Shown here: positions 1 to 59,303 of the stretch, piece after piece | How the letters are laid out: each line of letters begins with the position of its first letter | Numbering within the stretch: the first letter of the stretch is position 1 | Origin: a virus | Lineage: Duplodnaviria > Caudoviricetes | Strand: one strand, 5' to 3' | Length of the DNA: 59,303 bases | IMG/VR virus record: IMGVR_UViG_3300008266_000155 | Coordinates: 1 to 59,303 of that record | Notes under the pieces: model-generated | Databases searched by the model: none | Seen by the model: the letters and a program-made list of their open reading frames with translations, nothing else | Told to the model about the DNA's origin: nothing | Translations under genes and position numbers: made by a program

Positions 1-142
1 CGACGAGGACGCTGTTCGTCGCGCCGAGGTCAAGCTCAAGGCGCAGAAGCTGCGCGACGCGCCGTCCGATCCTCGCATCGACGCTGCCGGCAATGCGACC
101 GATCTGCTCGCGGCCGTCGACGCCATCATCGCCGAGTTCTGA
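1..142 (+). CDS. 3' part of tail-fibre assembly-like protein (continues from 59074..59303 across the origin)
   Basis: Reads DEDAVRRAEVKLKAQKLRDAPSDPRIDAA...EF*, in frame with the terminal ORF. The 'LRDAP..P.I' motif is typical of phage tail assembly proteins. Confidence 0.75.
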   Translation, partial: DEDAVRRAEVKLKAQKLRDAPSDPRIDAAGNATDLLAAVDAIIAEF

Positions 143-154
143 GGAACCGCCCAC

Positions 155-2035
155 ATGCCCGTCACCCGCATCGACGCTTTCGACATCTGGCAGCCCGGCT
201 ATGGCGGGGCGTCGGTGCGGATCGTGCGCGCCAACACGAACACGCTCGCTGACGTTTTCTTGGACGAAGATCTGACCGATGTGGCGGCCAATCCGCAAAC
301 GCTGCTGACGCGCAACCTCGATGACATCGAGTACGGGAAATGGGCGGCCTCGCTCTACACCGAGCAGGCTTACCAGCTTGTCATCGACAGCGTGGACCAG
401 ACCGGAATCCAGCGGCCCGGGCTCAACACCCTCACCAGCGAAAACGTCAGCCTGTCGGTGTCCACGGTCGACGGCGGGACGGAGCTGTTCACCCTGGCAG
501 AGCGATTCGCGCGCCTGATCGACGTGCAGGACTATGGCGAGTTCCTGCCGGTCGGCTCGGTTGGCGCATCGGCCGCGACCAACACGGCCAGTCTGCAGGC
601 CGCCACCGGCGCCGCAGCAGCCGACGGCGCAGGCTATGTGCGGATCCCGGCCGGCACCTACACGCTCAACGCTTTCACCCTGCCGGCCGGCGTCAAGCTG
701 CTGGGCGTGGGCGAGGGCGTCACCATCCTGCAGAGCACCACCGCGGGCGTCTTCGTCTCGCTGGGCGGCCCGCGCTGCGGCTTCGTCGACATGACGCTGG
801 ACGGCGTGTCGCTGGTCAATCTGTCGATCGGCGTCTACGGCGTTGCGATCGACGACACCGTCTTCGAGCGCTGCAAGATCAAGCGGTTTCAGACCGGGCT
901 GCGGCTTCGCGGCGGCCAGCGCAACGACTGGCAGACGTTCAGCATCGAGCAGTGCGTCACCGGCGCGGATCTGCTGGGCGATCTCGACGCCGGCAACACC
1001 GGCCTGGGCGAGCCGTTTGCTGGCAACCGCTGGTCGGGCGGCGTGATCTCGCTCTGCACCACCACCGGCATCAACCTCGAATACGTCGACCGGGCGGTGC
1101 GCGACAACACGCTCGACAGCCTGACCTTTGACAGCAACACCGGGACCGCGCTGCGCGGGCGCGGCAACCGCGATACCGTGCTGCGCAATCCCATCTGGAC
1201 CGGGAACACGATCAACCTCGATCTGGACGACGACACGCCCGCCGACGACGACAGCACCGTGATCGGCTTCCATGCCAACGGCGGCAGCATGGTCGGCGGC
1301 GAGATCGAGCTGCGCGGCCGGCTTGAAGACATCATCTTCGAAGGCATCAATTTCAGCGATGTCGACATCACGCTGACCGCGCCGCAGAACAACGTGCTGG
1401 CACTCGACTGTCAGGAGGACGGGCTTGTTACGCTGGCCGGCATCACGACGGCCTGGCTGCGAAAGAAGACCACGAACCAAGGTGTGTCGAGCGGGCTGAC
1501 CACCGGCAACGCTGCGACAAAGGCATGGTCGATCTCGCTCGATAGCGGGCAGCGCGTCTATCTTGAGGCCAAGGTAGCCGGGCGCCAGCGCAACGGCACC
1601 AACACCGGCTTTTACCACATTGCCGTCTCGGCCGGCCGGCCCGGCGCAACGCTGGCATATGACTCGCAGACCGCCAACTTCACGGTCGGCAACATCCTCA
1701 CCGGCGGCACGTCGGGCGCGAGCGGTCGCATCGTGGCCGACTCGGACTCCGGCACGACAGGCTCGCTCACGCTGCAGGACGTCATCGGCACCTTCCTCGA
1801 TAACGAAGCGATTACCGATGGCGCGACAGGCGCGGCCGTGGCCAACGGGACGCAGAGCACATCGAACGCTGCGCTTGTCGGCTCGGTCACGGCAATCCGC
1901 GCCGCGCAAGAAACCGATGCCGGCTGGGATGCGACCTTTGTCGCTAACGGTCCCGAGATCGAGCTGCGCGTGACTGGCGCCAGCTCGCAGACCGTCGAAT
2001 GGAATTGCGATGTCGGAGTGACCAGCATTGGCTGA
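155..2035 (+). CDS. Tail spike/fibre protein with pectate-lyase-3-like beta-helix
   Basis: 'IDVQDYG...NTASLQAA...VRIPAGTY...GVKLLGVG' start of a beta-helix; located in the tail module. Confidence 0.75.
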   Translation: MPVTRIDAFDIWQPGYGGASVRIVRANTNTLADVFLDEDLTDVAANPQTLLTRNLDDIEYGKWAASLYTEQAYQLVIDSVDQTGIQRPGLNTLTSENVSLSVSTVDGGTELFTLAERFARLIDVQDYGEFLPVGSVGASAATNTASLQAATGAAAADGAGYVRIPAGTYTLNAFTLPAGVKLLGVGEGVTILQSTTAGVFVSLGGPRCGFVDMTLDGVSLVNLSIGVYGVAIDDTVFERCKIKRFQTGLRLRGGQRNDWQTFSIEQCVTGADLLGDLDAGNTGLGEPFAGNRWSGGVISLCTTTGINLEYVDRAVRDNTLDSLTFDSNTGTALRGRGNRDTVLRNPIWTGNTINLDLDDDTPADDDSTVIGFHANGGSMVGGEIELRGRLEDIIFEGINFSDVDITLTAPQNNVLALDCQEDGLVTLAGITTAWLRKKTTNQGVSSGLTTGNAATKAWSISLDSGQRVYLEAKVAGRQRNGTNTGFYHIAVSAGRPGATLAYDSQTANFTVGNILTGGTSGASGRIVADSDSGTTGSLTLQDVIGTFLDNEAITDGATGAAVANGTQSTSNAALVGSVTAIRAAQETDAGWDATFVANGPEIELRVTGASSQTVEWNCDVGVTSIG

Positions 2036-3446
2036 GCAGTGGACCAAGCTGCCGCTCGACCGTGAGCTGTTCCGCAACCTCGATGAGGATGCGGTCACCG
2101 GCTATCAGGTGGCGATCGAGAACGGGTTCATCAACGAGCTAGGCGGCCACACCCGCTTCCCGGGCCTGCGGGATTTCTGCAGCCTGGCCGACAACGGCCG
2201 CGTCTATCTACACGAGCTGAACGGCGACATGATTGCTGCCACCAGCAAGGGGCGCGTCTACCGGATCAACCGCAGCGGCGACGTGACCGACGTCACAGGC
2301 ACGGCCGTCAGCGGCGGGCGCCGCGTCATTTTCCAGCTCACCGACACCGAGCTGCTGATGGCCGCCGGCAGCCAGATCATCCGGCTGCGCAACGAGAAGA
2401 CCGAGGTGCTGTCCGAGAACGCGCCGCTTGCCAGCCATGTCGCGTGGATCGACGGCTACACGATCGCGCCCGAGCTGAATTCCGGGCAGTTCCTCTATTC
2501 GAGCCCGAACGCGCCGGACCAGTGGGATCCGCTGAACGTTCAGCTTGTCGACGGCAACCCCGACCCGATCACGACCACGATCGTCACGCCGTTCCGCGAG
2601 ATCATGCTGGGCGGCGCAAAATCGATCGAGCAGTTCGAGCGCGTGCAGAGCGGCGATAACCCGTTCTTTCGGCGATGGGCCATCGGCGACGGCGTGGCGG
2701 CGCCCTACTGCCTCGTCTTTGCCGACAACGCCATCTGGCTCATCAACGCGCAATACGAGTTTGTCCGCAGCTCCGGCCAGATCTCCGAGGCAAAATCCTC
2801 GTCGATCGGCCGCATGCTCGAACAGATCACGGATTGGCGCGACGCATGGATCGGCGGCTACCCCGACAAGCCGCTGAACATCCTGGGCCAGAAATTCATC
2901 GTGCTGCAGGCGCCGTATGCCATCAACGCCTATGGCACTGAGGGCATCACGCTCCTCTACGACTACAAGGCGAACAAATGGTCCGAGCTGTTCGACTTCA
3001 ATGCGGATGACGGCACCCCGACGCGCTGGCGCGGCTGGTCGCATTGGCAGATCTGGAACCGCTACTTCGTCGGCGGCGAGGGCAAGATCTACGAGATCAC
3101 GCTCGACCAGTACCGGCAGGGCACGGACATCCAGCGCTGGCTGGTCAGGACCGGGCACACCACCCAGGGCGACAGCGTGCAGGTGAGCGGCTTCCGGCTG
3201 CAGATCGGTCGCGGGCGCGGCACCAACACCTTCGAGGGCGAGATCGGCGTGCGCTGCAGTCGAGACGGCAACCCGTTCGGCCCGTGGAAGCGCAAGGGCA
3301 TGGGCAAGGCAGGGCAGCGCAAGCCATTCATCGAGTTTGGCCAGTTCGGCAACGGCAACGATTTTCAGTTCGAGATCAGCGTGACGGACAATGTCCCCGT
3401 CGACCTGATTCGGGCCGAGATCCAGACCGTGCCATTGGGGCATTAA
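2028..3446 (+). CDS. Tail hub / packaged-DNA stabilisation protein (P22 gp10-like)
   Basis: 472 aa, beta-propeller-like; 'GHTRFPGL' and C-terminal 'SRDGNPFG...GMGKAGQ...FGQFG...FEISVTD' pattern. TTG start overlaps the upstream stop. Confidence 0.75.
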   Translation: MAEQWTKLPLDRELFRNLDEDAVTGYQVAIENGFINELGGHTRFPGLRDFCSLADNGRVYLHELNGDMIAATSKGRVYRINRSGDVTDVTGTAVSGGRRVIFQLTDTELLMAAGSQIIRLRNEKTEVLSENAPLASHVAWIDGYTIAPELNSGQFLYSSPNAPDQWDPLNVQLVDGNPDPITTTIVTPFREIMLGGAKSIEQFERVQSGDNPFFRRWAIGDGVAAPYCLVFADNAIWLINAQYEFVRSSGQISEAKSSSIGRMLEQITDWRDAWIGGYPDKPLNILGQKFIVLQAPYAINAYGTEGITLLYDYKANKWSELFDFNADDGTPTRWRGWSHWQIWNRYFVGGEGKIYEITLDQYRQGTDIQRWLVRTGHTTQGDSVQVSGFRLQIGRGRGTNTFEGEIGVRCSRDGNPFGPWKRKGMGKAGQRKPFIEFGQFGNGNDFQFEISVTDNVPVDLIRAEIQTVPLGH

Positions 3447-3449
3447 TCG

Positions 3450-4010
3450 ATGGCCGACCTTGATGCCAATGGCGATTTCGTCGCCCGCTCTGCCAGCCGG
3501 ATCCCGCCGCAGCCGCCGCGAATCACCGGCCAGTATGAGCAGGACAGCATCAGGCTCCGCGATTGGACGGCGTCGTTCTACGAGGTGGCTGTCGTCGAAT
3601 CCGGCTTGCTGGATCCCAGCTATCAGGAGACGGTCGGGCTCATCAGCTTCACGAGCCTGCCGGACCCCGTGCAGACGACCATCGCGCGGGCGCAGAAGAC
3701 CGCCAACCTCGCCTGGGAAGCGCTCGAACAATACAAGGTCGACAGCGACGTTGCGGCGGTCCGCAGTGGCTCCTTCGTCATCGCCGACACCGCGGACACC
3801 GCGTCCGTCGATCTAGACCCGGAGCTGTCGAACGCCAATTACAACATCGTCGTCTCAGCCGTTGACCGGGCCGGCGGGCCGCTGATCGACAGCTTCACCG
3901 TCGTGGGCGTGACTAAGGGCGTCGCGAATTTTGTGGTAGAAGTCTTTGCCGCGCCGGGCGCAGGCAAATCGGTGACGTTCAACTGGATGCTCCAACCCGT
4001 CGAGGACTGA
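3450..4010 (+). CDS. Virion structural protein (tail-associated)
   Basis: Follows the gp10-like gene; C-terminal beta-rich module ending 'VTFNWM'. Confidence 0.55.
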   Translation: MADLDANGDFVARSASRIPPQPPRITGQYEQDSIRLRDWTASFYEVAVVESGLLDPSYQETVGLISFTSLPDPVQTTIARAQKTANLAWEALEQYKVDSDVAAVRSGSFVIADTADTASVDLDPELSNANYNIVVSAVDRAGGPLIDSFTVVGVTKGVANFVVEVFAAPGAGKSVTFNWMLQPVED

Positions 4011-4013
4011 GAC

Positions 4014-4883
4014 ATGGCACTGCAGCGCAACCCGAACGAAGACCTTGGCGCTCCTCGTCAGGCAGAGTCCTACGGGCTCTCGTCCGCGCGAAGCTCCGGC
4101 ATCAAGACGCCCAACTTTGTCGGCGGCGAGATCGACGAGGCAACGGGCAATCTCATCAAAGGCGCGAAGGTCACGGCGAAGGCTGGCGCCAAACCGACGA
4201 CCCCGCCGCCGCCGCCGCCGCCGCCCGCGCCGGCCCAGCCCGTCTCTCAGCTCGCCGATGTCGCCCCGCCGCCGCCGGTCTATACGCCGCCGCCCGCCGC
4301 GCCGCCGCCCGTCTACACGCCGCCGCCCGCGCCTGAGCCGGCTCCCGCTCCGGAGCCCCAGGTATTCTACCGCAACGACAAGAAGAACGTGTGGGAGATG
4401 GCCGGCATCTGCTACGCGACCGGCACGCCGATCGTCATGGAAGATGGCACGATCAAGCCGGTTCAGGATCTACGCTACGGCGACCGGATCATGCTCGGCG
4501 GGCTGGTGCTCGGTCATGGCGTCGTGATGGCCACCGATCTGCGTGAATACAAGGGCGTGCGCGTCACGCCGAGCCATGCGGTCTTCGAGGACGGCCGCTT
4601 CGTCCGCGTCGGCTCGTCGATCCTCAACCGCCAGGCGGAGGAGCGCCACGGGTTCGTGCACCCGATCGTGTCCGAGAACCATCTGATGATGACGCCGACG
4701 CACATCTCGGCCGACTTCTCGGAGGTCGACGGCGGCGAGGTGCTGACCCATGCGCAGCGGCTCGAGGCGCTGAACGCTGACGTCGACCGGCTCGAGGAGC
4801 TGGCCGAGACGGAGGCTGCCTACTATCGCTGCAAGCCCGCCGCGATGGCCGACGCCCCGGCCGAGGAGCTGGAACCGGCGTGA
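4014..4883 (+). CDS. Pro-rich protein with C-terminal Hint (hedgehog/intein) autoprocessing domain
   Basis: 'CYATGTPIVMEDGTIKPVQDLRYGD' block A (Cys133, codon at 4410) and 'VTPSHAV' block B TxxH. Confidence 0.8.
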   Translation: MALQRNPNEDLGAPRQAESYGLSSARSSGIKTPNFVGGEIDEATGNLIKGAKVTAKAGAKPTTPPPPPPPPAPAQPVSQLADVAPPPPVYTPPPAAPPPVYTPPPAPEPAPAPEPQVFYRNDKKNVWEMAGICYATGTPIVMEDGTIKPVQDLRYGDRIMLGGLVLGHGVVMATDLREYKGVRVTPSHAVFEDGRFVRVGSSILNRQAEERHGFVHPIVSENHLMMTPTHISADFSEVDGGEVLTHAQRLEALNADVDRLEELAETEAAYYRCKPAAMADAPAEELEPA

Positions 4884-5314
4884 ACAGGCTGCGCGATTAC
4901 GATGCCGAGCGCGATTACGCCACCATCCGCGATTGGTGGCTCGCAAACGGCATGGACGCGCCGCCGGCCTATGTGCTGCCGCCGACAGGCGCGGTGATCG
5001 AGAATGAGGCTGGGCGCCTGATGGCGGCCAGCTTTGTCTACCTCAACAACTCGGCCATGGCTTATGTGGCGTTCACCTCCTGCGATCCGACAATGTCTCC
5101 GCGCGAGACATTCCATTCCGCAGAGGTCGCAATGAAGGCCGCGATCGAGATTGGCAGGCGTCACGTCGGCGCTCGCGGTGTGATATGGACATGCAGTCAC
5201 CTTCCATCCATGCACAGGATGGCGGTGAAGCGATGCGGGTTCACTGATACCGGGCCGGCGGCTACCGGCCAGATCCAGATCGGCGGCGAGTTTTCGACCG
5301 ATTGCATGAGCTGA
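4880..5314 (+). CDS. GNAT-fold protein preceding the ejection genes (T7 gp13/P22 gp14-like position)
   Basis: 'RDYDAERDYATIRDWW...LPPTG...AASFVY...KRCGF' GNAT-like pattern; conserved synteny. Confidence 0.55.
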   Translation: MNRLRDYDAERDYATIRDWWLANGMDAPPAYVLPPTGAVIENEAGRLMAASFVYLNNSAMAYVAFTSCDPTMSPRETFHSAEVAMKAAIEIGRRHVGARGVIWTCSHLPSMHRMAVKRCGFTDTGPAATGQIQIGGEFSTDCMS

Positions 5315-5327
5315 GAGGGCGAAGGCC

Positions 5328-5690
5328 ATGGCGATGTACGAGGACTACGAGGACGACGAGGAAGGCATGGGGGGGGCTATGCCGCCTGTGGGAAATGGCT
5401 CGTCCGCTGGCGGCGGCGACATCCGCGGCCTCATCATGCAGCGCGCCGAACAGCTCACCCCCGAGGAGGGCGACATGATCGCGGCCACCTTGGATGCGAG
5501 GACGATTCCGATCTGGAAGAAGCTCCTCCCCGAGATGGCCGATGTGCTGGACATGCTGGAAGCGCAGGAGGCCGAGGGTTCGGCTGGTGGTATCCCTGGC
5601 GCCGACAGCGGGCGCTCAAACTTCGGCGGGCCGCCCGGCATGCGCGCAGGTGGAGCGCCGCAGCTCAAGTCCATGCTGGGTTCTGTCTGA
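5328..5690 (+). CDS. Hypothetical protein
   Basis: ORF with host-like codon usage between structural genes. Confidence 0.6.
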   Translation: MAMYEDYEDDEEGMGGAMPPVGNGSSAGGGDIRGLIMQRAEQLTPEEGDMIAATLDARTIPIWKKLLPEMADVLDMLEAQEAEGSAGGIPGADSGRSNFGGPPGMRAGGAPQLKSMLGSV

Positions 5691-5719
5691 TCGAAGCGCT
5701 CGACTAAGGAGCCGTCACC

Positions 5720-6832
5720 ATGATCGCCGCCATCGCCCCCGCCCTTATCTCTGGCGCAACGTCGCTCATCGGCGGCCAGATGGCGCAGAACGCCAACGCC
5801 AAGGCTTCTCGGCTGCAGATGATTGCGCAAGCGCAAGCTGCAGCCGAGCAGAAAGCCTACAACGAGCGCGCAATCGCGGGCTTGGAGCAGGCGCGGCAAG
5901 AAGCCCTTGGCTACTCCGACAAGGCGATCAAAACCTATGACGACTCGGCTGCTTACCAGACCGATGCGATCAATCAGGGCACGGCCGCGCGCGTTGGCGC
6001 GATCAACTATGCCTATGACGAGACGGGCCGCATCATCGACACCGCCACCGGCCAGCAGGTCACGGCGATCGATCAGGGCAACGCCGAGCAGGTGGCCGCG
6101 CTCAACCGGCTGCGCACCGAAAACCAAGGCGGCATGCAGTATTTGCGATCCGTCCTGGCGGATCCGGAATCGCTGACGCCGGACCAGCGCGCCCAGCTCC
6201 AAGACATGCGCCGCAATGTCGGCAACACGATCGTCGCATCGGGCTTCGGCAACTCCGGGCGCAGCGCCGCCGCGCTGTTCAAGAAGACCGAAACGGACTT
6301 CACCAACGACGTCATGGCGCGCAACCGGGCGGCTGCGCTGTCGGCAGCCGGGCTCATGGCATCGACCGACAATAACGCCGGCATGCAGGCGGCCAACGCC
6401 GCGGCCGAGCGCGGTCAGCAGATGGCCGCCATCTACGCGGGCGCGGGCGGCGCCAAAGCCAACCTCGCCAGCAATCGTGGATCGATGCTGTCGAGCGTCT
6501 ACGGCGATCAGGCGCAGCAGGTGGCAGGCATCGCCAACACGCAGGCCGGGCGCGTCGGCGCGGCTCAGACCGGCCAGGGCGCAATCACCACGAACACAGC
6601 GGCGAATGTCGGCAGCATCATTTCCGGTACCGGCAAATCGCAGGCCGATGCTGCGGTCAAGAGCGGCGAGGCCCAGGCATCCGCGACGACGGCCAACGGC
6701 AAGATCTCCGGCCAGACCTTCGGCGAGATCGGCGGGCTCGTGGCTGGCGCGATCAAGGATTACAACCTTGGCCAGAAGAAAGAGGCGATCGACACGCAGG
6801 TGCAGGGCGCTCGCGACAGCAAGTATTCCTGA
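5720..6832 (+). CDS. DNA ejection/pilot protein (P22 gp7-like)
   Basis: Ala/Gly/Gln-rich; N-terminus 'IAAIAPALISGATSLIGG'; RBS TAAGGAG. Confidence 0.65.
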   Translation: MIAAIAPALISGATSLIGGQMAQNANAKASRLQMIAQAQAAAEQKAYNERAIAGLEQARQEALGYSDKAIKTYDDSAAYQTDAINQGTAARVGAINYAYDETGRIIDTATGQQVTAIDQGNAEQVAALNRLRTENQGGMQYLRSVLADPESLTPDQRAQLQDMRRNVGNTIVASGFGNSGRSAAALFKKTETDFTNDVMARNRAAALSAAGLMASTDNNAGMQAANAAAERGQQMAAIYAGAGGAKANLASNRGSMLSSVYGDQAQQVAGIANTQAGRVGAAQTGQGAITTNTAANVGSIISGTGKSQADAAVKSGEAQASATTANGKISGQTFGEIGGLVAGAIKDYNLGQKKEAIDTQVQGARDSKYS

Positions 6833-6847
6833 TAGGGGACGGCAGAC

Positions 6848-8434
6848 ATGGTCGACTACATCACGTCCAATCCGGCGCTGGATGCCTTCAACGCCGCCAT
6901 GGTGCGGCGCGACAAGGCCAACGCCGACGCCGCCGCGCTCGAAGCGAAGCTGCTGGACAACTCGATTGCGTTCGAGGCCGCGCCGTCGAAGCTGCGCGGC
7001 CTGCGCGCCGATTCCGACATCAAGGTCAGCACCGCCGACGTCGCCAAGGCGACTGTGCCGTATGACATCCAGATCCGGAAAAACACGGCAGACAGCGGCG
7101 GGGTCAACCTCGAAGTCGCGCGCGAAGGGCTCTACGAGACACGGCAGACGCAGGGCGGCCGAATCGGCAGCGCCAACGCCACGAACAACGCGACGATCCA
7201 GACGGCGCCGATCGGCGTGCAGGAGCGCCGCATCGGGCTGAACGAGAAGGCCGCCACGACCGGCAGCCGCATCGGCGCGACGAACGCCGACAATGAGGTC
7301 GCAGTCAGGACCGCGCCCGCGCGCGTCGCAACGGCCAATGCGCAGAGCCGCCTCTCAGGCGTTCAGGCCGAGAAGGGCGAAGTGCAGATGCTCATCGATG
7401 CGCTGAACATGGCGGAGGACGGCCGCGAGGTCGAAGCGCTCGACATCCTTGGCCGCATCCCGAGCATGACGCCGGAAGCCCTCGATCAGTTGAAGCCGAC
7501 CCTGCAGAACCGCGAGCTGCGCGGCGCGATGAAGAAGATCGTCGAGCAGGCGCAGGCGCGGCACCCGGACAACCCGGCGATGCAGGAGAAATACATCCAG
7601 CAGTATTCCGCCGGCATCCAGGCGGATCCGGCCAAGGCGCGCGACCCGTCGTTCAAATACAACGTCCCGGGCGCCCCGCCTGCGTCGACGACGAGCGGGC
7701 TCAACAGCAAGAACACCACGCCGCTCAAGCAGAACGTCCAATATCTGATGTCGGCTGGCATCGCCGCGAACGAGAAGGAGGCGTTCGCGCTGCTGAACGA
7801 GGGCAAGAGCAACACGTCGACTCTGCTGACCCAGCTCTACAACAAGAGCCGCGACACGCTGGTGAAGAACGCGCAGGGCCCGGGCGGGTTCAAGAAACTC
7901 AGCCAGCAGGAAATCGAGGCGATCGACACGCAGGCCGTACAGGCCGCACAGCGCACGTTGAGCGTCATCAAGCAGCGGGCCGGGCAGACCGATGCGAACG
8001 AGCTGGCCGCAGCGCTCGGCGTGCAGAGCGGATCCGCGCCCGCCGCCGCACCGCCTGCAGCCGCCGCGCCTGCGCCCGGGCCCGCCGCTCCGACCGTGCG
8101 CGAGGCGCCGGCCGCGCAGTCGGGCCCGGCCACGAGGGGGTTCCTGTCGAGCGTCGGCGGGTTCCTGTCGGATGCGTGGAACGGCAAGCCGGCCGCGCCC
8201 GCGATGGCGCCGCCGGCCGCCCCCAGCCTCCCGCAGGCGCCAATCCCGCCAAGCATGCCTCCGCTGGCCCCGGAGCTGCAGGGGCAGGCACCGGCTGGCC
8301 CGCCCAAGCTGCAAGGTCGCATGGACGCGGCCACCGCAATCGCCGATGCAAAAGCTGCCATCGCGCGTGGCGCGGATCGCGCGAAGGTGATAGAGCGTTT
8401 GACAGCGATGGGCATCAATCCGCAGGGGCTCTAA
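6848..8434 (+). CDS. Internal virion / ejection protein
   Basis: 528 aa helical Ala/Gln/Pro-rich protein between the pilot protein and the giant gene. Confidence 0.55.
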   Translation: MVDYITSNPALDAFNAAMVRRDKANADAAALEAKLLDNSIAFEAAPSKLRGLRADSDIKVSTADVAKATVPYDIQIRKNTADSGGVNLEVAREGLYETRQTQGGRIGSANATNNATIQTAPIGVQERRIGLNEKAATTGSRIGATNADNEVAVRTAPARVATANAQSRLSGVQAEKGEVQMLIDALNMAEDGREVEALDILGRIPSMTPEALDQLKPTLQNRELRGAMKKIVEQAQARHPDNPAMQEKYIQQYSAGIQADPAKARDPSFKYNVPGAPPASTTSGLNSKNTTPLKQNVQYLMSAGIAANEKEAFALLNEGKSNTSTLLTQLYNKSRDTLVKNAQGPGGFKKLSQQEIEAIDTQAVQAAQRTLSVIKQRAGQTDANELAAALGVQSGSAPAAAPPAAAAPAPGPAAPTVREAPAAQSGPATRGFLSSVGGFLSDAWNGKPAAPAMAPPAAPSLPQAPIPPSMPPLAPELQGQAPAGPPKLQGRMDAATAIADAKAAIARGADRAKVIERLTAMGINPQGL

Positions 8435-11400
8435 ATGGCCGGGCTATTCGATGATTTGATCCCGGCAGCCCCAGCCGAGTCGTCGAGCCCGCAAGCCTCC
8501 TCCGGTCTGTTCGATGATCTGATCCCCGGATCAGCGCCTTCATCCCTCCTGGGCACGGTCACGGTCCCCGTCGCCGAGCTGGACGCCGCGACGTCGCGCA
8601 CCGGCGGCAAGGGGCTCGACCGCCTGATCGGCGCGAGCACGGGCGCCGCCGATCCCGCGCGCGCCTACGAGCTGCGCAAGGCCGAGCAGGAAGCCAATGC
8701 CGCGGAAATCGCGCGGCTTTCGCAGGTCGACACCGATTTGCGGCAGGCCCCGGTCACCGAGTTCATTCAGGAAGACCCGCTGACCAAGATGCTGCGCGAG
8801 CAGCGCGAGGGCGAGGCGCGGCGCACCGGCCGTCCCGTCCCGGTCAGCCCGAACGAGATCGCGGCCGATCCGATCCAGCAAGCCGAGATGGTGCGCCAGC
8901 GCGAGATTGCGCGGGCAGGATCGAGCTTCGACGCCGCGCAGAAGGAACAGCGCAAGCTCATCACGACCCAGCCGCAGACGCAGGACGGCGTGCGCAACGC
9001 GGCCGAATCAGCGGCGGCCGGCATCGTGGGCATCCCGGCCGGCATGGCCGACGCCGGGCTCATCGTCGCCAAGGAGATCGCGAACACGCCGGAGGCGAAG
9101 GCGCGCATCGACAGCATGGTGCGCGACGTCCAGCAGTGGACGAACAGCATCGCCCGACCGGACGCCGCGCGCACCGACGAGTTCGGCAGCCAGCTCGCGC
9201 AGGGCGTCGGCTCCACCGGCGGCTTCTTCCTGGCCGGCGCGCTCGGTCAGGCGCTCGGCCTCGGCGCAACCGCGACCACCATGATCGCCGGCGCTCTGCC
9301 GCAGGCGTCGCAGCTCTACCGCGAGGCTGAGGCCAAGGGCGCGACCGAGACGCAGAAGTGGCTCGCCTTCGCCGGCGGCCTTGGGCTGGGCGCGACAGAG
9401 GCGCTGCCGATCGCGAACGCCATGGAGCGCTGGGCCGCGCAGGTGCCGGGCTTCCGCAATGTGATCCGGCAAGGCGCGGTCGGCGGCGCGGAGGAGTCGG
9501 CGCAGGAGTTCGGCCAGTCGGTCGGCGGCAACGCCATCGCGCGCTCGACCTTCGACCCGAACCGCAGCCTGACGGAAGGCACGCTGGAAGCCACGGCCGT
9601 CGGCGGCCTGTCGGGCGCGGGCTTTGGCGTGGCCGGCTCGGCCGCGACCAACCTGCTGCGGCAGGAGCAGGCCGGCGAGCAGGGCCTGCGCGAGCTGCCC
9701 CCGCCCGACACCACCGGCTTGCCTGACATCCCGGGCGCCCCGCCCGCGCAGCCTGTCCCGGGCCGGCCGGACCTGCCTGCCGGCGCCATGCCGGCCGACG
9801 ACTTCATCGGCGCCGACCCGGAAGCCCCGCCGCCTGGGCGAGAGAGCACGCGCGACCAGCTCGAGGGCCTGCTGAACGATCCGCGCTCGGCCGACGAGAT
9901 CCGGGCCGACATCGCCACGCAGAAGGACGCCGCCGAGCGCCGCGCCGATCGGTTCACGGCAGGGCTTGAGGCCGCCGGCATTGCCGCGCCCGTCGGCGCC
10001 GACGCAGCCGCGCCGCAAACCCCGCTGCAGCAGGCCGAGCAGATCGTGCGCGAGGCCGGCAAGGGCTCGACGTCGCTGATCCAGCGCAAGCTGGGGCTCG
10101 GCTACAACGACGCCGCCCGGCTGGTCGAGCAGCTTGAGGCGGCCGGCATCGTCAGCGCGCCCGATCAGGCGGGCAAGCGCACCATCCTGCCGTCCATCGA
10201 GGCGCAGACCGGCGAGCCGGATGCGCCCATCTCCATCCGCGAGCCGGAGGATGTGAACCGCGGCGCCGAGAACTTCGTCATCCAGCCGACGAAGCAGGAC
10301 ATCGATGCCGGCAAGACCGTGAAGCGCCGCGTCGAGTGGAACGGCTTCCAGATCGACGTGGAGACGGAGCAGGGCGAGGAGCGCGTCGGTGTCAGCCCCG
10401 ACGGCATCGCATGGTCGGCCGTGGCGCCCGCGCCCTACGGCGAGATCAAGAACACCAAGGGCGCCGACGGCGACCCGATCGACATCGTCCTGGGACCGAA
10501 CCCCAAGGGCGCGACGTTCGTCGTCGACCAGATCGACCCGAAGACCGGCAAGTTCGACGAGCACAAGGTCTACGCCGGCTTCGACAGCGAGCAGCAGGCG
10601 CAGCAGACCTACGAGGCGTCGTTCAGCGACGGCAGCGGCAAGACCCGCATCGGCGCGGTCAACCCGGTTTCCGTCGCGCAGCTCCGGCAGTGGGCCGCCA
10701 ACCGCAAGACCGACAAGCCGTTCAGCTATCAGCCGCCGATTCGCGCCGGCCTGACCGCGCAGCAGTTCAGCGACCTCAACCGCTTCATCATGGAGCCCGG
10801 GCAGTCGCTCAACCCGGCCAAGCTCGCGCCGAAGATTGACGCGGACCCGGAGGCGGTGCGCGCCGTCATGCAGAGGCTGGCGGCCGCCGGCACGATCGAC
10901 ATGACCCCGGCCGGCCGGTTCTCGCGCCCGAACAAGCTCGAGATGCTGAACATCCTGCAGTTCGTGGCATCGCGCGGCGGCGTGAACCCGCGCGCGGCCC
11001 GCGAGCTGCAGGATCTCGACCGCGTGTTCCTGCCGCGCTTCGGGCGCGTCGTCCGGCTCAACGGCCTGTCGTGGGATGAGCTGCAGGAGCAGGCCGCCGA
11101 GGCCGGCTATCAGTTCGCCACCGACGGCTCGGGCGGCATGGACGTGAACGAGCTGATCGAGCAGATGCGGCAGACCATCGCCGGCCAGCCGGTCTACGCC
11201 CGAGGCGACCAGCTCCGTGTGCTCGAGAAGCAGGACGAGCGCGAGCAGGCGCAGCGTGGCGACGACGACGGCGGCGAGGGCTATCGCCAGGCCGTGCGCG
11301 CCGCCGCCGCCGAGCTGGACATCAAGCTCAACCCCGACGCCATCGACGACGTCGCGAAGCAGATGGCCGGGCAGAACATCAGCGCGGCCGAGGCCATCGA

Positions 11401-12613
11401 GTATTGGGTGGAGGAGGAAAGCCGCCTCGCCATCGCCGACATCAACGAGCGTGCACAGGAGCGCAATGACGATGAGTTCTCCCTCCCGCCATATGACGAG
11501 CCAGGAGAAGCAGAAGGCGGCAGCCTTCCTGCGGAAAGCCTCGATGAAGGATCCGGGTCTGGACAAGGACAGCCGGCCGCGCCTGCGCCAACTGGCGAGC
11601 GCGCTGGAGAAGATCGCGGCCAAGAAGCGGCGGTAGAGCCCGGCGCTGAGGGCAAGCCGCAGACCGTCATTCCAGGCGCCGAGCGCATCGGCCAGAAGCA
11701 GCAGGCCGAGCGCGCCGCCGACAAGCCCCTGCGCCCGACCAAGCCGCAGCGCGAGGCCGGCGGCATGTTCGACGAGGCGCAGACTGCGCCGCAGCTATTC
11801 GACGACGTGCCGGCAGCCGTCGCCAAGATGGAGGCCGAGGTCGACGCGATCGAGCGCGGCATCGAGCCGCCCAAGAGCGCCGGTCTAGCCACGATCAAGG
11901 CCAAGCGCGAGGCGCTGGCAAATGCGACCGCGCCCGAACACGTCCAAGGCGTCGATGACCGTGAGCTAGGCCAGATCGTCGCCGAGTTCAATTCGGCGCA
12001 GCAGTCGATGGCGCAAGATGGCGAGGCCATTACGCACCTGTTCGACCCGCCAAAGAAAAACGAAATCGTGCGGCTGGATACCAAGGCCAAAGCCAACGGA
12101 ATGATGACGCGCGAGCAGGCCCGCGCCCGCATCGCCGAGTGGAAGGCGCACGCGCAGGCTCAAGGCGACAACGACGCCATCCGAAGCGAGAACAGTCAGA
12201 AAGTTGTTCTTTCGCTGTTCGACTACACCGGCGAATGGTCGAAGCCATGGGAGGAGGCCGGCTATCAAGTCTATCGCTTCGACATCCAGAACGATCCTGA
12301 GGTTGGCGACGTCAACAACTTCTCAACGGAGTTCTTCAGCGATTGGTTCGGCGACTTCGATGGCATGGACATCTACGCTATTCTCGGCGCGTGCCCCTGC
12401 ACCGACTTCGCGTCATCCGGCGCCAGGCACTTCGCAGCCAAGGATGAGGATGGCCGCACCGTCGCATCCGTGAAGCTCGTGCATCAGACGCTCGCCACGA
12501 TCGAGTATTTCAAACCGTCGATCTGGGCGATCGAGAACCCCGCGGCCTCCCGCCGTGGCGCTTGTCGTTCGACCCGAACCATCTTGGCGATAGCTACACC
12601 AAGAAGACGCTGA
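8435..12613 (+). CDS. Giant DarB-like polyvalent protein, segment 1 (FtsK-gamma, InPase, N-terminal part of C5 methyltransferase)
   Basis: 'STSLIQRKLGLGYNDAARLVEQLEAAGIVS' (FtsK-gamma); 'YGEIKNTKGADGDPID...FDEHKV' (InPase); 'LSLFDYTG...CPCTDF...IENP' (C5-MTase). Frame breaks at about 12541. Confidence 0.8.
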   Translation: MAGLFDDLIPAAPAESSSPQASSGLFDDLIPGSAPSSLLGTVTVPVAELDAATSRTGGKGLDRLIGASTGAADPARAYELRKAEQEANAAEIARLSQVDTDLRQAPVTEFIQEDPLTKMLREQREGEARRTGRPVPVSPNEIAADPIQQAEMVRQREIARAGSSFDAAQKEQRKLITTQPQTQDGVRNAAESAAAGIVGIPAGMADAGLIVAKEIANTPEAKARIDSMVRDVQQWTNSIARPDAARTDEFGSQLAQGVGSTGGFFLAGALGQALGLGATATTMIAGALPQASQLYREAEAKGATETQKWLAFAGGLGLGATEALPIANAMERWAAQVPGFRNVIRQGAVGGAEESAQEFGQSVGGNAIARSTFDPNRSLTEGTLEATAVGGLSGAGFGVAGSAATNLLRQEQAGEQGLRELPPPDTTGLPDIPGAPPAQPVPGRPDLPAGAMPADDFIGADPEAPPPGRESTRDQLEGLLNDPRSADEIRADIATQKDAAERRADRFTAGLEAAGIAAPVGADAAAPQTPLQQAEQIVREAGKGSTSLIQRKLGLGYNDAARLVEQLEAAGIVSAPDQAGKRTILPSIEAQTGEPDAPISIREPEDVNRGAENFVIQPTKQDIDAGKTVKRRVEWNGFQIDVETEQGEERVGVSPDGIAWSAVAPAPYGEIKNTKGADGDPIDIVLGPNPKGATFVVDQIDPKTGKFDEHKVYAGFDSEQQAQQTYEASFSDGSGKTRIGAVNPVSVAQLRQWAANRKTDKPFSYQPPIRAGLTAQQFSDLNRFIMEPGQSLNPAKLAPKIDADPEAVRAVMQRLAAAGTIDMTPAGRFSRPNKLEMLNILQFVASRGGVNPRAARELQDLDRVFLPRFGRVVRLNGLSWDELQEQAAEAGYQFATDGSGGMDVNELIEQMRQTIAGQPVYARGDQLRVLEKQDEREQAQRGDDDGGEGYRQAVRAAAAELDIKLNPDAIDDVAKQMAGQNISAAEAIEYWVEEESRLAIADINERAQERNDDEFSLPPYDEPGEAEGGSLPAESLDEGSGSGQGQPAAPAPTGERAGEDRGQEAAVEPGAEGKPQTVIPGAERIGQKQQAERAADKPLRPTKPQREAGGMFDEAQTAPQLFDDVPAAVAKMEAEVDAIERGIEPPKSAGLATIKAKREALANATAPEHVQGVDDRELGQIVAEFNSAQQSMAQDGEAITHLFDPPKKNEIVRLDTKAKANGMMTREQARARIAEWKAHAQAQGDNDAIRSENSQKVVLSLFDYTGEWSKPWEEAGYQVYRFDIQNDPEVGDVNNFSTEFFSDWFGDFDGMDIYAILGACPCTDFASSGARHFAAKDEDGRTVASVKLVHQTLATIEYFKPSIWAIENPAASRRGACRSTRTILAIATPRRR
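11466..11636 (+). CDS. Putative overprinted small basic protein (56 aa, +1 frame inside the giant gene)
   Basis: AGGAG 5 nt upstream of ATG. GC3-biased codons switch to this frame while the main frame becomes a low-complexity linker. Confidence 0.5.
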   Translation: MTMSSPSRHMTSQEKQKAAAFLRKASMKDPGLDKDSRPRLRQLASALEKIAAKKRR

Positions 12614-15600
12614 TCTGGGGGCGCTTCAACGCCGATCTGCCCGTCGCGCCCGTTGAGGCGACCGAGGGCTCTAAGATGTGGTCGCAGTATGGTGGCAAGA
12701 GCCAGCGCACCAAGAACGCCCGCAGCGCGACGCCGGAAGGCTTCAGCTACGGCTTCTTTATGGCGAACAATGCCCACGATCATCAGGCGATGGCGCTCGC
12801 CAATAAGTTCGACCGCCTCGACGGAAAGCTGATTGAGCAGGCTATCAAGGTCGGCGTGAAGCCTGACGCCATCACGAACGCCGTCGAAGACTTCTACTAC
12901 ATGGACCTCGATGACGAGGCCGCCAACAAGGCTATCCGCGATCTGATGCCCGGCAAGCCGACGCCGGCCCAGACCCGCCGCGAGGCCTTGGAGACCAGCG
13001 CCCCGCCCGTCGAGGATGATCGCGAGCGCCAGCGCCGCGAGAACGTCGCCAAACTCGATGCCATCGCCCAGGAGGGCGAAAATAAGGCAGCGCCGTCCAA
13101 GGGCGCCAGCAACACCGTCTTCACCGCCGACAAGGCCGCCGCCGCGCGCGCCCGCCTGAAGGCCAAGCTGTCTGGCTCGCAGCTCAACAGCGGCATCGAC
13201 CCCGAGACGGTTCAGGACGGCATCACCCTGGCCGGCTTCCACATCGAGGCCGGCGCCCGGAAGTGGGCCGACTACACCAAGGCGATGATCGCGGATCTCG
13301 GCGAGGTGGTGCGCCCGTATCTGCGCGGCTGGTACGAGGCCATCCGCTATTATCCCGGCTTCGATGCGCAGGGCATGAGCACGGCCGCCGAGATCGACGC
13401 GGCCGGATCAAATACCGCCACGGCCGAAACCCCAACGATTACAGCACGCGCGCCCGCCGAAGCGCCGGCGGAATCAAAACCCGATCAAAAAGCCGAAAAG
13501 GCCGAAAACCCGGTCGCGCCAGTTTCCGGCGTGGCGACCAGCGGCAAGCCCGAAGACAAGTTCCGCAGCATCCAGATCATCCGGAGCGGCGAGCTGCCGA
13601 GCTGGGCGTATGATGGGCTGAACCCCGAAGCGTTCTCCGATCTCGCTGACAAGATGAGCGTCGAGGAGCTGCGCGAGGCATCCACGACGCTGACCAAGAT
13701 GATGCTCGGCGGCCTGGGCAAGATCGCTGACCCCAGCCGCCCGATCAGCGACAGCATGCCGTTGATCGCGGTCATGCAGTCCGAGCGCGACGCCTACCGC
13801 GATGAGGCCGACCGCCGCGATCCGCCGAACCTCGCGGCCAGCAACAAGCCGGCGTTCGCCGATCCCTTGGACGAGATGCGGGCGCGTGGCGCCAAGGCGT
13901 TTGCCCGAGGCGAGCCGCGCATCCCGCCGTCGGAGCTGTTCAACAAGAAGGGCGCGAAAGAAGCAGAGGCGTGGATGGCCGGCTATGACCGCGCCATGGA
14001 CGGCGATGCGACCGGCGGCGTCTCGCAGCCTCAGTTGACGGCACCGCCCAAGGCGAAGACCGGCGAGTCGTCCATGGTCGAGGACATCGCCGACGCCTTC
14101 CGGCTGGCGTTCAGCGAGGGCAAGGGATTCCAGACGATCCTGCAGGCCCGGAAGCACGCCGAGAAGGTGACGCGGGCGCCGATCCAGCCCGGCACCGAGA
14201 TGGCCAAGATCGCCGACGAGGCGATCGAGCTGGGCGTGGTCATGCGCGCCCGCGACATCGTGGACGAGGGCCGCCGCGACGGCAGTAGCGAGAAGGCAAT
14301 CTACGACCAGCTCGTGAAGCTCTACGAGATGCAGCCGAACCTGTCGGTGCGCACGTCGACCAGCATGCGCGATCAGGCCTATTCGACCCCGGTACCGCTG
14401 GCCTACATCGCGTCGCGCCTGGCAGGCATCACGCCGCAGACGACCGTCTACGAGCCGACGGCCGGCAATGGCGCGCTGCTGATCGAGGCGGCGCCCGCCA
14501 AGAGCGTCACCAACGAGCTGAACCCGGATCGCCGCGCCGCGCTCGAGCTGCAGGGCTTCAAGCCCATGTCGCTCGATGCGAGCGCCGGCAGCACTGGCAA
14601 GCAGGCGCGCGAGGCCAACGGCGGCAAGACCTTCGACGTCATCATCGAGAACCCGCCATTCGGCGTGGTGAGGGACGACGACGGCAAGAGCCAGACCTAC
14701 AAGATCGACGACCGCTACAGCACGAACGAAATCGATCACGCCATCGTCATGCGCTCGCTCACGAGCATGAAGGGCGACGGCCGGGCCGTGCTCATCATCG
14801 GCGGCGTCAACAAGCTGATGAAGACGCGCGAGGCGCGCAGCGACGCCTACAACGGCAAGGCCAAGCGCGAGTTCTTCCTCACGCTCTATGGCCAATACAA
14901 CGTGATCGACCACTTCACGGTCGACGGCGATCTCTATGCCAAGCAGGGCGCCGGCTACCCGGTCGACGTCATCGTCATCAACGGGCGCGGCCGCTCCGCG
15001 CGCAAGGTGCCGGCCGCAGACGTGCCGCGAATTATCACGTCATGGGCCGATCTCAGGAACCAGCTCGATGTCGCAAAAACAACTGGACCAGCTATCGGAG
15101 AAGCTGATCGACCTGCTGTCGGATCTCAGCCAGGCCGAGCTGGCGGAATCGCTGGCGCAGATGGTGGACGAGTGGGAGGAAGCCGGCCTGATACCGCCGG
15201 AGTCGGCGGCGCTGCTGCGCGACCAGCCGAGCCTGCAGTCGGCGGATCTCCTGATAGAGGCGGCAAGCGCCCCGCTGACGGACCGGCTCAACTTCAACCG
15301 CAATCAGGAGCTGCCGCGCGCCCTGAAAGCGCAGACGCCGCAGGCGTTCAGCGACGCCCTCAGGTAGCCGAGCAGTCGCAGGCCTCGCTGTTCGAGGACG
15401 ATACCGCCGCCGAGACGCAGCCCGCGCTCGACGCGCCCGACAAGCCCAAGCCGCGCCAGGCGCCGGCCGCCGCCACGCCGGCAGCCGTCGACATGTCGAA
15501 GCCCCAGGTGCCGTACCGCCCGCGCAGCGATGCGAAGGGCATGGACACCCTTGTGCCGGTCAACATGCAGACCAGCGCGCAGGAGGCGCTGGACGATCTC

Positions 15601-18600
15601 GAGAAGCAGGTCGGCGACATCGACGAGTATGTGACCCGCGAGCTGGGCTACAGCTCCGCCGCGGACATGAAGCGCTATCTGGCCGCCGAGCAGGTCGATG
15701 GTGTCGCGCTCGGCATCTACAATTTCACAAAGAACGCCGGCCTCATCATCGGCGACCAGACCGGCATCGGCAAAGGCCGGCAGGTGGCGTCGATCCTGCG
15801 CTGGGCGATCAAGAACGGGAAGACCCCGATCTTCGTCACCGAGAAGCCCAACCTCTACGCCGACATGTACCGCGACCTGACGGACATCGGCATCGAGGCC
15901 ATGCTCGGCCGCCCGATCAAGATGTTCATGACCAACTCCGGCGAGTCGGTCCCGCTGGACGAGGACGGCAAGAACACGCTGAAAAGCCCGCCGGCCGGGC
16001 CCCACCAGATCAGCATGCGGCGCATGGCGCAGAGCGGCGATCTCGAGGGCCACGACATCATCTTCACGACCTATGCGCAGATGCAGACGGTCAAGGGCGA
16101 GGAGACGGAGCGGCAGAAGTTCCTGCGCGCCATGGCCGCCAAGAACGGCGTCATCGTGGTCGACGAGGCGCACAACGCCGGCGGCGGCGGCCCGGCCGCG
16201 CGCGAGAAGGTGAACGACAAGGGCGTCGTCATCATCAACCGCGCGACCTTCGTGCGCGAGATCCTTGGGCTGGCCGATGCGGCGCTCTACTCGTCGGCGA
16301 CCTATGCCAAGCGCCCCGACGTGATGGATCTCTATTTCAAGACCGACATGTCGCAGGCCGTCGATGACATCTCCACCCTGGGCGATCTCATCACCAAGGG
16401 CGGCATCCCGATGCAGCAGATCGTGGCCGCGATGCTGTCGCGCGCCGGCCAGTATGTGCGCCGCGAACGCAGCTTCGAGGGCATCGTCTACGATACCCCT
16501 GCTGTCGAGGTCGACACGGACAAGTACGAGGAGTTCAGCCGCAACATCGCGCTTATCCAGTCGTTCTCCGAGAACTTCGTGAAGGCGGCAGCCGGCAACA
16601 TCGACCAGCGGCTCAAAGAAGACGGCAAGCAGATCACCCCCGACGGCAGCACCGGCGGCGCGGGCGCCAGCTCGACCAACTTCACCGCCGTCATGCACAA
16701 CGTCATCAACCAGCTCCTGTTGTCGATGAAGGCGCAGGCCGCGGCCGATCGCGCCATTGCAGCGCTCAAGCGCGGCAAGAAGCCGGTCATCACCCTGGCG
16801 AACACGAACGAGGCGTTCATCGACGAGTACGCCGAGCAGGTCGGTGCCAATGTCGGCGACGCCATCGGCATCCGCTTCAACGATGTGCTGCAGCGCTATC
16901 TTGACCGCAGCCGCACCGTGACCATCAAGAAGCCGTTCGCGAAGAAGGGCGAGAGCGAGCGCATCTATCTGTCCGACGACGATCTCGGCCCGGCCGGTGT
17001 CGCCGCCTACAAGGAGGCGAAAGCCGCCATCGCGGCCGCCGACTATGACGGGCTCGCCGTCTCGCCGATCGACTGGATCCGCGCGCAGATCACCCGCGCC
17101 GGCTATACCGTGTCCGAGATCACCGGCCGCGGCCTGACGCTCGATTATCGGGCCGATGGGCAGTCCGTCCTGAAAATGCGCCCGGGCTCCGAGAAGTCGA
17201 TCACCGGCCGCCGCTCCGCGATCTCCGGGTTCAACTCCGGCAAGATCGATGTGCTCATCATCAACCAGTCCGGATCGACCGGCCTGTCGCTGCACGCTTC
17301 CGAGAAGGTGCTGAACAAGAACAAGCGCGTGATGATCCTGGCGCAGGCCGAAGGCAACATCGACACGCACATGCAGATGCTCGGCCGCGTCAACCGGACC
17401 GGGCAGGTGGTGCTGCCGGACTATCAGCAGCTCGTGGCCGGCATCCCCGCCGAGAAGCGGCCGGCGTCGATCCTCGCGAAGAAGATGGCGAGCCTGAACG
17501 CGAACACGACAGGCGCGCGCGATTCGGCCGTGACCGCCAAGGACACGCCCGATTTCATGAACGCCTATGGCGACCGCGTGGCCGCGTCGATCATGATCGA
17601 GAACCCCGACATCAACCGGCGGCTGGGCGAGCCTATCAGCTTGGACGAGGAGGCCGACACCGACGGCGCCATGCGCAAGGTCACCGGCCGCATTCCGCTG
17701 CTGCCGCTGAAAGAGCAGGAGGAGCTGTACGACCTGCTGCAGTCGGAATACGAGGCGCTGATCCGCCAGCTCGAAGCCAGCGGCCAGAACGCGCTCGAGG
17801 CCAAGACGCTTGAGCTGGACGCCCGCACCGTCGAGGCGGCCACCGTCAAGCCAGGCAAGGGCACCGCTTCGCCGTTCGCCGATGCCGTCTATTTCGAGAA
17901 GGTCGACGCGAAGCGGCTCGGCAAGCCGATGACGCCCGCGCAGATCTTCGACACCATCCTGACCAAGTTCGAGATGGATGACCGCACCGAGATCGACAAC
18001 AAGCCGTCCGATGAGGCGCGGCTCGCGCTCCTCGCGGCGCTCGGCCGCGGCATCATGAAGGACAAGGCCGGGCAGGCGCGCAGCGCGTTCGCGACCTTCA
18101 AGAGGCAGACTGTCGAGGCGGTCAAGAAGGACGACGCCAAGCGTCAGATGCAGGTCAAGCTCGACGACGTGCAGAAGCGCTGGGAGGCGATCATCGACAT
18201 CGTCTCGCCCGGTCAGGGCGTCGTGCTCAAGACCAACGAGGGCAATTTCTACGGCATCGTCACCGACGTCTCGTTCAGCGGCCGGGCCAAGAACCCGCTC
18301 GCCATGTCGGCTTGGCGCGTGGATGTCGCGCTCGCCGATCCCGCGCGCTCGATGAACGTCCCATTCTCGCAACTCTACACGGCGCGCACGGCGCCGGAAA
18401 AGGGCGGCGATTTCCAGATCGAGATCGCCCCGGTCAACAGCATCGGCTCGATGCCGCTGCTGCGCGCCTTCGAGGACATGCAGGCCGAGCGGCGCGAGGA
18501 CCGCGTCATGGTCACCGGCAACATTCTCGCCGGCTTCGACTTCGTCAACGGCGCCGGCCAGATCGTCAACTTCACCGACAACGAGGGCCGGCTGCGGCAA

Positions 18601-19422
18601 GGCATCTTCATGCGCCGCGGCTTCGACGCCGAGAAGTTCCTGGCGAAGAAGGCCGTGGTGCTCAAGACGGCGCGGCAGGTACTCACCTATCTCGAGCGCG
18701 TGAAGAAGACGATCGTTCAGTCGTCCGACAAGCTCGTCGCGATCAGGATGAGCGACCAGGGCGACGTCATCATCACCACCGATGCAACCCGGCAGGGCGG
18801 CGGCCGCTATTTCCTCAGCAAGAAGGTGACGGACGCGGCCGGCAAGGACTTCGTCAAGGTCAGCAGCCAGATGCGCATGGGCCTCTACCCGAACCGCGCG
18901 CTCGACACGATCGACCAGATCATCGCGCTGGGCGCCAGCTTCGAGGCGTCCGACAATGTCGACGTCGCGCGCGAGATCGCCGGCAAGGATGACCGCGCGT
19001 TCTCGATCAAGGTCACCACCAACAAGACCAAGACGCCAAGCAGCTCGAATGTCGAGGCCGACCCCATCGATCGCTTCACCGCCGACATCGACCGGCTGGA
19101 AGGATCGCTGCGGCGCCGGCTGGACCGGCTCGGCCTGGCCGACGTCGGCCTGCGGCTCGTGAAGGAGCTGCGGTTCAACTTCGAGGGCCAGTCGTTCCCG
19201 GCGTCGGGCATGTACCTGCGCGGGCTCATCACCGTCGCGCTGGACGCCGATAACCAGCAGATCCTCGATCACGAGGCGCTGCATGCCTTGAAGCGGCTGG
19301 GCGCGTTCACCCCTGTCCAATCGGTCGAAGGCCGACTGGATGGCGCGATGGAACATCCCCCAGGCATATGCGGCGTTCCCCGAGTGGGCGCAGGTCGAGG
19401 AGGGCGTCGCGCATGCCTATGA
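12562..19422 (+). CDS. Giant DarB-like polyvalent protein, segment 2 (end of C5-MTase, N6-adenine MTase, Strawberry-notch SF2 helicase, HExxH domain)
   Basis: 'YTKKTLIWG'; 'VYEPTAGNGAL...IIENPPF'; 'GDQTGIGKGRQ', 'DEAHN', 'TGLSLHA', 'QMLGRVNRTGQ'; 'HEALHAL' at about 19270. Confidence 0.85.
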   Translation: MSFDPNHLGDSYTKKTLIWGRFNADLPVAPVEATEGSKMWSQYGGKSQRTKNARSATPEGFSYGFFMANNAHDHQAMALANKFDRLDGKLIEQAIKVGVKPDAITNAVEDFYYMDLDDEAANKAIRDLMPGKPTPAQTRREALETSAPPVEDDRERQRRENVAKLDAIAQEGENKAAPSKGASNTVFTADKAAAARARLKAKLSGSQLNSGIDPETVQDGITLAGFHIEAGARKWADYTKAMIADLGEVVRPYLRGWYEAIRYYPGFDAQGMSTAAEIDAAGSNTATAETPTITARAPAEAPAESKPDQKAEKAENPVAPVSGVATSGKPEDKFRSIQIIRSGELPSWAYDGLNPEAFSDLADKMSVEELREASTTLTKMMLGGLGKIADPSRPISDSMPLIAVMQSERDAYRDEADRRDPPNLAASNKPAFADPLDEMRARGAKAFARGEPRIPPSELFNKKGAKEAEAWMAGYDRAMDGDATGGVSQPQLTAPPKAKTGESSMVEDIADAFRLAFSEGKGFQTILQARKHAEKVTRAPIQPGTEMAKIADEAIELGVVMRARDIVDEGRRDGSSEKAIYDQLVKLYEMQPNLSVRTSTSMRDQAYSTPVPLAYIASRLAGITPQTTVYEPTAGNGALLIEAAPAKSVTNELNPDRRAALELQGFKPMSLDASAGSTGKQAREANGGKTFDVIIENPPFGVVRDDDGKSQTYKIDDRYSTNEIDHAIVMRSLTSMKGDGRAVLIIGGVNKLMKTREARSDAYNGKAKREFFLTLYGQYNVIDHFTVDGDLYAKQGAGYPVDVIVINGRGRSARKVPAADVPRIITSWADLRNQLDVAKTTGPAIGEADRPAVGSQPGRAGGIAGADGGRVGGSRPDTAGVGGAAARPAEPAVGGSPDRGGKRPADGPAQLQPQSGAAARPESADAAGVQRRPQVAEQSQASLFEDDTAAETQPALDAPDKPKPRQAPAAATPAAVDMSKPQVPYRPRSDAKGMDTLVPVNMQTSAQEALDDLEKQVGDIDEYVTRELGYSSAADMKRYLAAEQVDGVALGIYNFTKNAGLIIGDQTGIGKGRQVASILRWAIKNGKTPIFVTEKPNLYADMYRDLTDIGIEAMLGRPIKMFMTNSGESVPLDEDGKNTLKSPPAGPHQISMRRMAQSGDLEGHDIIFTTYAQMQTVKGEETERQKFLRAMAAKNGVIVVDEAHNAGGGGPAAREKVNDKGVVIINRATFVREILGLADAALYSSATYAKRPDVMDLYFKTDMSQAVDDISTLGDLITKGGIPMQQIVAAMLSRAGQYVRRERSFEGIVYDTPAVEVDTDKYEEFSRNIALIQSFSENFVKAAAGNIDQRLKEDGKQITPDGSTGGAGASSTNFTAVMHNVINQLLLSMKAQAAADRAIAALKRGKKPVITLANTNEAFIDEYAEQVGANVGDAIGIRFNDVLQRYLDRSRTVTIKKPFAKKGESERIYLSDDDLGPAGVAAYKEAKAAIAAADYDGLAVSPIDWIRAQITRAGYTVSEITGRGLTLDYRADGQSVLKMRPGSEKSITGRRSAISGFNSGKIDVLIINQSGSTGLSLHASEKVLNKNKRVMILAQAEGNIDTHMQMLGRVNRTGQVVLPDYQQLVAGIPAEKRPASILAKKMASLNANTTGARDSAVTAKDTPDFMNAYGDRVAASIMIENPDINRRLGEPISLDEEADTDGAMRKVTGRIPLLPLKEQEELYDLLQSEYEALIRQLEASGQNALEAKTLELDARTVEAATVKPGKGTASPFADAVYFEKVDAKRLGKPMTPAQIFDTILTKFEMDDRTEIDNKPSDEARLALLAALGRGIMKDKAGQARSAFATFKRQTVEAVKKDDAKRQMQVKLDDVQKRWEAIIDIVSPGQGVVLKTNEGNFYGIVTDVSFSGRAKNPLAMSAWRVDVALADPARSMNVPFSQLYTARTAPEKGGDFQIEIAPVNSIGSMPLLRAFEDMQAERREDRVMVTGNILAGFDFVNGAGQIVNFTDNEGRLRQGIFMRRGFDAEKFLAKKAVVLKTARQVLTYLERVKKTIVQSSDKLVAIRMSDQGDVIITTDATRQGGGRYFLSKKVTDAAGKDFVKVSSQMRMGLYPNRALDTIDQIIALGASFEASDNVDVAREIAGKDDRAFSIKVTTNKTKTPSSSNVEADPIDRFTADIDRLEGSLRRRLDRLGLADVGLRLVKELRFNFEGQSFPASGMYLRGLITVALDADNQQILDHEALHALKRLGAFTPVQSVEGRLDGAMEHPPGICGVPRVGAGRGGRRACL
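15068..15367 (+). CDS. Putative overprinted acidic helical protein (99 aa, +1 frame inside the giant gene)
   Basis: AGGA upstream of ATG; MSQKQLDQLSEKLIDLLSDL...; codons such as CTG/GAG/GCC appear in this frame only. Confidence 0.55.
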   Translation: MSQKQLDQLSEKLIDLLSDLSQAELAESLAQMVDEWEEAGLIPPESAALLRDQPSLQSADLLIEAASAPLTDRLNFNRNQELPRALKAQTPQAFSDALR

Positions 19423-19870
19423 GGCGTGGGCGAAGGATCGCTACAAGGTGTCGGGCGCGCTGCAGCGCATCTTCCAGCGGATCAAGAACATCCTCGAGGC
19501 GCTGCGCAATGGGCTGACCGGGCTCGGCTTCAAGTCGGTCGACGGCATCTTCCGCGACATCGAGCGCGGCGTCGTCGGCAAGCGGCTGGTCCGCGAGCGC
19601 GGAGATCCGGGCGTGCCGAGCAACGACGGCGAGCTGTTCCGGAAATCGATCATGCAGACCATGGAGCGGCCGACGGGCGGCGAGGCAGCCTTTGCGCTGC
19701 AGCGCGACCCGCGCACGGCCGCCGAGCGCCAGCGCGTCATGCAGGGCTTCATCGCGCGCGGACAGCCGCTCGATCGCGCCATTCGCATGCCGTTCGATTG
19801 GGTGGGCGGTGTCGACGCGGAGGGACGCTGGAACCCCGGGCGCTGGTTCTTCGACCAGACGTCGCGCACG
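19312..19870 (+). CDS. Giant polyvalent protein, segment 3 (rest of the peptidase-like domain)
   Basis: Frame of ORF 19340..20218: 'EEGVAHAY...LQRIFQRIKNILEAL...GF.SVDGIFRDIERG' continues the HExxH domain. Confidence 0.6.
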
Positions 19871-20508
19871 CATCGTGACGACGGCCAAGTTCGACCCGAA
19901 CGGCCGCATGTCCTGGCTGAACGGGCCGATGGAGATCGCACGCGCCGGCCTGATCGATCGGCACGGCCAAGATCCGGAGTATGTGCAGCGGGAGCGCAAG
20001 CGCGCCAACGACGAGCGCGCGATCCTGATGGAAGGCGTCGAGGTCTTGAAGACGCTGGCCGATGCCAAGATCGGCATGGCCGAGGCGAAGGTGCTGCAAG
20101 CGATCCTCACCGGCGAGCCGGTCACCGACGCCGACATGGGCCGCCTGGCAGAGCCGATCCGCGTGGCGATCGACGAGCTGGGGCAGGAGGCCGTGGCGCT
20201 CGGCCTGCTGTCGCCTGAGAGCTATCAGCGCAATCGCGGCGCCTATCTGACGCGCGCCTATCAGCGCTACGAGCAGGAGCAGAACGGGCTGGTCAGCCTC
20301 ACCAACAAGATCATGGGCAGCCGCCGGAAGAAGATCATCGGCAACCAGTTCAAGGGCCGCGGCATGTTCGTGGACGTCGATGTGACGCGGCTGCTGCGCG
20401 ACGACCCCGAGTTCCAGACCGCGGCGCGCGGCAAGCCCGTGAACGGCGAGCGCTTCAAGGTCTACCAGTATGTGACCGAGAACGTCGACATCGACGGCGA
20501 GGTCACGG
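19870..20508 (+). CDS. Giant polyvalent protein, segment 4
   Basis: Frame of ORF 19692..20786 is protein-like from 'RIVTTAKFDPNG' to 'DIDGEVTG'. Confidence 0.6.
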
Positions 20509-20512
20509 GGAG

Positions 20513-22288
20513 GTGCGCGGCGTCAGCGGCGACAAGATCACCATCTGGCGCGACTACACGAAGGAGGAGCGCGCCAAGATGGGCGAGATCCTCGATGCGC
20601 GCTACACGATCGGCAAGACCTATCTTGCAATGGCGCATGATCTGGCGACCGGCCGCTTCTACAAGGACATCTCCGAGAACGAGGAGTGGACCAAGAGCGT
20701 CGAGCCGGACCAGAAGTGGGTGGACGGCGCGAAGGCTCGCCAGCTTTGGGCCGACCCGGAGGTGCAGTGGGTCAAGGTGCCGATGACGACGATCGGCAAC
20801 AGCGGCGGCAAGCTGCAGTGGGGCGCGCTCGCGGGCCGCTATGTGCGGGCCGAGATCTGGCGCGACATCAACGAGCTGCAGACGATGCAGACGCCGAATT
20901 TCTGGCGCACCCTGCTGACGCAGTGGAAGCTGAACAAGACCGCGCGCAGCCCGGTCACGCACATGAACAACGTCGTCTCCAACTTCATGTTCGCCGACCT
21001 GGCCGACATCCGGCTGCAGGACATCAAAGCCGGCATCCAGAGCTACATGAACAAGGACCAGAATTATCGCGAGGCGCTGGATAACGGCGCGTTCGGCGGC
21101 GACATGATGTCGGTCGAGGTGCGCGATAAGGTGCTCAAGCCGCTGCTGGACGAGATCGAGGCGCAGGGCGCGACGGCCAACACGCCGGCCGGCCGCGCGA
21201 AGTTCTTCACCCGCATGGCCGAGCTGATCTGGTCGAGCTGGAAGACCTTCGACGGCGCGATGCTGGACGCCTACCGCGTCGAGGACGAGCTGTTCCGCAT
21301 GGCGACCTATATGCGCCGCCGGCAGCTCGGCGACACGGCGGCCGACGCGGCCAACTTCGCGCGCGAGCAGTTCCTCGATTACGACATCCGGGCGCCATGG
21401 GTTCGCCTGGCGCGCAACACGGTGCTGCCGTTCATCAGCTACACCTACCGCGCCGCGCCGCTGATCGCCCGGGCCGTGGCGCACCGGCCGTGGAAGCTCG
21501 CGAAATACTTCGCCGTCGCCTATGCGCTGAACGCGCTGGCCTACGCCATGGACGACGAGAGCGACGAGGAGCGCGAGCGCGGCAGCCTGCGCAAGGACGA
21601 GCAGGGCTGGTCTTGGATCGGCGTGCCGCACATGGTCCGCATGCCTTTCCGCGACAAGGACGGCATGCCGACGTTCCTCGATGTGCGCCGCTTCATCCCG
21701 GCTGGCGACATCTTCGACATGGGCAAGGGCAGCTCTGCGATCGACATCCCGGCGCCGATCATGCTGGGCGGCCCGCTGATGCTCGGCGCCGAGCTGTTCC
21801 TCAACCGCCAGTCGTTCACCGGCAAGGACATCACCAACAGCCTCACCGATAGCTGGATGGACAAGGGCGCGAAGGTCGGCGATTGGGCGTTCAAGGCGTG
21901 GATGCCGAACGCGCTCTGGATCCCGAATAGCTGGTCGAACGCCCGCATGATGAATGCGTGGAACGGCGCGACCGAGGCAGACGGTCGCAGCTACAGCATG
22001 CCGCTGGCGCTCGCTGCATCGGTCGGCATCAAGCTCAAGCCGCAGGACGTCGATCAGGGCTACTTCTGGCAGTTCTTCGAATTGAAGAAGGCGCAGCAGG
22101 CTTTGCGCGCAGAAGCCCGCTCGTTCGGTCGCCAGCTCGAGCGCAACATCATCTCCCAGGCGCAGTATGAGCGCTCCGTCGAGCGGATCGTGAGCAAGCT
22201 GGGCGAGCTGTCGGCGCGAGGAGAGGCGCTTGCGAAACGGCAGGGCAGTGGTAGTGCTGGTGATGACACCGACACAGATGACGAATAG
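20513..22288 (+). CDS. Giant polyvalent protein, segment 5 (C-terminal LPD38-like region)
   Basis: 'WKLNKTARSPVTHMNN', 'FLDYDIRAPW...LPFISYTY' and 'LFLNRQSFTGKDI' resemble C-termini of large polyvalent virion proteins. Confidence 0.6.
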   Translation: MRGVSGDKITIWRDYTKEERAKMGEILDARYTIGKTYLAMAHDLATGRFYKDISENEEWTKSVEPDQKWVDGAKARQLWADPEVQWVKVPMTTIGNSGGKLQWGALAGRYVRAEIWRDINELQTMQTPNFWRTLLTQWKLNKTARSPVTHMNNVVSNFMFADLADIRLQDIKAGIQSYMNKDQNYREALDNGAFGGDMMSVEVRDKVLKPLLDEIEAQGATANTPAGRAKFFTRMAELIWSSWKTFDGAMLDAYRVEDELFRMATYMRRRQLGDTAADAANFAREQFLDYDIRAPWVRLARNTVLPFISYTYRAAPLIARAVAHRPWKLAKYFAVAYALNALAYAMDDESDEERERGSLRKDEQGWSWIGVPHMVRMPFRDKDGMPTFLDVRRFIPAGDIFDMGKGSSAIDIPAPIMLGGPLMLGAELFLNRQSFTGKDITNSLTDSWMDKGAKVGDWAFKAWMPNALWIPNSWSNARMMNAWNGATEADGRSYSMPLALAASVGIKLKPQDVDQGYFWQFFELKKAQQALRAEARSFGRQLERNIISQAQYERSVERIVSKLGELSARGEALAKRQGSGSAGDDTDTDDE

Positions 22289-22324
22289 CGATGCCGAAGC
22301 CCGCAACGTTGCCGGAGATCGCGA

Positions 22325-22855
22325 ATGATTGTCTTCGCCTGTATCATCATTGCTTGCGCGCTGCTCAATCGCGTCCGCGGCGGCGGCTTTGGCGGGCAGT
22401 ATCTCCCGGGCCGGGCGCTGCTGTGGGTGGCACCGGCCGTTGCCGCGCTCGCATGGACAATTCATTCGTGGCCCGTCGCGCTCGCCTTCGGGCTCGGTTA
22501 TCTCGCATGGGGCCTGCCTTCCTGGGGGCACACCCTCGCGCGCCTTGGCGGATACACGCCCGGCCGCGAGGCATCGTGGCTTGAGCGCACGTTCGAGGGC
22601 ATCTGGCCGCGCGTGGCCGTGTCCATTCGGATGATGTTCGTCTTGCCGGGCGTGGCTGCCGTTGCGTGGCTGATCGGCGACTGGCGATTCCTCGCCGCCG
22701 CGCCCGCCTTCGCGGCCGCCGCGACGGCCGTCTACGTCATCCTGTTCCGGCCCATTGGCTCGCATGACTGGATGCGCGCCGAGATCGCCACGGGCGCGCT
22801 TTGGGGCCTGCTGCTGACCACACCCGCCTTCTTGAAGAATTGGAGCATCCCATGA
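22325..22855 (+). CDS. Multi-pass membrane protein
   Basis: Several hydrophobic segments; 'LLNRVRGGG' and 'RAEIATGALWG'. Confidence 0.65.
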   Translation: MIVFACIIIACALLNRVRGGGFGGQYLPGRALLWVAPAVAALAWTIHSWPVALAFGLGYLAWGLPSWGHTLARLGGYTPGREASWLERTFEGIWPRVAVSIRMMFVLPGVAAVAWLIGDWRFLAAAPAFAAAATAVYVILFRPIGSHDWMRAEIATGALWGLLLTTPAFLKNWSIP

Positions 22856-22977
22856 AGAACGCTGCCATCGGGTTGGCGCTGCTGGCGCTTGCCTCGGTTC
22901 TTTCCGGCTGCGGCACGGCGGGAACGATCCTCTATTGCATTGCCGTCGATGGTGATCCCAGCCGCAAGTGCAACTGA
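22852..22977 (+). CDS. Small lipoprotein (41 aa)
   Basis: MKNAAIGLALLALASVLSG/CGTAG... with lipobox LSGC, GGAG RBS and ATGA overlap. Not in the ORF track (under 60 aa). Confidence 0.7.
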   Translation: MKNAAIGLALLALASVLSGCGTAGTILYCIAVDGDPSRKCN

Positions 22978-23002
22978 TGGCTCTGTCTTGTGAGGGAACG
23001 CC

Positions 23003-23818
23003 ATGACGATCGTGTTCGCCGGCCGCGCCAAGCGGCTCGAAGATCTCGACCTGCCGCGGATCGGCCACGAGATAGGCGTCGGCGAGGACGAGATCCACGC
23101 CGTCATGGAGGTTGAGGCCGCCGGCTCCGGCTTCGACAGCAAGGGGCGCGTCAAGGCGCTCTACGAGCCGCACATCGCCTGGCGCCAATCCAAGGGCGAG
23201 ACGCGCGACCTGCTGGCCAAGGCCGGGCTCGCCTATCCGAAGTGGAAGCGCGACTATCCCGCCGACAGCTACCCCCGGATCCTGCAGGCATACGAGATCG
23301 CCGGCGACGTCGCGCTGATGTCGACGAGCTGGGGGCTTGGTCAGATCATGGGGTTCAACCATGGCGCCGCCGGCTACAAGAGCGCCCGCGCCATGATCGA
23401 GGACTTCGCCGACGACGAGGATAACCACCTCGAGGCGATGATCCGCTTTATCGTCACGAACGGGCTCGACGACGAGATCCGCCGCCACGATTGGGCCGGA
23501 TTCGCGCGGGGCTATAACGGCGCTGGCTACAAGGCCAACAACTACGACACCAAGCTCGCCGCGGCGTTCGCGAAGTGGCGCAAGATCAAGGACACGCCTT
23601 GGTCGCCCGGGCAGGGCGTCGATGCGCCGGCGGCGCCCGTGCCGCCGCCTGCGCCTGTGCCCGTCCCCAAGGGCGGCGAGATCTACCCGGCCAAGCCCGT
23701 CCCGGCGCCGGTCAAGCCCGAGCCGACGCCACGCAACGACGGCGCCTTTGAGGCCCCCAAGAGCGAAGGCTTCTGGTCCCGCTTCCTCTCCGCTTTCCGC
23801 AAAAGGACATCGGCATGA
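23003..23818 (+). CDS. Endolysin, N-acetylmuramidase (DUF3380 family)
   Basis: 'VMEVEAAGSGF...LYEPH...STSWGLGQIMGFNH...FARGYNG' motifs. Confidence 0.9.
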   Translation: MTIVFAGRAKRLEDLDLPRIGHEIGVGEDEIHAVMEVEAAGSGFDSKGRVKALYEPHIAWRQSKGETRDLLAKAGLAYPKWKRDYPADSYPRILQAYEIAGDVALMSTSWGLGQIMGFNHGAAGYKSARAMIEDFADDEDNHLEAMIRFIVTNGLDDEIRRHDWAGFARGYNGAGYKANNYDTKLAAAFAKWRKIKDTPWSPGQGVDAPAAPVPPPAPVPVPKGGEIYPAKPVPAPVKPEPTPRNDGAFEAPKSEGFWSRFLSAFRKRTSA

Positions 23819-24339
23819 TTCCCGACCTCATCGCAGCTTTGGGCAAGGCCGGCGCTCCTGTGCTCGGAACCATCATCGGCGGCCCTGTCGGCACGCTCGC
23901 CGGCGCCGCCATCGGTGCGCTGGCGGATGCCCTTGGCACCAAGCCGACGCCGGAAGCCGTCAAGACCGCCATCGAAACGCGGCCGGATGCGGCTGTGATC
24001 GTCCAGCGCGTTGAGGCCGAGAAGGCGCCAGCGCTAAACGCCGACCTCGAAGCCATCATGCGCGATCGGCAGGGCGCCCGCGACCAGACGATCGCGCTGG
24101 TGGACAAGGGCTCGCCTATCGCCTGGGGCGCGCCGATCGTGTCGGTTTTGGTGCTGTCCGGGTTCATCGGGCTCTCGTGGCTCGCCATGAACCCCTCGCC
24201 GACCGTGCGCGCTGATGTCGTGCTCTACCTGCTGGGCGCCTGGCAGACTCTGGCCGGCGGCGTCGTCGGGTATTGGGTCGGCTCGTCTGCAGGGTCTGCG
24301 TCGAAGGAAGTCGCGCTAAAGCAAATGGCGGCTCGCTGA
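23815..24339 (+). CDS. Holin-like membrane protein
   Basis: 'APVLGTIIGGPVG', 'RDRQGARD' and two C-terminal TM helices ending 'GYWVGSSAGS'; follows the endolysin. Confidence 0.65.
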   Translation: MIPDLIAALGKAGAPVLGTIIGGPVGTLAGAAIGALADALGTKPTPEAVKTAIETRPDAAVIVQRVEAEKAPALNADLEAIMRDRQGARDQTIALVDKGSPIAWGAPIVSVLVLSGFIGLSWLAMNPSPTVRADVVLYLLGAWQTLAGGVVGYWVGSSAGSASKEVALKQMAAR

Positions 24340-24341
24340 CC

Positions 24342-24644
24342 ATGGCCGCGCCACGCCTATCCATGTCGACCGATGAGGCCGACACTATTGCCAAGCGCAC
24401 GGCCGAGCATTTGCGCCCGCTGATCGCCGACATGATCGAAGACGCTGAGGAAAAGCTGATGCTCAAGCTCGGGTTGGACCCGAGCAAGCCCGGGGAGATC
24501 CAGCGAGACTTTGCCTTCATGCGCAGCCAGCGCGAGCTGAAAGAGGCTGTCGTCAAGCAGGGGATCATCGCCGTCGTCGGCGTGTTCATCCTCGGGATCG
24601 TCACGGCCTTCGGCTTCTGGATCCGGTCAGGCATGCCGAAATGA
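24342..24644 (+). CDS. Lysis-region protein with C-terminal TM helix
   Basis: ATG follows the holin stop; hydrophobic C-terminus. Confidence 0.6.
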   Translation: MAAPRLSMSTDEADTIAKRTAEHLRPLIADMIEDAEEKLMLKLGLDPSKPGEIQRDFAFMRSQRELKEAVVKQGIIAVVGVFILGIVTAFGFWIRSGMPK

Positions 24645-25114
24645 AGCGCAGCCATCTCATCGCCGCGATGATCGTCTGGCCAATCGTGACGGCCGCGGGC
24701 GGATGGCTATTCCTGTCAACGGGCCCGCTGATCGAGGGCCGGCTCATGCCGGTCTTGTTGTCGCAAACGATCGACGATGTGAGCCGCAACAGCACCCGTG
24801 TCTGTTGGGATTGGCATTACTTCAAGCAGAGGAACGCGACACCGCTGAACGTCGCCTGGGCGTTTCAGGTCAACGGGCAAGCGGTCCGCACGGCCATCGT
24901 CACGACGGACGACGCCGGGCGGAACTCTCCTGTTGTGCGGGAGCTGCGACAGCGCCCGCCCGGATCCGGCGAGAGCGGGCTTTGCACCTTGATCCCCGAC
25001 GACATCGCGCAGGTGAAACGCATCACGATCGCCGGAGCGATCAACTACCAGACCAGTCACAGCTTCTGGACTATCTGGCAGTCGATCCCGCCCGTCGCTG
25101 TTCCCGACGCCTAA
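24641..25114 (+). CDS. Hypothetical protein with N-terminal TM anchor
   Basis: ATGA overlap; N-terminal hydrophobic helix. Confidence 0.6.
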   Translation: MKRSHLIAAMIVWPIVTAAGGWLFLSTGPLIEGRLMPVLLSQTIDDVSRNSTRVCWDWHYFKQRNATPLNVAWAFQVNGQAVRTAIVTTDDAGRNSPVVRELRQRPPGSGESGLCTLIPDDIAQVKRITIAGAINYQTSHSFWTIWQSIPPVAVPDA

Positions 25115-25737
25115 GCCCCGCTGCCTTCCGCCATGGCCCATGGCATCGCCACGGAGCCGCGCGAGAGCCAGCCCTGCGCATCCGGCCGGTACATGCGCGC
25201 CGCGATCTCGATGCGCCCGCCTGCCGCCGCATGGCCGCGGATGTGGCACCCCTTCCAGAGCCGATCGGCCGAGGCCCCAGGCATCAGCGCCATGCAGCCC
25301 TTGATGTGCGCGGCGCCGACGCGGAGGTTGTGAGCCGGATCGCTGGCCCGCCGGCAATGCTCGTCCTTCGTCAGTTCGCGCCCGATGATGGCCGCGTGAC
25401 TGCCTCGGATGAGCTGCAGCATGCCGGTTGCCGTGCTCTTGGGGTTGCGCGCCGCCGGCCTGAACCCGGATTCCCGGGCGACGTGGAAGCGCATGACCGC
25501 GCGCGGGATGCCGGTTTCGTCGGCGACCTTGTCGACCAGCGCGACGATCGTCGGATCTGGCGCATAGCTGGCGCGCAGCGGCCGGCGGCGATCGACCGCG
25601 AGCTGCGCCGTCGGCTGGGGCGAGAAGCGCGTGGCCTCCTCGAGGATGAAAGCGCGCGCGCTCTGCGGATCGCTCTCGGATGTCGCGGGGACCGCCAGCA
25701 AGGCGGCACCCAGGACGATGACGCCGAGGCGCCGCAT
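25111..25737 (-). CDS. Secreted lytic transglycosylase (SLT domain)
   Basis: Signal peptide MRRLGVIVLGAALLAVPA; 'VARESGFRPAARN..STATGMLQL...DPAHNLRVGAAHI'. Confidence 0.8.
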   Translation of the reverse strand: MRRLGVIVLGAALLAVPATSESDPQSARAFILEEATRFSPQPTAQLAVDRRRPLRASYAPDPTIVALVDKVADETGIPRAVMRFHVARESGFRPAARNPKSTATGMLQLIRGSHAAIIGRELTKDEHCRRASDPAHNLRVGAAHIKGCMALMPGASADRLWKGCHIRGHAAAGGRIEIAARMYRPDAQGWLSRGSVAMPWAMAEGSGA

Positions 25738-26045
25738 CACGCCGCTTCTCCGGACGCCGGCAGCACTGCGCCCGCGAGCGCCTGCTCGATCTGGCCGTGA
25801 TCGACGCGCGGCTTGCGGTAGGCTTCGCCGCCCGTGCGCGGCAGAGCGATCGACGGGAATGTCAGCGGCTTCGCGTCGATGATGGGATCGTCCGGCAGCG
25901 CCTCCTTCGACGCCATGCCGCGCGCGACCGTGACCATACGCTGAAGCTTCGCGATCTCGCTGTGATGGAACGCGATGACCTGTTCCAGATAGAGAGCATG
26001 GGTTTCGAGGTTCGCGTTCAGCGTCTCGATGTGATCGGTTCTCAT
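25737..26045 (-). CDS. Hypothetical protein
   Basis: RBS-preceded ORF coupled to the SLT gene. Confidence 0.6.
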   Translation of the reverse strand: MRTDHIETLNANLETHALYLEQVIAFHHSEIAKLQRMVTVARGMASKEALPDDPIIDAKPLTFPSIALPRTGGEAYRKPRVDHGQIEQALAGAVLPASGEAA

Positions 26046-26119
26046 GCTGGTGTCCCTTTCCTGATCCTGCGGGCGGGTTGATGGCGCCGGCCGGCCCGCG
26101 CGACCGGCGCCGATAGAGT

Positions 26120-27787
26120 TCAGCCCTTGATGACGCCGTCTTCGATCCAGAGAATATCACCGTACTGGCCGAGCTTCGGCAAATCAGAGCTGGCCGGATC
26201 GGTGCATGTCTGGCCGAGGAGCGCGCTGATCTTGAGCTTGATGAGCGCGTTGAACAGCTTGGCGTAGTTCTTCTTATCCAGCGCCTCGATCCCGTCGATG
26301 ATGATGAACGGCGAGCCGTCGAGCCGGGCGATGGCAATCTGCAGGATTGCGCGGATGCACAGCCGGCGGCCGGCGCTGTGGACGCCGTATGCGAACCCGT
26401 CCCATTCGAGCGTCATGTCGGGCGCGATGTTGAGCACCGGCCATTTGGCCGCCGCGCAGATCGGGTGGATGTGGTCGACGCAGAACTCCTGCAGCTTCTT
26501 GACCAGCACCTTGCGGCGCAGGCCCTCGGGCGCGAGCACCTGCTGGATCTCGCTGTTCTTCATGATCGCCGCATGCTTGCGCGCGGCCGAGAGGATCATG
26601 CGGCGCTCCTGCGCCTTCTGCACCGCCATGCGGGCGTCAGGCAGCGCCATGGCGCCGGCATCCCCGGCCGGCCGGTCCACCAGCGCCTTCAACTCGTGCG
26701 CGGCCGTCCTGGCGGCTTCCAGCGCTGACTGCGCGGTCGCCCGCTGCGCGATGGCCGTCTGCAGCGCGGCGCGGTTGTTGGCCATCTCGCCGTCGATGCG
26801 GGCGATCGTCGCGCGCACCTTCTTCAACTCGGACTCGCTGGGCGGCGACGTCGGCGCCTTCTGCAGCACCGACACGCCGGGCCCGGTCGCGTGCAGGATC
26901 AGCGCGCCGCCGCAGTGCGGGCACGGCATGGGGTTCTCGGAGGGCGGCAGCTCGACCGCTCGCTTGTCGGCTTCCAGCTTGCGCGTCAGCTCCTCGCACG
27001 CTTTGACCGCCTCCTTGGCGAGATCGTATGCGACCTCGCGCTCGGCGACCGTGGACGCGATGTCGGAGAGCCGGCTGACTTCCGCCTGATCGATGGCCGT
27101 GGCGGCGACCGCCTTTTCTAGATCGGCCTGGGCGATGACGATGGCGTTCTCGATGTCGTCGACCGACATCTTGATGTCGTCGGGCGTCATCTCGTCCATG
27201 CGCCATGTGGCGCCAATGTTGGAGCCCCAGCGCTTCTGGCCTGTGATCTCCTCCCAGCCGCCCTTGAGCTTCGTGCCCGATGCGATCGCTTCCTTGTACG
27301 AGGCATCCCAGCCGCTCGCCTCGATGGCCGCCCATATCTTCTCGGCCATGGGCTCGCTGACGCCGAAGTCGGCGACCGCGGCTTTCAGATCGTCGATCGT
27401 CGGCCGCGCCTTGATGTGCTGGCCGAGCTGCTGGATCGCGTCATCGCGTGCCATGTCGGCGATCGATTCCAGCCCGGCCGCGATCGGCGAGAGCTTGGGC
27501 GCGACGCCTTCGACATAGATCTCAGCCTTGGGGAATGCGAGCCGCACCAGCCCGTCAGGCCCGTCGACGCGGATGCTGCCGGCTTCTTCGCCGCGCCGCA
27601 CCAGCTCGATCGCGGTGGCCTTGGTGAAGCCCGGCGGGAGCTTATTGCCGGTGGCCGCCAGCGCGACGCCCTGCAGCAGGCTCGATTTGCCGGCGCCGTT
27701 GAGCCCGGCGACGAGCACGATCGGCCCGCCATCGATGTCGGCGCGCTCGACGGCCCTGAAATTGCGCACGGTGATCTTGAGTGTCAT
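26120..27787 (-). CDS. Rad50/SbcC-like ABC ATPase
   Basis: 'VRNF', Walker A GLNGAGKSS, Zn-hook CPHCG, signature HSAG, Walker B IIIDG. Confidence 0.85.
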   Translation of the reverse strand: MTLKITVRNFRAVERADIDGGPIVLVAGLNGAGKSSLLQGVALAATGNKLPPGFTKATAIELVRRGEEAGSIRVDGPDGLVRLAFPKAEIYVEGVAPKLSPIAAGLESIADMARDDAIQQLGQHIKARPTIDDLKAAVADFGVSEPMAEKIWAAIEASGWDASYKEAIASGTKLKGGWEEITGQKRWGSNIGATWRMDEMTPDDIKMSVDDIENAIVIAQADLEKAVAATAIDQAEVSRLSDIASTVAEREVAYDLAKEAVKACEELTRKLEADKRAVELPPSENPMPCPHCGGALILHATGPGVSVLQKAPTSPPSESELKKVRATIARIDGEMANNRAALQTAIAQRATAQSALEAARTAAHELKALVDRPAGDAGAMALPDARMAVQKAQERRMILSAARKHAAIMKNSEIQQVLAPEGLRRKVLVKKLQEFCVDHIHPICAAAKWPVLNIAPDMTLEWDGFAYGVHSAGRRLCIRAILQIAIARLDGSPFIIIDGIEALDKKNYAKLFNALIKLKISALLGQTCTDPASSDLPKLGQYGDILWIEDGVIKG

Positions 27788-27856
27788 CGGTCCCTGTCCT
27801 GTCGCGAGGATGGTGACGGCGGGCACCAGCGCCCGCCGTCGTGTCTCAATCGGAGA

Positions 27857-29149
27857 CTAGCTATTGCCGCCGAACACGTCAATTTCGCCGTCGTCGACCG
27901 GCGCTGCAGCCTTCGCAGCAGCGCGCTCGGCCGCCTTGGCGCGCTTCCGCACGACCTCGGTGTAGCCGTAGGCGGTGTCGAGCACGGCGCGCGGCATGGC
28001 CTGAATGCGATCGGCCCACTCGTCGGTCACCGCGTCGAGCTGCGCCAGGGTGGTGACGTCTTGCAGCGCCTTGGCGAACGCCGCGAGGATGTTGCGCTGG
28101 CCGTCGGTGAACCCGTCCTCGCCGACCGGCTCGGCCGCCTCGTCGACCTCGCCCGTCTCCGGATCGTGGGGAACTTCGTTTGCCGGTTCGGTCGAACGAG
28201 TTTCCCTTGACGGCTCCTCTGCCGCCTTCACCGGCTCCTTCGGCGCGTCGGCTTTCGGCTCGGCTTTGGCCGCGCGCGGCGTCCGCTTCCTGCCTTCCGC
28301 TGCTTCGGCCGCCTTGTCTGCGGTGATCTCGGCCGCGTCTTCCAGCGACGGATAGACCTCGTCGGGCGACAGAAACCCCTCCTTGATGCCGCGCATTTCG
28401 GAGTAGACCCGGGCGAGGTTCTGCACGGTCCAATCTTTCTCGGCGCGGCCGACGACCGCTTCGACGCGCTTCATGTCGATCGCGGCCTCGGCCAGCACCT
28501 GATTGATGAAGCCCCAGGCGCGCTCGCGGTTGTCGGGATCGTTGAACTTGCGCACCAGCGACTTCTTGGCCTCCTCGATCGCGAAGGTGGCCAGCGAGCC
28601 GAGCGCGTTCAGCACGACGTTGCGGATCGCCTTCGAGACGGCAATCTGGAACACCATGTCGGCGGCGCGCTCGCTGTCATACTTGCCGCCGATGTTCTGC
28701 TTGATGCGCTGCTGGAACAGGCGCGAGAGCGACGTTCCGCGTTCGAGATCCACGAACCACGCCTTGATGATGATGTGGGTCGGCGTCTGCTGCACATCGC
28801 AGTCCACGCTGCAGTTGCCGTAGAGCTGGACCAGATCGTTCGCCAGCTTGATCGTGCCGCCTTCGACTAGCGTCTTGCGGCCGTTCGCCTTGTCGTTGAC
28901 CTCCCAGCTATAGGTGTACCCTTCGCCGAACTCAGCGCAGTAGCGTTTCAGCTCGGCGAGGATGCTGCCCATCTGGCGCGGCACCGCGACCTTGCGGGCA
29001 GTGACCTCGCGGGCGCCGGCGTTGATGAGGGTGGCACCGCCGAATGGCGTGTCCTGCACGGCCGGCACCTGATTGGCGCCGGTATCCCATGCGTTCGGGC
29101 GGGAGAACTCCGGCTCGGCGAGCGCGGGCATGTTCATACGGTCTTCCAT
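27857..29149 (-). CDS. Putative single-strand annealing/recombination protein
   Basis: 'VEGGTIKLANDLVQLYGN...DLERG...SKAIRNVVLNAL' core, acidic tail with 'HDPETGEV'; recombination-operon context. Confidence 0.5.
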   Translation of the reverse strand: MEDRMNMPALAEPEFSRPNAWDTGANQVPAVQDTPFGGATLINAGAREVTARKVAVPRQMGSILAELKRYCAEFGEGYTYSWEVNDKANGRKTLVEGGTIKLANDLVQLYGNCSVDCDVQQTPTHIIIKAWFVDLERGTSLSRLFQQRIKQNIGGKYDSERAADMVFQIAVSKAIRNVVLNALGSLATFAIEEAKKSLVRKFNDPDNRERAWGFINQVLAEAAIDMKRVEAVVGRAEKDWTVQNLARVYSEMRGIKEGFLSPDEVYPSLEDAAEITADKAAEAAEGRKRTPRAAKAEPKADAPKEPVKAAEEPSRETRSTEPANEVPHDPETGEVDEAAEPVGEDGFTDGQRNILAAFAKALQDVTTLAQLDAVTDEWADRIQAMPRAVLDTAYGYTEVVRKRAKAAERAAAKAAAPVDDGEIDVFGGNS

Positions 29150-29190
29150 GATCCTGATCCTTCTGTGGTGGTGGTCAGATTGCCGTCTCT

Positions 29191-29631
29191 TTATGTGACA
29201 ACTTGCCAGTCGTCCGCAAGCATGTCGGTCTGCGAGGCGAGCCAGCCGATGACGATGCTGCCGTCGGCCGCGCGCATGTCGATGTGCGGCAGGATGGCAA
29301 TCGTGTCGGGGGCGGGATCCTCAGTCGCGCGCGCCAGCGCCGCACCGGAGCGCGCCTGCATAGAGCTGATCGTGCTGCCGGGCGTCAGCGCCAGCCACAT
29401 GCCCTTGCCGTTCCAACCGGCGCGGGCGACGCGCTCGCCTGCCTTGAGCGCCGCGATGGCGTGGCCGAACGACATGGCCGTGATCGGCTGATAGTCGCGC
29501 AGGAACACCGCGTCGGGGCACCACGACGAATAGCCGTCCTGATAGGTCAGGCGCCAGCCGGGCCCCTGCTGGGCATGATATTCCGGCCAAGCCGTGACGA
29601 GCTTCGTGCTGTAGAATTTTGCGGACGCCAT
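29191..29631 (-). CDS. DUF2829 / Tad2-like anti-Thoeris/anti-CBASS sponge protein with N-terminal extension
   Basis: 'MSFGHAIAALKAGERVARAGWNGKGMWL...PHIDM...WLASQTDMLADDW'. Confidence 0.85.
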   Translation of the reverse strand: MASAKFYSTKLVTAWPEYHAQQGPGWRLTYQDGYSSWCPDAVFLRDYQPITAMSFGHAIAALKAGERVARAGWNGKGMWLALTPGSTISSMQARSGAALARATEDPAPDTIAILPHIDMRAADGSIVIGWLASQTDMLADDWQVVT

Positions 29632-30305
29632 CAGAACACGCCCTCCTCGTCGGATGCCGTCATCGGCACCATGGTTGGCACCGGCTTCGCGGTCGGGCCC
29701 TTCTTCGATGCTTCGACCCCGGCCACGCCGACCGGCTGGACGCCGAGCTGCATCAGCGCCAGGACGACGTCGCGCGTGGCGAGGCAGTCGTCGAGCGCCC
29801 CGTGCGCGGCGGTATGCTCGCGCCCGCAGAGCGCCTTGACCGCCTCCGTCAGCTTCGGCGCCTTCGACTTGCCGTTCTTGTCGACCGCCTTGGCGTGCGG
29901 CCGGGCCGCCGCCATGACCTCGAACACCGGCAGACTGTCGAACCGATCGGGATGGCCGCAGCGGCGGCGCGCGCCGCGCAGCAGCTTGAGATCGAACCGG
30001 GCCGAGTAGCCGATGTAGGTAGTGGCCTGCTCCCACATGGCATCGAGGCTCGCCAGCGCGAGCGCCATATCGACGCCCTCGTCGACCAGCTTGTCGAAGG
30101 TGATGCCGTGGACGGCGTATGCGCCCTCCTCGATCTCGGTGAATCCCTTCGGCGCGATGAGGTGGTCGAGCTGGGAGACGATGCGCAGGTCGGGCCCCTC
30201 GCAGAGCAAGGCGCCGAGCTGGATGATGTGCGGCTGCCGCGGATCGTCGGCCGCGCAGTCGAAGCGGGGCATCCCGCTGGTTTCGGTGTCCACAATCAGA
30301 AACAT
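29631..30305 (-). CDS. DEDDh 3'-5' exonuclease (DnaQ-like)
   Basis: 'IVDTETSG', 'AVHGIT', 'FDLK', 'AHGALDDC'. Confidence 0.9.
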   Translation of the reverse strand: MFLIVDTETSGMPRFDCAADDPRQPHIIQLGALLCEGPDLRIVSQLDHLIAPKGFTEIEEGAYAVHGITFDKLVDEGVDMALALASLDAMWEQATTYIGYSARFDLKLLRGARRRCGHPDRFDSLPVFEVMAAARPHAKAVDKNGKSKAPKLTEAVKALCGREHTAAHGALDDCLATRDVVLALMQLGVQPVGVAGVEASKKGPTAKPVPTMVPMTASDEEGVF

Positions 30306-30307
30306 GG

Positions 30308-31132
30308 TCAGTCGTCCTTTCGGGCTAAGGGGCACCAGCTCGTATGTGCGGCTGGGCAGAAACGGTCGCCGCACATCGCGGAGGCCGGATTGGCAAGGAA
30401 GGATTCGCGGTCGCCGCTGATCTTGAACTGCGACAGGTCGCGGGCGATGGCCTGCAAGGTGGTTTCGGCCTGCTGCTCGCAGACCGCGACGTCATAGGTC
30501 TTGGTCAGCACCGGCGGCTGGGCTTTGCGCAGCGGCACGCGCTTCACGAAGTCTTCGAGCACGTCGCCGACAGGCTCGCCATGGGCGCGGAGGAGCCGGC
30601 TGTAGGCGCCATACTGCGCGAAGTTGGCGCGCTGCTGCTTCCCGGTCTTGACGTCGCGCAGCCGGCGCGGGCGCGCGACGACGAGATCTTGCTGGCCGGA
30701 CAGGATCAGCCCCGTCGGGTGCCGCGCCTTCAAGCGCCGCTCGACCACGACAGGCTCGACATAGTGGCCGACCTGATCGCGATAGGCGCGGGCCAGGCGG
30801 CGAACCTGCATCTGCGCGTCGGAGAGATCCGGGCTGACCTCGTCGTAGTTGACCCCGTCAGCCTCGGCCATGCGGGTTTCCAGCTCGGCCATGCCGGCGT
30901 CAATGCTGTGCTGCAGCGGCGGCAGCTCGTCATGGTCCAGCTTGTGCTGCATGTCGGCCGCGACCGCGCTATGCGTGCCGGAGCCGATCAGGGCGCCGAT
31001 GTTCTGCGGGATCGAGCGCACGGTATAGCCGGCGATCGCCAGCAGCCCGGAGAGCTGCTGCGCGGCCCAACGGCGCGGGCAGTCGCTGTATCCGGTCAGG
31101 CTCGAGGCCCGCACGGTAAGGTCATCTGACAT
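30308..31132 (-). CDS. PD-(D/E)XK exonuclease (RecB/Cas4-like)
   Basis: 'RASSL..YSDCPRRW', 'GSGTH', 'LSGQQD...DVKTG', 'QYGAY', C-terminal C-x4-C-x6-C. Confidence 0.8.
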   Translation of the reverse strand: MSDDLTVRASSLTGYSDCPRRWAAQQLSGLLAIAGYTVRSIPQNIGALIGSGTHSAVAADMQHKLDHDELPPLQHSIDAGMAELETRMAEADGVNYDEVSPDLSDAQMQVRRLARAYRDQVGHYVEPVVVERRLKARHPTGLILSGQQDLVVARPRRLRDVKTGKQQRANFAQYGAYSRLLRAHGEPVGDVLEDFVKRVPLRKAQPPVLTKTYDVAVCEQQAETTLQAIARDLSQFKISGDRESFLANPASAMCGDRFCPAAHTSWCPLARKDD

Positions 31133-31151
31133 CGGGTGGCCGCGTCCTATG

Positions 31152-31268
31152 TGTCACCGAAAGAGACAAGGCACGAGCCGGGCCGGCAAGTCAAGGCTGT
31201 GGACGGCTCATTGACAGCGCCCCCGGGCGGTGGTTACGGATTGAGACATTCTGCCACCATAGGAGACG
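31152..31268. promoter_or_regulatory. Divergent promoter region with three 17-bp operator-like palindromes
   Basis: TGTCAC-N5-GAGACA at 31152, GGTTAC-N5-GAGACA at 31232, TGCCAC-N5-GAGACG at 31252. TTGACA at 31211 (+) and TTGACT at 31194-31189 (-). Confidence 0.65.
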
Positions 31269-31275
31269 ATGGGCG

Positions 31276-31506
31276 ATGTCCGACGACAAAGACCCGGCCC
31301 TCATCGAGAGCCATACCGCCATGCTCGCCAAGATCGGCAGCGGCCAGCAGGTCGCGCAGCGGCTGGGCAACGGCATCACCGACAAGATGGTCCGTCAGTG
31401 GCGCTGGCGCGGCAGGATCCCGTACCGCTGGCGCCCGTTCGTCGTGGCGTACCTGCAGCGCGAGGGCTTCCGGGTGCCGAAGACCTTCATCATGGAATCG
31501 AAGTGA
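31276..31506 (+). CDS. Cro-like HTH regulator
   Basis: 76 aa; '[28 protein letters not shown]' Cro/YdaS-like pattern; first gene of a divergent operon. Confidence 0.65.
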
Positions 31507-31997
31507 TGGACGACCTCATCCAGGGCGGCCAGCTCAAGTCCGTCGTCGAGCGCATCGAGCGCTTGGACGAGGAAAAGAGGACGATCAGCGAGGACATCAA
31601 GGAGGTTTACCACGAGGCCCGCGCCAACGGTTACGACGTCAAGGTGCTGCGCAAGGCGATCGCGCTGCGCAAGCGCGACATCAACGAGCGCCGCGAGGAG
31701 GAGGCCATTCTCGACCTCTACATGCAGGCACTCGGCGAGGAGCGCGACGTGGCGCCCGCGCCGCCACCGCGCGTCGGCATGAGCGCGAAGCCCACCAAGC
31801 TTGAGAAGGCCGCCGCCGCGCTGGCGCAGACCCTCAACGAGCACGGCGGCAGCATGGAGGTGGTCGCGGGCGAAGGCTCGGTGTTCGCCGCTGCTGGCGA
31901 GGCAGCCAAGGCCGCCGGCGCTGACGTCAAGATCACGGTGGTCAAGCGGCCGCCAGAGCGCGACAGCGACCCGTTCGGCGAGGGGCTGGCGGAATGA
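31506..31997 (+). CDS. gapR: GapR-like nucleoid-associated protein (DUF2312) with C-terminal extension
   Basis: '[48 protein letters not shown]...[14 protein letters not shown]'. Confidence 0.9.
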
Positions 31998-32623
31998 CCC
32001 ACCACACCCTCACCGCCTCCGTGCCGACCCACCTCTACGGCTTGGTGGACATGCACATCCTGACGGGCTTCGAGAGCCCGATCGGCGCGGCGTTCGAGCC
32101 CTGTGTTGTGATCGGCGTGACCAGCCGGCCGAGCCGCGCGCTGCACTTCGAGATCCTGTGCGAGAGCGGCGCGAAGTGGGCGAACATCCCGCTCCACATG
32201 CTGCGCTGGGAGAAGCCGACGGTCGAGGCGCCGCCGCACCCGCTGCATGAGCTGCAGGCGTGGGACTGCCATGGCTGGGACTTCGCGGCGTTCAAGCTCG
32301 ACTATCTGTTCGAGATGGGATGCACGATCCTGACGCCGCGCAAGCAGGCGATCGACGGCCACTATTGGTTTACGGTCGATCACACCGACAACGGGTTCTC
32401 GCTCTACCCGCCCGAGCACAAGAACTACAATCTGATCCTGCTGGAAGACGGCAGCGGCCAGATCGCGGCGATGCCGAACAACCGGATCCGGTGGAAGGAC
32501 CATTCGTTCTGCCGGCCCGGGCCGCTGCCGCCCTATCGCGTGATGCCCGAGACGACGTGGCACGCCGAGCAGGGCCCGACGAACCCGCAGGACAGCGCGT
32601 TCACGCAGGACAGCGACGCATGA
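31994..32623 (+). CDS. Conserved phage hypothetical protein
   Basis: 'LQAWDC...YWFTVD...HK...[11 protein letters not shown]' pattern recalled from phage proteins; ATGA coupling. Confidence 0.7.
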
Positions 32624-33189
32624 CCTGGGCGCTCGGCAATCTCCGGCCGCTGTCCTACGACCTGATCGTGATCGACCCGCCATGGTCGTTCGTGAATTAT
32701 AGCGCGGCCGGCGAGAGCAAAGGCCCGGCCGCGCAGTACGACACGCTGTCGTGCGAGGAGATTGCCGAGCGCTTCCCGGTTGGCCAGCTCGCGGGTGGCG
32801 ACTGCCTGCTGCTGTGCTGGGCGACGCAGGCGTTGATGGACCGGCAAATCGATTGCGTGAAGCGCTGGGGCTTCGCCTACAGATCGTTCTTCTCATGGGA
32901 AAAGGTCTTCGAGAGCGGCAAGCCCGCGGTCGGCACCGGCTACCGCGTCCGCTCGATGGCCGAGCCGATCATCGTGGCCACCATCGGCGAGCCCAAGCAC
33001 AAGGCGTTCCCCGGCCTGTTCAAGGGGATCCGGCGCGAGCACAGCCGCAAGCCGGAGAGCTTCTACGAGCTGGTCGAGGACCGATGCCCGAAACTGTTTC
33101 GCCGCGCCGACATCTTCGCGCGGCAGACCCGGCCCGGCTGGGAGAGCTTTGGAAATGAAGCCACGAAATTCGACGCGAGGGCAGCATGA
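32620..33189 (+). CDS. MT-A70 family adenine methyltransferase
   Basis: 'IVIDPPW', 'LLCWAT', 'WGFAY', 'REHSRKPE', 'IFARQTRPGW..FGNE'. Confidence 0.9.
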   Translation: MTWALGNLRPLSYDLIVIDPPWSFVNYSAAGESKGPAAQYDTLSCEEIAERFPVGQLAGGDCLLLCWATQALMDRQIDCVKRWGFAYRSFFSWEKVFESGKPAVGTGYRVRSMAEPIIVATIGEPKHKAFPGLFKGIRREHSRKPESFYELVEDRCPKLFRRADIFARQTRPGWESFGNEATKFDARAA

Positions 33190-33452
33190 CCTTGACGATG
33201 ACGCTTCTGACGCACTGCCGGAGCTGCGGGCGCGTGTTCCCGCAGCAGAGAGCGAAGGCCCATGGGCTGATGTGCCGCGGCGGGCCGGAGATGCAGTTCC
33301 CGGCCACGCAGGATCAGGTGGACGCCTACGAGGCCGCGCGCCTGGCGGAATCGGTCGAGCAAGAGCGCATCGCCGCCGGCCCGGTCCCGCCCCCGCCGAG
33401 GAGGCGCCGACGCCGTGGCAACAATACGATCAGGATCGTCGGCGCCGAGTGA
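33186..33452 (+). CDS. Hypothetical protein, possible Zn finger
   Basis: CRSCG...H...C; overlapping start/stop codons. Confidence 0.55.
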   Translation: MTLTMTLLTHCRSCGRVFPQQRAKAHGLMCRGGPEMQFPATQDQVDAYEAARLAESVEQERIAAGPVPPPPRRRRRRGNNTIRIVGAE

Positions 33453-33637
33453 TGGAGCTGATCGACAACCTGAGCCCGCACCAGCGCGCGATGGTTGCCG
33501 AGTATGGATGGAACGTCGTGTGGTCGCTGATGCGACGCGGCGCGCGAACGCCCGAATTGCTTGAGAGCTGCTGCCGGCAGCACCGGCTGGACAACGAGAT
33601 GGCGAAGGGACTGACCGATGACGACGATCGAATTTGA
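33452..33637 (+). CDS. Hypothetical protein
   Basis: TGATG coupling; MELIDNLSPHQRAMVAEYG... Confidence 0.55.
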   Translation: MELIDNLSPHQRAMVAEYGWNVVWSLMRRGARTPELLESCCRQHRLDNEMAKGLTDDDDRI

Positions 33638-33914
33638 GGCGCTGACGGACCAGCAAGGCCAAATCGCGGGCGATTTCGGCGCGCATGCAACGAAGCAGTG
33701 CCTCGATGTGGTGATGCGCGCGATGGAGCTGGTCGAGCATCCCGCGCAGGCGCAAATCATCGCCGTCATAGCCGCGTGCGGCATGATCAGCGCGGCCATG
33801 GGATCCGTGCTCGGCCAGCACCCAGACCTGCCGCGCGCAAAGGCTCGCGACCTTGTCCTGGCGGCCATCGGCGAGCTGATGGACGACGAGAGCCTGCAGG
33901 GGATCGAGACATGA
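33618..33914 (+). CDS. Hypothetical protein
   Basis: RBS; operon context. Confidence 0.55.
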   Translation: MTTIEFEALTDQQGQIAGDFGAHATKQCLDVVMRAMELVEHPAQAQIIAVIAACGMISAAMGSVLGQHPDLPRAKARDLVLAAIGELMDDESLQGIET

Positions 33915-34108
33915 GCTTCACCTACCAGCAGAAGCAGAAGGCGGCCGAGCGCGAAGCGCGCATGCGGCGGCGTGTCTATCCCAAGCTGGTCGAGCGCGGC
34001 CAGCTCACAGACCAAGCGGCAAAAGAAGGCATCGGCATCATGGAGGCCATCGCCGCCGACTATGCCGCAGCCATCGCGGCCGAGAGCGCCAAGGGGAGGT
34101 TGCTATGA
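33911..34108 (+). CDS. Conserved small phage protein
   Basis: 'EREARMRRRVYPKLVERG' motif; ATGA coupling. Confidence 0.65.
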   Translation: MSFTYQQKQKAAEREARMRRRVYPKLVERGQLTDQAAKEGIGIMEAIAADYAAAIAAESAKGRLL

Positions 34109-34587
34109 AGGTCGCGTCATGGCTGCTGCGCCTGATGACCCGCATGCGCTTGGCGCCCGGGATCAAGCTGGGCCCCGAGGACCGTCTCGCGATCGAGGTG
34201 GCCGACGCTTGCCGCGCGTGGACGCTGCAAGGTCGGCTGCGCGCCGTGTGGTGGCACAGCGCAGGCGAGGTGGGCGGCGCCAACGCGCAGGCCCGCATGG
34301 CGCTGGCGAAGGCGCTGGGGCTGATCGCAGGCACGCCGGATCTTGTGTTCATCGGGCGCGGCGAGGCGCCTGCTGCTGAACCTGTTCGGTTCGGCTCACT
34401 GCACCGCGCTTTGCTGATCGAGCTGAAAGCCCCGAAAGGGCGCCGCACCGACAACCAGGCTGACTTTGCCGCATGGGCCAGCCACAACGACATCGCCTAT
34501 CTGATTTGCCGCAGCTTCGACGAGGTTGAGGAGGCGCTGGTCAAGCACGGGCTATTGACGCCAGTCGCGAAGCCGGACCACAAATGA
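34105..34587 (+). CDS. VRR-NUC domain nuclease
   Basis: 'GLIAGTPDL...IELKAPKGR.TDNQ..F...ICRS'. Confidence 0.8.
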   Translation: MKVASWLLRLMTRMRLAPGIKLGPEDRLAIEVADACRAWTLQGRLRAVWWHSAGEVGGANAQARMALAKALGLIAGTPDLVFIGRGEAPAAEPVRFGSLHRALLIELKAPKGRRTDNQADFAAWASHNDIAYLICRSFDEVEEALVKHGLLTPVAKPDHK

Positions 34588-34658
34588 ACGAGGCCGGGAG
34601 CGACGCGACTCGCTCGACCGGCCTCTACCGCAACGAGCCCGAGGAGGGGCGCGAAACG

Positions 34659-35402
34659 ATGACCGACCTAACCAAAAACTCGATCAGAACGCAAGAGGAA
34701 CGGGGAGCGGTGCACCCCATCCTGTTCCAGCCGCCGATGGTGCGCGCGCTCATCGCCGGCACCAAGACGCAGACACGCCGGCTGCTGAAGCCGCAGCCGC
34801 CGGCCGACAGCGGCCCGCTGACATGGACGGCCTATCACCCGACCAAGGTAGACCGGCACGGCGAGGAGTATCCGGGCCCGCTCACGCTGGGCGCCAGCAG
34901 CGAAGACGGATCCTTCGCGACGCCGATCAGGATCACTCCCGGTGACCGGCTATGGGTGCGCGAGGCGTGGCGGGCGGATGAGGCTGTGGACGTCCTCAGG
35001 CCACGCGATATGAGCCCCGCTCTGCCAATCTGCTACGAGGCCGATCGCCATGAGCGCGAGAGCAACGCCGTCCGCTTCAAAGCCGGCAAGCTGCGGCCGT
35101 CGATGTTCATGCCGCGCTGGGCCTCGCGCCTGACGCTGGCCGTCACCGACGTCCGCGTCCAGCGGCTGCTAGAGATCAGTCGGGACGACGCCATCGCGGA
35201 GGGACTGACCCAACTGCCGGCATCTGGTCGCTGGGTTGTCGAGCGCGGCGATCAGTATTTCGGGTTAGCCGATCACGATCCTCGCAGCGTCTATTCGATG
35301 CTGTGGGAGCGCATCAACGGCGAAGGCTCGTCGTTCAAAAACCCCTGGGTGGTCGCCTACAGCTTCCGCGTTGAGCGCCGCAACATCGACGCCGCGCCAT
35401 GA
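34659..35402 (+). CDS. ASCH/PUA-like phage protein
   Basis: 'PILF..PMVRALIAGTKTQTRR', 'GDRLWVREAW', 'PSMFMPRWASR', 'NPWVVAYSF'; GAGGAGG RBS before 34659. Confidence 0.75.
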   Translation: MTDLTKNSIRTQEERGAVHPILFQPPMVRALIAGTKTQTRRLLKPQPPADSGPLTWTAYHPTKVDRHGEEYPGPLTLGASSEDGSFATPIRITPGDRLWVREAWRADEAVDVLRPRDMSPALPICYEADRHERESNAVRFKAGKLRPSMFMPRWASRLTLAVTDVRVQRLLEISRDDAIAEGLTQLPASGRWVVERGDQYFGLADHDPRSVYSMLWERINGEGSSFKNPWVVAYSFRVERRNIDAAP

Positions 35403-36325
35403 GCCCCCCTTGGATGCCGCTGTACGTCGCCGACTATCTCGCCGACACCAGCCACCTCAGCACGCTTGAGCACGGCGCGTATCTGCTGCTGCTCATGCAC
35501 TATTGGCGTCAAGGCAAGCTGCCTTCCGACGACCGCCAGCTCGCGCACGTCGCCCGGATGTCGTTGAAGCAGTGGCTCGCGATTCGCCCAACGATCGCCG
35601 ATTTCTTTAACGAGGGGTGGGTTCATTCCCGTGTCGCGAGGGAGATGGATAAGGCCAACCAGAAGTCAGAGGCAAGGGCGTCCGCCGGGTCGGAGGGAGG
35701 TAAGGCTAAGGCATTGAAATATAAGGGAGCGCCCGCAGCAAAAGCTAGCAATATGCCAGAGCAAACGGTTATCAAAACCCTGCCATCTTCTTCACTACCA
35801 GATGTCACAGAAGATAAATCTGACGATTTACCTTCTCCGCTCGGCGCCGCCGAGCAGAAAGCGACGAAGCAAAAACGGGCAACCCGGCTTCCTGCCGACT
35901 GGCGACCGTCAGAAAAAAACCGATCCGACGCGCTCCGGCTCGGCGTGCCCGGCTCGTCCGTCGATCGGCTCGCCGAGCGGTTTCGCGATTACTGGACCGC
36001 CAAGGCCGGAAAGGATGGCGCAAAGCTCGATTGGGATGCCACGTTTCGCAACTGGTGCTCCAACGAGTGCGAGCGCCGAGGCTGGGCGCCAATGCTCGCC
36101 GATGGCGATGGGCCATTGACAGGCGACACGACCGCCAGCGGACGGTTCTACGCCATGCAGGACACGCCAGAATTTGACGCTTGGGCGCAGCACACTCGGA
36201 AGCGCATGGCCGACGCCAAGGGGGGCTGGTGGTTTGAATCTCGCTGGCCGCCGGGCTGGAAACGCGAAACGCCGGAGCGCGAGGCCCCGGCGTCTGGTGT
36301 CTTCGCCTTCGAGGACAGCAGCTAG
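35399..36325 (+). CDS. DUF1376/YdaU-type replication initiator
   Basis: 'WMPLYVADYLADTSHLSTLEHGAYLLLLMHYW'; C-terminal 'FRDYW...KLDWDATFRNW'. Confidence 0.85.
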   Translation: MSPPWMPLYVADYLADTSHLSTLEHGAYLLLLMHYWRQGKLPSDDRQLAHVARMSLKQWLAIRPTIADFFNEGWVHSRVAREMDKANQKSEARASAGSEGGKAKALKYKGAPAAKASNMPEQTVIKTLPSSSLPDVTEDKSDDLPSPLGAAEQKATKQKRATRLPADWRPSEKNRSDALRLGVPGSSVDRLAERFRDYWTAKAGKDGAKLDWDATFRNWCSNECERRGWAPMLADGDGPLTGDTTASGRFYAMQDTPEFDAWAQHTRKRMADAKGGWWFESRWPPGWKRETPEREAPASGVFAFEDSS

Positions 36326-36555
36326 GAGATCCGCTCGATGCGGGCGCCGTGTAGCTGCTCCGGTGGCACGACGATCGTTCCCGGCGGCTGTTGGCGCCTC
36401 GCCCGGCCGCCGGTCAGGGTCCAGCGCTCGGCCTGGCTGGGCCGCCACGAGGCGCACCGCGACTGGATCCGCAGCCGCTGGCCTTTCCCGAGCGGCACCG
36501 CGATGAGCCGATCCTCGCCGTAGCGAGTGGCGCGGAGGACATGCCAGCCGAACAT
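36322..36555 (-). CDS. Hypothetical protein
   Basis: TGATG-coupled last gene of the leftward early operon. Confidence 0.45.
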   Translation of the reverse strand: MFGWHVLRATRYGEDRLIAVPLGKGQRLRIQSRCASWRPSQAERWTLTGGRARRQQPPGTIVVPPEQLHGARIERIS

Positions 36556-36830
36556 CAGCGCGGCCCCCCGACGCGGCTGGACCGGGCGAGGGCGATCGCA
36601 GGCCGGATGAACTCGTCGATGGCAATCTGCCGCCAGTTGGCGCGGCGCAGCCGCTCCTCGCAGGCTTCGATGTCGCTGAGGTCGACCAGCGGCCAAGCGT
36701 TGAGCACGTCGGCCGCCTGCTCAATAACGCGATCGTAGACCGGCTGCATGTCGCGGCCGTTGAGGTTGGCGGCCGGCGGCAAGCGCCCGAAAACGGACCC
36801 GCTGAACACTATGAGAAAAGCACCCATCAT
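36555..36830 (-). CDS. Hypothetical protein
   Basis: AGGAG RBS upstream of 36830. Confidence 0.5.
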   Translation of the reverse strand: MMGAFLIVFSGSVFGRLPPAANLNGRDMQPVYDRVIEQAADVLNAWPLVDLSDIEACEERLRRANWRQIAIDEFIRPAIALARSSRVGGPR

Positions 36831-36854
36831 GTTGTCTCTCCTGAAATCTCGATG

Positions 36855-37058
36855 TCACCAGCTCATCGTGGCGCGGGCCCACACATCCGCAGGGATGCCC
36901 CTGGGCGGCGCCGCCGGATCCTCCTGCACTGCCGCCGGCCGCGGATCGTTTACGGCCGGCTTGCTCGTCAGGCAGAAGGAGATGCAGAGGCGGCCGACGC
37001 GCAGGAAGCGGATGCCTCCCACGCGGCGGGCGCTGACGTTGAAGATATGCGCGCTCAT
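36855..37058 (-). CDS. Small hypothetical protein
   Basis: MSAHIFNVSARRVGGIRFLRVGRLCISFC; ATGA coupling. Confidence 0.55.
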   Translation of the reverse strand: MSAHIFNVSARRVGGIRFLRVGRLCISFCLTSKPAVNDPRPAAVQEDPAAPPRGIPADVWARATMSW

Positions 37059-37543
37059 GCCTGCCGAGCCCCGGCGGAAGGCGGCAGGTGCGGCGCCAGC
37101 TCGTCCGCGCACGCCTTGGCGAGGGCTGGTGCGCTGTTGCCGTACACATAGCTCTGCAGGGCGTGATAGCAGGCGATCAGCAGGCCGACAGGCACCGTGA
37201 TGTGCATGCTCGTGGTGGGCGACGTCGCCGGCCCCTCCGGCGTCTCTGCTGCGGCGGCCTCCGCCTCGCGGCGATCGGCCAGCCAGACCCGCGCCAGCTT
37301 GCAGGCGTGCGCGGTAGCCTCGAACATCTGATCGTGGCCGGTGCGCACGCCATTGGCGAGCACGAAGAAGCCGACGGCCGCTCGGCCGATCTGGATCCCG
37401 ACCAGCACGAGGTCATGGGTCACCTCAACGATCTCGGTATCGTCGCCCCGGTCATCGATCGGGCCAAACACATCGAAACCGGAATCGACCAGCACCAGCG
37501 CGCGCCGCGCCTTGCCGGGGAGTGTCACTCTGCTGCTGTTCAT
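37055..37543 (-). CDS. Hypothetical protein
   Basis: Leader AAAGGACGCGACG-ATG. Confidence 0.6.
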   Translation of the reverse strand: MNSSRVTLPGKARRALVLVDSGFDVFGPIDDRGDDTEIVEVTHDLVLVGIQIGRAAVGFFVLANGVRTGHDQMFEATAHACKLARVWLADRREAEAAAAETPEGPATSPTTSMHITVPVGLLIACYHALQSYVYGNSAPALAKACADELAPHLPPSAGARQA

Positions 37544-37616
37544 CGTCGCGTCCTTTCGATTCCGGGCATTGGCGCCCGCCAACGCCGGCCCCGCAAAGGG
37601 CCGGCGCGAGCTGGCG

Positions 37617-37850
37617 TCACATGAACCCAAGCCATTCCCCGGCGTCGTTGCGGCCCATGTCGAGCCGGTCGTTGTAGATCGCGTCGCGCGAGCAGGTTTC
37701 GTCGTCCGGCAGGCCGTAGGCGTTGCGCTCGAAATCCTCGGCCTCGCGCGTCTCGGCCTCGCAGTCGGCCAAGGTGTAGGCGATCTCGGCTGCCGTCATG
37801 CCGTTGGCCAGCATCTCGGCGATCTGCTCGATGTCGGTGATCTTCATCAC
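37617..37850 (-). CDS. Small acidic hypothetical protein
   Basis: AGGAGG RBS; Asp/Glu-rich. Confidence 0.65.
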   Translation of the reverse strand: MMKITDIEQIAEMLANGMTAAEIAYTLADCEAETREAEDFERNAYGLPDDETCSRDAIYNDRLDMGRNDAGEWLGFM

Positions 37851-37963
37851 TTCCTCCTGTTGCGCTCGTAGGCGCGCACCGCTTCGATGTGGCTGACGGT
37901 GATCCCGACGAACAGGACCAGCGGCGGGATGATCGCGAGAGCGATCTGGACGTCGATGCTCAT
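37847..37963 (-). CDS. Small membrane peptide (38 aa)
   Basis: MSIDVQIALAIIPPLVLFVGITVSH...; overlaps both neighbours. Confidence 0.5.
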   Translation of the reverse strand: MSIDVQIALAIIPPLVLFVGITVSHIEAVRAYERNRRK

Positions 37964-38229
37964 GCCGACACCTTGAGGCGTTCGAGCACGACCGCGACGG
38001 CGCGCGCCGCGACGCCGCCGCTGTAGTGGGTGACGAGGCCGTCGCCGTCCCACTCGTTGACGTAATAGATCGCGCCGCCCTCGTGGTAGATCTGGACTTC
38101 CAGCTCGGTGACCTGCTGGTCGGCGTCGAGGATTTCGAGGCAGTCGTCGGCCAGCTCGTCGCCCGGGATGTGGCGCGCGCTGTAGCCGTGCGGCGCGAGG
38201 GCTTCTTTCAGCAAGGTGAGAATGCTCAT
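37960..38229 (-). CDS. Hypothetical protein
   Basis: Leader AGGAGACGCGACC-ATG. Confidence 0.6.
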   Translation of the reverse strand: MSILTLLKEALAPHGYSARHIPGDELADDCLEILDADQQVTELEVQIYHEGGAIYYVNEWDGDGLVTHYSGGVAARAVAVVLERLKVSA

Positions 38230-38295
38230 GGTCGCGTCTCCTGTGGTCGGGCTGATCCCCGTGACTGCCGCCCTTGCGGGCGGCACGCGCTGAGA

Positions 38296-38676
38296 TCAGA
38301 AAGGCAGGGATTCGTAGGTGGGCGCCGGCTCGTCCTCGGCGCCGCAGTCGCACCCGACGCGGTAGAGCTGCTGGTCGCAGCAGCGGCAGCCGTTGAAGCG
38401 CCGAACGGGGCGATCCCCGTATTCGGCCGCTTCGTAGACGGCCTGCTCGTCGAGGTGATCCGGCTCGGCCGCCGGCTCGGTGCCGAACAGCGCGGCGAGC
38501 GTGACGCCCTTGACGGTGATCTTGCCGATGCCGTCGTAGGAAACGGCGTAGCCGCAGCCGATGTCATAGCTGGTGCCGACCCACTTGATAGCAAAGCGGC
38601 GAGCGCCTTCGACGGTCTTGAAGTTGCGGGTCATGCGGACCCGGTCGATCGAGCGGTAGGTGACGGTGATGGTCAT
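38296..38676 (-). CDS. Hypothetical protein with Cys-rich C-terminus
   Basis: Leader AAGGACGCGACC-ATG; 'CRCCDQQL..VGCDCG'. Confidence 0.65.
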   Translation of the reverse strand: MTITVTYRSIDRVRMTRNFKTVEGARRFAIKWVGTSYDIGCGYAVSYDGIGKITVKGVTLAALFGTEPAAEPDHLDEQAVYEAAEYGDRPVRRFNGCRCCDQQLYRVGCDCGAEDEPAPTYESLPF

Positions 38677-38743
38677 GGTCGCGTCCTTCTGGTGGGGGCT
38701 GCCTTCATTCGGAGCCCGGCGGAACCGGGCTCCTATGTGAAGG

Positions 38744-39115
38744 TCAGGCGTCGGGGTAAACGGCCCGGTAGAGCGCCATGCACTCCGGGTTGTCGGTGTG
38801 ATCGGCGATCAGCTCGGATCCGTCCTCGGCGTTGCCGTAGACCAGCGAGAACCAGCCGACCTTGTTGCCGGTCGCGTCGCGGATGATGAGCTGGTCCTCG
38901 TCGGTGCTGAACAGCAGCGCCATGATCTCGGTCTTCTTCGAGAGCTTCTTGCCGACCCACTCCTCGCCGTCGAAGACGGAGACGACGTAGCCGGCATCGA
39001 GCGCGGCGGTGATGAGCTTGCCGGCGACGCGGCCCTCGGCCGTGAAGCGGTTGGCCAGGACGGTTTCGCCCTCGGCGCGGGCGGCGGTGGCGGCGGTGGT
39101 GAACGGGGTCTGCAT
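38744..39115 (-). CDS. Hypothetical early protein
   Basis: AGGAG RBS; first gene after the leftward promoter. Confidence 0.65.
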   Translation of the reverse strand: MQTPFTTAATAARAEGETVLANRFTAEGRVAGKLITAALDAGYVVSVFDGEEWVGKKLSKKTEIMALLFSTDEDQLIIRDATGNKVGWFSLVYGNAEDGSELIADHTDNPECMALYRAVYPDA

Positions 39116-39138
39116 GGGGTGTCTCCTGGGGTTCGCGT

Positions 39139-39180
39139 TGTCTCCGGTGGAGACAATAAGCCCCAAAATGGACCCGTCAA
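39139..39180 (-). promoter_or_regulatory. Sigma70-type early promoter overlapped by a perfect operator palindrome
   Basis: TTGACG-N16-TATTGT on the minus strand with an upstream A-tract; TGTCTC-N5-GAGACA at 39139-39155. Confidence 0.7.
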
Positions 39181-39286
39181 CTGTTTTTTATTTCGCAGCA
39201 ATATCAACGACTTGCGGCCCGCCTTCGCGCGAGGCTCGTCACTTTTGGTGACTTGACGCGATGTCTCCGAGCGTGTCGATTGCAGT

Positions 39287-39362
39287 CGTGGAGTGGCGCA
39301 GCGGTCAGCGCATCGGCCTCATAAGCCGAGGGTCGCGGGTTCAAATCCCGCCTCCGCAACCA
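39287..39362 (+). tRNA. tRNA-Met (CAT), initiator-like
   Basis: Cloverleaf: acceptor CGTGGAG/CTCCGCA with C1:A72 mismatch, anticodon arm TCGGC-CTCATAA-GCCGA, T arm GCGGG-TTCAAAT-CCCGC, encoded CCA. Confidence 0.92.
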
Positions 39363-39363
39363 A

Positions 39364-40135
39364 TTCGCCCGCAAGGGCGTCCGGTAAGGTGGGCGGGGTT
39401 TCGGGTTCCTGCAGCGCCTTTTGTCTCGCGGAGAGAACCCGAGGGTGGCGACCGACGCCTGACGCCGGCCAAAGCGCCGGTCAGAGGCCGGCGCGTCCCG
39501 AAAGCCGCGACCGGCCCGAGAATTGGAGATCGCGATGCCGCCGCTGGGCGGGGTGTCGTGGGGCTCGACGACGAAGCGGCGAGGTGAATGGCGCTGCAGA
39601 AATCGTGACGGGGCGGTGCGGGGCGAATGCCCGCTGCGTCCTGGCCCAACCTATCGCCCGCCTAAGCAAGCGGGAAGCGGTGCAGCGGGGTTCGAGTCCC
39701 CAAGCGGATCGGGCAGCAATCCGGCTCGCGCAGGTGCAAGACCGTGATGCCGGTGCAAGCCCGGCTGCTGTTTCGCCCGTAAGGGCGCACGACATCCTCG
39801 CCGGGGGATGACACGGCCCTGCCAGGTTGCGCGCGCAGCTTGATCGCAGGTGACGGAATCCGGGCCGATGGGCGAGCGGACTTAAAGCGCCCCGAAGCTC
39901 GAGGCCATTGCGCGCCTCGAGCCAAGTTTCGCCCGAACGGGCAACGAAGTCTGGCCCCGGCGGGAGCATCCCCGTCGTCGGATGCTCGAGGAGAAGCCCG
40001 TGGCGCCCGCCCGTGCTTCAACGGGCCGGATAGAACCTGCCGCGCACGCCCCCGCGCGGTGGATGGCGAGGAAGCAGGGCGTCGGAACCACCACATGGTA
40101 TCTGACACCCGGCGCTCTGCTTCCAAGCCGCCAAC
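39364..40135 (+). ncRNA. Candidate large structured non-coding RNA
   Basis: No RBS-supported gene; many nested helices, GNRA loops and T-loop motifs (see findings). Confidence 0.6.
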
Positions 40136-40163
40136 AGCCCCTCGCGACAGGAGCGACCGACCC

Positions 40164-40502
40164 GTGACCACCACACGCAACCGCGACAACCCCGACGGCG
40201 GCGACGCCGAGCGCGACGCAGCTGATCCGCTGACGCCTGATGAGCGCGCAATCGTCGAGGGTTTCCGCCGCACATGCGACGAGAACGATTGGTGCGGCTG
40301 CCGCGCCCACCTCGCTCTTGGCGGCGAGCCCACGAAAGCGCAGCGCGAAATCATCCGCAGCCTCGTCGCGCGCGGGCTGCTGCGCTTGGAGCGCGGCGGC
40401 CAGGACGAGGACGGCCAATTCATCGGCGGCACGTTCTACGGCGTCACGTTCGAGGGCAAATGGGCCCTGAAATGGACGCCCCAGCGCGAGCTGCCGCTGT
40501 GA
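40164..40502 (+). CDS. Hypothetical protein, possible winged helix
   Basis: AGGAG RBS and GTG start; 'IIRSLVARGLL...YGVTFEGK'. Confidence 0.55.
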   Translation: MTTTRNRDNPDGGDAERDAADPLTPDERAIVEGFRRTCDENDWCGCRAHLALGGEPTKAQREIIRSLVARGLLRLERGGQDEDGQFIGGTFYGVTFEGKWALKWTPQRELPL

Positions 40503-40585
40503 CCGGCCCCTTCGTCTCGCCGCTGCGCGCATGGCTGGAAAGCTGCCGCGGCCCTCACCTCACGCACCAACCGGAAGACACCACC

Positions 40586-41140
40586 ATGGGCACCGCCAGG
40601 AACATCGACGAGCTGAACAACGTGGTCGACGCGCTTCTCGACCGTATCAGCAAGAGCGACGCGACGTTGGAGCGCATCCAGCGCACCATCGTGGAGATCG
40701 AACAGCGGCTCGACGCGCAGACGAAGGCGCGCGCAGCGCTCGAGATGAGGATCAACGCCGTCCATCCCCGCCCGCTGGATCCGGCGCAATGGACGCAAGA
40801 GCAGATTGCCGAGTTCACCGCGGCGGCGGCCACCATGAAGCCAGCGCCGCTCACCCGCATCCTGCCAAGCGGCGCGACCGCTGACGTCTACCGCGCCATG
40901 CGCCGCGACCTCCCGACCGACCAGACGCGCATCGTCGCGCTCGCCAGTTACGACGACGTCCGCAGCAAGCCGTTCGCCGAGCTGCCATCGCCCAACACCA
41001 TCCGCCACCTGCCGTCAGGCGACCACGCCCTGCTGATCTCGCACGGTGACGAGCTGGAGCTGATCGGCATCGTGCCCGGGAACCAGACGCTGACCGAGCA
41101 CGCCATGCGCACCGCCGTCCAGCGCTGGTTCGGCCGATGA
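40586..41140 (+). CDS. Hypothetical coiled-coil protein
   Basis: MGTARNIDELNNVVDALL...; coupled to the next gene. Confidence 0.6.
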   Translation: MGTARNIDELNNVVDALLDRISKSDATLERIQRTIVEIEQRLDAQTKARAALEMRINAVHPRPLDPAQWTQEQIAEFTAAAATMKPAPLTRILPSGATADVYRAMRRDLPTDQTRIVALASYDDVRSKPFAELPSPNTIRHLPSGDHALLISHGDELELIGIVPGNQTLTEHAMRTAVQRWFGR

Positions 41141-41409
41141 GCAGGGCGGCGCAGATCCGCGCCCTGTTCAAGGAAGGCGCGACCTACAGCCAGATCAACC
41201 GGCGCCTGGGCGACGTGACCAAGGACGAGTACGAGGCAGCCGTCAGGATCCTGCGCATCGTGATAGGCATGAGCGTGCGCGCGAAGCGCGCAGCAGCGAT
41301 CGTCGACCGTGACGAGCTGCAGGAGGCAGGCATCGAGCCGATTGATGTCATGTTCACCAAGCCGCTGCGCGCAGGCCGGCGGCGAAGCCGCGAGGAGGAA
41401 GACGCATGA
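41137..41409 (+). CDS. Hypothetical protein
   Basis: ATGA coupling. Confidence 0.55.
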   Translation: MSRAAQIRALFKEGATYSQINRRLGDVTKDEYEAAVRILRIVIGMSVRAKRAAAIVDRDELQEAGIEPIDVMFTKPLRAGRRRSREEEDA

Positions 41410-41477
41410 TCGTCATGGAGCCCGCGCTGTGGCTGCTGATCGGCATCATCATCGGATTGGTATGGGGCAGCCTATGA
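41406..41477 (+). CDS. 23-aa hydrophobic peptide
   Basis: GAGGAGG RBS; ATGA overlaps at both ends; MIVMEPALWLLIGIIIGLVWGSL. Confidence 0.45.
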   Translation: MIVMEPALWLLIGIIIGLVWGSL

Positions 41478-41743
41478 GCGACAACATTATCCCGATCCAC
41501 GGCAACCATGTGCCAGGACAGCCGGTCGCGGACATCGTTGACATGCTGGCCGATATGCTGATCCGCGCGCAGAAAGGCGACATCACCGCGCTCGCGGTGG
41601 TCGAATACAACAGCGCCAGCGACGTCACCGCGACGCACTGGTCTGGCATCGGCGGAACCCGGCATCCGCTTGGAACCGGAATCGCCATGCTGCAGCACCG
41701 ATACATCGCTGGCATGCTCGAATGTGGATGCAAAAGGTCATGA
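41474..41743 (+). CDS. Hypothetical protein
   Basis: MSDNIIPIHG...AQKGDITALAVV; ATGA coupling. Confidence 0.6.
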   Translation: MSDNIIPIHGNHVPGQPVADIVDMLADMLIRAQKGDITALAVVEYNSASDVTATHWSGIGGTRHPLGTGIAMLQHRYIAGMLECGCKRS

Positions 41744-42075
41744 GCATCAGGATCACAGACGACGAGCTGGCCGCGTTCCAGGCCGAGTGCCCGAGCGCGG
41801 CCAAGGTCACGTTCGACGACGATGACTGGTACGGTCATACCGCCATCGGCGTCACCTTTACCGACGGGCGCCAGCACGGCGCCATGTTCGCCGCTGCATG
41901 GAACGCCCGCGCGCCCAAGGACGAGCGACGAGCCGCAATGCTCAAGCGCGCGGCTCACATGCTGCTGGAATGGTGGGAGCGACCCCGCCCCGCCCCGGCC
42001 CCAATCACACTCACGCCGCAGGCGTCGAAATTTTTCGGCGACAATATCCCACCCCAGGAGGGACATGGGCCATGA
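41740..42075 (+). CDS. Hypothetical protein
   Basis: ATGA coupling. Confidence 0.55.
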   Translation: MSIRITDDELAAFQAECPSAAKVTFDDDDWYGHTAIGVTFTDGRQHGAMFAAAWNARAPKDERRAAMLKRAAHMLLEWWERPRPAPAPITLTPQASKFFGDNIPPQEGHGP

Positions 42076-42218
42076 TTAACCTCTGGTTCGGGCGCATCAT
42101 CGTCGCCTGTCTGCCTTTCCTCGCCTTCGCAGGCATCGTTCTGGCCCTGATTGCCGTCTCTCTCGTGTTCGGCTTCTCCAACTATACCCATAGCTGGAAT
42201 ACAGGCCCAACATTCTGA
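42072..42218 (+). CDS. Small membrane protein
   Basis: One long TM segment; ATGA coupling. Confidence 0.45.
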   Translation: MINLWFGRIIVACLPFLAFAGIVLALIAVSLVFGFSNYTHSWNTGPTF

Positions 42219-42332
42219 TAACGTTGACGAAACGCCGAGCCCCGGCACAATCAGAGATGGGATGTGATGGGATAAGCGCCCCGCATGTCCCTGGCAGGCC
42301 CCATGTTCTTCCAGCGCGACGAGGATGAAGCA

Positions 42333-42542
42333 ATGAGCGCGACGAAGCTGACGGCGAAAAGCCCGCGAGTTCTCAAAATGCTTCGGAGGTTCGAAGCCCG
42401 CAAGAGCCTGCCGGATATTGACGCTTTGGGCGCATGTTTTGATCTTGGCTTGCTGAAAAATCTCGGCACTGGCGACAGTCAGAATTGCCAGTGGGAAATT
42501 ACTGACGCCGGCCGCCGCGCCCTCTCCGAGGGGGATGCGTGA
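42333..42542 (+). CDS. Hypothetical protein
   Basis: C-terminal 'WEITDAGRRAL' wing motif; GAGGA RBS. Confidence 0.5.
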   Translation: MSATKLTAKSPRVLKMLRRFEARKSLPDIDALGACFDLGLLKNLGTGDSQNCQWEITDAGRRALSEGDA

Positions 42543-42742
42543 TGGGGAAGGTGACGAGACGAAAAGCGCCGAGCAAACGGCGAATCCTTGCGCGTCTGGC
42601 GCTGGGACGAATTACCCCGATGTCGCACCTCATTCGGCACGACTTGGACAGCCAAGAAACGATTGATCGCTTTGGTCTTTATCTCGACTTCAAGCGCGAG
42701 GTCGTGTGCCGTTGGAGCGCCGCCCTCACTCAAGGAGACTGA
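42539..42742 (+). CDS. Hypothetical protein
   Basis: GTGA coupling. Confidence 0.4.
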   Translation: MMGKVTRRKAPSKRRILARLALGRITPMSHLIRHDLDSQETIDRFGLYLDFKREVVCRWSAALTQGD

Positions 42743-42743
42743 C

Positions 42744-43280
42744 ATGTCCGATCTTGTAAGCTTGGATGACGTGAAGGGGCTGTGCGAGAGATTGTTGTTT
42801 GAGGCGGAGGCCATGCACCTCGCGATTACCGGCGAGGCCGTAGAGGGTACATTCCACGCCTACAACTGGTCAGATAAGCCGCACCGTGTGGTCTATGACG
42901 CGGTTAGGCTCATCCGCGAAGCCGCCACCGCCCTCACCTCCCTATCAAGGGAACTCGCTGCCGAGGCAGAGCGGGATGAGGCGCTGACGCAGCTTGGCGA
43001 CGAAACGCGCGACTATGACGGCGGCTACGAAGCCGGCGCGGGCGACATGGCCGCCGCATCGGACGCGGCGCTTGCCCGCGCCCTCGCCGCCGAAGCCGCG
43101 TCCCTCGCAAAGGACGAGAGGATCGCTGATCTGGAAAAGGCGCTGGAGCCGTTCGCGAGAGAGGCCGACAACGCCGGGGGCCTGGTTCTCGGCCCTGATA
43201 CCGACGACTGGACGCTGAACCACCATAAACTGACGCTCGGTGACATTCGCCGCGCCCGCTCAACCAAGGAGCAGCCATGA
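42744..43280 (+). CDS. Hypothetical coiled-coil phage protein
   Basis: AAGGAG RBS; 'ERIADLEKALEPFA...LTLGDIRRAR'. Confidence 0.6.
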   Translation: MSDLVSLDDVKGLCERLLFEAEAMHLAITGEAVEGTFHAYNWSDKPHRVVYDAVRLIREAATALTSLSRELAAEAERDEALTQLGDETRDYDGGYEAGAGDMAAASDAALARALAAEAASLAKDERIADLEKALEPFAREADNAGGLVLGPDTDDWTLNHHKLTLGDIRRARSTKEQP

Positions 43281-43924
43281 CCGAGAAGCGGCTGTCGAAG
43301 CGCGAGGAGCTGTACGTCGCGGCCCGGCTCGAGGGCGCCAACAAAACGCAGGCAGCCATCAAGGCGGGCTATGGCGCGAAGAACGCGCACAAGGAGGGCT
43401 GGAAGCTTGAGCGCAAGCCGCACGTCTTGGCAGCCATTCAGGCGGTCAGCCGCCGCGCGCTCGAACAGGCAGGCGTCACGCGCGAGCGCGTCGTCGCCGA
43501 GCTGGCCGCGATCGGGTTCGCCGACATCCGCAAGGCAGTGAAGTGGGGCAATATCCCGACGGTCACCGGCGAGACGGAGGACGGCGAGCCGATTGTCACG
43601 CACGCCAACGACGTCGCGCTCGTCGATTCCGACAAGCTGGACGCCGAGACGGCTGTCGCAATTGCGGAGGTGAAGCGCGGCCAGGACGGCGCCATCTCGA
43701 TCAAGATGCACTCGAAGCTGTCGGCCCTGCAGGAAATCGTGAAGGTGATGGGCTATGCTGACGAGGGCCACAACCCACCCCCGGTGCCGCCGGCCGCGCC
43801 GCAGGTCCACAACCACCTGCATTTGCACCAGCAGATCCGCGACGAGCGGCGCACGGCCCTGATGGAGATATTCGGCGATGCTCTCAGCGGAACGGTTACC
43901 GCAGACAAGACTGGCGGCGATTAG
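43277..43924 (+). CDS. terS: Terminase small subunit
   Basis: 'NKTQAAIKAGY..KNA', 'RERVVAELAAIGFADI', 'IKMHSKLSAL'; immediately upstream of terL. Confidence 0.85.
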   Translation: MTEKRLSKREELYVAARLEGANKTQAAIKAGYGAKNAHKEGWKLERKPHVLAAIQAVSRRALEQAGVTRERVVAELAAIGFADIRKAVKWGNIPTVTGETEDGEPIVTHANDVALVDSDKLDAETAVAIAEVKRGQDGAISIKMHSKLSALQEIVKVMGYADEGHNPPPVPPAAPQVHNHLHLHQQIRDERRTALMEIFGDALSGTVTADKTGGD

Positions 43925-45461
43925 GTTCTACGCCGACGTCGAAGACGCGGCCGCGCAGCGCGGGCCCGACATCGTCCGGTTCGCCCGGCGCTGGCTGGCG
44001 CGCAACGACCTGTTCTACCTGCTGACCGTGCTGTGCAGGCGCAAGGATCTCAACCGCGACTGGCTGTTCGATCGGTGTCGCGAGGTCTTCCGCGAGCCCA
44101 ACGGCCGGCTCGATCTGTGGGCGCGCGAGCACTACAAGTCGACGATCATCACGTTCGGGCTGCTGCTGCAGGACATTCTCGCCAGCCACGGCGAGGATCC
44201 CGAGCAGCGCTATGACGGCCGCGAGGTGACGATCGGCATCCTCTCGTTCAGCAAGCCGAGCGCGAAGGGCTTTCTGCGCCAGCTCAAATACGAGATGGAA
44301 TCGAACGACGAGCTGAAAGCGCTGTTCGATGACGTGCTGTGGTCCAACCCGCAGCGGCAGGCGCCGAAATGGTCCGAGGACGACGGCCTGATCGTCATCC
44401 GCAAGACCAACCCGAAAGAGGCGACAGTCGAGGCGCATGGGCTGGTCGACGGCCAGCCGGTCGGCAAACACTTCTTCATCATCAACTACGACGACGTCGT
44501 CACGCAGGATAACGTCTCGCCCGAGATGATCCTCAAGACGACGCAAGCCTGGGAGCTGTCCAACTCGCTCGGCACCGAGGGCGGCCACAAACGCTACATT
44601 GGCACGCGCTACGCCATGTTCGACACCTATCGCACCATGATCGAGCGCGGCATCAAGCCGCGCATCCACGCCTGCACCAGCGATGGCACGGAGGACTGGA
44701 CCAAGTCAGTGCTGATGAGCCCGGCCACCCTCGCCGAGAAGCGCCAGCTCCAAGGGCCGTACACCTTCGGCGCGCAGATGCTGCTGGATCCGACCGCCGA
44801 CAAGCAGCAAGGGTTCAAACAGGAGTGGCTGGACTATTGGCCGGCGTCCGAGCTGTCGAACCTCAACCGGCTCATCCTCGTCGACCCGGCCGGCTCGAAG
44901 AAGCGCAAGACGAACGACTACACGACCATGTGGGTTCTCGGCCTGGGCGGCGACCGCAAGGTGCGCGTTATCGACGTCGTGCGCGATCGGCTCAATCTGG
45001 TCGAGCGCCAGCGCATGCTGTTCACCCTGCACCGGACGCACCGGCCCTACTTCGTCGGCTACGAGCAATACGGCCTGCAGGCGGACATCGAGCACCACAA
45101 GAGCATCATGGAGCGCGAGAATTACCAGTTCACCATCACCGAGCTGGGCGGCTCGCTGGACAAGCACAGCCGCATCACCCGGCTCGTCCCATGGTTTGAG
45201 CGCAAAGACATCCTGCTGCCCGAGCGCGGCGTCGTGCGCACCGACTATGAGGGCCGGAGCCACAACCTGATCCGGACGTTCATCGAGGAAGAGTACGAGC
45301 CCTTCCCGACCGTGACGCACGACGACATGCTCGACGCCCTGTCGCGCATCGCGGATCCCGAGGTGCCGCTGACCTTCCCGGTCCCCAAGGAGGAGACGAC
45401 GGCGAAGTGGATGGAGGAGCTGATGGCCGAGGGCGAAGAACGGGATTGGATGACAGCATGA
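43878..45461 (+). CDS. terL: Terminase large subunit
   Basis: Walker A variant 'AREHYKST', 'YDDVV', 'IGTRY'; RNase H-like 'LVDPA...DYT...HDDMLDAL'. Confidence 0.9.
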   Translation: MLSAERLPQTRLAAIRFYADVEDAAAQRGPDIVRFARRWLARNDLFYLLTVLCRRKDLNRDWLFDRCREVFREPNGRLDLWAREHYKSTIITFGLLLQDILASHGEDPEQRYDGREVTIGILSFSKPSAKGFLRQLKYEMESNDELKALFDDVLWSNPQRQAPKWSEDDGLIVIRKTNPKEATVEAHGLVDGQPVGKHFFIINYDDVVTQDNVSPEMILKTTQAWELSNSLGTEGGHKRYIGTRYAMFDTYRTMIERGIKPRIHACTSDGTEDWTKSVLMSPATLAEKRQLQGPYTFGAQMLLDPTADKQQGFKQEWLDYWPASELSNLNRLILVDPAGSKKRKTNDYTTMWVLGLGGDRKVRVIDVVRDRLNLVERQRMLFTLHRTHRPYFVGYEQYGLQADIEHHKSIMERENYQFTITELGGSLDKHSRITRLVPWFERKDILLPERGVVRTDYEGRSHNLIRTFIEEEYEPFPTVTHDDMLDALSRIADPEVPLTFPVPKEETTAKWMEELMAEGEERDWMTA

Positions 45462-45805
45462 TCGACCACTGAAAGCGCATCCTCTCGAGGATGATGGACG
45501 AGCGGGCGCAGGCGGCGAAGGCCGCCATGTTCTATCTCGACACGATCAACGACATCGAGTGGGTTTACAGGGACGCGCCGGGCGTGAGCCGGAAGCGCAA
45601 CCGCTTCATGGTTCGGCTCGCCTGCTAGGCACAGGGCAGCGCCCGCCGGCTGCATGCGGAGATCGAGGAGCTGCGGCGTAACCCGCTGGGATCGACCGCC
45701 CCGATCTTGTCGACAATCGGCGGATCGGATACCACTTGATCGCCGGCTTCGGCCGGTTGCCCTCCTTGGGCGTTTCCTCCCTAAACTTTCGGACCTATTC
45801 GAGCA

Positions 45806-45835
45806 CCCGCCGGCCCCCGTGGCTGGCGGGCTTTT
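45806..45835 (+). terminator. Rho-independent terminator after the terminase operon
   Basis: CCCGCCGGCC/GGCTGGCGGG stem followed by CTTTT. Confidence 0.6.
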
Positions 45836-45964
45836 CGTTGTGCCGCCCGGTCTTCCGCGCGTGCAAGATCCTGATCGGCGCTCGAGCTGCGATCTTGCGA
45901 AAATGCCGGTTCCACGGTAAGCCCGATGCTGCAGCCTCCCATCAGCGCGCCGAGGGCCACACCC

Positions 45965-46186
45965 ATGTCCATGTCATCCGCCGAGTATGACGCCGTCTTC
46001 GGCACCGCCTGGCACGTCAACGGCGAAACCATCAAGGAGCGGCTGGTCTACACGACCTATGCCGGCGACCCGACCAACAACATCACGCCCAAGTTCATCG
46101 GGCAGGAATGCTTCGACACGACGAACGCAGCCTTCTATCAGGCGACGTCGCTGCTGGCCGCCGGCTGGAAGAAGCTGACGCCCTAA
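45965..46186 (+). CDS. Small virion protein
   Basis: 'YAGDPTNNITPKFIGQECFDTTN..FY.A' motif; first gene of the late operon. Confidence 0.6.
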   Translation: MSMSSAEYDAVFGTAWHVNGETIKERLVYTTYAGDPTNNITPKFIGQECFDTTNAAFYQATSLLAAGWKKLTP

Positions 46187-46221
46187 TCGACCGCCCGCCT
46201 CTCGCATGAAGGAGGGCCGCC

Positions 46222-46587
46222 ATGCTGCGCCCGGAAGACCGGCCATTCGAGATTGGCAAGATCGACGCCGTCATTGCCACCGGCGCGTCCGAATCGGCGA
46301 TCGTGGATCTTGGCGGCCTGCATCTGGCCGCCATCCTGATGCCAGCGGCGTGGACCGCCGCATCAATCACCATCCTCACCAGCTACGACGGTGCCAATTT
46401 CTTCCCGGCCTACGATAGCGCGGGCAATGAGATCACGCTGACCGTCGCAGCCAGCCGCCTCGTCGTCATGGATTTCAGCCAGACGATCGCGCTCGGCAAC
46501 CACATCAAGCTGCGCAGCGGCACCTTGGCGCTACCCGTCAACCAAGTCGCTGCACGCACCCTGTCGCTCATCCCGCGGAGCTTCTGA
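46222..46587 (+). CDS. Virion structural protein
   Basis: 'IATGASES..VDL...MPAAWTAASIT...KLRSGT...NQ.AAR'; AAGGAGG RBS. Confidence 0.65.
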   Translation: MLRPEDRPFEIGKIDAVIATGASESAIVDLGGLHLAAILMPAAWTAASITILTSYDGANFFPAYDSAGNEITLTVAASRLVVMDFSQTIALGNHIKLRSGTLALPVNQVAARTLSLIPRSF

Positions 46588-46736
46588 TGATCCGTTCGGC
46601 TCTGCGGCGGGCCGCGCTGATCGGCACTATCAAGCCCGGGTTCGTCGACGACATCGAGCTTGTCGCGCCGGCCCTCGATTTCACATCACCCGACAACTCA
46701 TCGCTCTTGGCGCTGCGGTCGATAGGGATCGGCTGA
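46587..46736 (+). CDS. Small hypothetical protein (49 aa)
   Basis: TGATG coupling; fills the gap exactly. Confidence 0.5.
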   Translation: MIRSALRRAALIGTIKPGFVDDIELVAPALDFTSPDNSSLLALRSIGIG

Positions 46737-46737
46737 C

Positions 46738-48273
46738 ATGGCCCAAATCAAAGTCGTCGATGCCCTGGGCGTTCAAAAAGACGCCGCGCTTGTCACCGGC
46801 ACGGGCGTCGCGCTCGCCGCCGAATCGCTGCCGGTTGTCCTGGCGTCCGATCGCGCGGTCACCATCGCCGGCTATGACGCTGGCGACGACATGCTCAAGA
46901 TCAAGAGCATGCAGAAAAAGTGGCGCGACAGTTTCACCCGGCCGCTGACCGACCAGTGGGACGTCACGCTGTCAGGCGGCATGACGGCGGTCAACTCTGC
47001 CGGCCAGCTCACGATCGCGAGCGGCACGACGGCGGCGGCCTATGCCGAGCTGCTGACGAAGGAGACGTTCACGATCCCCTTCCGCGCCATGTTCGGCGTC
47101 CTGAACACGCGCAACGCGAACAACCACCACATCCTCGAGATCGTTTCGGTCGACGCTGTCACCGGGATCCCCGACGGCAAGCACTGCATCCAGGTGGACA
47201 TCGGCGGCGCAGCGTCGATGACCGCGACGCAGATGCTCTACTATGTGCAGAATGGCGGGCTTGTGCCGCTGGCATCAGCCGCGGCGACGATCGTCACCAC
47301 CGCATCCTATTCGGTCATCGAGCTGGAACCGTTCAGCGACGAAGCCTACTTCCATTCGCGCGCCATCGACGCCACGACGGGCCGCTCGAACAGCTACGTT
47401 CGCCACCAGCAGATCCCCGACCCGAGCGCCGTCTACAAGCTGCGCATCCGGTCGATGAATCACGCCGCTTGGCGAGCCATCACAGGCGCCGTCTCCGGTA
47501 CCGGCGGCGTCATCCGCCTGACATCGACTGCGCACGGCTACACGGGCACGCCGACCGTTTGGGTTGAGGCGCTGAACGGCGTTCTCAATGGCGCCGCCGA
47601 GGTTCGCGGCAATTATCCCATCACCGTCGTCGACGCGAACACCATCGAGCTGACCGGCACGACCTTCGCCGGGGCCTATGTCACCGGCTCGGGCCGCGTC
47701 GCGCTCGGCGCCGCGCCGACGGCCGTCAACCTGCAGTTCCAGTTCATCAACTGCCAGGACTATGCCGAGCTGACCGCCGAGATTACGGCGGGCCGCGGCC
47801 AGTCCGTCGAGGGGCAGGCAATCGGCGCCCGCCTCGTCGCGGGCACATCGGCGATCGGCTCGGTCTCTGTAACGGGATCGGTCACCTCAAGCGTCACGGG
47901 CGGCACGGTCAGCCCGGTTGTGCCGGCCACTCCCTACATCCTCAACAGCGCCGCGAGTACCAATGAGGTTTTGATCCTCACAGGCACCAGCGGCCTGCAC
48001 GCCTTCTATGCGACGAACACGGGCGCAGCCGTGGCCTTCGTCAAGCTCTACAACAAGGCAACAGCGCCGGCATCAACCGACGTGCCTGCCATGATTATCC
48101 CGGTCCCCGCGGCCGTGTCGGGCGTTCCAGGCGTCGCGACGCTGCCGATCGGGTTCGCGGGTTTCCGCTTCGCGCTCGGGCTCGGGATCCGCATCACGGG
48201 CTTGGTCGCCGACAACGACACAACCGCAGTGGCCGTTGGTCAGGTCAAGGTGATGCTGTCGAGGACAATCTGA
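46738..48273 (+). CDS. Virion fibre/decoration protein with E1-FCCH-like beta module
   Basis: 'ITGAVSGTGGVIRLTSTAHG...ITVVDANTIEL'; Thr/Ala/Gly-rich. Confidence 0.6.
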   Translation: MAQIKVVDALGVQKDAALVTGTGVALAAESLPVVLASDRAVTIAGYDAGDDMLKIKSMQKKWRDSFTRPLTDQWDVTLSGGMTAVNSAGQLTIASGTTAAAYAELLTKETFTIPFRAMFGVLNTRNANNHHILEIVSVDAVTGIPDGKHCIQVDIGGAASMTATQMLYYVQNGGLVPLASAAATIVTTASYSVIELEPFSDEAYFHSRAIDATTGRSNSYVRHQQIPDPSAVYKLRIRSMNHAAWRAITGAVSGTGGVIRLTSTAHGYTGTPTVWVEALNGVLNGAAEVRGNYPITVVDANTIELTGTTFAGAYVTGSGRVALGAAPTAVNLQFQFINCQDYAELTAEITAGRGQSVEGQAIGARLVAGTSAIGSVSVTGSVTSSVTGGTVSPVVPATPYILNSAASTNEVLILTGTSGLHAFYATNTGAAVAFVKLYNKATAPASTDVPAMIIPVPAAVSGVPGVATLPIGFAGFRFALGLGIRITGLVADNDTTAVAVGQVKVMLSRTI

Positions 48274-48479
48274 TGGCAACCTATAGCATCATCGAAAGCA
48301 ACGGCCCGTACACAAAGATCGTCGTCGCCTTTGGCGGTCACGAGTTCGAGCAGAACGTCATCTTGTCAAAGCCTGCCGAGCTGCAAGCCTACGCCGACGA
48401 TTACGAGGCAGAGTATGCAAAGCTGCCTGCATCTTCGGAAAACGCAAGCGGCGGCGGGCAAAACGAACAGGAAGGCTGA
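48273..48479 (+). CDS. Hypothetical protein
   Basis: TGATG coupling. Confidence 0.55.
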   Translation: MATYSIIESNGPYTKIVVAFGGHEFEQNVILSKPAELQAYADDYEAEYAKLPASSENASGGGQNEQEG

Positions 48480-48490
48480 CGAAACAGCAA

Positions 48491-50404
48491 ATGCGCTATG
48501 GCCCGCTCCCTCCGAAGCAACTGCCGTATCAGGACATGGCCGTTGTCATGGTCCACGCCGAGCGCCACCAGCGCGCGGCGGCGGCGTTTGGCAAATGGGC
48601 GCCAGGCGCAAAGCAGGCCGTCGACATGTTCGAGGGCCGGCAATGGACCTTCGACCAGATCAAGGCGATGGTCGATCGCCCCGCGCTGACGTTCAACACG
48701 ATCTCGCCGCTGGTGCGGCTGGTGCTCGGCTATCAGCGCAACAACAAGTCCGACATCAAGTTCCAGCCGAGCACGGACTCGGTCAGCTCGGAGGAGGTGG
48801 CGACGATCCTGTCGCAGCTCGAAAAGAGCATCGCGATCATCACCCAGCAGGAGTACGTCGACGCCGAGGTGTTCATGGACGGCATCGTCACCGGCCGCGG
48901 CTGGTTCCAGACCTTGCTCGACTTCGACAACAACGACCTGGGCGAGGCGATCACGCGCGCCTGCGACCCGTTCACGGTCATGCCGGATCCCGACGGCGAC
49001 ACCTACAACCTCAACCAGACCTGCGGCTTCATCAACAAGACCAAGATGGTCAGCATCGACGAGCTGGAAGCCACCTATGGCCGCAACGCCGCCGACCTGC
49101 TGCGACCGTACACCATGGGGCGCACGCCGCTGGCGCCGATCAGCTCCGTTGTTGTTGGCGACGAGGTGACGCCCGTCCGCTATTGGGGCAACCGCGACGA
49201 TCGCAACGACGACTGGTGGGACACCTTCTACGCCACCATGGGCGACTTCGTGGACACCGCCCGCAAATCGATCCGCATCATCGACACCGAGCACTATGTG
49301 CGCGAGGAGCGGAACGTCATCATCGACCTCGAGACGGGCGACAAGAAGGTGCTGCCCGAACACTTCACCCAGCAGCAGCTCGAGAAGATCCTGCTGTTCT
49401 GCGAGATGAACAACAACCCGGTGAAGCTGCAGCGCCGCATGGTGTCGCGCGTGCAGTGGACGACCATGTGCGGCGACATGCTGCTCTACAACAAGCCCTC
49501 GCCCTACCAGTCGTTCAGCCTGACCGGATACTTCCCGTATTTCCGCCGCGGCTTCACGCGTGGCATGGTCGAGGATCTGATCGATCCGCAGCGCGAGAAG
49601 AACAAGCGCCGCTCGGTCGAGATCGACATGGTGTCGAAGCTCTCGAACGGCGGGTGGATGGTGCATGAGGACGCGCTGACGCCCGAGAATTGGATCCGCC
49701 ACAAGCGGTTCAGCTCGACGCCTGGCTACACGATGAAGTGGAAGGGCGAGCAAAGGCCCGAGCAGATCCAGCCGGCCGCCTCGCCAGTCGCGCATGAGCG
49801 GCTGGAAAAGAACGCCGACGAGGACATGCGCAAGATCAGCGGCATCAACGAGTCCGCGCTCGGCGAGCTGGACCGTGTGCAGTCCGGCCGCGCGATCGAG
49901 GCCCGGCAGAAGCAGGCCGTCATCGCGATCCAGCTCTACATGGACAACTTCGCGCGCTCGAAGTCCCTGCTGGGCGCGAAGCGGCTCGAGCTGATCCAGA
50001 ACCACTACACCGAGGAGCGCATCTACCGGGTGCTCGGCGAGGACGGCAAATACTCGCAGGTGGTCATCAACCGTCAGCAGCAAGACCCGAGCGGCGGCGC
50101 AATGCGCATCCTGGGCGACGTCACGCTCGGCAAATACACCGCCGTCGTCGATCAAGCGCCAATGTCGGCCACGTTCGCGTCCGCGCAGTTCGACGAGATG
50201 ATGCAGCTCATGGAGAAGATGGGCCCGATCATTCAGCAGCAGCTCCCCATGTTCGCGGATCTCGTCATCGACATGTCCACCCTGCCTCGCAAGCAGGAGT
50301 GGATTCAGCGCATGCAGCAGGCCGCGCAGGCGGCCGCCGCAGCGCAGCAGGCTATGCCGCCCGGCGGGGCACCAGCAGCCGGCGGCGCCCCGCCTCCGGT
50401 CTAA
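48491..50404 (+). CDS. Portal protein (P22-like)
   Basis: 'FEGRQW...RPALTFNTI..LV..VLG.QR', 'GMVEDLIDPQ..NKRRS', 'SGRAI.ARQ'. Confidence 0.88.
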   Translation: MRYGPLPPKQLPYQDMAVVMVHAERHQRAAAAFGKWAPGAKQAVDMFEGRQWTFDQIKAMVDRPALTFNTISPLVRLVLGYQRNNKSDIKFQPSTDSVSSEEVATILSQLEKSIAIITQQEYVDAEVFMDGIVTGRGWFQTLLDFDNNDLGEAITRACDPFTVMPDPDGDTYNLNQTCGFINKTKMVSIDELEATYGRNAADLLRPYTMGRTPLAPISSVVVGDEVTPVRYWGNRDDRNDDWWDTFYATMGDFVDTARKSIRIIDTEHYVREERNVIIDLETGDKKVLPEHFTQQQLEKILLFCEMNNNPVKLQRRMVSRVQWTTMCGDMLLYNKPSPYQSFSLTGYFPYFRRGFTRGMVEDLIDPQREKNKRRSVEIDMVSKLSNGGWMVHEDALTPENWIRHKRFSSTPGYTMKWKGEQRPEQIQPAASPVAHERLEKNADEDMRKISGINESALGELDRVQSGRAIEARQKQAVIAIQLYMDNFARSKSLLGAKRLELIQNHYTEERIYRVLGEDGKYSQVVINRQQQDPSGGAMRILGDVTLGKYTAVVDQAPMSATFASAQFDEMMQLMEKMGPIIQQQLPMFADLVIDMSTLPRKQEWIQRMQQAAQAAAAAQQAMPPGGAPAAGGAPPPV

Positions 50405-50419
50405 CCGAGGACCATTCCC

Positions 50420-51094
50420 ATGACCCGTATCGTCGAGATCTCCAATTCGGAGGCCACCGGCTCCGAGCGCTCCGTCGTCGTGATGTCGCTCGCGCCCGGC
50501 AGCCGCACGCCCCAGCCGCTCGCCACGATCGAGCCCGGGCGCAGCCACGTCGCCTTTGTTTATTGCGGCGCGATCGTCCTGATCGCCGATCGCTCGCTCG
50601 AACAGTTCCCGGGTCTGGTCGCCGCGGCGCCTGAGCGCGATGAGCCCGTCGTGATCGTCGACGAGTTCACGGCCGAGGAGCGCGAGCTGATTGTCGCGCT
50701 TCGAGACAATGGCGTTGCGATCGGGCCCGACATGGTCGATATGCTGCGCACGAGCCCGGCGCCCGACGCCAACGCCGGCGAGCTGGTCGCCGCGCTGACC
50801 GGCGGCCCGGCCCCCGAGGCGCCGCCCGAGGGCTTCGTCATGATGACCGTGGCCGACGTCGAGGACTATCAGCGGCTGGCCAAGGCCGAGACGCAGCGCG
50901 CCAATCAGGAGCTGGAGAAGGCCGCGCAGCAGCGGGCGGCCGCCGAGCCCGCGGTCAAGATCGTCCTGCCGCCCGCGATGGAGCGCATGACCAAAGCCGA
51001 GCTGCAGGCGTTCGCCGACGCCAACGCGATCCCGCTGCCGGAAGACGCGACCAAGGCCGTCATGCTCGACATCATCAACGCCGCCGCCGCCTGA
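50420..51094 (+). CDS. Head-module protein with C-terminal HeH/LEM-like domain
   Basis: 'MTKAELQAFADANAIPLPEDATKAVMLDII'. Confidence 0.6.
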   Translation: MTRIVEISNSEATGSERSVVVMSLAPGSRTPQPLATIEPGRSHVAFVYCGAIVLIADRSLEQFPGLVAAAPERDEPVVIVDEFTAEERELIVALRDNGVAIGPDMVDMLRTSPAPDANAGELVAALTGGPAPEAPPEGFVMMTVADVEDYQRLAKAETQRANQELEKAAQQRAAAEPAVKIVLPPAMERMTKAELQAFADANAIPLPEDATKAVMLDIINAAAA

Positions 51095-51122
51095 CGCACG
51101 CGCCCGGCCGCTGACCACCCCA

Positions 51123-51152
51123 GCCCCGCTGCCGTCCTGGCGGCGGGGTTTT
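51123..51152 (+). terminator. Stem-loop terminator
   Basis: GCCCCGCTGCC/GGCGGCGGGGT stem followed by TTT. Confidence 0.55.
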
Positions 51153-51167
51153 CACAGGAGCACCACC

Positions 51168-51710
51168 ATGGGCCACAAGCTCTCCGACGAAACCCTCATC
51201 ACGCCCGCGCTGCTGCGCCGCTTCATCGCCGAGGGCGAGCTGGAAGACGGCAACGGCCAGCACTTCGCCGTGATCCAGATGCAGGATGGCAGCTATTGCG
51301 AGTACAACCCGTACAGCCCCGAGGCCGATCCTCTGCAGGCTGGCTGGGTGCGTGACGTGCTGCGCATGCTGAACAGCGAGCTTCACTATGACGGCGCGTG
51401 GGTCTGCTGCTTCACGCATCCGGCGCCGACCGGGCTCGTGCAGCGCTTCGTCGAATACAACCGCTGCTGCTGGATCTGGCTGGACCGCGACGGCGATCCG
51501 CAGTTCACCTCCGATTGGGTGAAGGACGGCCACCATCAGCACCTCGATTTCGCCGACGTCGTGATCTCCGGCGTCGTGTCGCAGGTGCAGCGGTGCGAGA
51601 TGGCCTATTCCGCCTACTTCGAGATGATGCAGACCGACATGCTCGACGCGAAGCCCGAGCACAAATTCCGCCGGGCGCTCGGCGAGAAGGCCCCGTCCGC
51701 GCGCTCGTGA
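51168..51710 (+). CDS. Hypothetical protein
   Basis: AGGAG RBS; 180 aa. Confidence 0.65.
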   Translation: MGHKLSDETLITPALLRRFIAEGELEDGNGQHFAVIQMQDGSYCEYNPYSPEADPLQAGWVRDVLRMLNSELHYDGAWVCCFTHPAPTGLVQRFVEYNRCCWIWLDRDGDPQFTSDWVKDGHHQHLDFADVVISGVVSQVQRCEMAYSAYFEMMQTDMLDAKPEHKFRRALGEKAPSARS

Positions 51711-51907
51711 GCCCTTTGCGCGATTGCAAGATCGCCCCTTTTCGAGTAGCCCTGAATCTGGCGCCAGCGCTTATTTGCTGGCGCCGCCCATAACCGGGGG
51801 CATAGCCGGGTCTTTCGGGTGCTGTTGGTCGTGCCAGCAGGGGATGAGCCGCTGATCCCTAAATCGAGCGTTACCGCGATCGCCCCGCGACAGGAGATGC
51901 GAAGACT

Positions 51908-52912
51908 ATGTCTGGACCAGCAGTTGATGCCGGCGACACCGACGTTCGCCCCGCGATTGTCGATGCCGACGATCTTGAACTAGCCAATGCGAAGGCCGCA
52001 GCCGAAGCCGAGAAGGGCGGCGGGCAAGCAGATGGCGAAGACCTGATCGAAGGAGCCGACGCAGACCCGAACCCCGCGGATTTCGTTCCCGGCAAGCCCA
52101 GCAGGGCAGCCCCGGTCATGATCCCCAAGGGCCGTTTCGACGAAGCCACCACCAAGCTGCAGCGCGAGCGCGACGAAGCGCTCCAACGCGAAGCCTACCT
52201 GGCCGGCCAGATCGAGGCGATGAAGGCTCTGCAGCAGCAGCCCGGTCAGCCGGACAAGCCCGCAGCCCAACAGCCGCCGGCGCGCACGGTCGACCAGATC
52301 CAGCAGGAGATCGAGGCCAACGCCACGAAATTCGACAACGGCGAAATCACCTACGCCGAGATGAAGAAGATCGAGCGACAGCTTGAGCGCGAGGAGCGCG
52401 AGCTGACAGCCCCGAAGCCTGCCGCTGCCGCATCATCGGAAGGGGACAAGCTCTATCTCGACACGCTCACCGCGCAGATCGAGAAGGACCACCCCTACAT
52501 CACGCTGATCCAAAGCCCGGCCGACTTCGAGTTCCTGAAAAGGAAAGCGGCGGAAAGCCTGGCGGCGGAAGGCTGGCGGAATCCGGGCGGTGACATGGGC
52601 GCGTATCAGTACCGCCTGCGCATCGCCGAGATGGCCGACCAGTACGGCGAGATGCTGACTGGCACGAAGCTGACCGGCCCAGCCGCGAAGCCCGCGCCAA
52701 CCGGACAACAGGCACCGCGCTCGCCCCAAGCAGCAGCGCGCGAGGCCAAGCTCAATTTAGCGGCTGACCTGCCGCCCGACATCGCCCGCATGGGAACGGC
52801 CGGCGATGGCGCAAGCGGACAGCTCAGTGACGAGCAGATCATGGCGATGTCTGACGACGAACTCGCCAACCTGCCCACCGCAACTCGTAGGAAACTTCTC
52901 GGTTCTTCCTGA
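51908..52912 (+). CDS. Capsid scaffolding protein
   Basis: Acidic N-terminus, 'MIPKGRFDE', C-terminal 'IMAMSDDELANLP...LLG'; directly upstream of the capsid gene. Confidence 0.75.
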   Translation: MSGPAVDAGDTDVRPAIVDADDLELANAKAAAEAEKGGGQADGEDLIEGADADPNPADFVPGKPSRAAPVMIPKGRFDEATTKLQRERDEALQREAYLAGQIEAMKALQQQPGQPDKPAAQQPPARTVDQIQQEIEANATKFDNGEITYAEMKKIERQLEREERELTAPKPAAAASSEGDKLYLDTLTAQIEKDHPYITLIQSPADFEFLKRKAAESLAAEGWRNPGGDMGAYQYRLRIAEMADQYGEMLTGTKLTGPAAKPAPTGQQAPRSPQAAAREAKLNLAADLPPDIARMGTAGDGASGQLSDEQIMAMSDDELANLPTATRRKLLGSS

Positions 52913-52930
52913 CCCCAAAGGGGAACCACC

Positions 52931-54043
52931 ATGAGCGTTACCGATTTCGGCGCACTCTCCATCGCCAACAAGCGCGTGTGGGCTGCTGAGACGTGGAAGG
53001 CCGGCCGCGACCAGTCGTTCTGGTTCGCGAACGGATTCATCGGCGGCAGCGACAGCGATGCCAACTCCGTCATCCAGCGCGTGACCAAGCTCACCGAGAC
53101 GGATCGCGGCCTCGAATGCGTCATGCAGCTCGTGCAGGATCTCGTCGGTGACGGCGTCGTCGGCGACAACGAGCTGGACGGCAACGAGGAGGCGATGGTC
53201 AATGACGCCATCGTCATCCGCATCGACCAGCTCCGCAACGGCGTGAAGTCCAAGGGCGAAATGGCCGAGCAGGCCACCGTCATTCGCTTCCGCGAGCAGG
53301 GCAAGGACAAGCTGGCGTTCTGGCTGTCCGACAAGCTCGACGAGCTGATGTTCCTCACCCTGTCGGGCCGGGCCTACACCCTGCGCACCGACGGCGCGAC
53401 GCGCGTCAACTCGCAGCTCCCGAGCCTGCGCTTCGCGGCCGACGTCGCGGCGGCCACGAGCGGCCGAATCATCCATGCCGGCTCGGCCACCTCCGAGGGC
53501 TCGATCACCGCATCCGACAAGATGTCGTGGTCCGTCGTCGTGCGGGCGAACACGCTGGCCAAGGAGAAGCGCCTCAAGCCCCTGCGCAGCGGCGGCAAGC
53601 AGCACTTCGCCATGGTCATGCACCCCCGCCAGGAGCGCGATCTGCTGCTGGATCCGACCTACCAGACGATCCTTCGCACCGCCGAGAAGCCCGGCAAGGA
53701 CAACCCGCTGTTCCAGGGCGCCATGGCGACCGTGAGCGGCACGATCCTCTACAGCCACAACAAGGTGTTCAACACCTCCGGGCTGACGTCCGGCAGCAAA
53801 TGGGGATCGGGCGGCCTCGTCGACGGCGCGCAGGCGCTGATGATGGGCGCGCAGGCCGGCGGCATCGCGATGATCGGCAACATGTTCTGGCGGGAGTCGG
53901 ACAAGACCGATTACAACAACCGCCCGGGCATCGGTACCGGCCGCAAGATCGGCATGCTCAAGCCGCAGTTCAAGTCGATCTTCGACTCGAACACTCGGCA
54001 GGATTTCAGCCTGATCTCGGTCAAGACCGCCGCCAGCGCCTGA
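52931..54043 (+). CDS. Major capsid protein (N4-gp56/DUF4043 family)
   Basis: 'GDGVVGDNELDGNEEAM...IDQLRNGV', 'MHPRQ..DL..DP', 'NPLFQG'. Confidence 0.88.
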   Translation: MSVTDFGALSIANKRVWAAETWKAGRDQSFWFANGFIGGSDSDANSVIQRVTKLTETDRGLECVMQLVQDLVGDGVVGDNELDGNEEAMVNDAIVIRIDQLRNGVKSKGEMAEQATVIRFREQGKDKLAFWLSDKLDELMFLTLSGRAYTLRTDGATRVNSQLPSLRFAADVAAATSGRIIHAGSATSEGSITASDKMSWSVVVRANTLAKEKRLKPLRSGGKQHFAMVMHPRQERDLLLDPTYQTILRTAEKPGKDNPLFQGAMATVSGTILYSHNKVFNTSGLTSGSKWGSGGLVDGAQALMMGAQAGGIAMIGNMFWRESDKTDYNNRPGIGTGRKIGMLKPQFKSIFDSNTRQDFSLISVKTAASA

Positions 54044-54133
54044 TTGTTATAGCGAGGCCGGGCTGATGAAGCCCGGCCATCGCACCGCAGCCGCCTTCAC
54101 CTTCATTCTTCTTTGTCCGGAAAGGGCAACAAG

Positions 54134-54859
54134 ATGGCCACCAATCGCACTCGCTTCTCGATCCAGTTGAAGGACGCCGTCACGGGCGCTTCCATCATCT
54201 CGGCGGGCGGCAAGGTTATCGTCTGCCAGGCCGGCACGCCCGATAAGGCGACGCTGTTCTCCGATGCCGACGGCACCTCGCTCGCCAACCCGCTGACCCC
54301 CACCCGCGGCTTCATCGAGTTCTGGACGCTCGACACGCTCGCCAGCGTGGATCTCTACATCATGTCGCCGACCGGGCACTTCCTGTCGCTCAGCGGCGTC
54401 GTGGCGTCCGGCCTCAACGAAATCGCCGTCGCCACCAACGAGCGCCAGGGCACGATGAAGATCCCGTTCTCGATCGCCGACACCACCGCGACGACCGAGA
54501 CGAACACCGGCATCGCCATCCCGGCGACCGGCGCCATTCAGCCGAGCCCGCTGCTGCTGGTGACCGCTATCGACGCCACCGAGACGATCGACGTCGGCAC
54601 CCTGTCCACCGACGGCGGCGACGCCGACGGCTTCCTCGTCACCGCCTCCGTGGCGGCGCTGGGTCTGGTCAAGGGCTCGCTGGCCAACGGCGCGACGACG
54701 CTCGGCGCGCTGCTGTTCGTCGTCGACTCGGCGAACGCGGGCGACGAAGCCCCCGAGCAGAACGTGTCGATGGCCGGCAAGACCATCACCTACACGCTCA
54801 CTGCCGGCTCCGACACGGCGAAGGGTTTCATCATCCTGCCGTACCACCTGGCCGCCTGA
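54134..54859 (+). CDS. Capsid decoration/cement-like protein
   Basis: Follows the capsid gene; beta-rich, 'TIDVG...DADGFL'. Confidence 0.6.
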   Translation: MATNRTRFSIQLKDAVTGASIISAGGKVIVCQAGTPDKATLFSDADGTSLANPLTPTRGFIEFWTLDTLASVDLYIMSPTGHFLSLSGVVASGLNEIAVATNERQGTMKIPFSIADTTATTETNTGIAIPATGAIQPSPLLLVTAIDATETIDVGTLSTDGGDADGFLVTASVAALGLVKGSLANGATTLGALLFVVDSANAGDEAPEQNVSMAGKTITYTLTAGSDTAKGFIILPYHLAA

Positions 54860-54878
54860 TCCCGGTCAGATTGCGGGG

Positions 54879-54914
54879 AGGCCGGGCGGGCTCTCGCAGC
54901 CCGTCCGGCCTTTC
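54879..54914 (+). terminator. Stem-loop terminator
   Basis: AGGCCGGGCGGGCT/AGCCCGTCCGGCCT stem followed by TTC. Confidence 0.55.
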
Positions 54915-54962
54915 TCCCGCATCGCCTACGCCTACCCCGCAATCTGAGAAGGACCGCACCCC

Positions 54963-55514
54963 ATGGCCACCGAGACGCCCGCCGCGCAGGAGCGCAAGGC
55001 TTTCCTCATCGACACGACCGCCCAGCCCGACAACCAGATCGCCGGCGGGCAGGTCATCGCGGGCCACCGCGAGCACAGCATGCTCGTCAACGGCACCATC
55101 CGCACCTATCGCTTCGAGCACAACAAGCCCGTCGAGATGCCCTGGGCCGTGGCCGCGCAGTTCCTGCGCACACCGTCTTTCCTGCTGACCAACGCCAACG
55201 GCGACCCGATCAGCTTCAAGGGTCCGCCGCGCCAGCCCGACGAGCTGCAGGCCGGCGAGCGCATCGTCGTGGGGCTCGACGAGACGATCGCCCGGCTTGA
55301 GGAGCTGCAGCACAGCGCCCTTCTGCTGCGCGCGCTGCGCATGCCGAACGGCGAGAGCATGGCGCAGGTTCTCGACCGCGAGACGATCATCGAGTTCATC
55401 ATGACCAGCAAGCGGGCGACGCAGCAGAAGAACGCCGTCGACGACCGCAAGGCCGACGGCTTCGCCAGCTTCATCCCCGAGGCGGAGGACGAAGGCGAGA
55501 TCGCGCTGTTCTAA
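54963..55514 (+). CDS. Hypothetical head-module protein
   Basis: AAGGA RBS. Confidence 0.6.
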   Translation: MATETPAAQERKAFLIDTTAQPDNQIAGGQVIAGHREHSMLVNGTIRTYRFEHNKPVEMPWAVAAQFLRTPSFLLTNANGDPISFKGPPRQPDELQAGERIVVGLDETIARLEELQHSALLLRALRMPNGESMAQVLDRETIIEFIMTSKRATQQKNAVDDRKADGFASFIPEAEDEGEIALF

Positions 55515-55565
55515 GCGCGAGCGCGCCGCCGAGGACCATCCTGATCGAGACGAGGAACCCGCCGA

Positions 55566-56381
55566 ATGTCACGCCAGCTCACAGCCAAGGAAATCTGCGA
55601 GCAGGCCCTTGCCATGATCGGCGAGTTCCCGACGTCCGATTCCGCGCCCGACGGCGAGACGCTGCGCCGCGCGCTGACGTGGCTCGACATTGCCATGTCC
55701 CATGTCGCGGGCACGACGCGGCTGTTCTTCCTGATCCCCGAGACGATCACGCTGACGCTGGTGGCCGGCCAGCAGGCTTATCCGCTGCTGGCCTCGCTCG
55801 GCGCCGCCTTCCCCAGCGATGGCATCCAGTTCCCGGTCGACGCCGCGCTCGAAGACGACAACGGCAACCGTGTCCCGATCACGATTGTGACGCGCGAGGA
55901 CCGCGAGCGGATCTGGAAGCCGGGCGTCGTCGGCACGCCCCAGGTGGTCTACATCGACCGCCTGCTGGCGCCGACCCTCTACACCTATCCGACCCTCTCC
56001 GCGGACGAGACGCGCACCTACACGCTCAAGCTGGTGATCCAGCGCTATGCGCCCAACGTCTCGCCGTCCGGCGTGTCCGGCAACCGGCCGCAGGGCTCCC
56101 GGCTCACCGAGTTCCGGCAGGCTTGGTCGCAGTACCTCATCTACCGGCTGTCGCAGCACATCGGCTCCGGCCCGGTTCGCGCGCTGCCGCTGCAGCGGAT
56201 CAACGCCTATGAGCGGCAGGCCGATCTGGCGCTGCGCCAGCTCAATGCGTTCGAGAACCAGCAGCACGACACCGAGGATCCGGTCACGCGCGGCTATGCG
56301 CTCGAAGACTACACCGACATGCGCCCGGCCGAGGATGTCGGCTACGGCTACGATTACGGCAACCGCAGGCGGGGATATTGA
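55566..56381 (+). CDS. Head-tail adaptor (P22 gp4-like)
   Basis: 'TAKEICEQALAMIG...ALTWLD', 'LVAGQQAY', 'GTPQVVY', 'YPT'; synteny. Confidence 0.7.
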   Translation: MSRQLTAKEICEQALAMIGEFPTSDSAPDGETLRRALTWLDIAMSHVAGTTRLFFLIPETITLTLVAGQQAYPLLASLGAAFPSDGIQFPVDAALEDDNGNRVPITIVTREDRERIWKPGVVGTPQVVYIDRLLAPTLYTYPTLSADETRTYTLKLVIQRYAPNVSPSGVSGNRPQGSRLTEFRQAWSQYLIYRLSQHIGSGPVRALPLQRINAYERQADLALRQLNAFENQQHDTEDPVTRGYALEDYTDMRPAEDVGYGYDYGNRRRGY

Positions 56382-56384
56382 TCG

Positions 56385-57449
56385 ATGGCGTTCCGCGCAT
56401 CCGTCCGCGACTTCCAGCTCGCCAACCCGCTCTATGTCGGCGCGGAGGTCCGGTTCTTCACCGTCGACATCAACGGCGCCAAGACGACGACGCTGGCCAC
56501 GCTCTATGCCAACCCGACCGGATCGACGCAGCTCGTCAACCCGCAGACGCTCGACGGCGACGGCAAGTTTGTCGCCCCCGTCTATTTCGAGCAGGCCATG
56601 GTGGCCGAGATCATCGGCGCGACCGTAGGCAGCGGCGAGACAGGCATCATCCAGCCCGTCGGCCGCTGGCGCGGGCTGTGGACCACGGCCACGATGTACC
56701 TGACGAACGACTTCATCCAGGCGGGCCCGGCCGATCCGCTGACCGAGGACAACATCTACGTCGCCCGGCTCAACTTCATGTCGCTCGGCACGCTCGCGCT
56801 CGACATTGCGGCCGGCAATGTCGAGCTGGTGTTCGACGCGCAGGACTTCCAAGTTGAGGTCGATGCGGCAATCGCCGCCGCCGCCGCGGCAGAAGCCGCA
56901 GCCGCCACGCTCAACGGCGCCCAGCGCACCGTGCAGGCATATCAGAGCGCGCCGCCCGGCAGCCCCACCACCGGCCACCAGTACCTTGTGCTGACGGCAG
57001 GCTCCGGCGCCTGGGCAGGGCAGAGCGAGAAGGTCGCGACGTGGACCGGCAGCGCGTGGACCTTCCTGACGCCGTCAACCGGCTGGTCGGCATTCAACAT
57101 CGCCACCAATCGGGTGCTTTTCTTCTTCGGCGGCGTTTGGCGCGTCTCATCGCTCGGCCTCGATGATCTGACCGATGTCGATCTCGTCACCACGCCGCCC
57201 ACCACTGGCGACGGGCTTGTCTATAACGGCACCAACTTCGTGCCCGGCGCGGCCGGCGGCGGCATGTTCCGCGGCAACAACGGCACGGTCGGCTCGCGCG
57301 TCGGCGACATCATCCGCGTCAATGCGCAGACCCTCACCGCTGACGTGACGATCGCCGCAACCGAAAACGCATCCGCGACCGGGCCCCTGGCGGTCAACAC
57401 CGGCATCACCCTGACCGTTTCCTCTGGCGCAACTTTGGTGGTCATATGA
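56385..57449 (+). CDS. Tail fibre base protein with DUF2793 domain
   Basis: 'SAPPGSPTTGHQYLV...SGAWAGQ..KVA.W.GSAWTFLTP.TGW'. Confidence 0.7.
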   Translation: MAFRASVRDFQLANPLYVGAEVRFFTVDINGAKTTTLATLYANPTGSTQLVNPQTLDGDGKFVAPVYFEQAMVAEIIGATVGSGETGIIQPVGRWRGLWTTATMYLTNDFIQAGPADPLTEDNIYVARLNFMSLGTLALDIAAGNVELVFDAQDFQVEVDAAIAAAAAAEAAAATLNGAQRTVQAYQSAPPGSPTTGHQYLVLTAGSGAWAGQSEKVATWTGSAWTFLTPSTGWSAFNIATNRVLFFFGGVWRVSSLGLDDLTDVDLVTTPPTTGDGLVYNGTNFVPGAAGGGMFRGNNGTVGSRVGDIIRVNAQTLTADVTIAATENASATGPLAVNTGITLTVSSGATLVVI

Positions 57450-57823
57450 GCACGGTCCGAGCAGCTACGCTATCCAACGTCGCAGGCACCGGCTCGCCGG
57501 CCATCACCGGCGGCGAGCTGTCGCGTGCTCGGTTCAATCTGAATGGAACTGGCACCATCGCGGCGCGAGATAGTTTCAATGTGTCCGGCTTCACTGACAA
57601 TGGAACCGGCGACTATACGGCGACTTTCTCAACGGCAATGCCAAATGCGGATTTTACTGGAGTAAGCTCAGGAGCGATTGTGGCGACAATCACTGTCGGC
57701 TCTCAATACAGTCTTGCACCAAGAGCTACCACTGTTGGGTCATATCGAGTTTTGTTCATCAACGGTGGCGCTGGCGCTGATCCTGACACCGCTATGTGCG
57801 CCATCTTCGGAGACATCCCATGA
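57446..57823 (+). CDS. Short tail-fibre module, paralog 1
   Basis: 'FNLNGTGTIAARDSFNVSGFTDNGTGDYT..F...FGD'. Confidence 0.7.
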   Translation: MSTVRAATLSNVAGTGSPAITGGELSRARFNLNGTGTIAARDSFNVSGFTDNGTGDYTATFSTAMPNADFTGVSSGAIVATITVGSQYSLAPRATTVGSYRVLFINGGAGADPDTAMCAIFGDIP

Positions 57824-58218
57824 GCACCTTAACCGCTCAGACTGTCAACGCTGCGACGGCGGTCAAGACTGCGGCGCTCCAAGATGCCAGCGGCGGCAAC
57901 AGCATGGCCCCGGCCGACATCAATCAGGGGCGGGCGAAGGTTTGGGCGACTGTCACCAACGCAGGCTCTACTGCGCTGGTAGACGGATTTGGGGTGGCAT
58001 CTCTGACTGATGCTGGCGCTGGAAACACAACAGTTACATTTAGTGTTGCGATGAGCAATGCCCTGTATTGCTACGCTACGTCGCCCGGCGCTAGCCCTCA
58101 AGTAACAGGCGCCGTAGTAACAAAAGGAACGGGTTCGTGCCAGACATTATATAGAAACAATTCAGGCTTTGGCGATACCGACCAAGATTTCGGCCTATTG
58201 ATTTTCGGAGATCGGTGA
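57820..58218 (+). CDS. Short tail-fibre module, paralog 2
   Basis: 'AKVWA...DGFGVASLTDAGAG.TTVTF...FGD'. Confidence 0.7.
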   Translation: MSTLTAQTVNAATAVKTAALQDASGGNSMAPADINQGRAKVWATVTNAGSTALVDGFGVASLTDAGAGNTTVTFSVAMSNALYCYATSPGASPQVTGAVVTKGTGSCQTLYRNNSGFGDTDQDFGLLIFGDR

Positions 58219-58604
58219 TGAGCACAGTTCGCGCTGACAACTTCGGGAACCGGGTCGGCACGTCGAGCATTTCGGCGGATACGCTGTTGCAAGGGACGGC
58301 GAAGGTTTGGGTTAATATGAATGGCACGGGCGCTATTGCTGTGCGTGATAGTTTCAATGTTTCAAGTCTTACTGACGGTGGAGTTGGGTTTTATGCCACA
58401 AACTATTCATCCGCTCGTCCTTCTGTAAATTATTCAGTAGCCGGCACTCTTTCTGCCGCTGTGGAAAATTCATCATCAAGTGCAAGGTCTGTTGTCCCAA
58501 CCATCCTGAATACAAGCGCAGTAAGTTTTGTGGGCTGCGTGGGCACAGGCACGGCACTTGATTGGGATTACGTTCACGTCTCTATCATTGGAGATCCGAC
58601 ATGA
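58218..58604 (+). CDS. Short tail-fibre module, paralog 3
   Basis: 'AKVWVNMNGTGAIAVRDSFNVSSLTDGGVG.Y...IGD'. Confidence 0.7.
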   Translation: MSTVRADNFGNRVGTSSISADTLLQGTAKVWVNMNGTGAIAVRDSFNVSSLTDGGVGFYATNYSSARPSVNYSVAGTLSAAVENSSSSARSVVPTILNTSAVSFVGCVGTGTALDWDYVHVSIIGDPT

Positions 58605-59077
58605 TCTGGACTGCCACCCGCGAGGAGCTGCGTGAAGACTTCGCATTGATGGAGAAGGCGCATCACGCGCTGTTTCCTGTCGAGACGAGCGCGCGCATCG
58701 CGTTCCACGACGCAACGCAGGAAGCCGTCAAGGTCGTCACGCCCGCGCCGCGCTTCATCGCCGCGCTGATGGCCGGCGGCTACATCAAGCGCAAGCGGTG
58801 CGTCGGCGCGGACCTGCGCTCCGGCCTGCCCATGTTCGAGGGCGACAAGGACGCTGCGCCGCTGCGGGACAAAGACGGGAACGTCTTCGACTACGGCAAG
58901 CCGATGGGCCCGATGACGCATGATGAGGCCATCGCGTTCCTGGCGTGGCGGGATCTGCCCCCAGGCTGCAACCACTTCAAGATCATGAGCACCGACGATC
59001 TGCCGCGCATCGACGGCTGCATCGACAAGGCCCGGAAATTTCGCGCCGCGTGGCGCCTCGAAGGAGAAGACGCATGA
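58601..59077 (+). CDS. Tail assembly-like protein
   Basis: 'GPMTHDEAIAFL..RDLP...DDLP...FRAAW'; ATGA coupling. Confidence 0.6.
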   Translation: MIWTATREELREDFALMEKAHHALFPVETSARIAFHDATQEAVKVVTPAPRFIAALMAGGYIKRKRCVGADLRSGLPMFEGDKDAAPLRDKDGNVFDYGKPMGPMTHDEAIAFLAWRDLPPGCNHFKIMSTDDLPRIDGCIDKARKFRAAWRLEGEDA

Positions 59078-59303
59078 CCGAGAAGAAGCAGCCCGACACC
59101 TTCATCATGGTCGAAGGCCGTCAACTGCCGGCCGCCGATCAGCCGCCGCAGAGCGAGCTGCAGGCCGCGTTCAAGGCAAACGCCGCCGGCAAGATCACCA
59201 TCCACATGCCGACGGCCAAGAACGTCGCCCGCGACCTGATCCGCGCCGCCCGCGCCGAGAAGTTCCGCCGCATCGACGACCTGCGCAATCAGGCGATCGA
59301 CGA
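59074..59303 (+). CDS. 5' part of tail-fibre assembly-like protein (continues at base 1)
   Basis: AAGGAG RBS; 'ITIHMPTAKNVARDLIRAARA'; open to the end of the window. Confidence 0.75.
   Translation, partial: MTEKKQPDTFIMVEGRQLPAADQPPQSELQAAFKANAAGKITIHMPTAKNVARDLIRAARAEKFRRIDDLRNQAID

What the first reader, a model, noticed from the sequence alone, without database searches (positions are those of the whole stretch)
39364..40135. ~780-nt densely folded non-coding region directly behind the phage tRNA: candidate large ornate RNA
Seen: in an otherwise gene-packed genome, this stretch has no RBS-supported ORF but nested long-range helices. These include AGGTGGGCG (39387-95)/CGCCCGCCT (39655-63), which encloses CTGCAGCGCC (39409-18)/GGCGCTGCAG (39590-99). 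Others are CGCCGGCC (39463-70)/GGCCGGCG (39486-93), GCTCGAGGC (39897-905)/GCCTCGAGC (39914-22), GAGCATCC (39964-71)/GGATGCTC (39980-87) and a 16-bp helix with two G-U pairs (40070-85/40109-24). GNRA loops and T-loop-like hairpins are also present. G-U pairs fit the + strand. Known: GOLLD and ROOL RNAs are large phage-associated ncRNAs, often next to tRNA genes. Inference: this is either a divergent GOLLD-like RNA or an undescribed large RNA class co-transcribed with tRNA-Met. I could not match it to a known consensus by eye.
Basis: partly seen in the sequence, partly recalled or inferred. Interest (0 to 1): 0.85.

Follow-up and report, generated by a model that had tools for sequence, protein, structure and literature searches.

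The report
New pseudoknot RNA behind phage tRNA
The stretch behind the phage tRNA is truly non-coding, but what is conserved in it is a roughly 80-120-base pseudoknotted RNA motif shared by at least 13 other phage records and matching no known RNA family, not one giant 780-base RNA.

Summary
The window is a complete 59-kb phage record. Positions 39116-40163 are a divergent intergenic gap with no codon periodicity and no protein-family hit, so "non-coding" is confirmed.

"Densely folded" is only weakly supported. Folding is not an outlier against the phage's own genome. No Rfam family matches, including GOLLD and ROOL.

Close relatives in public reads lack 124-nt and 91-nt blocks of the region.

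The real finding is at 39363-39482. It consists of a variable hairpin P1, an H-type pseudoknot (P2/P3) with an invariant 11-nt linker, and a hairpin P4. The motif recurs in 13 other distinct IMG/VR records and shows clear covariation: 30 double-sided compensatory cells against 9.2 expected, reached by 0 of 500 shuffles.

The motif follows a tRNA-Met in 3 of 14 members. In some other members it follows a promoter-like site. It always runs co-directionally with phage genes, which include ERF, methylases, primase, Tad2-like and Acb2/Tad1-like proteins.

I read it as a new phage leader RNA motif, probably cis-acting. The remaining ~680 nt are lineage-specific hairpin modules.

The parts
39253..39281 (+). 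Promoter-like site (TTGACG, 18-nt spacer, CGATTG) just before the tRNA
   Evidence: Read by eye. The provirus relative L060 has the same layout (TTGACA, 18 nt, CGATTT) directly before its motif. The consensus scan did not list it. Inference only.
39287..39362 (+). tRNA-Met (CAT) with encoded CCA; the first acceptor pair is a C.A mismatch
   Evidence: ARAGORN. Rfam tRNA at 66.9 bits, with the first pair flagged non-canonical.
39363..39482 (+). The conserved RNA motif as a whole: P1, P2/P3 pseudoknot, invariant linker, P4, P5
   Evidence: Model R1 scores 88.7 bits on 39358-39448. Family alignments A3 and A5. Downstream alignment A6.
39366..39379 (+). P1: 5-bp hairpin with a GCAA loop (39366-70 with 39375-79)
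   Evidence: 4 of its 5 pairs show double-sided changes across 14 sequences.
39386..39421 (+). P2: 39386-91 and 39393-97 pair with 39408-12, 39415-18 and 39420-21
   Evidence: 100% of cells are paired. The two outer pairs covary: AU10 GC3 GU1, and AU10 UA3 GC1. U.G and G.U pairs are fixed in 14 of 14, which fits the + strand only.
39401..39407 (+). P3 5' arm, lying inside the P2 loop (pseudoknot)
   Evidence: Pairs with 39436-42. Pair types: CG11 GU2 GC1; CG10 GC2; GC9 AU4; GC14; UA11. This helix was not part of the covariance model.
39428..39438 (+). Invariant 11-nt linker GCGGAGAGAAC
   Evidence: Identical in 14 of 14 sequences, although it was not part of the search pattern.
39436..39442 (+). 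P3 3' arm
39446..39481 (+). P4 hairpin (39446-58), TGAC, then P5 hairpin (39463-81)
   Evidence: In 8 sequences RNAalifold predicts P4 with 4 of 4 pairs changed on both sides in at least one sequence. P5 is mostly invariant. The window row is poorly aligned there.
39486..39515 (+). Hypervariable hairpin
   Evidence: In the relative contig of run X12 it carries 9 substitutions and 8 inserted bases, while its flanks are nearly unchanged.
39649..39772 (+). 124-nt block absent in relatives; bounded by a TCGCCCG direct repeat
   Evidence: Skipped in the contigs of runs X8 and X12. Present with 0 differences in a 151-nt contig of run X10. Holds the weak twister-sister-like match.
39772..39788 (+). 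Second P1-like hairpin (GUAA loop)
   Evidence: 3 matches to the hairpin pattern in the whole window, all in this region, against 0.2 expected.
39860..39892 (+). Block shared with relative L148, where it directly follows the motif
   Evidence: Exact 20-mer shared, and 81% identity over 53 nt.
39928..39942 (+). Third P1-like hairpin
   Evidence: L148 carries two near-identical copies.
39944..40034 (+). 91-nt block absent in the X8 relative; folds as a self-contained domain
   Evidence: MFE z = -2.27, with 5 of 200 shuffles folding as well.
40070..40124 (+). 16-bp hairpin just upstream of the next gene's ribosome-binding site
   Evidence: For 40035-40163, z = -3.73 and 1 of 200 shuffles folds as well. 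One terminal pair is broken in X12.
40164..40502 (+). First downstream gene (GTG start, AGGAG at 40150); no family hit

Best explanation
Positions 39363-40163 are the non-coding leader of the + strand operon. That operon starts at a promoter-like site, then tRNA-Met, and runs on into small genes and the terminase genes.

Only the first ~80-120 nt (39363-39482) are a conserved structured RNA. This is a previously undescribed motif made of:
- a variable 5' hairpin (P1);
- an H-type pseudoknot (P2 with P3);
- an invariant 11-nt single-stranded linker;
- a variable hairpin (P4).

Shown: the motif, its covariation, its + strand polarity and its genomic contexts.

Inferred: it acts in cis on the transcript that carries it. 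Most plausibly it makes RNA polymerase read through the hairpin-rich spacer and into the genes (processive antitermination of the HK022 put type). Alternatively it sets processing or stability of the 5' end after the tRNA is cut off.

The remaining ~680 nt are lineage-specific hairpin modules, possibly decayed tandem copies of the unit. They come and go between close relatives and are not one large ornate fold.
For: Family:
- A scan of IMG/VR with a 19-base gapped pattern gave 23 stretches. 14 of them carry the whole motif and 9 do not.
- L155 is identical to L151 over the 380 nt compared and was dropped. That leaves 13 distinct relatives plus the window.
- Model R1 scores these 14 at 76.7-102 bits. 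They are its training set. Nothing else among the 36 sources searched scored above 14.9 bits.

Structure (alignment A5, 23 pairs; "x of 500" = shuffles reaching the observed value):
- 89.4% of cells are paired, against 80.0 +/- 1.2 in shuffles (0 of 500).
- 10 pairs show double-sided change, against 6.2 (0 of 500).
- 30 cells show double-sided change, against 9.2 (0 of 500).
- The covariation score is 0.301, against 0.134 (0 of 500).
- Sliding the partners by 1-3 columns drops pairing to 40-53%.
- P3 was not in the model and still covaries.
- An anchor-based count without any aligner agrees: the two outer P2 pairs give 28 of 28 cells paired, against 20.4 +/- 1.5 (0 of 2000 shuffles).
- Fixed U.G and G.U pairs fit only the + strand.
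- P4 covaries in 8 sequences.

Context:
- Flanking genes are co-directional in all loci.
- Only 1 of 13 relatives (L151, at +545) has a hairpin-plus-T-run terminator between the motif and the next gene; the other hits lie inside a gene or inside the motif.
- The distance from the motif to the next gene ranges from 120 to 940 nt, and the downstream gene families differ.
- In L060 the motif follows a TTGACA-N18-CGATTT site. It lies downstream of a CI-like repressor gene and upstream of erf.
- In L139 an S24 repressor gene lies upstream.

Variability of the remainder:
- The contigs of runs X8 and X12 lack 39649-39772, and X8 also lacks 39944-40034.
- X12 shows 45 differences and 13 gapped positions across 39773-40248.
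- Within 39363-39648 and outside one hairpin, X12 has only 3 listed substitutions and one 1-nt deletion.
Against: - No transcript data: no RNA run holds the stretch, so transcription, ends and processing are all inferred.
- The cis-acting antitermination role rests on position and context alone. No terminators were demonstrated in the spacer; one search found one weak terminator-like site at 39749-39765.
- The search pattern forced 19 motif positions to be invariant, and P1 and P2 in A5 are fitted to the model.
- Shared ancestry among the 14 sequences inflates cell counts. For example, the A-U variant in P3 occurs in four similar sequences.
- Thermodynamic stability of the motif alone is unremarkable: z = -0.70 for the window and +0.08 for L060.
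- In X12 one substitution (39375) breaks the closing pair of P1.
- The three tRNA-bearing members all have long spacers with extra P1-like hairpins. This could mean a larger functional RNA in that subgroup.
Confidence: 0.45

Rival explanations
1. The motif is a self-contained functional RNA, not a passive leader. Candidates are a small self-cleaving ribozyme that separates the tRNA or 5' end from the mRNA, a ligand-sensing aptamer, or a decoy or sponge for a host protein. In this reading it is released from or acts within the early transcript and may be tied to counter-defence.
For: - The anatomy is typical of ribozymes and aptamers: variable stems, a pseudoknot, and an 11-nt linker unchanged in 14 of 14 sequences whose flanks are otherwise unrelated.
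- Two members insert an extra, covarying hairpin at one point without disturbing the rest.
- Tad2-like and Acb2/Tad1-like genes lie directly upstream in L154 and L156. Methylase genes lie downstream in L149 and L157.
- A tRNA lies next to the motif in 3 of 14 members.
Against: - No Rfam ribozyme or riboswitch model matches the motif.
- The downstream genes share no common function that would suggest a ligand.
- No expression platform or terminator follows the motif.
- No cleavage or binding data exist.
Confidence: 0.25
2. The whole ~780 nt is one large ornate RNA with a GOLLD/ROOL-like role. The conserved motif is its core, and the variable blocks are peripheral domains.
For: - The three tRNA-Met-bearing members all have long non-coding stretches after the motif, each with two extra P1-like hairpins: the window 777 nt, L146 402 nt, L148 at least 550 nt.
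- The window and L148 share further collinear blocks.
- The 91-nt block missing in X8 is a self-closed domain.
- All sub-segments fold somewhat better on + than on -.
- GOLLD and ROOL are often near tRNAs and in prophages (passages read in PMC5737381).
Against: - No GOLLD or ROOL match at E<=10.
- Long-range complementarity is at chance level.
- Folding is not an outlier against this genome.
- The MFE changes when 23 nt are added to the folded stretch.
- 11 of 14 family members have the motif without such an extension, and in two of them the next gene starts ~120 nt after it.
- Near-identical relatives delete 124 and 91 nt.
- Model R1 scores the putative repeat units at only 7.8 and 6.2 bits.
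Confidence: 0.1
3. The conserved blocks act as DNA rather than RNA: promoter-and-operator arrays or another protein-binding region of the phage.
For: - TGACAG-stem-GAGAGA-stem units with a following AT-rich hexamer recur before P1 in L060, L154 and L156, and after P4 in most members. They look like -35/spacer/-10 promoters with an operator in the spacer (by eye).
- The invariant linker shares GGAGAGA with these units.
- A separate palindrome, TTGTCTC-N5-GAGACAA, marks 9 sites in the window against 1.3 expected.
Against: - Compensatory changes in three helices, one of them a pseudoknot.
- G.U pairs fixed in 14 of 14 sequences would be A.C mismatches on the other strand.
- The variable positions fall in loops, not in half-sites.
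Confidence: 0.1

Closest known systems
GOLLD and ROOL large RNAs
   Same: Phage or prophage-borne non-coding RNA next to a tRNA gene and possibly co-transcribed with it (passages read in PMC5737381). The gap here is of similar length.
   Different: Neither model matches at E<=10. The conserved unit here is about 80-120 nt with one pseudoknot. By contrast, ROOL averages 581 nt with six multistem junctions (PMC5737381). The rest of the gap is not conserved.
HK022 put sites (cis-acting antitermination RNA); recalled, not tested
   Same: A small structured RNA placed just behind an early promoter of a temperate phage, upstream of varied genes, with no dedicated downstream gene family. This is what the motif works like in my best reading.
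   Different: I hold no put sequence or model, so there was no comparison. As I recall, put is two stem-loops without a pseudoknot. No antitermination is shown here.
Lambda/P22 nut boxB hairpins; recalled, not tested
   Same: Short G+C stems with GNRA-type loops, repeated in a phage leader (three copies here).
   Different: No N-like protein was found: the first downstream gene has no family hit. The loop of the third copy is not GNRA. The P1 sequence varies freely across the family.
Twister-sister ribozyme
   Same: 39729-39800 matches the conserved GCAAG strand and the 17-nt hairpin of the model.
   Different: 22.4 bits against a gathering score of 34. P1, P2 and P5 contain non-canonical pairs or gaps, and the 3' loop strand is incomplete. 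Close relatives lack the 5' 44 nt of the match.
Stable small RNAs encoded within the phage T4 tRNA gene cluster; recalled
   Same: Non-tRNA structured RNAs co-transcribed with phage tRNAs and released by processing.
   Different: Those RNAs lie within a multi-tRNA cluster of a virulent phage.

Membership tests
GOLLD / ROOL (Rfam) | Match to the family covariance model | tested here: not met
   cmscan of all 4227 Rfam 15 families found no hit at gathering score and none up to E=10 with permissive filters on 39100-40300 and 39355-39660.
GOLLD / ROOL (Rfam) | Large conserved multi-junction fold supported by covariation over hundreds of nucleotides | tested here: not met
   Conservation across the family ends near 39482. 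Long-range complementarity is at chance level. Blocks of 124 and 91 nt are absent in close relatives.
GOLLD / ROOL (Rfam) | Location near tRNA genes, often in prophages | tested here: met
   Directly behind tRNA-Met in the window, L146 and L148. G001 is classed as a provirus.
Twister-sister ribozyme | Score at or above the Rfam gathering threshold, with intact P1/P2 and both strands of the catalytic internal loop | tested here: not met
   22.4 bits against 34. Non-canonical pairs are flagged in P1, P2 and P5, and the 3' strand has a gap.
tmRNA / second tRNA / decayed tRNA array | tRNA-like domain detectable by ARAGORN or the Rfam tRNA/tmRNA models | tested here: not met
   ARAGORN finds one tRNA and no tmRNA. 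The only tmRNA_permuted hit scores 14.9 bits and overlaps the real tRNA's T-arm.
   The window scores 88.7 bits, although it is a training sequence. All three helices and the linker are present at 39366-39442.
HK022 put-type antitermination RNA | Promotes terminator read-through in cis by acting on RNA polymerase | not testable with these tools
   This needs transcription assays. Only position and context are compatible.

The most novel reading that the evidence does not exclude
The motif is a new class of catalytic or ligand/protein-binding RNA, for example a self-cleaving ribozyme that frees the tRNA and mRNA ends, or a sensor or decoy wired into phage counter-defence. It heads early and accessory operons of temperate phages. 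In the tRNA-fMet-bearing lineage it has expanded into a three-unit array that makes up the ~780-nt region.
Probability: 0.15. Interest if true: 0.85.

Novelty: new variant of a known kind. Interest (0 to 1): 0.6.

Why it matters
- Structured RNAs of phages are few, and most have no known role.
- This one has a compact pseudoknot, invariant unpaired nucleotides and covariation from only 14 sequences. That makes it a good candidate for biochemical study.
- It sits at the head of phage operons, beside an initiator-type tRNA or beside anti-defence, methylase and recombination genes. If it controls read-through, processing or sensing there, it would be a new regulatory device of temperate phages.
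- It is absent from Rfam 15, from 50,697 deposited phage records and from 72,556 plasmids.
- The case also shows that long complementary segments in 70% G+C DNA are not evidence of a large RNA.

Tried and rejected
Searches for relatives:
- Neighbour-protein searches in IMG/VR. The upstream gene gave only 33-47% identical relatives, with no tRNA and no DNA similarity. The two downstream genes and the large terminase gave nothing.
- Exact 20-25-mers from 39586-39610 found 0 in viral contigs. In genome and metagenome contigs they found only chance 20-mers, and that spent both caps.
- A 16-base P1 pattern gave 115 stretches, mostly terminators or coding sequence. Only L060 was a real relative.
- BLAST of the motif found 0 true matches in 401 genomes of the class of G002. 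The six listed hits were 19-30-nt chance matches. The gapped motif pattern also matched 0 of those 401 genomes.

Expression:
- No RNA holder was listed among the 24 sequencing runs.

Covariation in the rest of the region:
- Variants from X8 and X12 gave a mix: G.U-compatible changes, one double change in a badly aligned hairpin, and several broken pairs. This is uninformative.
- The read laying tables were cut: 29 substitution rows and 7 indel rows were not shown.

Ideas considered and dropped:
- A small ORF at 39535-39747 has a good ribosome-binding site. It was rejected because it lacks third-position GC bias, has no family hit, and is frame-shifted after codon 38 in X12 by my reading.
- The attP/integration idea: none of the 30 window ORFs submitted to Pfam or PHROGs matched an integrase. 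These are not all genes of the window.
- A two-hairpin nested fold of the motif from RNAalifold on two sequences was superseded by the pseudoknot once 14 sequences were in hand.

Other:
- The first count of structure pairs used mis-registered columns and is superseded.
- Literature: no paper holds the motif words. The supplements of PMC5737381, which list its 224 motifs, could not be read.

Full report
**The locus.** The window is a whole IMG/VR virus record of 59,303 bases, estimated 99% complete. It carries a P22-like portal, a small terminase, a capsid gene and recombination nucleases. Genes on the - strand end with their start codons at 39115/39166. The next + strand gene starts at GTG 40164. 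So 39116-40163 is a divergent intergenic gap, and it holds tRNA-Met(CAT) at 39287-39362. The tRNA is preceded by a TTGACG-N18-CGATTG site that I read by eye; the consensus scan did not list it.

**Is it non-coding?** Yes.
- The contrast in G+C between codon positions is 0.05-0.25 across 39116-40240, against 0.35-0.70 in the neighbouring genes.
- None of 9 ORFs crossing the region hits PHROGs or Pfam at E<=0.01.
- A small ORF at 39535 has a good ribosome-binding site but lacks third-position bias. By my reading it is frame-shifted in a close relative.

**Is it densely folded beyond chance?** Only weakly.
- Perfect complementary segments of >=8, >=9 and >=10 nt within 39363-40163 number 16, 2 and 1. 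Dinucleotide shuffles give 12.3, 3.6 and 1.06, and 56, 265 and 196 of 300 shuffles reach these counts. Same-size windows of this genome behave alike. So 9-10-bp long-range helices are expected in 70% G+C sequence.
- The 778-nt MFE has z = -2.41 on + and -1.22 on -, from 20 shuffles.
- Against 331 windows of 400 nt from the same genome (positions 1-43,891 only), the region's + strand residuals after regression on G+C are -0.7 to -1.4 sd.
- Local perfect hairpins are about four-fold enriched, and 17 of 586 windows match the count.
- Sub-segment z-scores on + are -1.96 (39380-39665), -1.11 (39649-39772), -2.27 (39944-40034) and -3.73 (40035-40163). All are less negative on the - strand.

**Known families.** The only hits at Rfam gathering scores are the tRNA and an mmgR/suhB-like sRNA elsewhere in the window. 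With permissive filters and E<=10 there is no GOLLD, ROOL, RNase P or intron match. The sole tmRNA-type hit (tmRNA_permuted, 14.9 bits, E 1.6) overlaps the real tRNA's T-arm. The best non-tRNA hit inside the region is twister-sister at 22.4 bits, against a gathering score of 34.

**Close relatives.** Public runs hold the stretch or parts of it. I laid four of them at 80% likeness.
- Run X12 has a 1,482-nt contig and run X8 a 741-nt contig that are relatives at roughly 90-96% identity.
- Run X10 holds two identical 151-nt pieces.
- Both relative contigs lack 39649-39772, a block bounded by a TCGCCCG direct repeat. X8 also lacks 39944-40034.
- Listed differences in X12, by segment:

| Segment | Differences in X12 |
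|---|---|
| 39000-39115 (116 coding nt) | 1 |
| 39116-39286 | 11 plus a deletion |
| tRNA | 1 |
| 39363-39485 | 3 plus a deletion |
| hairpin 39486-39515 | 9 substitutions and 8 inserted bases |
| 39516-39648 | 0 |
| 39773-40248 | 45 plus 13 gapped positions |

- After 40248 the X12 contig runs on unlike the window.
- The tables were cut (29 substitution rows and 7 indel rows not shown), so these are lower bounds.
- Mapping the variants onto the MFE gave nothing decisive.

**Finding the family.**
- Three copies of a hairpin (TTCGCCCGNAMGGGC) occur in the window, all inside the region.
- Scanning IMG/VR with this hairpin returned 115 stretches. One of them, L060 from a 53.5-kb provirus, shares 83 nt at 84% identity with 39357-39438.
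- A gapped pattern from two blocks conserved between the window and L060 returned 23 stretches. 14 carry the full element and 9 do not.
- L155 equals L151 over the compared part and was dropped. This leaves 14 distinct sequences, counting the window.
- A covariance model built from them (R1) scores each at 76.7-102 bits. Nothing else in 309 kb of session sequence scored above 14.9 bits. There is no second copy in the window.
- None of the 13 loci shows an Rfam family on the element.
- No match was found in deposited phage records or plasmids, nor in 401 sampled genomes of one bacterial class.

**Structure, in window coordinates.**
- P1: 39366-70 with 39375-79.
- P2: 39386-91 and 39393-97 with 39408-12, 39415-18 and 39420-21.
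- P3: 39401-07, inside the P2 loop, with 39436-42. This makes an H-type pseudoknot.
- The linker at 39428-38 is identical in 14 of 14 sequences, although it was not part of the search pattern.

Counts on alignment A5:
- 89.4% of 322 cells are paired, against 80.0 +/- 1.2 in shuffles (0 of 500 reach it).
- 10 pairs and 30 cells show changes on both sides, against 6.2 and 9.2 (0 of 500 each).
- The covariation score is 0.301, against 0.134 (0 of 500).
- The count of further pair types, 22 against 18.2, is reached by 22 of 500 shuffles.
- Sliding the partners by 1-3 columns gives 40-53% paired.

Further points on the structure:
- P3 was not in the model, so its pair types are not fitted: CG11/GU2/GC1, CG10/GC2, GC9/AU4, GC14 and UA11.
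- An anchor-based count without any aligner gives 28 of 28 cells paired for the two outer P2 pairs, against 20.4 +/- 1.5 (0 of 2000 shuffles).
- U.G and G.U pairs fixed in all 14 sequences fit only the + strand.
- Two members insert an extra hairpin before the linker, and its stem differs by a compensated change.
- A further hairpin, P4, covaries in 8 sequences.
- Caveats: 19 positions were fixed by the search pattern; P1 and P2 are fitted to the model; the sequences are related, so cells are not independent events.
- The motif alone is not unusually stable (z = -0.70 and +0.08).

Its arms 39387-95 and 39409-18 pair with each other in P2, not with 39655-63 and 39590-99. The sequence of the latter partner occurs downstream in 0 of 13 relatives. 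In L060 and L139 the next gene begins about 120 nt after the motif.

**Context.**
- Flanking genes run in the same direction as the motif in every locus.
- Downstream genes: ERF (L060), a GNAT and an N6/N4 methylase (L149), a C5 methylase (L157), a primase (L156), DUF6378 (L151) and a dGTP diphosphohydrolase domain (L158).
- Upstream genes: SSB and a large terminase (L146) and a Toprim primase (L148). A Tad2-like protein (L154) and an Acb2/Tad1-like protein (L156) lie directly upstream. CI-like repressors lie upstream in L139 and L060.
- Between the motif and the next gene, only L151 has a hairpin-plus-T-run, at +545.
- tRNA-Met(CAT) precedes the motif in the window, L146 and L148.
- In L060, L154 and L156 a TGACAG-hairpin-AT-rich hexamer unit precedes the motif (by eye).
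- mmgR-like sRNAs in the window, L060 and L139 hint at alphaproteobacterial hosts. Which hosts carry that family is recalled, not tested.

**The rest of the region.**
- Extra P1-like hairpins after the motif occur only in the three tRNA-bearing members. Their spacers are long: 777 nt, 402 nt and at least 550 nt.
- The window and L148 also share an exact 20-mer, at 39860-79 in the window. In L148 it directly follows the motif.
- Model R1 with filters off gives weak, unconvincing matches starting at the second and third hairpins (7.8 and 6.2 bits). These matches, together with the comings and goings of the 124-nt and 91-nt blocks, suggest decayed tandem units or hairpin modules rather than one fold.

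**Mechanism.**
- Shown: a conserved, + strand, pseudoknotted RNA motif at the head of phage transcription units.
- Inferred: it acts in cis. It is independent of the identity of the downstream genes, no terminator follows it, and it sits just behind a promoter-like site or a tRNA. These features fit a processive antitermination or a processing/stability element best (confidence 0.45).
- Still open: a stand-alone catalytic, sensing or decoy RNA (0.25); a large RNA in the long-form subgroup (0.10); a DNA-level role (0.10).
- No RNA data were available.
- I read only passages of PMC5737381, not its supplements. A motif described only there and absent from Rfam would have escaped me.

Noticed in passing
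window 45752-45846 (+); L060 5236-5308; L139 3678-3757: An mmgR/suhB-like sRNA (RF00519) lies just after the large terminase gene, at 41.7 bits against a gathering score of 41. Better-scoring copies (51.2 and 50.2 bits) lie in two of the motif-bearing relatives. Phage-borne copies of a host-type sRNA.
   Followed up: partly
window 39138-39156, 27841-27859, 29183-29201, 31151-31169 and five more sites: The palindrome TTGTCTC-N5-GAGACAA occurs 9 times (up to 3 mismatches) against 1.3 expected. Four of the sites lie 15-35 nt upstream of - strand gene starts. It may be a phage operator or a translational operator hairpin. In the X12 relative only the central spacer of the 39138 copy differs.
   Followed up: partly
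window 39287-39362; L146 and L148 upstream of the motif: The first acceptor pair of the tRNA-Met is a C.A mismatch and the CCA is encoded. From recalled knowledge this looks like an initiator tRNA. The same kind of tRNA precedes the motif in two relatives.
   Followed up: partly
window 39729-39800: Sub-threshold twister-sister match (22.4 bits, E 0.048 for the 1.2-kb search). It includes an exact 17-nt match to the conserved hairpin. Two GGTGCAAGNCCG T-loop-like hairpins occur only here in the window.
   Followed up: partly
window 39649-39772: A 124-nt block is present in the window and in a run X10 contig but absent in X8 and X12. It is bounded by a 7-nt direct repeat that falls in the 5' arm of a P1-like hairpin. 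This is either an insertion into the hairpin or a deletion between short repeats.
   Followed up: partly
L154 1953-2522 (+) and L156 5565-5984 (-): Tad2-like and Acb2/Tad1-hairpin-domain proteins (anti-Thoeris and anti-CBASS sponge families) are encoded immediately upstream of the RNA motif in two relatives.
   Followed up: no
L060 3546-3761 (-): A provirus gene with a ribosome modulation factor (RMF) domain (30.2 bits) lies between the CI-like repressor gene and the motif.
   Followed up: no
window 8435-12613 and 12562-19422 (+): Two very large ORFs (1392 and 2286 aa) with coding-type codon bias lie in the structural region. They were not annotated here.
   Followed up: no
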